Shown here one piece after another: positions 1 to 64,000 of a DNA stretch of 64,000 bases (position 1 is its first letter; every line of letters begins with the position of its first letter). The translations under genes were made by a program, and so were the position numbers. Source of the stretch: Eledone cirrhosa (Eukaryota); assembly GCA_964016885.1 (NCBI GenBank), contig OZ024740.1, forward strand, positions 8,990,001 through 9,054,000, in the 5' to 3' direction. The notes beneath the pieces were generated by a model. It made no database searches. It was not told where the DNA came from and was given only the letters and a program-made list of their open reading frames with translations.

Positions 1-120
1 TATGTCAGTCTCTATTGGTATATCAGTTTCGATTGGTATGTCAATTTCGCTTGGTATGTCAGTTTCTATTGGTATGTCAGTTTAGATTAGTATATCAGTT
101 TCTATTGGTATGTCAGTCTC

Positions 121-2896
121 TATTGGTATATCAGTTTCGATTTGTATGTCAGTTTCGGTTGGTATATCAGTTTCGATTGATATGTCAGTTTCGATTGTTA
201 TATCAGTTTCGATTGGTATGTCAGTTTCTATTGGTATGTCATTTTCAATTAGTATATCAGTTTCTATTGCTATGTCAGTTTCGATTGTTATGTCAGTTTC
301 GATTGGTATGTTAGTTTCTATTGGTATGTCAGTTTCGATTAGTATATCAGTTTCTATTGGTATGTCTGTTTCGATTGGTATGTTAGTCTTCGATTTGTAT
401 GTCAGTTTCTATTGGTATATCAGTTTCGATTGGTATGTCAGTTTCAATTAGTATATCAGTTTCTATTGGTATGTCAGTTTCTATTGGTATATCAGTTTTG
501 ATTGGCATATCAGTTTCGATTGGTATGTCAGTTTCGATTGGTATATCAGTTTCGATTGGTATATCAGTTTCGATTGGTATATAAGTTTCTATTGCTATAT
601 CAGTTTCTATTGGTATATCAGTTTCGATTGGTATGTCAGTTTCTATGGGTATATCAGTTGCGATTGGTATGTTTGTTTCTATTGGTATGTCAGTTTCGAT
701 TATTATATCAGTTACTATTGGTATGTCAGTTTCTATTGGTATGTCAGTTTCTATTGGTATGTCAGTTTCGATTATTATATCAGTTTCGATTAGTATGTCA
801 GTTTCGATTGGTATGTCAGTTTCTATTGGTATGTCAGTTTCGATTAGTATATAAGTTTCTATGGGTATGGCAGTCTCTGTTGGTATATCAGTTTCGATTG
901 GTATGTCAGTTTCGATTGCTATGTCAGTTTCGATTGTTATGTCAGTTTCGATTGGTATATCAGTTTCGAATGGTATGTCAGTTTCAATTGGTATATCAGT
1001 TTCAATTGGTATGTCAGTTTCAATTAGTATATCAGTTTCTATTGGTATGTCAGTTTCTATTGGTATATCAATTTCGATTGGCATATCAGTTTTGATTGGT
1101 ATGTCAGTTTCTATTGGTATTTCAGTTTCGATTGGTATATCAGTTTCGATTGGTATATCAGTTTCTATTGCTATATCAGTTTCTATTGGTATGTGAGTTT
1201 CGATTATTATATCAGTTACTATTGGTATGTCAGTTTCGATTGTTATGTCAGTGTCTATTGGTATGTCAGTTTCGATTGGTATGTCAGTTTCGATTAGTAT
1301 ATCAGTTTCTATTGGTATGTCAGTTTCTATTGGTATATCAGTTTCGATTGGTATATCAGTTTCGATTGGTATGTCAATTTCGATTGGCATGTCAGTTTCG
1401 ATTGGTATAACAGTTTCGAATGGTATTTCAATCTCGATGGGTATGTCAGTTTCGATTGGTATATCAGTTTCGATTAGTATGTCAGTTTCTATTGGTATAT
1501 CAGTTTCTATTGGTATATCAGTTTCTATTGGTATGTCATTGGTATATCTGTTTCTATTTGTATGTCAGTTTATATTGGTATATCAGTTTAGATTGATATA
1601 TCAGTTTCGATTGGTATGTCAGTTTCTATTCGTATATCAGTTTCTATTTGTATGTCCGTTTCGATTGGTATGTCAGTTTCTATAGGTATATCAGTTTCGA
1701 TTGGTATGTTAGTTTCTATTGGTATGTCAGTTTCGATTAGTATATCAGTATCTATTGGTATGTCAGTTTCTATTGGTATATCAATTTCTATTGGCATATC
1801 AGTTTTGATTGGTATGTCAGTTTCTATTGGTATGTCAGTTTCGATTGGTATATCAGTTTCGATTGGTATATCAGTTTCTATTGCTATATCAGTTTCTATT
1901 GGTATGTGAGTTTCGATTATTATATCAGTTACTATTGGTATGTCAGTTTCGATTGTTATGTCAGTGTCTATTGGTATGTCAGTTTCGATTGGTATGTCAG
2001 TTTCGATTAGCATATCAGTTTCTATTGGTATGTCAGTTTCTATTGGTATATCAGTTTCGATTTGTATGTCAGTTTCGGTTGGTATATCAGTTTCGATTGA
2101 TATGTCAGTTTCGATTGTTATATCAGTTTCGATTGGTATGTCAGTTTCTATTGGTATGTCATTTTCAATTAGTATATCAGTTTCTATTGCTATGTCAGTT
2201 TCGATTGTTATGTCAGTTTCGATTGGTATGTTAGTGTCTATTGGTATGTCAGTTTCGATTAGTATATCAGTTTCTATTGGTATGTCTGTTTCGATTGGTA
2301 TGTTAGTCTTCGATTTGTATGTCAGTTTCTATTGGTATATCAGTTTCGATTGGTATGTCAGTTTCAATTAGTATATCAGTTTCTATTGGTATGTCAGTTT
2401 CTATTGGTATATCAGTTTTGATTGGCATATCAGTTTCGATTGGTATGTCAGTTTCGATTGGTATATCAGTTTCGATTGGTATATCAGTTTCGATTGGTAT
2501 ATAAGTTTCTATTGCTATATCAGTTTCTATTGGTATATCAGTTTCGATTGGTATGTCAATTTCTATGGGTATATCAGTTGCGATTGGTATGTTTGTTTCT
2601 ATTGGTATGTCAGTTTCGATTATTATATCAGTTACTATTGGTATGTCAGTTTCTATTGGTATGTCAGTTTCTATTGGTATGTCAGTTTTGATTATTATAT
2701 CAGTTTCGATTAGTATGTCAGTTTCGATTGGTATGTCAGTTTCTATTGGTATGTCAGTTTCGATTAGTATATAAGTTTCTATGGGTATGGCAGTCTCTGT
2801 TGGTATATCAGTTTCGATTGGTATGTCAGTTTCGATTGCTATGTCACTTTCGATTGTTATGTCAGTTTCGATTGGTATATCAGTTTCGAATGGTAT
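121..2896. repeat. Direct duplication of a satellite block: ~121-976 repeated at ~2041-2896 (offset 1920)
   Basis: Same ordered rare variants (TTTCGGTTGG, GTCATTTTCAA, TTAGTCTTCG, ATGGGTATGGCAGTCTCTG). ORF pairs 399/2319, 502/2422, 633/2553 and 861/2781 are all offset by 1920. Confidence 0.9.
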
Positions 2897-5800
2897 TTCA
2901 ATCACGATTGGTATGTCAGTTTCGATTGGTATGTCAGTTTCAATTGGTATATCAGTTTCAATTGGTATGTCAGTTTCAATTAGTATATCAGTTTCTATTG
3001 CTATATCAGTTTCTATTGGTATGTGAGTTTCGATTATTATATCAGTTACTATTGGTATGTCAGTTTCGATTGTTATGTCAGTGTCTATTGGTATGTCATT
3101 GGTATATCTGTTTCGATTTGTATGTCAGTTTATATTGGTATATCAGTTTAGATTGATATATCAGTTTCGATTGGTATGTCAGTTTCTATTCGTATATCAG
3201 TTTCTATTTGTATGTCCGTTTCGATTGGTATGTCAGTTTCTATAGGTATATCAGTTTCGATTGGTCTGTTAGTTTCTATTGGTATGTCAGTTTCGATTAG
3301 TATATCAGTATCTATTGGTATGTCAGTTTTGATTGGTATGTTCGTCCTCGAGTTGTATGTCAGTTTCTATTGGTATATCAGTTTCGATTGGTATGTCAGT
3401 TTCTATTGGTATGTCAGTTTCTATTAGTATATCAGTTTCTATTGATATGTCAGTCTCTATTGGTATATCAGTTTCGATTTGTATGTCAGTTTCGGTTGGT
3501 ATATCAGTTTCGATTGATATGTCAGTTTCGATTGTTATATCAGTTTCGATTGGTATGTCAGTTTCTATTGGTATGTCATTTTCAATTAGTATATCAGTTT
3601 CTATTGCTATGTCAGTTTCGATTGTTATGTCAGTTTCGATTGGTATGTTAGTTTCTATTGGTATGTCTGTTTCGATTAGTATGTTAGTCTTCGATTTGTA
3701 TGTCAGTTTCTATTGGTATATCAGTTTCTATTGGTATGTCAGTTTCTATTGGTATATCAGTTTTGATTGGCATATCAGTTTCGATTGGTATGTCAGTTTC
3801 GATTGGTATGTCAGTTTTCGATTCATATATCAGTTTCGATTTGTATATCAGTTTCGATTGGTATATCAGTTTTGATTAGTATATCAGTTCCTATAGGTAT
3901 GTCAGTTTCTATTGGTATATCAGTTTCTATTAGTATGTCAGTTGCTATTGTTATATCAGTTTCGATTGGTATATCAGTTTCGATTGGTATGTCAATTTCG
4001 ATTGGTATGTCAGTTTCGATTGGTATATCAGATTCGACTGGTATATCAGTTTCGAGTGGTATTTCAATCTCGATTGGTATGTCAGTTTCGATTGGTATAT
4101 CAGTTTCGAGTGGTATTTCAATCTCGATTGGTATGTCAGTTTCGATTGGCATGTTAGTCCTTGATTTGTATGTTAGTTTCTATTAGTATATCAGTTTTGA
4201 TTGGTATGTCAGTTTCAATTAGTATATCAGTTTCTATTGGTATGTCAGCTTCTATTGGTATATCATTTTCGATTGGCATATCAGTTTCAAATGTTATGTC
4301 AGTTTCGATTGGTATATCAGTTTCGAATGGTATTTCAATCTCGATTGGTATGTCAGTTTCGATTGGTATATCAGTTACAATTGCTATATCAGTTTCAATT
4401 GGTATGTTAGTTTCTATTGGTATATCAGTTTCTATTAGTATATCAGCTTCTATTGGTATGTCAGTTTCCATTGGTATGTTAGTCCTTGATTTGTATGTCA
4501 CTTTCTATTGGTATATCAGTTTCGATTGGTATGTCAGTTTCAATTAGTATATCAGTTTCTATTGGTATGTCAGTTTCTATTGGTATATCAGTCTCGATTG
4601 GAATATCAGTTTCGATTGGTATGTCAGTTTCTATTGGTATGTCAGTTTCGATTGGTATATCAGTTTCTATTGCTATATCAGTTTCTATTGGTATATCAGT
4701 TTCGATTGGTATGTCAGTTTCTATTGGTATATCAGTTGCGATTGGTATGTCAGTTTCTATTGGTATGTGAGTTTCGATTATTATATCAGTTACTATTGGT
4801 ATGTCAGTTTCGATTGGTATGTCAGTTTCGATTGTTATGTCAGTGTCTATTGGTATATCAGTTTCGATTGGTATGTCAGTTTCTATTGGTATATCAGTTT
4901 CGAATGGTATTTCAATCTCGATTGGTATGTCAGTTTCGATTGGTATATCAGTTTCGATTAGTATGTCAGTTTCTATAGGTATATGAGTTTCGTTTGGTAT
5001 GTCAGTTTCGATTAGTATATCAGTTTCTATTGGTATGTCAATTTCGATTGGTATGTCAGTTTCGATTGGTATATCAGTTTCGAATGGTATTTCAATCTCG
5101 ATTGGTATGTTAGTTTCGATTGGTATATCAGTTTCGATTAGTATGTCAGTTTCTATTGGTATATCAGTTTCGTTTGGTATATCAGTTTCTATTGGTATGT
5201 CATTGGAATATCAGTTTCGATTGGTATGTCAGTTTCTAATGGTATGTCAGTTTCGATTGGTATATCAGTTTCGATTGGTATATCAGTTTCGATTGGTATA
5301 TCAGTTTCGATTGGTATATCAGTTTCTATTGCTATATCAGTTTCTATTAGTATATCAGTTTCAATTGGTATGTCAGTTGCTATTTTTATATCAGTTTCGA
5401 TTGGTATATCAGTTTCGATTGGTATGTCAATTTAGATTGTTATGTCAGTTTCGATTGGTATATCAGATTCGACTGGTATATCACTTTCTACTGATATATC
5501 AGTTTCTATTGGTATGTCAGTTTCAATTGGTATGTCAGTTTCGATTGGTATATCAGTTTAGAGTGGTATTTCAATCTCGATTGGTATGTCAGTTTCGATT
5601 GGCATGTTAGTCCTTGATTTGTATGTTAGTTTCTATTGGTATATCAGTTTTGATTGGTATGTCAGTTTCAATTAGTATATCAGTTTCTATTGGTATGTCA
5701 GTTTCTATTGGTATATCAGTTTCGATTGGCATATCAGTTTCAATTGGTATGTCAGTTTCGATTGGTATATCAGTTTCGAATTGTATTTCAATCTCGATTG

Positions 5801-6803
5801 GTATGTCAGTTTCGATTGGTATATCAGTTACAATTGGTATATCAGCTTCAATTGGTATGTTAGTTTCTATTGGTATATCAGTTTCTATTAGTATATCAGC
5901 TTCTATTGGTATGTCAGATTCGATTGGTATGTTAGTCCTCGATTTGTATGTCACTTTCGATTGGTATGTCAGTTTCTATTGGTATGTCAGTTTCGATTGG
6001 TATATCAGTTTCGATTGGTATATCAGTTTCTATTGCTATATCAGTTTCTATTGGTATGCCAGTTTCGATTGGTATGTCAGTTTCTATTGGTATATCAGTT
6101 GCGATTGGTATGTCAGTTTCTATTGGTATATCAGCTTCGATTGGTATGTCAGTTTCGATTGGTATATCAGTTTTGATTAGTATATCAGTTTCGATTGGTA
6201 TGTTAGTTTCTATTGGTATGTCAGTTTCGATTTGTATATCAGTTTCAATTGGTATGTCAGTTTCTATTGCTATATCAGTTTCTATTCGTATATCAGTTTT
6301 GATTGGTATGTCAGTTTCAATTGGTACGTCAGTTTCGATTGGTATGTCAGATTCAATTTTTATTTCAGTTTCGATTGGTATATCTGTTTCGATTGGTATA
6401 TCAGTTTTCGATTGGTATGTTAGTTTCTATTGGTATGTCAGTTTCGATTTGTATATCAGTTTCTATTGGTATGTCAGTTTCGATTGGTATGTTAGTCCTC
6501 GATTTGTATGTCTGTTTCTATTGGTATATCAGTTTCGATTGGTATGTCAGTTTCGATTAGTATATCTGTTGCTATTGGTATGTCAGTTTCTATTGGTATA
6601 TCAGTTTCGATTGGTATATCAGTTTCGATTCGTGTGTCAATTTCGATTGCTATGTCAGTTTCGATTGGTATATCAGATTCGACTGGTATATCACTTTCTA
6701 TTGCTATATCAGTTTCTATTGGTATGTCAGTTCCAATTGGTATGTCAGTATCTATTGGTATATCAGTTTCACTTGGTATATCAGTTTCTATTGTTATGTC
6801 AGT

Positions 6804-7175
6804 AGGCATCTCTAACAAAATACACCCCGTCCCACCACCACCACCCCCACCCCATCCACACCACCCCGTCCTATGTAAAGTTATGTTGGTGCCGCGCCAT
6901 CCGGGCCGAAACAAATGAGATCGTGTAGGTGTCACGACAAAAAAACACACAGTCCACGCTGTAATGTGGCCGTGTAGGCAACACGGTAAAAACCTCCCAG
7001 ACCCACACTGTAAATGTGGTTGGTGTTAGGAAGGGCATCCAACTGTAGAAAACCTGCCAGACAGTCCTATGCGAGCAAGACAATCACTCTTGCCTCAAGT
7101 GGGACTACCCCCGTCCAAACCCATGCAAGCGTGGAACACGGACGTTAAACGTTGATGATGATGATGATGATGATG
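6804..7175 (+). mobile_element. 5'-truncated non-LTR retroelement, 3'-UTR-like portion only, RTE-type tail, diverged from the LINE at 43695
   Basis: Non-satellite block ending CGGACGTTAAACGTTG(ATG)n. 8-bp TSD ATGTCAGT at 6796-6803 and 7176-7183, with empty paralogous sites at ~11761 and ~14249. Shares GGTTGGTGTTAGGAAGGGCATCCA.CTGTAGAAA and the terminal stem-loop with the other inserts. Confidence 0.88.
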
Positions 7176-10100
7176 ATGTCAGTTTCTATTAGTATATCAG
7201 TTTCTATTGTTATGTCAGTCTCTATTGGTATATCAGTTTCGAGTGGTATGTCAGTTTCCATTGGTATATCAGTTTCTATTGGTATATCTGTTTCAGTTGA
7301 TATGTCAGTTTCGATTGGTATGTCAGTTTCTATTGGTATGTCAGTTTCGATTAGTATATCAGTTTCTATTGGTATGTCAGTCTCTATTGGTATATCAGTT
7401 TCGATTGGTATGTCAGTTTCGATTGGAATATCAGTTTCGATTGGTATGTCACTTTCGATTGGTATATCAGTTTCGAATGGTATTTCAATCTCGATTGGTA
7501 TGTCAGTTTCGATTGGTATGTTAGTCCTCGATTCGCATATCAGTTTCGATTTGTATATCAGTTTCGATTGGTATATCAGTTTTGATTAGTATATCAGTTC
7601 CTATAGGTATGTCAGTTTCTATTGGTATATCAGTTTTGATTGGTATGTCAGTTTCTATTGGTATATCAGTTTCTATTAGTATGTCAGTTGCTATTGTTAT
7701 ATCCGTTTCGATTGGTATATCAGTTTTGATTGGTATGTCAATTTCGATTGGTATGTCAGTTTCGATTGGTATATCAGATTCGACTGGTATATCACTTTCT
7801 ATTGATATATCAGTTTCGATTGCTATGTCAGTTTCAATTGGTATGACAGTTTCGATTGGTATATCAGTTTCGAGTGGTATTTCAATCTCGATTGGTATGT
7901 CAGTTTCGATTGGTATATCAGTTTCGAGTGGTATTTCAATCTCGATTGGTATGTCAGTTTCGATTGGCATGTTAGTCCTTGATTTGTATGTTAGTTTCTA
8001 TTGGTATATCAGTTTTGATTGGTATGTCAGTTTCAATTAGTATATCAGTTTCTATTGGTATGTCAGTTTCTATTGGTATATCAGTTTCGATTGGCATATC
8101 AGTTTTAATTGGTATGTCAATTTCGATTGGTATATCAGTTTCGATTGGTATTTCAATCTCGATTGGTATGTCAGTTTCGATTGGTATATCAGTTACAATT
8201 GGTATATCAGTTTCAATTGGTATGTTAGTTTCTATTGGTATGTCAGTTTCTATTAGTATATCAGCTTCTATTGGTATGGCCGTTTCCATTGGTATGTTAG
8301 TCCTTGATTTGTATGTCACTTTCTATTGGTATATCAGTTTCGATTGGTATGACAGTTTCAATTAGTATATCAGTTTCTATTGGTACGTCAGTTTCTATTG
8401 GTATATCAGTTTCGATTGGAATATCAGTTTCGATTGGTATGTCAGTTTCTATTGGTATGTCAGTTTCGATTGGTATATCAGTTTCGATTGGTATATTAGT
8501 TTCTATTGCTATATCAGTTTCTATTGGTATATCAGTTTCGATTGGTATGTCAGTTTCGATTAGTATATCAGTTTCTATTGGTATGTCAATTTCGAATGGT
8601 ATGGCAGTTTCGATTGGTATATCAGTTTCGAATGGTATTTCAATCTCGATTGGTATGTTAGTTTCGATTGGTATATCAGTTTCGATTAGTATGTCAGTTT
8701 CTATTGGTATATCAGTTTCGTTTGGTATATCAGTATCTATTGGTATGTCATTGGTATATCAGTTTCGATTGGTATGTCAGTTTCTATTGGTATATCAGCT
8801 TCGATTGGTATGTCAGTTTCGATTGGTATATCAGTTTCGATTGGAATATCAGTTTCGATTGGTATGTCAGTTTCTAATGGTATGTCAGTTTCGATTGGTA
8901 TATCAGTTTCGATTGGTATATCAGTTTCGATTGGTATATCAGTTTCGATTGGTATATCAGTTTCTATTGCTATATCAGTTTCTATTAGTATATCAGTTTC
9001 GATTGGTATGTCAGTTGCTATTGTTATATCAGTTTCGATTGGTATATCAGTTTCAGTTGGTATGTCAATTTCGATTGTTATGTCAGTTTCGATTGGTATA
9101 TCAGATTCGACTGGTATATCACTTTCTATTGATATATCAGTTACTATTGGTATGTCAGTTTCAATTGGTATGTCAGTTTCGATTGGCATGTTATTCCTTG
9201 ATTTGTATGTTAGTTTCTATTGGTATATCAGTTTTGATTGGTATGTCAGTTTCAATTAGTATATCAGTTTCTATTGCTATGTCAGTTTCTATTGGTATAT
9301 CAGTATCGATTGGCATATCAGTTTCAATTGGTATGTCAGTTTCGATTGGTATATCAGTTTCGAATGGTATTTCAATCTCGATTGGTATGTCAGTTTCGAT
9401 TGGTATATCAGTTACAATTGGTATATCAGCTTCAATTGGTATGTTAGTTTCTATTGGTATGTCAGTTTCTTTTAGTATATCAGCTTCTATTGGTATGTCA
9501 GTTTTGATTGGTATGTTAGTCCTCGATTTGTATGTCACTTTCTATTGGTATATCAGTTTCTATTGGTATGTCAGTTTCTTTTGGTATATCAGTTTCGATT
9601 AGAATATCAGTTTCGATTGGTATGTCAGTTTCTATTGGTATGTCAGTTTCGATTGGTATATCAGTTTCGATTGGTATATCAGTTTCTATTGCTATATCAG
9701 TTTCTATTTGTATACCAGTTTCGAGTGGTATGTCAGTTTCTATTGGTATATCAGTTTTGATTGGTATGTCAGTTTCTATTGGTATATCAGTTTCTATTGG
9801 TATGTCAGTTTCTATTCATATGTCAGTTTCGATTGGTATATCAGTTTCGATTGGTATATCAGTTTCTATTGCTATATCAGTTTCTATTGGTATATCAGTT
9901 TCGATTGGTATGTCAGTTTCTATTGGTATATCAGTTGCGATTGGTATGTCAGTTTCTATTCGTATGTGAGTTTCGATTATTATATCAGTTACTATTGGTA
10001 TGTCAGTTTCGATTGGTGTGTCAGTTTCGATTGGTATATCAGTTTCGAATGGTATTTTAATCTTGATTGTTATGTCAGTTTCGATTGGTATATCAGTTTC

Positions 10101-13100
10101 GATTAGTATGTCAGTTTCTATAGGTATATCAGTTTCGTTTGGTATGTCAGTTTCGATTAGTATATCAGTTTCTATTGGTATGTCAATTTCGATTGGCATG
10201 TCAGTTTCGATTGATACATCAGTTTCGAATGGTATTTCAATCTCGATTGGTATGTTAGTTTCGATTGGTATATCAGTTTCGATTAGTATGTCAGTTTCTA
10301 TTGGTATATCAGTTTCGTTTGGTATATCAGTTTCTATTGGTATGTCATTGGTATATCAGTTTCGATTGGCATGTCAGTTTCTATTGGTATATCAGCTTCG
10401 ATTGGTATGTCAGTTTCGATTGGTATATCAGTTTCGATTGGTATATCAGTTTCGATTGGTATATCAGTTTCGATTGGTATATCAGTTTCTATTGCTATAT
10501 CAGTTTCTATTAGTATATCAGTTTCGATTGGTATGTCAGTAGCTATTGTTATATCAGTTTCGATTGGTATATCAGTTTCGATTGTTATGTCAATTTCGAT
10601 TGTTATGTCAGTTTCGATTGGTATATCAGATTCAACTGGTATATCACTTTCTATTGATATATCAGTTTCTATTGGTATGTCAGTTTCAATTGGTATGTCA
10701 CTTTCGATTGGCATATCAGTTTAGAGTGGTATTTCAATCTCGATTGGTATGTCAGTTTCGATTGGCATGTTAGTCCTTGATTTGTATGTTAGTTTCTATT
10801 GGTATATCAGTTTTGATTGGTATGTCAGTTTCAATTAGTATATCAGTTTATATTGGTATGTCAGTTTCTATTGGTATATCAGTTTCGAATGGTATTTCAA
10901 TCTCGATTTGTATGTCAGTTTCGATTGGTATATCAGTTACAATTTGTATATCAGCTTCAATTGGTATGTTAGTTTCTATTGGTATGTCAGTTTCAATTAG
11001 TATATCAGCTTCTATTGGTATGTCAGTTTCGATTGGTATGTTAGTCCTCGATTTGTATGTCACTTTCTATTGGTATATCAGTTTCTATTCGTATATCAGT
11101 TTTGATTGGTATGTCAGTTTCAATTGGTACGTCAATTTTGATTGGTATATCAGTTTCGATTGGTATATCAGTTTCTATTGCTATATCAGTTTCTATTTGT
11201 ATATCAGTTTCGATTGGTATGTCAGTTTCTATTGGTATATCAGTTGCGATTGGTATGTCAGTTTCTATTGGTATGTCAGTTTCGATTATTATATCAGTTA
11301 CTATTTGTATGTCAGTTTCGATTGGTATGTCAGATTCAATTTTTATTTCAGTTTCGATTGGTATATCAGTTTTCGATTGGTATGTTAGTTTCTATTGGTA
11401 TGTCAGTTTCGATTTGTATATCAGTTTCTATTGGTATGTCAGTTTCGATTGGTATGTTAGTCCTCGATTTGTATATCTGTTTCTATTGGTATATCAGTTT
11501 CGATTGGTATGTCAGTTTCGATTGGTATATCTGTTGCTATTGGTATGTCAGTTTCTATTGGTATATCAGTTTCGATTGGTATATCAGTTTCGATTCGTAT
11601 GTCAATTTCGATTGCTATGTCAGTTTCGATTGGTATATCAGATTCGATTGGTATATCACTTTCTATTGCTATATCAGTTTCTATTGGTATGTCAGTTTCA
11701 ATTGGTATGTCAGTATCTATTGGTATATCAGTTTCACTTGGTATATCAGTTTCTATTGTTATGTCAGTTTCTATTAGTATATCAGTTTCTATTGGTATGT
11801 CAGTCTCTATTGTTATATCAGTTTCGAGTGGTATGTCAGTTTCGATTGGTATATCAGTTTCTATTGGTATATCTGTTTCAGTTGATATGTCAGTTTCTAT
11901 TGGTATGTCAGTTTCGATTGGAATATCAGTTTCGATTGGTATATCACTTTCGATTGGTATATCAGTTTCGAATGGTATTTCAATCTCGATTGGTATGTCA
12001 CTTTCGATTGGTATGTTAGTCCTCGATTTGTATGTTAGTTACTATTGTTATGTCAGTTTCGATTGGTATGTCAGTTTCAATTAGTATATCAGTTTCTATT
12101 GGTATGTCAGTTTCTATTGGTATATCAGTTTCGATTGGCATATCAGTTTCAATTGGTATGTCAGTTTCGATTGGTATATCCGTTTCGATTGGTATATAAG
12201 TTTCTATTGCTATATCATTTTCTATTGGTATATCAGTTTCGATTGGTATTTCAGTTTCTATGGGTATATCAGTTGCGATTGGTATGTCTGTTTCTATTGG
12301 GATGTCAGTTTCGATTATTATATCAGTTACTATTGGTAAGTCAGTTTCTATTGGTATGTCAGTTTCTATTGGTATGTCAGTTTCTATTGGTATGTCAGTT
12401 TCGATTATTATATCAGTTTCGATTAGTATGTCAGTTTCGATTGGTATGTCAGTTTCTATTGGTGTGTCAGTTTCGATTAGTATATCAGTTTCTATTGGTA
12501 TGTCAGTCTCTGTTGGTATATCAGTTTCGATTGGTATGTCAGTTTCTATTGGTATATCAGTTTCGATTGGAATATCAGTTTCGATTGGTATGTCAGTTTC
12601 GATTGTTATGTCAGTTTCGATTGGTATATCATTTTCGAATGGTATTTCAATCACGATTGGTATGTCAGTTTCGATTGGTATATCAGTTTCAATTGGTATA
12701 TCAGTTTCAATTGGTATGTTAGTTTCTATTGGTATGTCAGTTTCTATTGGTATATCAGTTTCGATTGGAATATCAGTTTCGATTGGTATGTCAGTTTCTA
12801 TTGGTATGTCAGTTTCGATTGGTATATCAATTTCGATTGGTATATCAGTTTCTATTGCTATATCAGTTTCTATTGGTATACCAGTTTCGATTGGTATGTC
12901 AGTTTCTATTGGTATATCAGTTTCGATTAGTATATCAGTTTCGATTGGTATGTTAGTTTCGATCGGTATGTCAGTTTCGATTAGTATATCAGTTTCGATT
13001 GGTATGTCAGTTTCTATTGCTATATCAGTTTCTATTCGTATATCAGTTTTGATTGGTATGTCAGTTTCTATTGGTATATCAGTTGCGATTTGTATGTCAG

Positions 13101-15361
13101 TTTCTATTGGTATGTCAGTTTCGATTATAATATCAGTTACTATTTGTATGTCAGTTTCGATTGGTATGTCAGATTCAATTTTTATTTCAGTTTCGATTGG
13201 TATATCAGTTTCGATTGGTATATCAGTTTTCGATTGGTATGTTAGTTTCCATTGGTATGTCAGTTTCGATTTGTATATCAGTTTCTATTGGTATGTCAGT
13301 TTCGATTGATATGTTAGTCCTCGATTTGTATGTCTGTTTCTATTGGTATATCAGTTTCGATTGGTATGTCAGTTTCGATTAGTATATCTGTTGCTATTGG
13401 TATGTCAGTTTCTATTGGTATATCAGTTTCGATTGGTATATCAGTTTTGATTCGTATGTCAATTTCGATTGCTATGTCAGTTTCGATTGGTATATCAGTT
13501 TCGAGTGGTATGTCAGTTTCGATTGGTATATCAGTTTCTATTGGTATATCTGTTTCAGTTGATATGTCAGTTTCGATTGGTATGTCAGTTTCTATTGGTA
13601 TGTCAGTTTCGATTAGTATATCAGTTTCTATTGGTATGTCAGTCTCCATTGGTATATCAGTTTCGATTGGTATGTCAGTTTCGATTGGAATATCAGTTTC
13701 GATTGGTATGTCACTTTCGACTGGTATATCAGTTTCGAATGGTATTTCAATCTCGATTGGTATATCAGTTTCGATTGGTATGTCAGTTTCAATTAGTATA
13801 TCAGTTTCTATTGGTATGTCAGTTTCTATTGGTATATCAGTTTCGATTGGCATATCAGTTCTCAATTGGTATGTCAGTTTTGATTAGTATATAAGTTTCT
13901 ATTGGTATGTCAGTTTCTATTGCTATATCAGTTTCTATTTGTATATCAGTTTTGATTGGTATGTCAGTTTCGATTGGTACGTCAATTTTGATTGGTATGT
14001 CAATTTCGATTAGTATATCTGTTGTTATTGGTATGTCAGTTTCTATTGGTATATCAGTTTCGATTGGTATATCAGTTTCGATTCGTATGTCAATTTCGAT
14101 TGGTATGTCAGTTTCGATTGGTATATCAGATTCGACTGGTATATCACTTTCTATTGCTATATCAGTTTCTATTGGTATGTCAGTTTCAATTGGTATGTCA
14201 GTATCTATTGGTATATCAGTTTCACTTGGTATGTCAGTTTCTATTGTTATGTCAGTTTCTATTAGTATATCAGTTTCTATTGGTATGTCAGTCTCTATTG
14301 TTATATCAGTTTCGAGTGGTATGTCAGTTTCGATTGGTATATCAGTTTCTATTGGTATATCTGTTTCAGTTGATATGTCAGTTTCGATTGGTATGTCAGT
14401 TTCTATTGGTATGTCAGTTTCGATTGGTATATCAGTTTCGATTGGTATGTCAGTTTCGATTGGAATATCATTTTCGATTGGTATGTCACTTTCGATTGGT
14501 ATATCAGTTTCGAATGGTATTTCAATCTCGATTGGTATGTCACTTTCGATTGGTATGTTAGTCCTCGATTTGTAAGTTAGTTTCTATTGGTATATCAGTT
14601 TCGATTGGTATGTCAGTTTCAATTAGTATATCAGTTTCTATTGGTATGTCAGTTTCTATTGGTATATCAGTTTCGATTGGCATATCAGTTTCAATTGTTT
14701 TGTCAGTTTCGATTGATATATCAGTTTCGATTGGTATATAAGTTTCTATTGCTATATCATTTTCTATTGGTATATCAGTTTCGATTGGTATGTCAGTTTC
14801 TATGGGTATAACAGTTGCGATTGGTATGTCTGTTTCTATTGGGATGTCAGTTTTGATTATTACATCAGTTACTATTGGTATGTCAGTTTCTTTTGGTATG
14901 TCAGTTTCTATTGGTATGTCAGTTTCTATTGGTACGTCAGTTTCGATTATTATATCAGTTTCGATTAGTATGTCAGTTTCTATTGGTATGTCAGTTTCTA
15001 TTGGTATGTCAGTTTCGATTTGTATATCAGTTTCTATTGGTATGTCAGTCTCTGTTGGTATGTCAGTTTCGATTGCTATGTCAGTTTCGATTGTTATGTC
15101 AGTTTCGATTGGTATATCAGTTTCGAATGGTATGTTAGTTTCTATTGGTATGTCAGTTCCGATTAGTATATCAGCTTCTATTGGTATGTCAGTTTAGATT
15201 GGTATGTTAGTCCTTGATTCGTATGTCAGTTTCTATTGGTATATCAGCTTCGATTGGTATATCAGTTTCAATTAGTATATCAGTTTCTATTGGTATGTCA
15301 GTTTCGATTGGTATATCAGTTTCGATTGGTATATCAGTTTCTAGTGCTATATGGAGGCACA

Positions 15362-15416
15362 TGGCTTAGTGGTTAGAGCATTGGCCTTGCAATCGAAAGG
15401 TTGTTAGTTCAATTCT
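15362..15416 (+). promoter_or_regulatory. Internal RNA polymerase III promoter (A and B boxes) of the SINE
   Basis: TGGCTTAGTGG fits the A-box TRGCNNAGTGG. AGTTCAATTCT is a degenerate GGTTCGANTCC at tRNA-like spacing. Confidence 0.8.
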
Positions 15417-15434
15417 CAGACCGGGTGATGTGTT

Positions 15435-15495
15435 GTTTCCTTGAGCAAGACACTTTATTTCACATTGCTCCAGTTTACTCAGCTGTAGAAATGAG
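15435..15495 (+). other. CORE-SINE central domain
   Basis: GTTTCCTTGAGCAAGACACTTTATTTCACATTGCTCCAGTTTACTCAGCTGTAGAAATGAG aligns by eye with the recalled MIR CORE consensus GTGACCTTGGGCAAGTTACTTAACCTCTCTGTGCCTCAGTTTCCTCATCTGTAAAATGGG. Confidence 0.75.
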
Positions 15496-17299
15496 ATGAT
15501 AGGGACTGGGGTCCATATCATTCCACTGCAAAGTGGTCGTGGAGGTGCCACGGCAAAAAAGCACCCAGCACTCACTGTAAATGAGGTTGGTGTTAGGAAG
15601 GGCATCCAGCTGTAGAAATCAAGCCAGCATCAGTTCCCGTCCCACCCTTGCAAGCAGGGAAAAAGCGGACGTAAAATGAAATGATGATGATGATGATATC
15701 AGTTTCTATTGGTATGTGAGTTTCGATGATTATATCAGTTACTATTGGTATGTCAGTTTCGATTGTTATGTCAGTGTCTATTGGTATATCAGTTTCGATT
15801 GGTATGTCAGTTTCGATTAGTATATCAGTTTCTATTGGTATGTCAGTTTCTATTGGTATAACAGTTTCGATTGGTATATCAGTTTCGATTGGTATGTCAA
15901 TTTCGATTGGTATGTCAGTTTCGATTGGTATATCAGTTTCGAAGGGTATTTCAATCTCAATTGGTATGTCAGTTTCGATTTGTATATCAGTTCTGATTAG
16001 TATATCAGTTTCTATTGGTATATCAGTTTCGATTGGTATATCAGTTTCTATTGGTATGTCATTGGTATATCAGTTTCGATTGGTATGTCAGTTTCTATTG
16101 GTATATCAGCTTCGATTGGTATGTCAGTTTCGATTGGTATATCAGTTTCGATTGGTATATCTGTTTCGATTGGTATGTCAGTTTCTATTGGTATGTCAGT
16201 TTCTATTGGTATATACATTTCGATTGGTATATCAGTTTCGATTGGTATGTCAATTTGGATTGGTATGTCAGTTTCGATTGGTACATCAGTTTCGAATGGT
16301 ATTTCAATCTCAATTGGTATGTCAGTTTCGATTGGTATATCAGTTTTGATTAGTATGTCAGTTTCTATTGGTATATCAGTTTCGATTGGTATATCAGTTT
16401 CGATTGGTATATCAGTTTCTATTTGTATGTCCGTTTCGATTGGTATGTCAGTTTCTATAGGTATATCAGTTTCGATTGTTATGTTAGTTTTTTATTGGTA
16501 TGTCAGTTTCGATTAGTATCAGTATCTATTGGTATGTCAGTATTGATTGGTATGTTCGTCCTCGAGTTGTATGTCAGTTTCTATAGGTATATCAGTTTCT
16601 ATTGGTATGTCAGTTTCTATTAGTATATCAGTTTCTATTGGTATGTCAGTCTCTATTGGTATATCAGTTTCGAATTGTATGTCAGTTTCGGATGGTATAT
16701 CAGTTTCGATTGGTATGTCAGTTTCGATTGTTATATCAGTTTCTATTGCTATATCAGTTTCTATTGGTATGTCGGTTTCTATTGGTATATCAGTTTCGAT
16801 TGGTATGTCAATTTCGATTGTTATGTCAGTTTCGATTGGTATATCAGTTTAGAGTGGTATTTCAATCTCGATTGGTATGTCAGTTTCGATTGGTATATCA
16901 GTTACGATTGGTATATCAGTTTCAATTGGTATGTTAGTTTCTATTGGTATGTCAGTTTCTATTAGTATATCAGCTTCTATTGGTATGTCAGTTTCGATTG
17001 GTATGTTAGTCCTCGATTTGTATGTCACTTTCTATTGGTATATCAGTTTTGATTGGTATGTCAGTTTCAATTAGTATATCAGTTTCTATTGGTATGTCAG
17101 TTTATATTGGCATATCAGTTTCAATTAGTATGTCAGTTTCGATTGGTATATCAGTTTCGAATGGTATTTCAATCTCGATTGGTATGTCAGTTTCGATTGG
17201 TATATCAGTTACAATTGGTATATCAGTTTCAATTGGTATGTTAGTTTCTATTGGTATGTCAGTTTCTATTAGTATATCAGCTTCTATTGGTATGTCAGT

Positions 17300-20200
17300 T
17301 TCGATTGGTATGTTAGTCCTCGATTTGTATGTCACTTTCTATTGGTATATCAGTTTCGATTGGTATGTCAATTTCAATTAGTATATCAGTTTCTATTAGT
17401 ATGTCAGTTTCTATTGGTATATCAGTTTCGATTGGAATATCAGTTTCGATTGGTAAGTCAGTTTCTATTGGTATGTCAGTTTCGATTGGTATATCAGTTT
17501 CGATTGGTACATCAGTTTCTATTGCTATATCAGTTTCTATTGTTATATCAGTTTCGATTGGTATGTCAGTTTCTATTGGTATATCAGTTGCGATTGGTAT
17601 GTCAGTTTCTATTGGTATGTGAGTTTCGATTATTATATCAGTTACTATTGGTATGTCAGTGTCTATTGGTATATCAGTTTCGTTTGGTATGTCAGTTTCG
17701 ATTAGTATATCAGTTTCTATTGGTATGTCAATTTCGATTGGTATGTCAGTTTCGATTGGTATATCAGTTTCGAATGGTATTTCAATCTCGATTGGTATGT
17801 CAGTTTCGATTGGTATATCAGTTTCGATTAGTATGTCAGTTTCTATTGGTATATCAGTTTCGATTGGAATATCAGTTACGATTGGTATGTCAGTTTCTAT
17901 TGGTATGTCAGTTTCGATTGGTATATCAGTTTCGATTGGTATATCAGTTTCTATTGCTATATCAGTTTCTATTAGTATATCAGTTTCGATTGGTATGTCA
18001 GTTTCTATTGGTATATCAGTTGCGATTGGTATGTCACTTTCGATTGGTATGTCAGTATCAATTGTTATGTCAGTGTCTATTGGTATATCAGTTTCGATTG
18101 GTATGTCAGTTTCTATTGGTATTTCAGTTTCGTTTGGTATGTCAGTTTCGATTAGTATATCAGTTTCTATTGTTAAGTCAGTTTCTATTGGTATATCAGT
18201 TTCGATTGGTATATCAGTTTCTATTGGTATGTCAATTTCGATTGGTATGTCAGTTTCGATTGGTATATCAGGTTCGATTAGTATGTCAGTTTCTATTGGT
18301 CTATCAGTTACGATTGGTATGTCAGTTTCTATTGGTATATCAGTTTCGATTGGTATATAAGTTTCTATTGGTATGTCAATTTCGATTGGTATGTCTGTTT
18401 TGATTGATATATCAAATTCGACTGGTATATCACTTTCTATTGCTATATCAGTTTCTATTGGTATGTCAGTTTCAATTGGTATGTCAGTTTCTATTGGTAT
18501 ATCAGTTTTGATTGGTATGTCAGTTTCTATTGCTATGTCAGTTTCCATTATTATATCAGTTACTATTGGTATGTCAGTTTCGATTGGTATGTCAGTTTCG
18601 ATTGTTATGTCAGTGTCTATTGGTATATCAGTTTCTATTGGTATGTCAGTTTCTATTGGTATATCAGTTTCGATTGGAATATCAGTTTCGATTGGTATGT
18701 CAGTTTCTATTGGTATGTCAGTTTCGATTGGTATATCAGTTTCTATTGGTATATCAGTTTCGATTGCTATGTCAGTTTCGATTGCTATGTCAGTCTCTAT
18801 TGGTTTATCAGTTTCGATTGGTATATCAGTATCTATTGGTATGTTAGTTTCTATTGGTATGTCAGTTTCGATTAGTATATCGGTTTCTATTGGTATATCA
18901 GTTTCGATTGGTATGTCAGTTTCGATTAGTATATCAGTTACTATTTGTATGTCAGTTTCTATTGGTATATCAGTTTCGATTGGTATATCAGTTTCGATTG
19001 GTATATCAGTTTCAATTGGTATGTCATTTTTTATCGGTATATCAGTTTCTATTGGTATATCAGTTTCGATTGGTATGTCAATTTCGATTGGTATGTCAGT
19101 TTCTATTGGTATATCAGTTTTGATTGGCATATCAGTTTCGATTAGTATGTCAGTTTCGATTGGTATGTCAGTTTTCGATTCGTATATCAGTTTCGATTTG
19201 TATATCAGTTTCGATTGGTATATCAGTTTTTATTGCTATATCAATTCCTATAGGTATGTCAGTTTCTATTGGTATATCAGTTTCGATTGGTATGTCGGTT
19301 TCTATTGGTATATCAGTTTCGATTGGTATGTCAATTTCGATTGTTATGTCAGTTTCGATTGGTATATCAGTTTAGAGTGGTATTTCAATCTCGATTGGTA
19401 TGTCAGTTTCGATTGGTATATCAGTTACGATTGGTATATCAGTTTCAATTGGTATGTTAGTTTCTATTGGTATATCAGTTTCTATTAGTATATCAGCTTC
19501 TATTGGTATGTCAGTTTCGATTGTTATGTTAGTCCTCGATTTGTATGTCACTTTCTATTGGTATATCAGTTTCGATTGGTATGTCAGTTTCAATTAGTAT
19601 ATCAGTTTCTATTGGTATGTCAGTTTCTATTGGTATATCAGTTTCGATTGGAATATCAGTTTCGATTGGTAAGTCAGTTTCTATTGGTATGTCAGTTTCG
19701 ATTGGTATATCAGTTTCGATTGGTATATCAGTTTATATTGCTATATCAGTTTCTATTGTTATATCAGTTTCGATTGGTATGTCTGTTTCTATTGGTATAT
19801 CAGTTGCGATTGGTATGTCAGTTTCTATTGGTATGTGAGTTTCGATTATTATATCAGTTACTATTGGTATGTCAGTGTCTATTGGTATATCAGTTTCATT
19901 GGTATGTCAGTTTCGATTAGTATATCAGTTTCTATTGGTATGTCAATTTCGATTGGTGTGTCAGTTTCGATTGGTATATCAGTTTCGAATGGTATTTCAA
20001 TCTCGATTGGTATGTCAGTTTCGAATTGGTATATCAGTTTCGATAAGTATGTCAGTTTCTATTGGTATATCAGTTTCGATTGGAATATCAGTTTCGATTG
20101 GTATGTCAGTTTCTATTGGTATGTCAGTTTCGATTGGTATATCAGTTTCGATTGGTATATCAGTTTCTATTGCTATATCAGTTTCTATTAGTATATCAGT

Positions 20201-23200
20201 TTCGATTGGTATGTCAGTTTCTATTTGTATATCAGTTGCGATTGGTATGTCACTTTCGATTGGTATGTCAGTATCAATTGTTATGTCAGTGTCTATTGGT
20301 ATATCAGTTTCGATTCGTATGTCAGTTTCTATTGGTATTTCAGTTTCTATTGGTATGTCAGTTTCGATTAGTATATCAGTTTCTATTGTTAAGTCAGTTT
20401 CTATTGGTATATCAGTTTCGATTGGTATATCAGTTTCTATTGGTATGTCAATTTCGATTGGTATGTCAGTTTCGATTGGTATATCAGGTTCGATTAGTAT
20501 GTCAGTTTCTATTGGTCTATCAGTTACGATTGGTATGTCAGTTTCTATTGGTATATCAGTTTCGATTGGTATATAAGTTTCTATTGGTATGTCAATTTCG
20601 ATTGGTATGTCTGTTTTGATTGATATATCAGATTCGACTGGTATATCACTTTCTATTGCTATATCAGTTTCTATTGGTATGTCAGTTTCAATTGGTATGT
20701 CAGTTTCTATTGGTATATCAGTTTTGATTGGTATGTCAGTTTCTATTGCTATGTCAGTTTCCATTATTATATCAGTTACTATTGGTATGTCAGTTTCGAT
20801 TGGTATGTCAGTTTCGATTGTTATGTCAGTGTCTATTGGTATATCAGTTTCTATTGGTATGTCAGTTTCTATTGGTATATCAGTTTCGATTGGAATATCA
20901 GTTTCGATTGGTATGTCAGTTTCTATTGGTATGTCAGTTTCGATTGGTATATCAGTTTCTATTGGTATATCAGTTTCGATTGGTATGTTAGTTTCTATTG
21001 GTATGTCAGTTTCTATTGGTATGTCAGTTTCGATTAGTATATCGGTTTCTATTGGTATATCAGTTTCGATTGGTATGTCAGTTTCGATTAGTATATCAGT
21101 TACTATTTGTATGTCAGTTTCTATTGGTATATCAGTTTCGATTGGTATATCAGTTTCGATTGGTATATCAGTTTCAATTGGTATGTCATTTTTTATCGGT
21201 ATATCAGTTTCTATTGGTATATCAGTTTCGATTGGTATGTCAATTTCGATTGGTATGTCAGTTTCTATTGGTATATCAGTTTTGATTGGCATATCAGTTT
21301 CGATTAGTATGTCAGTTTCGATTGGTATGTCAGTTTTCGATTCGTATATCAGTTTCGATTTGTATATCAGTTTCGATTGGTATATCAGTTTTTATTGCTA
21401 TATCAATTCCTATAGGTATGTCAGTTTCTATTGGTATATCAGTTTCGATTGGTATGTCGGTTTCTATTGGTATATCAGTTTCGATTGGTATGTCAATTTC
21501 GATTGTTATGTCAGTTTCGATTGGTATATCAGTTTAGAGTGGTATTTCAATCTCGATTGGTATGTCAGTTTCGGTTGGTATATCAGTTACGATTGGTATA
21601 TCAGTTTCTATTGCTATATCAGTTTCTATTGTTATATCAGTTTCGATTGGTATGTCAGTTTCTATTGGTATATCAGTTGCGATTGGTATGTGAGTTTCTA
21701 TTGGTATGTGAGTTTCGATTATTATATCAGTTACTATTGGTATGTCAGTGTCTATTGGTATATCAGTTTCGTTTGGTATGTCAGTTTCGATTAGTATATC
21801 AGTTTCTATTGGTATGTCAATTTCGATTGGTATGTCAGTTTCGATTGGTATATCAGTTTCGAATGGTATGTCAGTTTCGATTGGTATATCAGTTACAATT
21901 GGTATATCAGTTTCAATTGGTATGTTAGTTTATATTGGTATGTCAGTTTCTATTAGTATATCAGCTTCTATTGGTATGTCAGTTTCGATTGGTATGTTAG
22001 TCCTCGATTTGTATGTCACTTTCTATTGGTATATCAGTTTCGATTGGTATGTCAGTTTCTATTAGTATGTCAGTTTCTATTGGTATATCAGTTTCGATTG
22101 GAATATCAGTTTCGATTGGTAAGTCAGTTTCTATTGGTATGTCAGTTTCGATTGGTATATCAGTTTCGATTGGTACATCAGTTTCTATTGCTATATCAGT
22201 TTCTATTGTTATATCAGTTTCGATTGGTATGTCAGTGTCTATTGGTATATCAGTTTCGTTTGGTATGTCAGTTTCGATTAGTATATCAGTTTCTATTGGT
22301 ATGTCAGTTTCGATTGGTATATCAGTTTCGAATGGTATTTCAATCTCGATTGGTATGTCAGTTTCGATTGGTATATCAGTTTCGATTAGTATGTCAGTTT
22401 CTATTGGTATATCAGTTTCGATTGGAATATCAGTTTCGATTGGTATGTCAGTTTCTATTGGTATGTCAGTTTCGATTGGTATATCAGTTTCGATTGGTAT
22501 ATCAGTTTCTATTGCTATATCAGTTTCTATTAGTATATCAGTTTCGATTGGTATGTCAGTTTCTATTGGTATATCAGTTGCGATTGGTATGTCACTTTCG
22601 ATTGGTATGTCAGTATCAATTGTTATGTCAGTGTCTATTGGTATATCAGTTTCGATTGGTATGTCAGTTTCTATTGGTATTTCAGTTTCGTTTGGTATGT
22701 CAGTTTCGATTAGTATATCAGTTTCTATTGTTAAGTCAGTTTCTATTGGTATATCAGTTTCGATTGGTATGTCAATTTCGATTGGTATGTCAGTTTCGAT
22801 TGGTATATCAGGTTCGATTAGTATGTCAGTTTCTATTGGTCTATCAGTTACGATTGGTATGTCAGTTTCTATTGGTATATCAGTTTCGATTGGTATATAA
22901 GTTTCTATTGGTATGTCAATTTCGATTGGTATGTCTGTTTTGATTGATATATCAGATTCGACTGGTATATCACTTTCTATTGCTATATCAGTTTCTATTG
23001 GTATGTCAGTTTCAATTGGTATGTCAGTTTCTATTGGTATATCAGTTTTGATTGGTATGTCAGTTTCTATTGCTATGTCAGTTTCCATTATTATATCAGT
23101 TACTATTGGTATGTCAGTTTCGATTGGTATGTCAGTTTCGATTGTTATGTCAGTGTCTATTGGTATATCAGTTTCTATTGGTATGTCAGTTTCTATTGGT

Positions 23201-26200
23201 ATATCAGTTTCGATTGGAATATCAGTTTCGATTGGTATGTCAGTTTCTATTGGTATGTCAGTTTCGATTGGTATATCAGTTTCTATTGGTATATCAGTTT
23301 CGATTGCTATGTCAGTTTCGATTGCTATGTCAGTCTCTATTGGTTTATCAGTTTCGATTAGTATATCAGTTTCTATTGGTATGTTAGTTTCTATTGGTAT
23401 GTCAGTTTCGATTAGTATATCCGTTTTGTATTGGTATATCAGTTTCGATTGGTATGTCAGTTTCGATTAGTATATCAGTTACTATTTGTATGTCAGTTTC
23501 TATTGGTATATCAGTTTCGATTGGTATATCAGTTTCGATTGGTATATCAGTTTCAATTGGTATGTCATTTTTTATCGGTATATCAGTTACTATTGGTATA
23601 TCAGTTTCGATTGGTATGTCAATTTCGATTGGTATGTCAGTTTCTATTGGTATATCAGTTTTGATTGGCATATCAGTTTCGATTAGTATGTCAGTTTCGA
23701 TTGGTATGTCAGTTTTCGATTCGTATATCAGTTTCGATTTGTATATCAGTTTCGATTGGTATATCAGTTTTTATTGCTATATCAATTCCTATAGGTATGT
23801 CAGTTTCTATTGGTATATCAGTTTCGATTGGTATGTCGGTTTCTATTGGTATATCAGTTTCGATTGGTATGTCAATTTCGATTGTTATGTCAGTTTCAAT
23901 TGGTATATCAGTTTAGAGTGGTATTTCAATCTCGATTGGTATGTCAGTTTCGATTGGTATATCAGTTACGATTGGTATATCAGTTTCAATTGGTATGTTA
24001 GTTTCTATTGGTATGTCAGTTACTATTAGTATATCAGCTTCTATTGGTATGTCAGTTTCGATTGTTATGTTAGTCCTCGATTTGTATGTCACTTTCTATT
24101 GGTATATCAGTTTCGATTGGTATGTCAGTTTCAATTAGTATATCAGTTTCTATTGGTATGTCAGTTTCTATTGGTATATCAGTTTCGATTGGAATATCAG
24201 TTTCGATTGGTAAGTCAGTTTCTATTGGTATGTCAGTTTCGATTGGTATATCAGTTTCGATTGGTATATCAGTTTCTATTGCTATATCAGTTTCTATTGT
24301 TATATCAGTTTCGATTGGTATGTCAGTTTCTATTGGTATATCAGTTGCGATTGGTATGTCAGTTTCTATTGGTATGTGAGTTTCGATTATTATATCAGTT
24401 ACTATTGGTATGTCAGTGTCTATTGGTATATCAGTTTCGTTTGGTATGTCAGTTTCGATTAGTATATCAGTTTCTATTGGTATGTCAATTTCGATTGGTA
24501 TGTCAGTTTCGATTGGTATATCAGTTTCGAATGGTATTTCAATCTCGATTGGTATGTCAGTTTCGATTGGTATATCAGTTTCGATTAGTATGTCAGTTTC
24601 TATTGGTATATCAGTTTCGATTGGAATATCAGTTTCGATTGGTATGTCAGTTTCTATTGGTATGTCAGTTTCGATTGGTATATCAGTTTCGATTGGTATA
24701 TCAGTTTCTATTGCTATATCAGTTTCTATTAGTATATCAGTTTCGATTGGTATGTCAGTTTCTATTTGTATATCAGTTGCGATTGGTATGTCACTTTCGA
24801 TTGGTATGTCAGTATCAATTGTTATGTCAGTGTCTATTGGTATATCAGTTTCGATTGGTATGTCAGTTTCTATTGGTATTTCAGTTTCGTTTGGTATGTC
24901 AGTTTCGATTAGTATATCAGTTTCTATTGTTAAGTCAGTTTCTATTGGTATATCAGTTTCGATTGGTATATCAGTTTCTATTGGTATGTCAATTTCGATT
25001 GGTATGTCAGTTTCGATTGGTATATCAGGTTCGATTAGTATATCAGTTTCTATTGGTCTATCAGTTACGATTGGTATGTCAGTTTCTATTGGTATGTCAA
25101 TTTCGATTGGTATGTCTGTTTTGATTGATATATCAGATTCGACTGGTATATCACTTTCTATTGCTATATCAGTTTCTATTGGTATGTCAGTTTCAATTGG
25201 TATGTCAGTTTCTATTGGTATATCAGTTTTGATTGGTATGTCAGTTTCTATTGCTATGTCAGTTTCGATTGGTATGTCAGTTTCGATTGTTATGTCAGTG
25301 TCTATTGGTATATCAGTTTCTATTGGTATGTCAGTTTCTATTGGTATATCAGTTTCGATTGGAATATCAGTTTCGATTGGTATGTCAGTTTCTATTGGTA
25401 TGTCAGTTTCGATTGGTATATCAGTTTCTATTGGTATATCAGTTTCGATTGTTATGTCAGTTTCGATTGCTATGTCAGTCTCTATTGGTTTATCAGTTTC
25501 GATTGGTTTATCAGTTTCTATTGGTATGTTAGTTTCTATTGGTATGTCAGTTTCGATTAGTATATCGGTTTCTATTGGTATATCAGTTTCGATTGGTATG
25601 TCAGTTTCAATTAGTATATCAGTTTCTATTAGTATGTCAGTTTCTATTGGTATATCAGTTTCGATTGGAATATCAGTTTCGATTGGTAAGTCTGTTTCTA
25701 TTGGAATGTCAGTTTCGATTGGTATATCAGTTTCGATTGGTACATCAGTTTCTATTGCTATATCAGTTTCTATTGTTATATCAGTTTCGATTGGTATGTC
25801 AGTTTCTATTGGTATATCAGTTGCGATTGGTATGTCAGTTTCTATTGGTATGTGAGTTTCGATTATTATATCAGTTACTATTGGTATGTCAGTGTCTATT
25901 GGTATATCAGTTTCGTTTGGTATGTCAGTTTCGATTAGTATATCAGTTTCTATTGGTATGTCAATTTCGATTGGTATGTCAGTTTCGATTGGTATATCAG
26001 TTTCGAATGGTATTTCAATCTCGATTGGTATGTCAGTTTCGATTGGTATATCAGTTTCGATTAGTATGTCAGTTTCTATTGGTATATCAGTTTCGATTGG
26101 AATATCAGTTTCGATTGGTATGTCAGTTTCTATTGGTATGTCAGTTTCGATTGGTATATCAGTTTCGATTGGTATATCAGTTTCTATTGCTATATCAGTT

Positions 26201-29200
26201 TCTATTAGTATATCAGTTTCGATTGGTATGTCAGTTTGTATTGGTATATCAGTTGCGATTGGTATGTCACTTTCGATTGGTATGTCAGTATCGATTGTTA
26301 TGTCAGTGTCTATTGGTATATCAGTTTCGATTGGTATGTCAGTTTCTATTGGTATTTCAGTTTCGTTTGGTATGTCAGTTTCGATTAGTATATCAGTTTC
26401 TATTGTTAAGTCAGTTACTATTGGTATATCAGTTTCGATTGGTATATCAGTTTCTATTGGTATGTCAATTTCGATTGGTATGTCAGTTTCGATTGGTATA
26501 TCAGGTTCGATTAGTATGTCAGTTTCTATTGGTCTATCAGTTACGATTGGTATGTCAGTTTCTATTGGTATATCAGTTTTGATTGGTATATAAGTTTCTA
26601 TTGGTATGTCAATTTCGATTGGTATGTCTGTTTTGATTGATATATCAGATTCGACTGGTATATCACTTTCTATTGCTATATCAGTTTCTATTGGTATGTC
26701 AGTTTCAATTGGTATGTCAGTTTATATTGGTATATCAGTTTTGATTGGTATGTCAGTTTCTATTGCTATGTCAGTTTCCATTATTATATCAGTTACTATT
26801 GGTATGTCAGTTTCGATTGGTATGTCAGTTTCGATTGTTATGTCAGTGTCTATTGGTATATCAGTTTCTATTGGTATGTCAGTTTCTATTGGTATATCAG
26901 TTTCGATTGGAATATCAGTTTCGATTGGTATGTCAGTTTCTATTGGTATGTCAGTTTCGATTGGTATATCAGTTTCTATTGGTATATCAGTTTCGATTGC
27001 TATGTCAGTTTCGATTGCTATGTCAGTCTCTATTGGTTTATCAGTTTCGATTAGTATATCAGTTTCTATTGGTATGTTAGTTTCTATTGGTATGTCAGTT
27101 TCGATTAGTATATCGGTTTCTATTGGTATATCAGTTTCGATTGGTATATCAGTTTCGATTGGTATATCAGTTTCAATTGGTATATCAGTTTCGATTGGTA
27201 TATCAGTTTCAATTGGTATGTCATTTTTTATCGGTATATCAGTTTCTATTGGTATATCAGTTTCGATTGGTATGTCAATTTCGATTGGTATGTCAGTTTC
27301 TATTGGTATATCAGTTTTGATTGGCATATCAGTTTCGATTAGTATGTCAGTTTCGATTGGTATGTCAGTTTTCGATTCGTATATCAGTTTCGATTTGTAT
27401 ATCAGTTTCGATTGCTATATCAGTTTTTATTGCTATATCAATTCCTATAGGTATGTCAGTTTCTATTGGTATATCAGTTTCGATTGGTATGTCAGTTTAT
27501 ATTGGTATATCAGTTTCGATTGGCATATCAGTTTCAATTAGTATGTCAGTTTCGATTGGTATATCAGTTTCGAATGGTATTTCAATCTCGATTGGTATGT
27601 CAGTTTCGATTAGTATATCAGTTACAATTGGTATATCAGTTTCAATTGGTATGTTAGTTTCTATTGGTATGTCAGTTTCTATTAGTATATCAGCTTCTAT
27701 TGGTATGTCAGTTTCGATTGTTATGTTAGTCCTCGATTTGTATGTCACTTTCTATTGGTATATCAGTTTCGATTGGTATGTCAGTTTCAATTAGTATATC
27801 AGTTTCTATTGGTATGTCAGTTTCTATTGGTATATCAGTTTCGATTGGAATATCAGTTTCGATTGGTAAGTCAGTTTCTATTGGTATGTCAGTTTCGATT
27901 GGTATATCAGTTTCGATTGGTATATCAGTTTCTATTGCTATATCAGTTTCTATTGTTATATCAGTTTCGATTTGTATGTCAGTTTCTATTGGTATATCAG
28001 TTGCGATTGGTATGTCAGTTTCTATTGGTATGTGAGTTTCGATTATTATATCAGTTACTATTGGTATGTCAGTGTCTATTGGTATATCAGTTTCGTTTGG
28101 TATGTCAGTTTCGATTAGTATATCAGTTTCTATTGGTATGTCAATTTCGATTGGTATGTCAGTTTCGATTGGTATATCAGTTTCGAATGGTATTTCAATC
28201 TCGATTGGTATGTCAGTTTCGATTGGTATATCAGTTTCGATTAGTATGTCAGTTTCTATTGGTATATCAGTTTCGATTGGAATATCAGTTTCGATTGGTA
28301 TGTCAGTTTCTATTGGTATGTCAGTTTCGATTGGTATATCAGTTTCGATTGGTATATCAGTTTCTATTGCTATATCAGTTTCTATTAGTATATCAGTTTC
28401 GATTGGTATGTCAGTTTCTATTTGTATATCAGTTGCGATTGGTATGTCACTTTCGATTGGTATGTCAGTATCAATTGTTATGTCAGTGTCTATTGGTATA
28501 TCAGTTTCGATTGGTATGTCAGTTTCTATTGGTATTTCAGTTTCGTTTGGTATGTCAGTTTCGATTAGTATATCAGTTTCTATTGTTAATTCAGTTTCTA
28601 TTGGTATATCAGTTTCGATTGGTATATAAGTTTCTATTGGTATGTCAATTTCGATTGGTATGTCTGTTTCGATTGATATATCAGATTCGACTGGTATATC
28701 ACTTTCTATTGCTATATCAGTTTCTATTGGTATTTCAGTTTCTATTGGTATATCAGTTTTGATTGGTATGTCAGTTTCTATTGCTATGTCAGTTTCCATT
28801 ATTATATCAGTTACTATTGGTATGTCAGTTTCGATTGGTATGTCAGTTTCGATTGTTATGTCAGTGTCTATTGGTATATCAGTTTCTATTGGTATGTCAG
28901 TTTCTATTGGTATATCAGTTTCGATTGGAATATCAGTTTCGATTGGTATGTCAGTTTCTATTGGTATGTCAGTTTCGATTGGTATATCAGTTTCTATTGG
29001 TATATCAGTTTCGATTGCTATGTCAGTTTCGATTGCTATGTCAGTCTCTATTGGTTTATCAGTTTCGATTGGTATATCAGTTTCTATTGGTATGTTAGTT
29101 TCTATTGGTATGTCAGTTTCGATTCGTATATCAGTTTCAATTGGTATGTCATTTTTTATCGGTATATCAGTTTCTATTGGTATATCCGTTTCGATTGGTA

Positions 29201-32200
29201 TGTCAATTTCGATTGGTATGTCAGTTTCAATTAGTATATCAGTTTCTATTGGTATGTCAGTTTATATTGGTATATCAGTTGCGATTGGCATATCAGTTTC
29301 AATTAGTATGTCAGTTTCGATTGGTATATCAGTTTCGAATGGTATTTCAATCTCGATTGGTATGTCAGTTTCGATTAGTATATCAGTTGCGATTGGAATA
29401 TCAGTTTCGATTGGTAAGTCAGTTTCTATTGGTATGTCAGTTTCGATTGGTATATCAGTTTCGATTGGTATATCAGTTTCTATTGCTATATCAGTTTCTA
29501 TTGGTATATCAGTTTCGATTGTTATGTCAGTTTCTATTGGTATATCAGTTGCGATTGGTATGTCAGTTTCTATTGGTATGTGAGTTTCGATTATTATATC
29601 AGTTACTATTGGTATGTCAGTGTCTATTGGTATATCAGTTTCGATTGGTATGTCAGTTTCTATTAGGATATAAGTTTCGTTTGGTATGTCAGTTTCGATT
29701 AGTATATCAGTTTCTATTGGTATGTCAATTTCGATTGGTATGTCAGTATCAATTGTTATGTCAGTGTCTATTGGTATATCAGTTTCGATTGGTATGTCAG
29801 TTTCTATTGGTATTTCAGTTTCGTTTGGTATGTCAGTTTTGATTAGTATATCAGTTTCTATTGTTAAGTCAGTTTCTATTGGTATATCAGTTTCGATTGG
29901 TATATCAGTTTCTATTGGTATGTCAATTTCGATTGGTATGTCAGTTTCGATTGGTATATCAGGTTCGATTAGTATGTCAGTTTCTATTGGTCTATCAGTT
30001 ACGATTGGTATGTCAGTTTCTATTGGTATATCAGTTTCGATTGGTATATAAGTTTCTATTGGTATGTCAATTTCGATTGGTATGTCTGTTTTGATCGGTA
30101 TATCAGATTCGACTGGTATATCACTTTCTATTGCTATATCAGTTTCTATTGGTATGTCAGTTTCAATTGGTATGTCAGTTTCTATTGGTATATCAGTTTT
30201 GATTGGTATGTCAGTTTCTATTGCTATGTGAGTTTCCATTATTATATCAGTTACTATTGGTATGTCAGTTTCGATTGGTATGTCAGTTTCGATTGTTATG
30301 TCAGTGTCTATTGGTATATCAGTTTCTATTGGTATGTCAGTTTCTATTGGTATATCAGTTTCGATTGGAATATCAGTTTCGATTGGTATGTCAGTTTCTA
30401 TTGGTATGTCAGTTTCGATTGGTATATCAGTTTCTATTGGTATATCAGTTTCGATTGCTATGTCAGTTTCGATTGCTATGTCAGTCTCTATTGGTTTATC
30501 AGTTTCGATTGGTATATCAGTTTCTATTGGTATGTTAGTTTCTATTGGTATGTCAGTTTCGATTATATATCAGTTTCTATTGGTATATCAGTTTCGATTG
30601 GTATGTCAGTTTCGATTAGTATATCAGTCACTATTTGTATGTCAGTTTCTATTGGTATATCAGTTTCGATTGGTATATCAGTTTCGATTGGTATATCAGT
30701 TTCAATTGGTATGTCATTTTTGATTGGTATATCAGTTTCTATTGGTATATCAGTTTCGATTGGGATGTCAATTTCGATTGGTATGTCAGTTTCTATTGGT
30801 ATATCAGTTTTGATTGGCATATCAGTTTCGATTAGTATGTCAGTTTTCGATTCGTATATCAGCTTCGATTTGTATATCAGTTTCGATTGGTATATCAGTT
30901 TTTATTGCTATATCAATTCCTATAGGTATGTCAGTTTCTATTGGTATATCAGTTACGATTGGTATATCAGTTTCAATTGGTATGTTAGTTTCTATTGGTA
31001 TGTCAGTTTCTATTAGTATATCAGCTTCTATTGGTATGTCAGTTTCGATTGGTATGTTAGTCCTCGATTTGTATGTCACTATCTATTGGTATATCAGTTT
31101 TGATTGGTATGTCAGTTTCAATTAGTATATCAGTTTCTATTGGTATGTCAGTTTCTATTGGTATATCAGTTTCGATTGGAATATCAGTTTCGATTGGTAA
31201 GTCAGTTTCTATTGGTATGTCAGTTTCGATTGGTATATCAGTTTCGATTGGTATATCAGTTTCTATTGCTATATCAGTTTCTATTGGTATATCAGTTTCG
31301 ATTGGTATGTCAGTTTCTATTGGTATATCAGTTGCGATTGGTATGTCAGTTTCTATTAGAATATTAATTTCGATTGGTATGTCAGTTTCGATTGGTATAT
31401 CAGTTTCGAATGGTATTTCAATCTCGATTGGTATGTCAGTTTCGATTGGTATATCAGTTTCGATTAGTATGTCAGTTTCTATTGGTATATCAGTTTCGAT
31501 TGGAATATCAGTTTCGATTGGTATGTCAGTTTCTATTGGTATGTCAGTTTCGATTGGTATATCAGTTTCGATTGGTATATCAGTTTCTATTGCTATATCA
31601 GTTTCTATTAGTATATCAGTTTCGATTGGTATGTCAGTTTGTATTGGTATATCAGTTGCGATTGGTATGTCACTTTCGATTGGTATGTCAGTATCGATTG
31701 TTATGTCAGTGTCTATTGGTATATCAGTTTCGATTGGTATGTCAGTTTCTATTGGTATTTCAGTTTCGTTTGGTATGTCAGTTTCGATTAGTATATCAGT
31801 TTCTATTGTTAAGTCAGTTACTATTGGTATATCAGTTTCGATTGGTATATCAGTTTCTATTGGTATGTCAATTTCGATTGGTATGTCAGTTTCGATTGGT
31901 ATATCAGGTTCGATTAGTATGTCAGTTTCTATTGGTCTATCAGTTACGATTGGTATGTCAGTTTCTATTGGTATATCAGTTTTGATTGGTATATAAGTTT
32001 CTATTGGTATGTCAATTTCGATTGGTATGTCTGTTTTGATTGATATATCAGATTCGACTGGTATATCACTTTCTATTGCTATATCAGTTTCTATTGGTAT
32101 GTCAGTTTCAATTGGTATGTCAGTTTATATTGGTATATCAGTTTTGATTGGTATGTCAGTTTCTATTGCTATGTCAGTTTCCATTATTATATCAGTTACT

Positions 32201-35200
32201 ATTGGTATGTCAGTTTCGATTGGTATGTCAGTTTCGATTGTTATGTCAGTGTCTATTGGTATATCAGTTTCTATTGGTATGTCAGTTTCTATTGGTATAT
32301 CAGTTTCGATTGGAATATCAGTTTCGATTGGTATGTCAGTTTCTATTGGTATGTCAGTTTCGATTGGTATATCAGTTTCTATTGGTATATCAGTTTCGAT
32401 TGCTATGTCAGTTTCGATTGCTATGTCAGTCTCTATTGGTTTATCAGTTTCGATTAGTATATCAGTTTCTATTGGTATGTTAGTTTCTATTGGTATGTCA
32501 GTTTCGATTAGTATATCGGTTTCTATTGGTATATCAGTTTCGATTGGTATATCAGTTTCGATTGGTATATCAGTTTCAATTGGTATATCAGTTTCGATTG
32601 GTATATCAGTTTCAATTGGTATGTCATTTTTTATCGGTATATCAGTTTCTATTGGTATATCAGTTTCGATTGGTATGTCAATTTCGATTGGTATGTCAGT
32701 TTCTATTGGTATATCAGTTTTGATTGGCATATCAGTTTCGATTAGTATGTCAGTTTCGATTGGTATGTCAGTTTTCGATTCGTATATCAGTTTCGATTTG
32801 TATATCAGTTTCGATTGCTATATCAGTTTTTATTGCTATATCAATTCCTATAGGTATGTCAGTTTCTATTGGTATATCAGTTTCGATTGGTATGTCAGTT
32901 TATATTGGTATATCAGTTTCGATTGGCATATCAGTTTCAATTAGTATGTCAGTTTCGATTGGTATATCAGTTTCGAATGGTATTTCAATCTCGATTGGTA
33001 TGTCAGTTTCGATTAGTATATCAGTTACAATTGGTATATCAGTTTCAATTGGTATGTTAGTTTCTATTGGTATGTCAGTTTCTATTAGTATATCAGCTTC
33101 TATTGGTATGTCAGTTTCGATTGTTATGTTAGTCCTCGATTTGTATGTCACTTTCTATTGGTATATCAGTTTCGATTGGTATGTCAGTTTCAATTAGTAT
33201 ATCAGTTTCTATTGGTATGTCAGTTTCTATTGGTATATCAGTTTCGATTGGAATATCAGTTTCGATTGGTAAGTCAGTTTCTATTGGTATGTCAGTTTCG
33301 ATTGGTATATCAGTTTCGATTGGTATATCAGTTTCTATTGCTATATCAGTTTCTATTGTTATATCAGTTTCGATTTGTATGTCAGTTTCTATTGGTATAT
33401 CAGTTGCGATTGGTATGTCAGTTTCTATTGGTATGTGAGTTTCGATTATTATATCAGTTACTATTGGTATGTCAGTGTCTATTGGTATATCAGTTTCGTT
33501 TGGTATGTCAGTTTCGATTAGTATATCAGTTTCTATTGGTATGTCAATTTCGATTGGTATGTCAGTTTCGATTGGTATATCAGTTTCGAATGGTATTTCA
33601 ATCTCGATTGGTATGTCAGTTTCGATTGGTATATCAGTTTCGATTAGTATGTCAGTTTCTATTGGTATATCAGTTTCGATTGGAATATCAGTTTCGATTG
33701 GTATGTCAGTTTCTATTGGTATGTCAGTTTCGATTGGTATATCAGTTTCGATTGGTATATCAGTTTCTATTGCTATATCAGTTTCTATTAGTATATCAGT
33801 TTCGATTGGTATGTCAGTTTCTATTTGTATATCAGTTGCGATTGGTATGTCACTTTCGATTGGTATGTCAGTATCAATTGTTATGTCAGTGTCTATTGGT
33901 ATATCAGTTTCGATTGGTATGTCAGTTTCTATTGGTATTTCAGTTTCGTTTGGTATGTCAGTTTCGATTAGTATATCAGTTTCTATTGTTAATTCAGTTT
34001 CTATTGGTATATCAGTTTCGATTGGTATATAAGTTTCTATTGGTATGTCAATTTCGATTGGTATGTCTGTTTCGATTGATATATCAGATTCGACTGGTAT
34101 ATCACTTTCTATTGCTATATCAGTTTCTATTGGTATTTCAGTTTCTATTGGTATATCAGTTTTGATTGGTATGTCAGTTTCTATTGCTATGTCAGTTTCC
34201 ATTATTATATCAGTTACTATTGGTATGTCAGTTTCGATTGGTATGTCAGTTTCGATTGTTATGTCAGTGTCTATTGGTATATCAGTTTCTATTGGTATGT
34301 CAGTTTCTATTGGTATATCAGTTTCGATTGGAATATCAGTTTCGATTGGTATGTCAGTTTCTATTGGTATGTCAGTTTCGATTGGTATATCAGTTTCTAT
34401 TGGTATATCAGTTTCGATTGCTATGTCAGTTTCGATTGCTATGTCAGTCTCTATTGGTTTATCAGTTTCGATTGGTATATCAGTTTCTATTGGTATGTTA
34501 GTTTCTATTGGTATGTCAGTTTCGATTCGTATATCAGTTTCAATTGGTATGTCATTTTTTATCGGTATATCAGTTTCTATTGGTATATCCGTTTCGATTG
34601 GTATGTCAATTTCGATTGGTATGTCAGTTTCAATTAGTATATCAGTTTCTATTGGTATGTCAGTTTATATTGGTATATCAGTTGCGATTGGCATATCAGT
34701 TTCAATTAGTATGTCAGTTTCGATTGGTATATCAGTTTCGAATGGTATTTCAATCTCGATTGGTATGTCAGTTTCGATTAGTATATCAGTTGCGATTGGA
34801 ATATCAGTTTCGATTGGTAAGTCAGTTTCTATTGGTATGTCAGTTTCGATTGGTATATCAGTTTCGATTGGTATATCAGTTTCTATTGCTATATCAGTTT
34901 CTATTGGTATATCAGTTTCGATTGTTATGTCAGTTTCTATTGGTATATCAGTTGCGATTGGTATGTCAGTTTCTATTGGTATGTGAGTTTCGATTATTAT
35001 ATCAGTTACTATTGGTATGTCAGTGTCTATTGGTATATCAGTTTCGATTGGTATGTCAGTTTCTATTAGGATATAAGTTTCGTTTGGTATGTCAGTTTCG
35101 ATTAGTATATCAGTTTCTATTGGTATGTCAATTTCGATTGGTATGTCAGTATCAATTGTTATGTCAGTGTCTATTGGTATATCAGTTTCGATTGGTATGT

Positions 35201-38200
35201 CAGTTTCTATTGGTATTTCAGTTTCGTTTGGTATGTCAGTTTTGATTAGTATATCAGTTTCTATTGTTAAGTCAGTTTCTATTGGTATATCAGTTTCGAT
35301 TGGTATATCAGTTTCTATTGGTATGTCAATTTCGATTGGTATGTCAGTTTCGATTGGTATATCAGGTTCGATTAGTATGTCAGTTTCTATTGGTCTATCA
35401 GTTACGATTGGTATGTCAGTTTCTATTGGTATATCAGTTTCGATTGGTATATAAGTTTCTATTGGTATGTCAATTTCGATTGGTATGTCTGTTTTGATTG
35501 GTATATCAGATTCGACTGGTATATCACTTTCTATTGCTATATCAGTTTCTATTGGTATGTCAGTTTCAATTGGTATGTCAGTTTCTATTGGTATATCAGT
35601 TTTGATTGGTATGTCAGTTTCTATTGCTATGTGAGTTTCCATTATTATATCAGTTACTATTGGTATGTCAGTTTCGATTGGTATGTCAGTTTCGATTGTT
35701 ATGTCAGTGTCTATTGGTATATCAGTTTCTATTGGTATGTCAGTTTCTATTGGTATATCAGTTTCGATTGGAATATCAGTTTCGATTGGTATGTCAGTTT
35801 CTATTGGTATGTCAGTTTCGATTGGTATATCAGTTTCTATTGGTATATCAGTTTCGATTGCTATGTCAGTTTCGATTGCTATGTCAGTCTCTATTGGTTT
35901 ATCAGTTTCGATTGGTATATCAGTTTCTATTGGTATGTTAGTTTCTATTGGTATGTCAGTTTCGATTATATATCAGTTTCTATTGGTATATCAGTTTCGA
36001 TTGGTATGTCAGTTTCGATTAGTATATCAGTCACTATTTGTATGTCAGTTTCTATTGGTATATCAGTTTCGATTGGTATATCAGTTTCGATTGGTATATC
36101 AGTTTCAATTGGTATGTCATTTTTGATTGGTATATCAGTTTCTATTGGTATATCAGTTTCGATTGGGATGTCAATTTCGATTGGTATGTCAGTTTCTATT
36201 GGTATATCAGTTTTGATTGGCATATCAGTTTCGATTAGTATGTCAGTTTTCGATTCGTATATCAGCTTCGATTTGTATATCAGTTTCGATTGGTATATCA
36301 GTTTTTATTGCTATATCAATTCCTATAGGTATGTCAGTTTCTATTGGTATATCAGTTACGATTGGTATATCAGTTTCAATTGGTATGTTAGTTTCTATTG
36401 GTATGTCAGTTTCTATTAGTATATCAGCTTCTATTGGTATGTCAGTTTCGATTGGTATGTTAGTCCTCGATTTGTATGTCACTATCTATTGGTATATCAG
36501 TTTTGATTGGTATGTCAGTTTCAATTAGTATATCAGTTTCTATTGGTATGTCAGTTTCTATTGGTATATCAGTTTCGATTGGAATATCAGTTTCGATTGG
36601 TAAGTCAGTTTCTATTGGTATGTCAGTTTCGATTGGTATATCAGTTTCGATTGGTATATCAGTTTCTATTGCTATATCAGTTTCTATTGGTATATCAGTT
36701 TCGATTGGTATGTCAGTTTCTATTGGTATATCAGTTGCGATTGGTATGTCAGTTTCTATTGGTATGTGAGTTTCGATTATTATATCAGTTACTATTGGTA
36801 TGTCAGTGTCTATTGGTATATCAGTTTCGATTGGTATGTCAGTTTCTATTAGAATATTAATTTCGATTGGTATGTCAGTTTCGATTGGTATATCAGTTTC
36901 GAATGGTATTTCAATCTCGATTGGTATGTCAGTTTCGATTGGTATATCAGTTTCGATTAGTATGTCAGTTTCTATTGGTATATCAGTTTCGATTGGAATA
37001 TCAGATTCGATTGGTATGTCAGTTTCTATTGGTATGTCATTTTCGATTGGTATATCAGTTTCGATTAGTATATCAGTTTCTATTGCTATATCAGTTTCTA
37101 TTAGTATATCAGTTTCGATTGGTATGTCACTTTCGATTGGTATGTCAGTATCAATTGTTATGTCAGTGTCTATTGGTATATCAGTTTCGATTGGTATGTC
37201 AGTTTCTATTGGAATTTCAGTTTCGTTTGGTATGTCAGTTTTGATTAGTATATCAGTTTCTATTGTTAAGTCAGTTTCTATTGGTATATCAGTTTCTATT
37301 GGTATATCAGTTTCTATTGGTATGTCAATTTCGATTGGTATGTCAGTTTCGATTGGTATATCAGGTTCGATTAGTATGTCAGTTTCTATTGGTCTATCAG
37401 TTACGATTGGTATGTCAGTTTCTATTGGTATATCAGTTTCGATTGGTATTTCAATCTCGATTGGTATGTCAGTTTCGATTGGTATATCAGTTTCGATTAG
37501 TATGTCAGTTTCTATTGGTATATCAGTTTCGATTGGAATATCAGATTCGATTGGTATGTCAGTTTCTATTGGTATGTCATTTTCGATTGGTATATCAGTT
37601 TCGATTAGTATATCAGTTTCTATTGCTATATCAGTTTCTATTAGTATATCAGTTTCGATTGGTATGTCAGTTTCTATTGGTATATCAGTTGCGATTGGTA
37701 TGTCACTTTCGATTGGTATGTCAGTATCAATTGTTATGTCAGTGTCTATTGGTATATCAGTTTCGATTGGTATGTCAGTTTCTATTGGTATTTCAGTTTC
37801 GTTTGGTATGTGAGTTTCGATTAGTATATCAGTTTCTATTGTTAAGTCAGTTTCTATTGGTATATCAGTTTCGATTGGTATATCAGTTTCTATTGGTATG
37901 TCAATTTCGATTGGTATGTCAGTTTCGATTGGTATGTTCATCCTCGAGTTGTATGTCAGTTTCTATTGGTATATCAGTTTCGATTGCTATGTCAGTTTCG
38001 ATTGCTATGTCAGTCTCTATTGGTTTATCAGTTTCGATTGGTATATCAGTTTCTATTGGTATGTTAGTTTGTATTGGTATGTCAGTTTCGATTAGTATAT
38101 CAGTTTCTATTGGTATATCAGTTTCGATTGGTCTGTCAGTTTCGATTAGTATATCAGTTCCTATTTGTATGTGAGTTTCTAGTGGTATATCAGTTTCGAT

Positions 38201-39500
38201 TGGTATATCAGTTTCAATTGGTATGTCATTTTTGATTGGTATATCAGTTTCTATTGGTATATCAGTTTCGATTGGTATGTCTATTTCGATTGGTATGTCA
38301 GTTACTATTGGTATGTCAGTTTCGATTAGTATATCAGTTTCTATTGGTAAGTCAGTTTCGATTGCTATGTCAGTTTTGATTGCTATGTCAGTTTCGATTG
38401 GTATGTTAGTTTCTATTGGTATGTCAGTTTCTATTAGTATATCAGCTTCTATTGGTATGTCAGTTTCGATTGGTATGTTAGTCCTCGATTTGTATATCAC
38501 TTTCTATTTGTATATCAGTTTCGATTGGTATGTCAGTTTCAATTAGTATATCAGTTTCTATTGGTATGTCAGTTTCTATTGGTATATCAGTTTTGATTGG
38601 AATATCAGTTTCGATTGGTATGTCAGTTTCTATTGGTATGTCAGTTTCGATTGGTATATCAGTTTCGATTGGTATATCAGTTTCTATTGCTATATCAGTT
38701 TCTATTGGTATATCAGTTTCGATTGGTATGTCAGTTTCTATTGGTATATCAGTTGCGATTGGTATGTCAGTTTCGATTGTTATGTCAGTGTATATTGGTA
38801 TATCAGTTTTGATTGGTATGTCAGTTTCTATTGGTATATCAGTTTCGTTTCGTATGTCAGTTTCGATTAGTATATCAGTTTCTATTGGTATGTCAATTTC
38901 GATTGGTATGTCAGTTTCGATTGGTATATCAGTTTCAAATGGTATTTCAATCTCGATTGGTATATCAGTTTCGATTGGTATATCAGTTTCGATTAGTATA
39001 TCAGTTTCTATTGGTATATCAGTTTCGTTTGGTATATCAGTTTGTATTGGTATGTCATTGGTATATCAGTTTCGATTGGTCTGTCAGTTTCTATTGGTAT
39101 ATCAGTTTCGTTCGGTATGTCAGTTTCGATTAGTATATCAGTTTCTATTGTTAAGTCAGTTTCTATTGGTATATCAGTTTCGATTGGTATATCAGTTTCT
39201 ATTGGTATGTCAATTTCGATTGGTATGTCAGTTTCGATTGGTATATCAAGTTCGATTAGTATGTCAGTTTCTATTGGTCTATCAGTTACGATTGGTATGT
39301 CAGTTTCTATTGGTATATCAGTTTCGATTGGTATATAAGTTTCTATTGGTATGTCAATTTCGATTGGTATATCAGATTCTACTGGTATATCACTTTCTAT
39401 TGGTATGTCAGTTTCAATTGGTATGTCAGTTTCTATTGGTATATCAGTTTTGATTGGAATGTCAGTTTCTATTGCTATGTCAGTTTCCATTATTATATCA
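17300..39500. repeat. Higher-order repeat domain, ~2.1-2.5 kb unit (roughly 120 monomers) with length variants
   Basis: Ordered markers (GGTAAGTC, TTGTTAAGTC, TCAGGTTCG, GGTCTATCAGTTACG, TTTTTATCGG, ATTCCTATAGG) recur. GGTCTATC lies near 18299, 20515, 22839, 25056, 26532, 29990, 31935, 35393, 37392 and 39277. Confidence 0.8.
25963..36760. repeat. 5,403-bp tandem duplication (~25963-31365 and ~31366-36760)
   Basis: Identical ORF pairs offset by exactly 5403 (26606/32009, 27726/33129, 29262/34665, 30840/36243). One substitution seen (C30096 vs T35499). A 5-monomer (90-bp) length difference lies near the junction. Confidence 0.92.
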
Positions 39501-42500
39501 GTTACTATTGGTATGTCAGTTTCGATTGGTATGTCAGTTTCGATTGTTATGTCAGTGTCTATTGGTATATCAGTTTCTAATGGTATGTCAGTTTCTATTG
39601 GTATATCAGTTTCGATTGGAATATCAGTTTCGATTGGTATGTCAGTTTCTATTGGTATGTCAGTTTCGATTGGTATATCAGTTTCGATTGGTATATCAGT
39701 TTCTATTGCTATATCAGTTTCTATTGGTATATCAGTTGCGATTGGTATGTCAGTTTCTATTGGTATATCAGTTGCGATTGGTATGTCAGTTTCTATTGGT
39801 ATGTGAGTTTCGATTATTATATCAGTTACTATTGGTATGTCAGTTTCGATTGGTATGTCAGTTTCGATTGTTATGTCAGTGTCTATTGGTATATCACTTT
39901 CGATTGGTATGTCAGTTTCTCTTGGTATATCAGTTTCTATTGGTATGTGAGTTTCGATTATTATATCAGTTGCGATTGGTATGTCAGTTTCGATTGGTAT
40001 GTCAGTTTCTATTGGTATGTCAGTGTCTATTGGTATATCAGTTTTGATTGGTATGTCAGTTTCTCTTGGTATATCAGTTTCTATTGGTATGTCAATTTCG
40101 ATTGGTATGTCAGTTTCGATTGGTATATCAGTTTCGAATGGTCTTTCAATCTCGATTGGTATATCAGTTTCTATTGGTATGTGAGTTTCGATTATTATAT
40201 CAGTTTCGATTAGTATGTCAGTTTCTATTGGTATATCAGTTTCGTTTGGTATATCAGTTTCTATTGGTATGTCATTGGTATATCAGTTTCGATTGGTATG
40301 TCAGTTTCTATTGGTATATCAGCTTCGATTGGTATGTCAGTTTCGATTGGTATATCAGTTACGATTGGAATATCAGTTTCGATTGGTATGTAAGTTTCTA
40401 GTGGTATGTCAGTTTCGATTGGTATATCAGTTTCGATTGGTATATAAGTTTCTATTGCTATATCAGTTTCTATTAGTATATCAGTTTCGATTGGTATGTC
40501 AGTTTCTATTGGTATATCAGTTGCGCTTGTTATGTCAATTTATATTGGTATGTGCGTTTCGATTATTATATCAGTTACTATTAGTATGTCACTTTCGATT
40601 GGTATGTTAGTTTCTATTGGTATGTCAGTTTCTATTAGTATATCAGCTTCTATTTGTATGTCAGTTTCCATTGGTATGTTAGTCCTCGATTTGTATGTCA
40701 CTTTCTATTGGTATATCAGTTTCGATTGGTATGTCAGTTTCAATTAGTATATCAGTTTCTATTGGTATGTCAGTTTCTATTGGTATATCAGTTTCGATTG
40801 GAATATCAGTTTCGATTGCTATGTCAGTTTCTATTGGTATGTCAGTTTCGATTGGTATATCAGTTTCGATTGGTATATCAGTTTCTATTGCTATATCAGT
40901 TTCAAATGGTCTTTCAATCTCGATTGGTATGTCAGTTTCGATTGGTATATCAGTTTCGATTAGTATGTCAGTTTCTATTGGTATATCAGTTTCGTTTGGT
41001 ATATCAGTTTCTATTGGTATGTCATTGGTATATCAGTTTCGATTGGTATGTCAGTTTCTATTGGTATATCAGCTTCGATTGGTATGTCAGTTTCGATTGG
41101 TATATCAGTTTCGATTGGAATATCAGTTTCGATTGGTATGTAAGTTTCTATTTGTATGTCAGTTTCGATTGGTATATCAGTTTCGATTGGTATATCAGTT
41201 TCTATTGCTATATCAGTTTCTATTAGTATATCAGTTTCGATTGGTATGTCAGTTTCTATTGGTATATCAGTTGCGCTTGGTATGTCAATTTCTATTGGTA
41301 TGTGCGTTTCGATTATTATATCAGTTACTATTAGTATGTCACTTTCGATTGGTATGTTAGTTTCTATTGGTATGTCAGTTTCTATTAGTATATCAGCTTC
41401 TATTTGTATGTCAGTTTCCATTGGTATGTTAGTCCTCGATTTGTATGTCACTTTCTATTGGTATATCAGTTTCGATTGGTATGTCAGTTTCAATTAGTAT
41501 ATCAGTTTCTATTGGTATGTCAGTTTCTATTGGTATATCAGTTTCGATTGGAATATCACTTTCGATTGGTATGTCAGTTTCTATTGGTATGTCAGTTTCG
41601 ATTGGTATATCAGTTTCGATTGGTATATCAGTTTTATTGCTATATCAGTTTCTATTGGTATATCAGTTTCGATTGGTATGTCAGTTTCTATTGGTATATC
41701 AGTTGCGATTGGTATGTCAGTTTCTATTGGTATGTGAGTTTCGATTATTATATCAGTTACTATTGGTATGTCAGTTTTGATTGGTATGTCAGTTTCGATT
41801 GTTATGTCAGTGTCTATTGGTATATCAGTTTTGATTGGTATGTCAGTTTCTATTGGTATATCAGTTTCGTTTGGTATGTCAGTTTCGATTAGTATATCAG
41901 TTTCTATTGGTATGTCAATTTCGATTGGTATCTCAGTTTCGATTGGTATATCAGTTTCGAATGGTATTTCAATCTCGATTGGTATGTCAGTTTCGATTGG
42001 TATATCAGTTTCGATTAGTATGTCAGTTTCTATTGGTATATCAGTTTCGATTGGTATATCAGTTTCTATTGGTATGTCATTGGTATATCAGTTTTGATTG
42101 GTATGTCAGTTTCTATTGGTATATCAGTTTAGATTGGTATATCAGTTTCGATTGGTATGTCAGTTTCTATTGGTATATCAGTTTCTATTTGTATGTCCGT
42201 TTCGATTGGTATGTCAGTTACTATAGGTATATCAGTTTCGATTGGTATGTTAGGTTCTATTGGTATGTCAGTTTCGATTAGTATATCAGTATCTATTGGT
42301 ATGTCAGTTTTGATTGGTATGTTCGTCCTCGAGTTGTATGTCAGTTTCTATTGGTATATCAGTTTCGATTGCTACGTCAGTTTCGATTGCTATGTCAGTC
42401 ACTATTGGTTTATCAGTTTCGATTGGTATATCAGTTTCGATTGGTATATCAGTTTCAATTGGTATGTCATTTTTGATTGGTATATCAGTTTCTATTGGTA

Positions 42501-43694
42501 TATCAGATTCGATTGGTATGTCTATATCTATTGGTATGTCAGTTTCGAGGAGTATATCAGTTTCTATTGGTATGTCAGTCTCTATTGGTATGTCATTTTC
42601 GATTGGTATATCAGTTTCGATTAGTATGTCAGTTTCTATTGGTATATCAGTTTCGTTTGGTATATCAGTTTCTATTGGTATGTCATTGGTATATCAGTTT
42701 CGATTGGTATATCAGTTTCGATTGGTATATCAGTTTCTATTGCTATATCAGTTTCTATTAGTATATCAGTTTCGATTGGTATGTCAGTTTCGATTAGTAT
42801 ATCATTTTCGAATGGTCTTTCAATCTCGATTGGTATATCAGTTTCGATTGGTATATCAGTTTCGATTGGTATGTCAGTTTCTATTGGTATGTCAGTTTCG
42901 ATTGGTATATCAGTTTCGATTGGTATATCAGTTTCTATTGCTATATCAGTTTCGAATGGTCTTTCAATCTCAATTGGTATGTCAGTTTCGATTGGTATAT
43001 CAGTTTCGATTAGTATGTCAGTTTCTATTGGTATATCAGTTTCGTTTGGTATATCAGTTTCTATTGGTATGTCATTGGTATATCAGTTTCGATTGGTATG
43101 TCAGTTTCTATTGGTATATCAGCTTCGATTGGTATGTCAGTTTCGATTGGTATATCAGTTTCGATTGGAATATCAGTTTCGATTGGTATGTAAGTTTCTA
43201 TTGGTATGTCAGTTTCGATTGGTATATCAGTTTCGATTGGTATATCAGTTTCGATTGGTATATCAGTTTCTATTGCTATATCAGTTTCTATTAGTATATC
43301 AGTTTCGATTGGTATGTCAGTTTCTATTGGTATATCAGTTGCGCTTCGTATGTCAATTTCTATTGGTATGTGCGTTTCGATTATTATATCAGTTACTATT
43401 AATATGTCACTTTCGATTGGTATGTTAGTTTCTATTGGTATGTCAGTTTCTATTAGTATATCAGCTTCTATTTGTATGTCAGTTTACATTGGTATGTTAG
43501 TCCTCGATTTGTATGTCACTTTCTATTGGTATATCAGTTTCGATTGGTATGTCAGTTTCAATTAGTATATCAGTTTCTATTGGTATGTCAGTTTCTATTG
43601 GTATATCAGTTTCGATTGGTATATCAGTTTCGATTGGTATGTCAGTTTCTATTGGTATGTCAGTTTCGATTGGTATATCAGTTTCGATTGGTAT

Positions 43695-44801
43695 CATCAT
43701 CATCATCATCATCACCGTTTTACGTCCGTTCTTCCACGCTAGCATGGGTTAGACGGGTTGTCCTGTTGTGGGCAGTGTCTGGTCGGCTGACCATGCCTTG
43801 CTCATACAGGAACTGATCTGGCTTGATTTCTACAGCTGGATGCCCTTCCTAACACCAACCTCATTTACAGTGAGTGCTGGGTGCTTTTTCGTGGCGCCTA
43901 CACGTCCACTTTACAGTGTGGGCTGGGTGCTTTTTTGCCGTGGCACCTCCACGACCACCTTGCGGTGGGGGGGGGGCATATTGTTTATATGCTTCAGCAT
44001 GTACCCATGGGAGGTCGGGTACCCTGTATTACTGCGTGACGCCAGAAGTCACGGTCGTGTGTCATTGACTTTGAGAGGTGTAGTTGGGTAAGGTCGGCTT
44101 TTATCACCTCATCCCAAGTCATCTTGGGTCTCCCCACTCCGCGGTTTCCATCAACTTCTAGTGCTCTGCACCTTTTTATGCAGCTGTCATCCTTCATACG
44201 CATCACATGTCCATACCAGCGTAACCGCCTCTCCTGCACGCAGCATTTGATTCCTCTTATGCTCAGTCTCTCTCTCAATTCATTTATGCTTTGTCGTTCA
44301 CGTATATTACTGTTACACATCCATCGGAGCATGCAGGCTTCGTTTCTCTCTAATCTACGTAAGTCTTCCACCTTCAGCGCCCAGGTCTCACTACCATGCA
44401 ACATCGCTGTTCGGATACACGCATCATACAGTCTGCCTTTCATTCTGAGGGAGAAGCCTTTTGCAGCTAGCACTGGTAGTAGTTCCCTAAACTTCTTCCA
44501 TCCCGTTCTTACCCTAGTTATTGTACTTTCTGAGCACCCACCTCCGTTGCTAATTCGGTCACCTAGGTAGCAGAAGCTGTCTACTGTTTCTACAGGGCCC
44601 TCCCAGAGATTGGTGGTACTTGTTTCCTGTGGCTGTTTGCTTGTTGTTTCAGCACAGCTGCTGCATGTGTATCCTACATTCTTAATTAAGCTTCCTGAGA
44701 TCCCACTACATCTCTTGTGTACCCATTGTTTGCATTTGGGGCAAAGAATGGAGTTCCTACCTACACCTTTCCTACATACTGAGCAAGGCCATTTCCCTGA
44801 G
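43695..44801 (-). mobile_element. 5'-truncated RTE-clade LINE (1,107 bp): end of the RT ORF, 3' UTR and (ATG)n tail
   Basis: Tail reads (CAT)n on + at 43695-43712. TSD GGTAT at 43690-43694 and 44802-44806, with an empty paralogous site near 42921. The protein has RTE-type motifs FCYLG, HGSETW, RRLRWYGHVMRM and GRPKMTW. Confidence 0.95.
43994..44800 (-). pseudogene. Uninterrupted 268-aa C-terminal fragment of the RTE LINE RT polyprotein: PHD finger, RT YLG motif and thumb/C-terminal region (no start codon, 5'-truncated)
   Basis: Manual translation upstream of the listed 159-aa ORF has no stop: SGKWPCSVCRKGVGRNSILCPKCKQWVHKRCSGISGSLIKNVGYTCSSCAETTSKQPQETSTTNLWEGPVETVDSFCYLGDRISNGGGCSESTITRVRTGWKKFRELLPVLAAKG... 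The stop TGA is at 43994-43996. Confidence 0.9.
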
Positions 44802-47016
44802 GGTATATCAGTTTCTATTGCTATATCAGTTTCGAATGGTCTTTCAATCTCAATTGGTATGTCAGTTTCGATTGGTATATCAGTTTCGATTAGTATGTCA
44901 GTTTCTATTGGTATATCAGTTTCGTTTGGTATATCAGTTTCTATTGGTATGTCATTGGTATATTAGTTTCGATTGGTATGTCAGTTTCTATTGGTATATC
45001 AGCTTCGATTGGTATGTCAGTTTCGATTGGTATATCAGTTTCGATTGGAATATCAGTTTCGATTGGTATGTAAGTTTCTATTTGTATGTCAGTTTCGATT
45101 GGTATATCAGTTTCGATTGGTATATCAGTTTCTATTGCTATATCAGTTTCTATTGGTATATCAGTTTTGATTGGTATATCAGTTTCTATTGGTATATCAG
45201 TTGCGATTGGTATGTCAGTTTCGATTGTTATGTCAGTGTATATTGGTATATCAGTTTTGATTGGTATGTCAGTTTCTATTGGTATATCACTTTCGTTTGG
45301 TATGTCAGTTTCGATTAGTATATCAGTTTCTATTGGTATGTCAATTTCGATTGGTATGTCAGTTTCGATTGGTATATCAGTTTCGAATGGTATTTCAATC
45401 TCGATTGGTATGTCAGTTTCGATTGGTATATCAGTTTCGATTAGTATGTCAGTTTCTATTGGTATATCAGTTTCGTTTGGTATATCAGTTTGTATTGGTA
45501 TGTCATTGGTATATCAGTTTCGATTGGTATGTCAGTTTCTATTGGTATATCAGCTTCGATTGCTATGTCAGTTTCTATTGGTATATCAGTTGCGATTGGT
45601 ATGTGAGTTTCGATTATTATATCAGTTACTATTGGTATGTGAGTTTTGATTGGTATGTCAGTTTCGATTGTTATGTCAGTGTCTATTGGTATATCAGTTT
45701 CGATTGGTATGTCAGTTTCGATAGTATATCAGTTTCTATTGGTATGTCAGTTTCGATTGGTATATCAGTTTCGATTTGTATGTCAGTTTCTATTCGTATA
45801 TCAGTTTCGATTGGTATATCAGTTTCGATTGGTATGTCATTGGTATATCAGTTTCGATTGGTATGTCAGTTTCTATTGGTATATCAGTTTCTATTTGTAT
45901 GTCCGTTTCGATTGGTATGTCAGTTACTATAGGTATATCAGTTTCGATTGGTATGTCAGTTTCTATTGGTATATCAGTTTCAATTGGTATATCAGTTTCT
46001 ATTGTTATATCAGTTTCTATTAGTATATCAGTTTCTATTGATATGTCAGTCTCTATTGGTATATCAGTTTCGATTGGTATGTCAGTTTCGATTGGTACGT
46101 CAGTTTCGATTGGTATATCAGTTTCTATTGGTATATCAGTTTCGATTGCTATGTCAGTTTCGATTGCTATGTCAGTCTCTATTGGTTTATCAGTTTCGAT
46201 TGGTATATCAGTTTCTATTGGTATGTTAGTTTCTATTGGTATGTCAGTTTCGATTAGTATATCAGTTTCTATTGGTATATCAGTTTCGATTGGTATGTCA
46301 GTTTCGATTAGTATATCAGTTACTATTTGTATGTCAGTTTCGATTGGTATATCAGTTTCAATTGGTATGTCATTTTTGATTGGTATATCAGTTTCTATTG
46401 GTATATCAGTTTCGATTGGTATGTCAATTTCGATTGGTATGTCAGTTTCTATTGGTATGTCAGTTTCGATTGGTATGTCAGTTTCTATTGGTATATCAGT
46501 TTCTATTGGTATGTCAGTTGCTATTGTTATATCAGTTTCGATTGGTATATCAGTTTCGATTGTTATGTCAATTTCGATTGTTATGTCAGTTTCGATTGGT
46601 ATATCAGATTCGACTGATATATCACTTTCTATTGATATATCAGTTTCTATTGGTATGTCAGTTTCAATTGGTATGTCAGTTTCGATTGGTATATCAGTTT
46701 AGAGTGGTATTTCAATCTCGATTGGTATGTCAGTTTCGATTGGTATATCAGTTACAATTGGTATAACAGTTTCAATTGGTATGTCAGTTTCTATTGGTAT
46801 GTCAGTTTCGATTGGTATGTCAATTTCGATTGGTATATCAGTTTCTATTGCTATATCAGTTTCTATGGTATATCAGTTTCGATTGGTATGTCAGTTTCTA
46901 TTGTTATGTGAGTTTCGATTATTATATCAGTTACTATTGGTATGTCAGTTTCGATTGGTATGTCAGTCTCGATTGTTATGTCAGTGTCTATTGGTATATA
47001 AGTTTCGTTTGGTATG

Positions 47017-47404
47017 CCTCTCAAAGTCAATGACACACGACCGTGACTTCTGGCGTCACGCAGTAATACAGGGTACCCGACCTCCCATGGGTACATGCTG
47101 AAGCATATAAACAATATGCCCCCACTCCCCCCACCGCAAGGTGGTCGTGGAGGTGACACAGCAAAAAAGCACCCAGCCCACACTGTAAACAGGACGTGTA
47201 GGCGCCACGAGAAAGCACCCAGCACACACTGTAAATGAGGTTGGTGTTAGGAAGGGTATCCAGCTGTAGAAATCAAGCCAGATCAGTTCCTGTATGAGCA
47301 AGGCATGGCCAGCCGACCAGACACTGCCCACAACAGGACAACCCGTCTAACCCATGCTAGCGTGGAAGAACGGACGTAAAACAGTGATGATGGTGATGAT
47401 GATG
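47017..47404 (+). mobile_element. Short 5'-truncated copy of the same RTE LINE family (last 27 codons, 3' UTR and tail); independent insertion
   Basis: Reverse-complement match to 43695-44078 with about ten differences. Encodes LSKSMTHDRDFWRHAVIQGTRPPMGTC*. Flanked by ATG (47014-47016 and 47405-47407), which is either a 3-bp TSD or tail microhomology. Confidence 0.93.
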
Positions 47405-50400
47405 ATGTCAGTTTCGATTAGTATATCAGTTTCTATTGGTATGTCAATTTCGATTGGTATGTCAGTTTCGATTGGTATATCAGTTTCGAATGGTATTTCA
47501 ATCTCGATTGGTATGTCAGTTTCGATTGGTATATCAGTTTCGATTAGTATGTCAGTTTCTATTGGTATATCAGTTTCGTGTGGTATATCAGTTTCTATTG
47601 GTATTTCTTTGGTATATCAGTTTCGATTGGTATGTCATTTTCTATTGGTATATCAGCTTCGATTGGTATATCAGTTTCAATTGGAATATCAGTTTCGATT
47701 GGTATGTCACTTTCTATTGGTATGTCAGTTTCGATTGGTATATCAGTTTCGATTGGTATATCAGTTTCTATTGCTATGTCAGTTTCTATTAGTATATCAG
47801 TTTCGGTTGGTATATCAGTTTTGATTGGCATATCAGTTTCGATTAGTATGTCAGTTTCGATTGGTATGTCAGTTTTCGATTCGTATATCAGTTTCGATTT
47901 GTATATCAGTTTCGATTGCTATATCAGTTTTTATTGCTATATCAATTCCTATAGGTATGTCAGTTTCTATTGGTATATCAGTTTCGATTGGTATGTCAGT
48001 TTATATTGGTATATCAGTTTCGATTGGCATATCAGTTTCAATTAGTATGTCAGTTTCGATTGGTATATCAGTTTCGAATGGTATTTCAATCTCGATTGGT
48101 ATGTCAGTTTCGATTAGTATATCAGTTACAATTGGTATATCAGTTTCAATTGGTATGTTAGTTTCTATTGGTATGTCAGTTTCTATTAGTATATCAGCTT
48201 CTATTGGTATGTCAGTTTCGATTGTTATGTTAGTCCTCGATTTGTATGTCACTTTCTATTGGTATATCAGTTTCGATTGGTATGTCAGTTTCAATTAGTA
48301 TATCAGTTTCTATTGGTATGTCAGTTTCTATTGGTATATCAGTTTCGATTGGAATATCAGTTTCGATTGGTAAGTCAGTTTCTATTGGTATGTCAGTTTC
48401 GATTGGTATATCAGTTTCGATTGGTATATCAGTTTCTATTGCTATATCAGTTTCTATTGTTATATCAGTTTCGATTTGTATGTCAGTTTCTATTGGTATA
48501 TCAGTTGCGATTGGTATGTCAGTTTCTATTGGTATGTGAGTTTCGATTATTATATCAGTTACTATTGGTATGTCAGTGTCTATTGGTATATCAGTTTCGT
48601 TTGGTATGTCAGTTTCGATTAGTATATCAGTTTCTATTGGTATGTCAATTTCGATTGGTATGTCAGTTTCGATTGGTATATCAGTTTCGAATGGTATTTC
48701 AATCTCGATTGGTATGTCAGTTTCGATTGGTATATCAGTTTCGATTAGTATGTCAGTTTCTATTGGTATATCAGTTTCGATTGGAATATCAGTTTCGATT
48801 GGTATGTCAGTTTCTATTGGTATGTCAGTTTCGATTGGTATATCAGTTTCGATTGGTATATCAGTTTCTATTGCTATATCAGTTTCTATTAGTATATCAG
48901 TTTCGATTGGTATGTCAGTTTCTATTTGTATATCAGTTGCGATTGGTATGTCACTTTCGATTGGTATGTCAGTATCAATTGTTATGTCAGTGTCTATTGG
49001 TATATCAGTTTCGATTGGTATGTCAGTTTCTATTGGTATTTCAGTTTCGTTTGGTATGTCAGTTTCGATTAGTATATCAGTTTCTATTGTTAATTCAGTT
49101 TCTATTGGTATATCAGTTTCGATTGGTATATAAGTTTCTATTGGTATGTCAATTTCGATTGGTATGTCTGTTTCGATTGATATATCAGATTCGACTGGTA
49201 TATCACTTTCTATTGCTATATCAGTTTCTATTGGTATTTCAGTTTCTATTGGTATATCAGTTTTGATTGGTATGTCAGTTTCTATTGCTATGTCAGTTTC
49301 CATTATTATATCAGTTACTATTGGTATGTCAGTTTCGATTGGTATGTCAGTTTCGATTGTTATGTCAGTGTCTATTGGTATATCAGTTTCTATTGGTATG
49401 TCAGTTTCTATTGGTATATCAGTTTCGATTGGAATATCAGTTTCGATTGGTATGTCAGTTTCTATTGGTATGTCAGTTTCGATTGGTATATCAGTTTCTA
49501 TTGGTATATCAGTTTCGATTGCTATGTCAGTTTCGATTGCTATGTCAGTCTCTATTGGTTTATCAGTTTCGATTGGTATATCAGTTTCTATTGGTATGTT
49601 AGTTTCTATTGGTATGTCAGTTTCGATTCGTATATCAGTTTCAATTGGTATGTCATTTTTTATCGGTATATCAGTTTCTATTGGTATATCCGTTTCGATT
49701 GGTATGTCAATTTCGATTGGTATGTCAGTTTCAATTAGTATATCAGTTTCTATTGGTATGTCAGTTTATATTGGTATATCAGTTGCGATTGGCATATCAG
49801 TTTCAATTAGTATGTCAGTTTCGATTGGTATATCAGTTTCGAATGGTATTTCAATCTCGATTGGTATGTCAGTTTCGATTAGTATATCAGTTGCGATTGG
49901 AATATCAGTTTCGATTGGTAAGTCAGTTTCTATTGGTATGTCAGTTTCGATTGGTATATCAGTTTCGATTGGTATATCAGTTTCTATTGCTATATCAGTT
50001 TCTATTGGTATATCAGTTTCGATTGTTATGTCAGTTTCTATTGGTATATCAGTTGCGATTGGTATGTCAGTTTCTATTGGTATGTGAGTTTCGATTATTA
50101 TATCAGTTACTATTGGTATGTCAGTGTCTATTGGTATATCAGTTTCGATTGGTATGTCAGTTTCTATTAGGATATAAGTTTCGTTTGGTATGTCAGTTTC
50201 GATTAGTATATCAGTTTCTATTGGTATGTCAATTTCGATTGGTATGTCAGTATCAATTGTTATGTCAGTGTCTATTGGTATATCAGTTTCGATTGGTATG
50301 TCAGTTTCTATTGGTATTTCAGTTTCGTTTGGTATGTCAGTTTTGATTAGTATATCAGTTTCTATTGTTAAGTCAGTTTCTATTGGTATATCAGTTTCGA

Positions 50401-53400
50401 TTGGTATATCAGTTTCTATTGGTATGTCAATTTCGATTGGTATGTCAGTTTCGATTGGTATATCAGGTTCGATTAGTATGTCAGTTTCTATTGGTCTATC
50501 AGTTACGATTGGTATGTCAGTTTCTATTGGTATATCAGTTTCGATTGGTATATAAGTTTCTATTGGTATGTCAATTTCGATTGGTATGTCTGTTTTGATT
50601 GGTATATCAGATTCGACTGGTATATCACTTTCTATTGCTATATCAGTTTCTATTGGTATGTCAGTTTCAATTGGTATGTCAGTTTCTATTGGTATATCAG
50701 TTTTGATTGGTATGTCAGTTTCTATTGCTATGTGAGTTTCCATTATTATATCAGTTACTATTGGTATGTCAGTTTCGATTGGTATGTCAGTTTCGATTGT
50801 TATGTCAGTGTCTATTGGTATATCAGTTTCTATTGGTATGTCAGTTTCTATTGGTATATCAGTTTCGATTGGAATATCAGTTTCGATTGGTATGTCAGTT
50901 TCTATTGGTATGTCAGTTTCGATTGGTATATCAGTTTCTATTGGTATATCAGTTTCGATTGCTATGTCAGTTTCGATTGCTATGTCAGTCTCTATTGGTT
51001 TATCAGTTTCGATTGGTATATCAGTTTCTATTGGTATGTTAGTTTCTATTGGTATGTCAGTTTCGATTATATATCAGTTTCTATTGGTATATCAGTTTCG
51101 ATTGGTATGTCAGTTTCGATTAGTATATCAGTCACTATTTGTATGTCAGTTTCTATTGGTATATCAGTTTCGATTGGTATATCAGTTTCGATTGGTATAT
51201 CAGTTTCAATTGGTATGTCATTTTTGATTGGTATATCAGTTTCTATTGGTATATCAGTTTCGATTGGGATGTCAATTTCGATTGGTATGTCAGTTTCTAT
51301 TGGTATATCAGTTTTGATTGGCATATCAGTTTCGATTAGTATGTCAGTTTTCGATTCGTATATCAGCTTCGATTTGTATATCAGTTTCGATTGGTATATC
51401 AGTTTTTATTGCTATATCAATTCCTATAGGTATGTCAGTTTCTATTGGTATATCAGTTACGATTGGTATATCAGTTTCAATTGGTATGTTAGTTTCTATT
51501 GGTATGTCAGTTTCTATTAGTATATCAGCTTCTATTGGTATGTCAGTTTCGATTGGTATGTTAGTCCTCGATTTGTATGTCACTATCTATTGGTATATCA
51601 GTTTTGATTGGTATGTCAGTTTCAATTAGTATATCAGTTTCTATTGGTATGTCAGTTTCTATTGGTATATCAGTTTCGATTGGAATATCAGTTTCGATTG
51701 GTAAGTCAGTTTCTATTGGTATGTCAGTTTCGATTGGTATATCAGTTTCGATTGGTATATCAGTTTCTATTGCTATATCAGTTTCTATTGGTATATCAGT
51801 TTCGATTGGTATGTCAGTTTCTATTGGTATATCAGTTGCGATTGGTATGTCAGTTTCTATTGGTATGTGAGTTTCGATTATTATATCAGTTACTATTGGT
51901 ATGTCAGTGTCTATTGGTATATCAGTTTCGATTGGTATGTCAGTTTCTATTAGAATATTAATTTCGATTGGTATGTCAGTTTCGATTGGTATATCAGTTT
52001 CGAATGGTATTTCAATCTCGATTGGTATGTCAGTTTCGATTGGTATATCAGTTTCGATTAGTATGTCAGTTTCTATTGGTATATCAGTTTCGATTGGAAT
52101 ATCAGATTCGATTGGTATGTCAGTTTCTATTGGTATGTCATTTTCGATTGGTATATCAGTTTCGATTAGTATATCAGTTTCTATTGCTATATCAGTTTCT
52201 ATTAGTATATCAGTTTCGATTGGTATGTCACTTTCGATTGGTATGTCAGTATCAATTGTTATGTCAGTGTCTATTGGTATATCAGTTTCGATTGGTATGT
52301 CAGTTTCTATTGGAATTTCAGTTTCGTTTGGTATGTCAGTTTTGATTAGTATATCAGTTTCTATTGTTAAGTCAGTTTCTATTGGTATATCAGTTTCTAT
52401 TGGTATATCAGTTTCTATTGGTATGTCAATTTCGATTGGTATGTCAGTTTCGATTGGTATATCAGGTTCGATTAGTATGTCAGTTTCTATTGGTCTATCA
52501 GTTACGATTGGTATGTCAGTTTCTATTGGTATATCAGTTTCGATTGGTATTTCAATCTCGATTGGTATGTCAGTTTCGATTGGTATATCAGTTTCGATTA
52601 GTATGTCAGTTTCTATTGGTATATCAGTTTCGATTGGAATATCAGATTCGATTGGTATGTCAGTTTCTATTGGTATGTCATTTTCGATTGGTATATCAGT
52701 TTCGATTAGTATATCAGTTTCTATTGCTATATCAGTTTCTATTAGTATATCAGTTTCGATTGGTATGTCAGTTTCTATTGGTATATCAGTTGCGATTGGT
52801 ATGTCACTTTCGATTGGTATGTCAGTATCAATTGTTATGTCAGTGTCTATTGGTATATCAGTTTCGATTGGTATGTCAGTTTCTATTGGTATTTCAGTTT
52901 CGTTTGGTATGTGAGTTTCGATTAGTATATCAGTTTCTATTGTTAAGTCAGTTTCTATTGGTATATCAGTTTCGATTGGTATATCAGTTTCTATTGGTAT
53001 GTCAATTTCGATTGGTATGTCAGTTTCGATTGGTATGTTCATCCTCGAGTTGTATGTCAGTTTCTATTGGTATATCAGTTTCGATTGCTATGTCAGTTTC
53101 GATTGCTATGTCAGTCTCTATTGGTTTATCAGTTTCGATTGGTATATCAGTTTCTATTGGTATGTTAGTTTGTATTGGTATGTCAGTTTCGATTAGTATA
53201 TCAGTTTCTATTGGTATATCAGTTTCGATTGGTCTGTCAGTTTCGATTAGTATATCAGTTCCTATTTGTATGTGAGTTTCTAGTGGTATATCAGTTTCGA
53301 TTGGTATATCAGTTTCAATTGGTATGTCATTTTTGATTGGTATATCAGTTTCTATTGGTATATCAGTTTCGATTGGTATGTCTATTTCGATTGGTATGTC

Positions 53401-56400
53401 AGTTACTATTGGTATGTCAGTTTCGATTAGTATATCAGTTTCTATTGGTAAGTCAGTTTCGATTGCTATGTCAGTTTTGATTGCTATGTCAGTTTCGATT
53501 GGTATGTTAGTTTCTATTGGTATGTCAGTTTCTATTAGTATATCAGCTTCTATTGGTATGTCAGTTTCGATTGGTATGTTAGTCCTCGATTTGTATATCA
53601 CTTTCTATTTGTATATCAGTTTCGATTGGTATGTCAGTTTCAATTAGTATATCAGTTTCTATTGGTATGTCAGTTTCTATTGGTATATCAGTTTTGATTG
53701 GAATATCAGTTTCGATTGGTATGTCAGTTTCTATTGGTATGTCAGTTTCGATTGGTATATCAGTTTCGATTGGTATATCAGTTTCTATTGCTATATCAGT
53801 TTCTATTGGTATATCAGTTTCGATTGGTATGTCAGTTTCTATTGGTATATCAGTTGCGATTGGTATGTCAGTTTCGATTGTTATGTCAGTGTATATTGGT
53901 ATATCAGTTTTGATTGGTATGTCAGTTTCTATTGGTATATCAGTTTCGTTTCGTATGTCAGTTTCGATTAGTATATCAGTTTCTATTGGTATGTCAATTT
54001 CGATTGGTATGTCAGTTTCGATTGGTATATCAGTTTCAAATGGTATTTCAATCTCGATTGGTATGTCAGTTTCGATTGGTATATCAGTTTCGATTAGTAT
54101 ATCAGTTTCTATTGGTATATCAGTTTCGTTTGGTATATCAGTTTGTATTGGTATGTCATTGGTATATCAGTTTCGATTGGTCTGTCAGTTTCTATTGGTA
54201 TATCAGTTTCGTTCGGTATGTCAGTTTCGATTAGTATATCAGTTTCTATTGTTAAGTCAGTTTCTATTGGTATATCAGTTTCGATTGGTATATCAGTTTC
54301 TATTGGTATGTCAATTTCGATTGGTATGTCAGTTTCGATTGGTATATCAAGTTCGATTAGTATGTCAGTTTCTATTGGTCTATCAGTTACGATTGGTATG
54401 TCAGTTTCTATTGGTATATCAGTTTCGATTGGTATATAAGTTTCTATTGGTATGTCAATTTCGATTGGTATATCAGATTCTACTGGTATATCACTTTCTA
54501 TTGGTATGTCAGTTTCAATTGGTATGTCAGTTTCTATTGGTATATCAGTTTTGATTGGAATGTCAGTTTCTATTGCTATGTCAGTTTCCATTATTATATC
54601 AGTTACTATTGGTATGTCAGTTTCGATTGGTATGTCAGTTTCGATTGTTATGTCAGTGTCTATTGGTATATCAGTTTCTAATGGTATGTCAGTTTCTATT
54701 GGTATATCAGTTTCGATTGGAATATCAGTTTCGATTGGTATGTCAGTTTCTATTGGTATGTCAGTTTCGATTGGTATATCAGTTTCGATTGGTATATCAG
54801 TTTCTATTGCTATATCAGTTTCTATTGGTATATCAGTTGCGATTGGTATGTCAGTTTCTATTGGTATATCAGTTGCGATTGGTATGTCAGTTTCTATTGG
54901 TATGTGAGTTTCGATTATTATATCAGTTACTATTGGTATGTCAGTTTCGATTGGTATGTCAGTTTCGATTGTTATGTCAGTGTCTATTGGTATATCACTT
55001 TCGATTGGTATGTCAGTTTCTCTTGGTATATCAGTTTCTATTGGTATGTGAGTTTCGATTATTATATCAGTTGCGATTGGTATGTCAGTTTCGATTGGTA
55101 TGTCAGTTTCTATTGGTATGTCAGTGTCTATTGGTATATCAGTTTTGATTGGTATGTCAGTTTCTCTTGGTATATCAGTTTCTATTGGTATGTCAATTTC
55201 GATTGGTATGTCAGTTTCGATTGGTATATCAGTTTCGAATGGTCTTTCAATCTCGATTGGTATATCAGTTTCTATTGGTATGTGAGTTTCGATTATTATA
55301 TCAGTTTCGATTAGTATGTCAGTTTCTATTGGTATATCAGTTTCGTTTGGTATATCAGTTTCTATTGGTATGTCATTGGTATATCAGTTTCGATTGGTAT
55401 GTCAGTTTCTATTGGTATATCAGCTTCGATTGGTATGTCAGTTTCGATTGGTATATCAGTTACGATTGGAATATCAGTTTCGATTGGTATGTAAGTTTCT
55501 AGTGGTATGTCAGTTTCGATTGGTATATCAGTTTCGATTGGTATATAAGTTTCTATTGCTATATCAGTTTCTATTAGTATATCAGTTTCGATTGGTATGT
55601 CAGTTTCTATTGGTATATCAGTTGCGCTTGTTATGTCAATTTATATTGGTATGTGCGTTTCGATTATTATATCAGTTACTATTAGTATGTCACTTTCGAT
55701 TGGTATGTTAGTTTCTATTGGTATGTCAGTTTCTATTAGTATATCAGCTTCTATTTGTATGTCAGTTTCCATTGGTATGTTAGTCCTCGATTTGTATGTC
55801 ACTTTCTATTGGTATATCAGTTTCGATTGGTATGTCAGTTTCAATTAGTATATCAGTTTCTATTGGTATGTCAGTTTCTATTGGTATATCAGTTTCGATT
55901 GGAATATCAGTTTCGATTGCTATGTCAGTTTCTATTGGTATGTCAGTTTCGATTGGTATATCAGTTTCGATTGGTATATCAGTTTCTATTGCTATATCAG
56001 TTTCAAATGGTCTTTCAATCTCGATTGGTATGTCAGTTTCGATTGGTATATCAGTTTCGATTAGTATGTCAGTTTCTATTGGTATATCAGTTTCGTTTGG
56101 TATATCAGTTTCTATTGGTATGTCATTGGTATATCAGTTTCGATTGGTATGTCAGTTTCTATTGGTATATCAGCTTCGATTGGTATGTCAGTTTCGATTG
56201 GTATATCAGTTTCGATTGGAATATCAGTTTCGATTGGTATGTAAGTTTCTATTTGTATGTCAGTTTCGATTGGTATATCAGTTTCGATTGGTATATCAGT
56301 TTCTATTGCTATATCAGTTTCTATTAGTATATCAGTTTCGATTGGTATGTCAGTTTCTATTGGTATATCAGTTGCGCTTGGTATGTCAATTTCTATTGGT

Positions 56401-58795
56401 ATGTGCGTTTCGATTATTATATCAGTTACTATTAGTATGTCACTTTCGATTGGTATGTTAGTTTCTATTGGTATGTCAGTTTCTATTAGTATATCAGCTT
56501 CTATTTGTATGTCAGTTTCCATTGGTATGTTAGTCCTCGATTTGTATGTCACTTTCTATTGGTATATCAGTTTCGATTGGTATGTCAGTTTCAATTAGTA
56601 TATCAGTTTCTATTGGTATGTCAGTTTCTATTGGTATATCAGTTTCGATTGGAATATCACTTTCGATTGGTATGTCAGTTTCTATTGGTATGTCAGTTTC
56701 GATTGGTATATCAGTTTCGATTGGTATATCAGTTTTATTGCTATATCAGTTTCTATTGGTATATCAGTTTCGATTGGTATGTCAGTTTCTATTGGTATAT
56801 CAGTTGCGATTGGTATGTCAGTTTCTATTGGTATGTGAGTTTCGATTATTATATCAGTTACTATTGGTATGTCAGTTTTGATTGGTATGTCAGTTTCGAT
56901 TGTTATGTCAGTGTCTATTGGTATATCAGTTTTGATTGGTATGTCAGTTTCTATTGGTATATCAGTTTCGTTTGGTATGTCAGTTTCGATTAGTATATCA
57001 GTTTCTATTGGTATGTCAATTTCGATTGGTATCTCAGTTTCGATTGGTATATCAGTTTCGAATGGTATTTCAATCTCGATTGGTATGTCAGTTTCGATTG
57101 GTATATCAGTTTCGATTAGTATGTCAGTTTCTATTGGTATATCAGTTTCGATTGGTATATCAGTTTCTATTGGTATGTCATTGGTATATCAGTTTTGATT
57201 GGTATGTCAGTTTCTATTGGTATATCAGTTTAGATTGGTATATCAGTTTCGATTGGTATGTCAGTTTCTATTGGTATATCAGTTTCTATTTGTATGTCCG
57301 TTTCGATTGGTATGTCAGTTACTATAGGTATATCAGTTTCGATTGGTATGTTAGGTTCTATTGGTATGTCAGTTTCGATTAGTATATCAGTATCTATTGG
57401 TATGTCAGTTTTGATTGGTATGTTCGTCCTCGAGTTGTATGTCAGTTTCTATTGGTATATCAGTTTCGATTGCTACGTCAGTTTCGATTGCTATGTCAGT
57501 CACTATTGGTTTATCAGTTTCGATTGGTATATCAGTTTCGATTGGTATATCAGTTTCAATTGGTATGTCATTTTTGATTGGTATATCAGTTTCTATTGGT
57601 ATATCAGATTCGATTGGTATGTCTATATCTATTGGTATGTCAGTTTCGAGGAGTATATCAGTTTCTATTGGTATGTCAGTCTCTATTGGTATGTCATTTT
57701 CGATTGGTATATCAGTTTCGATTAGTATGTCAGTTTCTATTGGTATATCAGTTTCGTTTGGTATATCAGTTTCTATTGGTATGTCATTGGTATATCAGTT
57801 TCGATTGGTATATCAGTTTCGATTGGTATATCAGTTTCTATTGCTATATCAGTTTCTATTAGTATATCAGTTTCGATTGGTATGTCAGTTTCGATTAGTA
57901 TATCATTTTCGAATGGTCTTTCAATCTCGATTGGTATATCAGTTTCGATTGGTATATCAGTTTCGATTGGTATGTCAGTTTCTATTGGTATGTCAGTTTC
58001 GATTGGTATATCAGTTTCGATTGGTATATCAGTTTCTATTGCTATATCAGTTTCGAATGGTCTTTCAATCTCAATTGGTATGTCAGTTTCGATTGGTATA
58101 TCAGTTTCGATTAGTATGTCAGTTTCTATTGGTATATCAGTTTCGTTTGGTATATCAGTTTCTATTGGTATGTCATTGGTATATCAGTTTCGATTGGTAT
58201 GTCAGTTTCTATTGGTATATCAGCTTCGATTGGTATGTCAGTTTCGATTGGTATATCAGTTTCGATTGGAATATCAGTTTCGATTGGTATGTAAGTTTCT
58301 ATTGGTATGTCAGTTTCGATTGGTATATCAGTTTCGATTGGTATATCAGTTTCGATTGGTATATCAGTTTCTATTGCTATATCAGTTTCTATTAGTATAT
58401 CAGTTTCGATTGGTATGTCAGTTTCTATTGGTATATCAGTTGCGCTTCGTATGTCAATTTCTATTGGTATGTGCGTTTCGATTATTATATCAGTTACTAT
58501 TAATATGTCACTTTCGATTGGTATGTTAGTTTCTATTGGTATGTCAGTTTCTATTAGTATATCAGCTTCTATTTGTATGTCAGTTTACATTGGTATGTTA
58601 GTCCTCGATTTGTATGTCACTTTCTATTGGTATATCAGTTTCGATTGGTATGTCAGTTTCAATTAGTATATCAGTTTCTATTGGTATGTCAGTTTCTATT
58701 GGTATATCAGTTTCGATTGGTATATCAGTTTCGATTGGTATGTCAGTTTCTATTGGTATGTCAGTTTCGATTGGTATATCAGTTTCGATTGGTAT

Positions 58796-59902
58796 CATCA
58801 TCATCATCATCATCACCGTTTTACGTCCGTTCTTCCACGCTAGCATGGGTTAGACGGGTTGTCCTGTTGTGGGCAGTGTCTGGTCGGCTGACCATGCCTT
58901 GCTCATACAGGAACTGATCTGGCTTGATTTCTACAGCTGGATGCCCTTCCTAACACCAACCTCATTTACAGTGAGTGCTGGGTGCTTTTTCGTGGCGCCT
59001 ACACGTCCACTTTACAGTGTGGGCTGGGTGCTTTTTTGCCGTGGCACCTCCACGACCACCTTGCGGTGGGGGGGGGGCATATTGTTTATATGCTTCAGCA
59101 TGTACCCATGGGAGGTCGGGTACCCTGTATTACTGCGTGACGCCAGAAGTCACGGTCGTGTGTCATTGACTTTGAGAGGTGTAGTTGGGTAAGGTCGGCT
59201 TTTATCACCTCATCCCAAGTCATCTTGGGTCTCCCCACTCCGCGGTTTCCATCAACTTCTAGTGCTCTGCACCTTTTTATGCAGCTGTCATCCTTCATAC
59301 GCATCACATGTCCATACCAGCGTAACCGCCTCTCCTGCACGCAGCATTTGATTCCTCTTATGCTCAGTCTCTCTCTCAATTCATTTATGCTTTGTCGTTC
59401 ACGTATATTACTGTTACACATCCATCGGAGCATGCAGGCTTCGTTTCTCTCTAATCTACGTAAGTCTTCCACCTTCAGCGCCCAGGTCTCACAACCATGC
59501 AACATCGCTGTTCGGATACACGCATCATACAGTCTGCCTTTCATTCTGAGGGAGAAGCCTTTTGCAGCTAGCACTGGTAGTAGTTCCCTAAACTTCTTCC
59601 ATCCCGTTCTTACCCTAGTTATTGTACTTTCTGAGCACCCACCTCCGTTGCTAATTCGGTCACCTAGGTAGCAGAAGCTGTCTACTGTTTCTACAGGGCC
59701 CTCCCAGAGATTGGTGGTACTTGTTTCCTGTGGCTGTTTGCTTGTTGTTTCAGCACAGCTGCTGCATGTGTATCCTACATTCTTAATTAAGCTTCCTGAG
59801 ATCCCACTACATCTCTTGTGTACCCATTGTTTGCATTTGGGGCAAAGAATGGAGTTCCTACCTACACCTTTCCTACATACTGAGCAAGGCCATTTCCCTG
59901 AG
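58796..59902 (-). mobile_element. Duplicate of the 43695-44801 RTE LINE, produced by the 15.1-kb duplication
   Basis: Same truncation point, tail length, TSD (GGTAT) and flanks, at offset 15101. Confidence 0.95.
59095..59901 (-). pseudogene. Second copy of the 268-aa PHD-RT C-terminal fragment (HGCETW instead of HGSETW)
   Basis: Matches 43994-44800 apart from T>A at 59493 (S>C), the only difference noticed. Confidence 0.9.
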
Positions 59903-62117
59903 GGTATATCAGTTTCTATTGCTATATCAGTTTCGAATGGTCTTTCAATCTCAATTGGTATGTCAGTTTCGATTGGTATATCAGTTTCGATTAGTATGTC
60001 AGTTTCTATTGGTATATCAGTTTCGTTTGGTATATCAGTTTCTATTGGTATGTCATTGGTATATTAGTTTCGATTGGTATGTCAGTTTCTATTGGTATAT
60101 CAGCTTCGATTGGTATGTCAGTTTCGATTGGTATATCAGTTTCGATTGGAATATCAGTTTCGATTGGTATGTAAGTTTCTATTTGTATGTCAGTTTCGAT
60201 TGGTATATCAGTTTCGATTGGTATATCAGTTTCTATTGCTATATCAGTTTCTATTGGTATATCAGTTTTGATTGGTATATCAGTTTCTATTGGTATATCA
60301 GTTGCGATTGGTATGTCAGTTTCGATTGTTATGTCAGTGTATATTGGTATATCAGTTTTGATTGGTATGTCAGTTTCTATTGGTATATCACTTTCGTTTG
60401 GTATGTCAGTTTCGATTAGTATATCAGTTTCTATTGGTATGTCAATTTCGATTGGTATGTCAGTTTCGATTGGTATATCAGTTTCGAATGGTATTTCAAT
60501 CTCGATTGGTATGTCAGTTTCGATTGGTATATCAGTTTCGATTAGTATGTCAGTTTCTATTGGTATATCAGTTTCGTTTGGTATATCAGTTTGTATTGGT
60601 ATGTCATTGGTATATCAGTTTCGATTGGTATGTCAGTTTCTATTGGTATATCAGCTTCGATTGCTATGTCAGTTTCTATTGGTATATCAGTTGCGATTGG
60701 TATGTGAGTTTCGATTATTATATCAGTTACTATTGGTATGTGAGTTTTGATTGGTATGTCAGTTTCGATTGTTATGTCAGTGTCTATTGGTATATCAGTT
60801 TCGATTGGTATGTCAGTTTCGATAGTATATCAGTTTCTATTGGTATGTCAGTTTCGATTGGTATATCAGTTTCGATTTGTATGTCAGTTTCTATTCGTAT
60901 ATCAGTTTCGATTGGTATATCAGTTTCGATTGGTATGTCATTGGTATATCAGTTTCGATTGGTATGTCAGTTTCTATTGGTATATCAGTTTCTATTTGTA
61001 TGTCCGTTTCGATTGGTATGTCAGTTACTATAGGTATATCAGTTTCGATTGGTATGTCAGTTTCTATTGGTATATCAGTTTCAATTGGTATATCAGTTTC
61101 TATTGTTATATCAGTTTCTATTAGTATATCAGTTTCTATTGATATGTCAGTCTCTATTGGTATATCAGTTTCGATTGGTATGTCAGTTTCGATTGGTACG
61201 TCAGTTTCGATTGGTATATCAGTTTCTATTGGTATATCAGTTTCGATTGCTATGTCAGTTTCGATTGCTATGTCAGTCTCTATTGGTTTATCAGTTTCGA
61301 TTGGTATATCAGTTTCTATTGGTATGTTAGTTTCTATTGGTATGTCAGTTTCGATTAGTATATCAGTTTCTATTGGTATATCAGTTTCGATTGGTATGTC
61401 AGTTTCGATTAGTATATCAGTTACTATTTGTATGTCAGTTTCGATTGGTATATCAGTTTCAATTGGTATGTCATTTTTGATTGGTATATCAGTTTCTATT
61501 GGTATATCAGTTTCGATTGGTATGTCAATTTCGATTGGTATGTCAGTTTCTATTGGTATGTCAGTTTCGATTGGTATGTCAGTTTCTATTGGTATATCAG
61601 TTTCTATTGGTATGTCAGTTGCTATTGTTATATCAGTTTCGATTGGTATATCAGTTTCGATTGTTATGTCAATTTCGATTGTTATGTCAGTTTCGATTGG
61701 TATATCAGATTCGACTGATATATCACTTTCTATTGATATATCAGTTTCTATTGGTATGTCAGTTTCAATTGGTATGTCAGTTTCGATTGGTATATCAGTT
61801 TAGAGTGGTATTTCAATCTCGATTGGTATGTCAGTTTCGATTGGTATATCAGTTACAATTGGTATAACAGTTTCAATTGGTATGTCAGTTTCTATTGGTA
61901 TGTCAGTTTCGATTGGTATGTCAATTTCGATTGGTATATCAGTTTCTATTGCTATATCAGTTTCTATGGTATATCAGTTTCGATTGGTATGTCAGTTTCT
62001 ATTGTTATGTGAGTTTCGATTATTATATCAGTTACTATTGGTATGTCAGTTTCGATTGGTATGTCAGTCTCGATTGTTATGTCAGTGTCTATTGGTATAT
62101 AAGTTTCGTTTGGTATG

Positions 62118-62505
62118 CCTCTCAAAGTCAATGACACACGACCGTGACTTCTGGCGTCACGCAGTAATACAGGGTACCCGACCTCCCATGGGTACATGCT
62201 GAAGCATATAAACAATATGCCCCCACTCCCCCCACCGCAAGGTGGTCGTGGAGGTGACACAGCAAAAAAGCACCCAGCCCACACTGTAAACAGGACGTGT
62301 AGGCGCCACGAGAAAGCACCCAGCACACACTGTAAATGAGGTTGGTGTTAGGAAGGGTATCCAGCTGTAGAAATCAAGCCAGATCAGTTCCTGTATGAGC
62401 AAGGCATGGCCAGCCGACCAGACACTGCCCACAACAGGACAACCCGTCTAACCCATGCTAGCGTGGAAGAACGGACGTAAAACAGTGATGATGGTGATGA
62501 TGATG
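62118..62505 (+). mobile_element. Duplicate of the 47017-47404 LINE 3' fragment
   Basis: Same sequence, including the ATGGTGATG tail variant, and same flanks at offset 15101. Confidence 0.94.
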
Positions 62506-64000
62506 ATGTCAGTTTCGATTAGTATATCAGTTTCTATTGGTATGTCAATTTCGATTGGTATGTCAGTTTCGATTGGTATATCAGTTTCGAATGGTATTTC
62601 AATCTCGATTGGTATGTCAGTTTCGATTGGTATATCAGTTTCGATTAGTATGTCAGTTTCTATTGGTATATCAGTTTCGTGTGGTATATCAGTTTCTATT
62701 GGTATTTCTTTGGTATATCAGTTTCGATTGGTATGTCATTTTCTATTGGTATATCAGCTTCGATTGGTATATCAGTTTCAATTGGAATATCAGTTTCGAT
62801 TGGTATGTCACTTTCTATTGGTATGTCAGTTTCGATTGGTATATCAGTTTCGATTGGTATATCAGTTTCTATTGCTATGTCAGTTTCTATTAGTATATCA
62901 GTTTCGGTTGGTATGTCAATTTCTATTGGTATATCAGTTGCGATTGGTATGTCACTTTCGATTGGTATGTCAGTTTCAATTGTTATGTCAGTGTCTATTG
63001 GTATATCAGTTTCGATTGGTATGTCAGTTTCTATTGGTATATCAGTTTCGTTTGGTATGTCAGTTTTGATTGGTATGTTAGTCCTCGAGTTGTATGGTAG
63101 TTTCTATTGGTATATCAGTTTCGATTGGTATGTCAGTTTCGATTAGTATATCAGTTTCTATTGGTATGTCAGTTTCTATTGGTATATCAGTTTCGATTGG
63201 TATATCAGTTTCGATTGGTATGTCAACTTTGATTGGTATGTCAGTTTTGATTGGTATATCAGATTCGACTGGTATATCACTTTCTATTTATATATCAGTT
63301 TCTATTGGTATGTCAGTTTCAATTGGTATGTCAGTTTCTATTGGTATATCAGTTTTGATTGGTATGTCAGTTTCTATTGGTATGTCAGTTTCTATTAGTA
63401 TATCAGTTTCTATTGATAAGTCAGTCTCTATTGGTATATCAGTTTCGAATGGTATTTCAGTTTCGATTGGTATATCACTTTCGATTGTTATGTCAGTTTC
63501 AATTGGTATATCAGTTTCTATTGGTATATCAGTTTCGTTTGGTATGTCAGTTTCGATTGGTATGTTAGTCCTCGAGTTGTATGGTAGTTTCTATTGGTAT
63601 ATCAGTTTCGATTGGTATGTCAGTTTCTATTGGTATATCAGTTTCGATTGGAATATCAGTTTCGATTGGTATGTCATGATCTATTGGTATGTCAGTTTCG
63701 ATTGGTATATCAGTTTCGATTGGTATATCAGTTTCTATTGCTATATCAGTTTCTATTGGTATATCAGTTTCGATAGGTATGTCAGTTTCTATTGGTATAT
63801 CAGTTGCGATTGGTATGTCAGTTTCTATTGGTATGTGAATTTCGATTATTATATCAGTTACTATTGGTATGTCAGTTTCGATTGGTATGTCAGTTTCGAT
63901 TGTTATGTCAGTGTCTATTGGTATATCAGTTTCGATTGGTATGTCAGTTTCTATTGGTATATCAATTTCGATTGGTATTTCAGTTTCGATTGGTATATCA

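Follow-up and report, generated by a model that had tools for sequence, protein, structure and literature searches.

Here, a PHD finger is identified inside the reverse transcriptase (RT) of a young RTE-type LINE, where it is an insertion within the RT palm, between motifs 6 and 7 (a motif numbering that we take to hold for this element). The architecture is real and conserved and is apparently undescribed. It places an independently folding, conserved module of 50 residues in the polymerase palm of young, intact, high-copy elements. The architecture of LINE ORF2 is regarded as tightly constrained, and how LINEs that are not site-specific engage chromatin is an open question. The finger lies in a window of 64,000 nt (the whole stretch of DNA that was analysed), 94% of which is an 18-bp satellite interrupted by six inserts. 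The features of the window are:

1..64000, + strand: 18-bp satellite, belonging to a single array of ~2 Mb
32691..62914, no strand: 15.1-kb tandem duplication of satellite and inserts (~32.7-47.8 kb repeated at 47.8-62.9 kb)
43693..44806, - strand: young RTE-type LINE copy, 5'-truncated, within the 18-bp satellite (~1.1 kb of a ~4.7-kb element)
44654..44785, - strand: PHD finger (C4HC3), residues 778-821 of the full-length protein
44558..44593, - strand: VETVDSFCYLGD, the RT motif 7 region, where the RT resumes past the PHD finger (from the ORF translation and the model)
43994..44557, - strand: helical thumb and C-terminal part of the ORF, ending at the stop codon (from the translation and the model)
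43693..43993, - strand: 3' UTR of ~300 bases with a (GAT)n end, also present in the window's SINE-like and short copies
58794..59907, - strand: duplicate of the PHD-bearing insertion (PHD finger at 59755-59886), one mismatch in 1,098 bases
47020..47401, + strand: separate 3' fragment of the same LINE family, 382 bases, duplicated at 62121-62502

The finger and its place in the polymerase

An earlier note on this DNA had described a complete C4HC3 PHD finger, and it was recovered at exactly 44654..44785. The minus frame from 44800 reads SGKWPCSVC...CPKC..W.H..C...CSSC, with C1 starting at 44785 and C8 ending at 44654, and the Pfam model PF00628 scores 33.9 bits on the isolated 57 aa and 28.8 bits on the 268-residue fragment that the window copy encodes from SGKWPC onwards, against a cut-off of 24 bits. 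Structure prediction also returned a PHD fold (pLDDT 72.6). Nearly all of the matches listed in two fold searches were PHD fingers, the best Foldseek E value being 0.009 for this small domain, and the nearest solved domains by sequence and by fold were Pygopus, then BPTF and TAF3 (TM-score 0.57-0.63 and probability 1.0 against Pygo in Foldseek; Z 6.0-6.4 in the second search).

The window copy is truncated at ~44806, right before the finger, and the window alone therefore cannot place the finger within the protein; YADD is missing from this copy and the open frame beyond the truncation is translated satellite. In a full-length neighbour just outside the window (L021), a single frame of 1040 aa encodes an APE endonuclease at 33-267 (Exo_endo_phos 33-173) and RVT_1 at 558-762, with YADD at 721, followed by GLKVN..KTK (motif 6), the PHD finger at 778-821, an 11-residue linker, a hairpin, FCYLGD at 848-853 and a helical C-terminus. 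The order endonuclease, RT (YADD), PHD, YLG anticipated in the earlier note is found in this protein, and its claim that the finger belongs to the RT polypeptide holds in full-length copies, where RVT_1, PHD and FCYLGD share one frame. The T/S/Q/E-rich linker that it described also exists, but consists of only ~11 variable residues before a predicted beta-hairpin of the RT.

An assembly artefact was ruled out as the source of this domain order: YADD lies in frame just upstream in 35 of 38 copies, and RT, PHD and thumb are also contiguous, with 5 differences over 2,576 bases, in an independently assembled contig from another run. When the same genome was searched at the protein level, there were 79,377 first-look candidates, and the 150 that were scored are 98-100% identical, many of them in 1040-codon frames. 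The window copy shares 98.1-99.6% identity with 38 other genomic loci (L003-L040), and all eight zinc ligands are present in 38/38 own-genome copies, these being the top-scoring matches. An AlphaFold model of the LINE protein (pLDDT 88.4) finds its best match in human L1 ORF2p (Z 24-27); the fold match reaches L1 residue ~1065, and a profile alignment to L1 stops where the PHD finger starts.

By its features the element would be classed as an RTE-type LINE, a placing accompanied by a tree without named RTE references. The RTE traits present are a single long ORF with APE endonuclease and RT, an absent or rudimentary ORF1, and a short 3' UTR (~300 bases) that ends in tandem repeats, here (GAT)n. 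The 5' region of one full-length copy is made up of ~1.3 kb of 98-base repeats and holds no long ORF1, the longest sense ORF being 88 aa; in RTE clade LINEs, ORF1 is rudimentary or absent (PMC3905857, in part). Members such as RTE-1, Bov-B, Expander/Rex3, SR3 and RTE-2_OV resemble this LINE in having one long APE and RT ORF, no long ORF1, a short 3' UTR with a microsatellite tail and, probably, a preference for T|A sites, but differ in that a 60-residue PHD insert stands here between RT motifs 6 and 7. About ten of the 98-base monomers, which recall the monomeric promoters of mouse L1, are seen in the 5' region (L021:5313-6335), and their number seems to vary among copies.

Two minor observations concern individual copies and other runs. 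One locus (L040, contig 1, 105260500-105270000) has a 2,129-codon open frame, ~2x the normal length, that ends in the LINE ORF; this copy may have arisen by head-to-tail joining or by an internal duplication. The element (L021:1600-5011) is also present in three runs that are labelled as three other organisms, at >99% identity and very low depth, which is read as contamination, diet or close relatives rather than as evidence of transfer.

Relatives and known systems

The PHD-in-RT architecture is, judged from sequence comparison, old and widespread, and it can be read from the Pfam labels automatically assigned to public proteins. Residues 715-900, used as a query, retrieved 324 proteins, 120 of them listed, at 47-59% identity, and among 50%-identity representatives an exhaustive search found 91 at E <=1e-30. 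The eight zinc ligands, P777 and the flanking RT motifs are invariant in 121/121 aligned relatives, as are F, Y, L, G and D of the motif 7 region; the invariant ligands bear out the Cys/His conservation expected of a genuine finger in the earlier note. Mean column conservation is 0.73 for the first half of the PHD finger, 0.71 for the RT core and 0.63 for the endonuclease, and a complete finger is found in 88 of 150 representatives at 50% identity, both protein sets having been collected with a PHD-containing query that inflates PHD conservation. The two linkers that flank the finger are variable, with column conservation of 0.31 and 0.27 and pLDDT of ~62-75.

Because a query that contains the PHD finger inflates its apparent conservation, the search was repeated with the C-terminal region only. 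Two of the 41 matches were dropped for want of YADD. Among the 39 kept, a complete PHD finger stands in the same place in 33 and a decayed one in a single protein; the other five, all distant (30-36% identity), have a short loop instead. The distance from motif 6 to YLG is ~90 residues with the finger vs ~29 in a relative that has none. In a quick RT tree built with the PHD excluded (51 rows: 44 with PHD, 6 with none and 1 CR1-type), all rows with a PHD group on one branch together with the decayed one (SH-aLRT 95). The non-PHD relatives in it are unnamed, the outgroup sampling is thin, and this grouping does not imply a single origin. Octopus bimaculoides and the catfish Neoarius graeffei are the only named PHD-bearing hosts among the matches listed, and one ESM Atlas cluster, auto-named PHD/RT, has Mollusca as its commonest taxon (3 records).

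PHD domains of CR1/L2 LINEs were reportedly described by Kapitonov and Jurka in 2003. In these elements the PHD lies in ORF1 or N-terminal to the endonuclease, the structure of ORF2 is called highly constrained, the best PDB matches are likewise Pygopus (2vpb, 3zpv), and a general targeting role has been proposed (Metcalfe and Casane, PMC4120745, in part). The present finger is similar in being a Pygopus-like PHD in a non-LTR element, whereas it interrupts the RT palm instead of standing in ORF1 or at the N-terminus; since no long ORF1 lies upstream, the PHD of CR1/L2 ORF1 sits here on the polymerase itself. The octopus element RTE-2_OV encodes 1109 aa with endonuclease, RT and a C2H2 finger (PMC9115989, in part), and is set apart by that description, its finger being given as C2H2 and not as PHD. 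Reader domains are also known on the enzymes of LTR elements, where chromovirus chromodomains and CopiaMBD have been proposed or shown to guide integration (PMC6673714, in part); there the reader is near the integrase, whereas here the element is non-LTR and the PHD is inside the RT. No literature description of a PHD inside an RT was found, and Repbase, Dfam, subscription papers and supplements, which lay outside the scope of the search, may well carry a note of one; the portions available of PMC9115989, PMC7846101, PMC3849965, PMC3905857, PMC1291365 and PMC3391268 contain none.

Pocket, charge and candidate roles

In Pygo1 the K4me2 cavity is formed by W366, Y341, D352, V350 and A356, with I357 in the T3 pocket (PMC2726290, in part). 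When positions are counted from the zinc ligands, Y341 corresponds to an aromatic residue at 776 (115/121, followed by proline 777 in 121/121), V350 to V785 (114/121), A356 to S/A789 (121/121), I357 to I790 (84%) and W366 to W798 (119/121). Among the 88 complete fingers of the 150 representatives, the W is retained in 86, the V in 85 and the aromatic in 81. The cage of an H3K4me reader, made of the invariant Trp and an aromatic before C1, is present, but its acid-lined pocket (E360 and D352 in Pygo) is missing: the D352 equivalent is D/E in 2/121 and the E360 equivalent in 10/121. Mutation of E360 in Pygo1 abolishes H3K4me3 binding and leaves only background (PMC2726290, in part), and RAG2 binds H3K4me3 with no acid in its Arg2 pocket (PMC3241642, in part). 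Readers of unmodified H3, of the BHC80/AIRE type, need an acidic cluster before C1 (PMC3241642, in part), and the combination of such a cluster with no cage is not found in this finger. The putative methyl-lysine pocket is thus conserved about as strongly as the RT core, and the acids that would hold the histone tail are gone.

The domain is also net basic. Residues 774-792 contain zero acids in 103/121 relatives and residues 793-803 in 105/121, and the net charge of the finger is +3 to +11 in 119/119 and +1 to +12 in 88/88. K783, K801 and K/R802 are conserved, the small residues G784, G786 and N788 are invariant, and a Gly-rich GVGxNS loop replaces the EVND loop of Pygo. Compared with Pygopus-type PHDs (Pygo1/2; also BPTF and TAF3), the finger shares the fold and the pocket residues Y-P, V, A/S, I and W, but lacks the EVND loop, D352 and E360, has shorter loops, and is net basic where the Pygopus pocket is lined with acids.

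The reading preferred here, tentatively, is that the PHD finger serves as a built-in target-docking module in the RT palm of an old, single-ORF, RTE-type lineage; we infer both the binding and the ligand. Its basic surface would grip DNA, probably nucleosomal, and a methylated lysine, with H3K4me as the most plausible one, would fit into the Pygopus-like pocket that the finger retains. The finger might in this way keep the enzyme on chromatin during target-primed reverse transcription, and the endonuclease, rather than the PHD, would likely determine the exact cut site (T|A within AT-alternating DNA). The loss of acidic residues and the basic charge make histone binding doubtful: repulsion is to be expected between a net basic domain and the H3 tail, which is itself basic, and the near absence of D352/E360 equivalents is a further point against it, E360 being required for H3K4me3 binding in Pygo1.

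The same charge is what would be expected if the finger were no longer a histone reader at all and instead bound nucleic acid: lying next to motif 7 and the thumb, it would clamp the target DNA, the template RNA or the hybrid of RNA and cDNA, and W798 would stack on a base. Every relative is net basic with nearly acid-free first two thirds, the conserved lysines and the Gly-rich loop in the place of the EVND loop would suit such contacts, and the finger is located inside a polymerase. A plain basic surface would, however, have no need of the full methyl-lysine pocket, which is kept at 92-100%, and pure nucleic-acid binding, although somewhat unlikely, ranks close behind the docking module. The invariant G784, G786 and N788 could alternatively be a packing surface, in which case the finger would be a structural or protein-interaction insert, either packed against the RT or bound to a host factor or some other methylated protein, and would neither select nor hold targets. 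PHD fingers do also bind non-histone partners (PMC3241642, in part) and the non-PHD relatives work with a short loop at the insertion site, but the two variable linkers suit a mobile reader better than a packed subdomain, and this explanation is considered improbable.

If the docking reading is right in its strongest form, which is possible but doubtful, the elements would represent a widespread, ancient and apparently undescribed LINE lineage with a working H3K4-methyl or nucleosome reader in the RT palm. Recognition of chromatin would then be linked directly to the priming of reverse transcription, by a reader that for the first time is located inside an RT and that takes the place of the PHD which other LINEs bear in ORF1. 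A single tryptophan, or the removal of the domain, offers a handle on whether a LINE reads a histone mark or nucleic acid, and the tolerance of the motif 6-7 loop for a whole domain could be useful for engineering targeting modules into RTs.

The satellite array and its insertions

The satellite is essentially one forward-oriented array that starts at 7.23 Mb of contig 1 and totals ~2 Mb; two probes place its far end at 9.45-9.6 Mb, and two probes inside it are non-satellite. Almost every copy of the repeat in the genome falls in the stretch of ~7.23-9.5 Mb (exact 30-mers: 4,104 forward and 41 reverse), one strand reads long open (IETDIP)n frames, and the array is a candidate for a centromeric or other single-locus array. 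In the window, the 15.1-kb tandem duplication has an identity of 0.999-1.0 per 1-kb bin over 33,001-47,000 at an offset of 15,101, with just two mismatches observed, and is either a very recent array expansion or an assembly duplicate. The second copy at 59755-59886 pointed out in the earlier note does carry the PHD finger, but an independent second landing there is ruled out by this duplication. The 382-base fragments at 47020 and 62121 are, for the same reason, one insertion seen twice.

Two further inserts are related to the LINE by their 3' ends. At 15354-15688 (+) lies a SINE-like insert with a tRNA-like head (by eye), a middle part, a 3' part and a GAT-repeat end; the 3' part is 88-96% like the LINE 3' UTR, ARAGORN reported no tRNA in the insert, and the PHD-bearing LINE likely mobilised it. 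At 6805-7174 (+) lies a 3' fragment of an older or sister subfamily, with ~78% identity to the LINE 3' UTR, a (GAT)n end and the same satellite phase.

The earlier note had proposed that the PHD finger could direct integration of the LINE and its SINE towards a chromatin state such as that of this satellite. Some enrichment is indeed seen. Counted by an exact 30-base 3'-end motif, which occurs 11,714 times in 2,996 Mb, 36 copies fall in the array interval of 7.23-9.39 Mb, vs 8.4 expected in 2.16 Mb, a density of 16.7 copies/Mb or 4.3x the genome mean that is inflated by array duplications. A second young LINE family, which is CR1-like (L117-L146; 945-codon frame, (ATT)n tail, 2,692 exact 3' ends, RT without PHD), has only 1/2,692 copies in the interval (Fisher p = 0.009), and the enrichment is therefore family-specific, with the qualification that this control family is of a different age, has a different tail and could have a PHD in its ORF1. 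The density of short AT-alternating motifs was tried as an explanation for the ~4-fold enrichment and is insufficient (ratio 0.74-1.32 vs a 200 kb background).

Against this, the interval holds only ~0.3% of the family and 99.7% of copies are elsewhere, so that most copies do not lie in one target repeat as they would for a target-specific LINE. On the same chromosome, the preceding 7.2 Mb are exceeded 1.9x in density by the array, but the first 2.2 Mb have the same density as the array. The pocket is, moreover, of the H3K4me type, a mark that is usually poor in satellite heterochromatin. Junctions point the same way: 22/25 in the array are locked to one 18-mer phase and the copies have an orientation bias of 27:9, a sequence read-out that a chromatin mark would not yield and that indicates a preference of the endonuclease. 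The steering proposal is not upheld; chromatin-driven homing to the satellite is poorly supported and we regard it as very unlikely. The simplest account of the satellite copies is endonuclease preference, together with retention and duplication in a neutral array, although chromatin might also contribute; the satellite may be a target because every 18-mer offers a T|A site.

Forward insertions join at TAT|RTC in 17/19 cases and reverse insertions at AT|AC in 5/6, and CGAT|TGG, the best match to the GAT tail, accounts for about one insertion. Upstream of T|A, at a distance of 9-11 bases, the preferred forward site carries TTT; this fits the Tn-TA signature published for Bov-B and for plant RTEs (PMC13295347, in part) and again argues for sequence rather than chromatin. 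Outside the satellite, in a sample that is all or nearly all from contig 1, 46/120 junctions fall within (TA)n-like tracts, which account for 7.4% of positions in the background, and 74/120 elsewhere. In unique DNA, target-site duplications are rare, with 7 doubtful candidates among 74, and 46 flanks showed no peak of T; inside the array, matches resembling duplications were left uncounted, as they are expected from its periodicity. Across loci L167-L226, clear target-site duplications are rare and many 5' junctions adjoin short (TA)n runs. At one further locus in the satellite (L035, contig 1, 8882000-8889000), two copies stand head to tail, the tail of one abutting the 5' region of the next.
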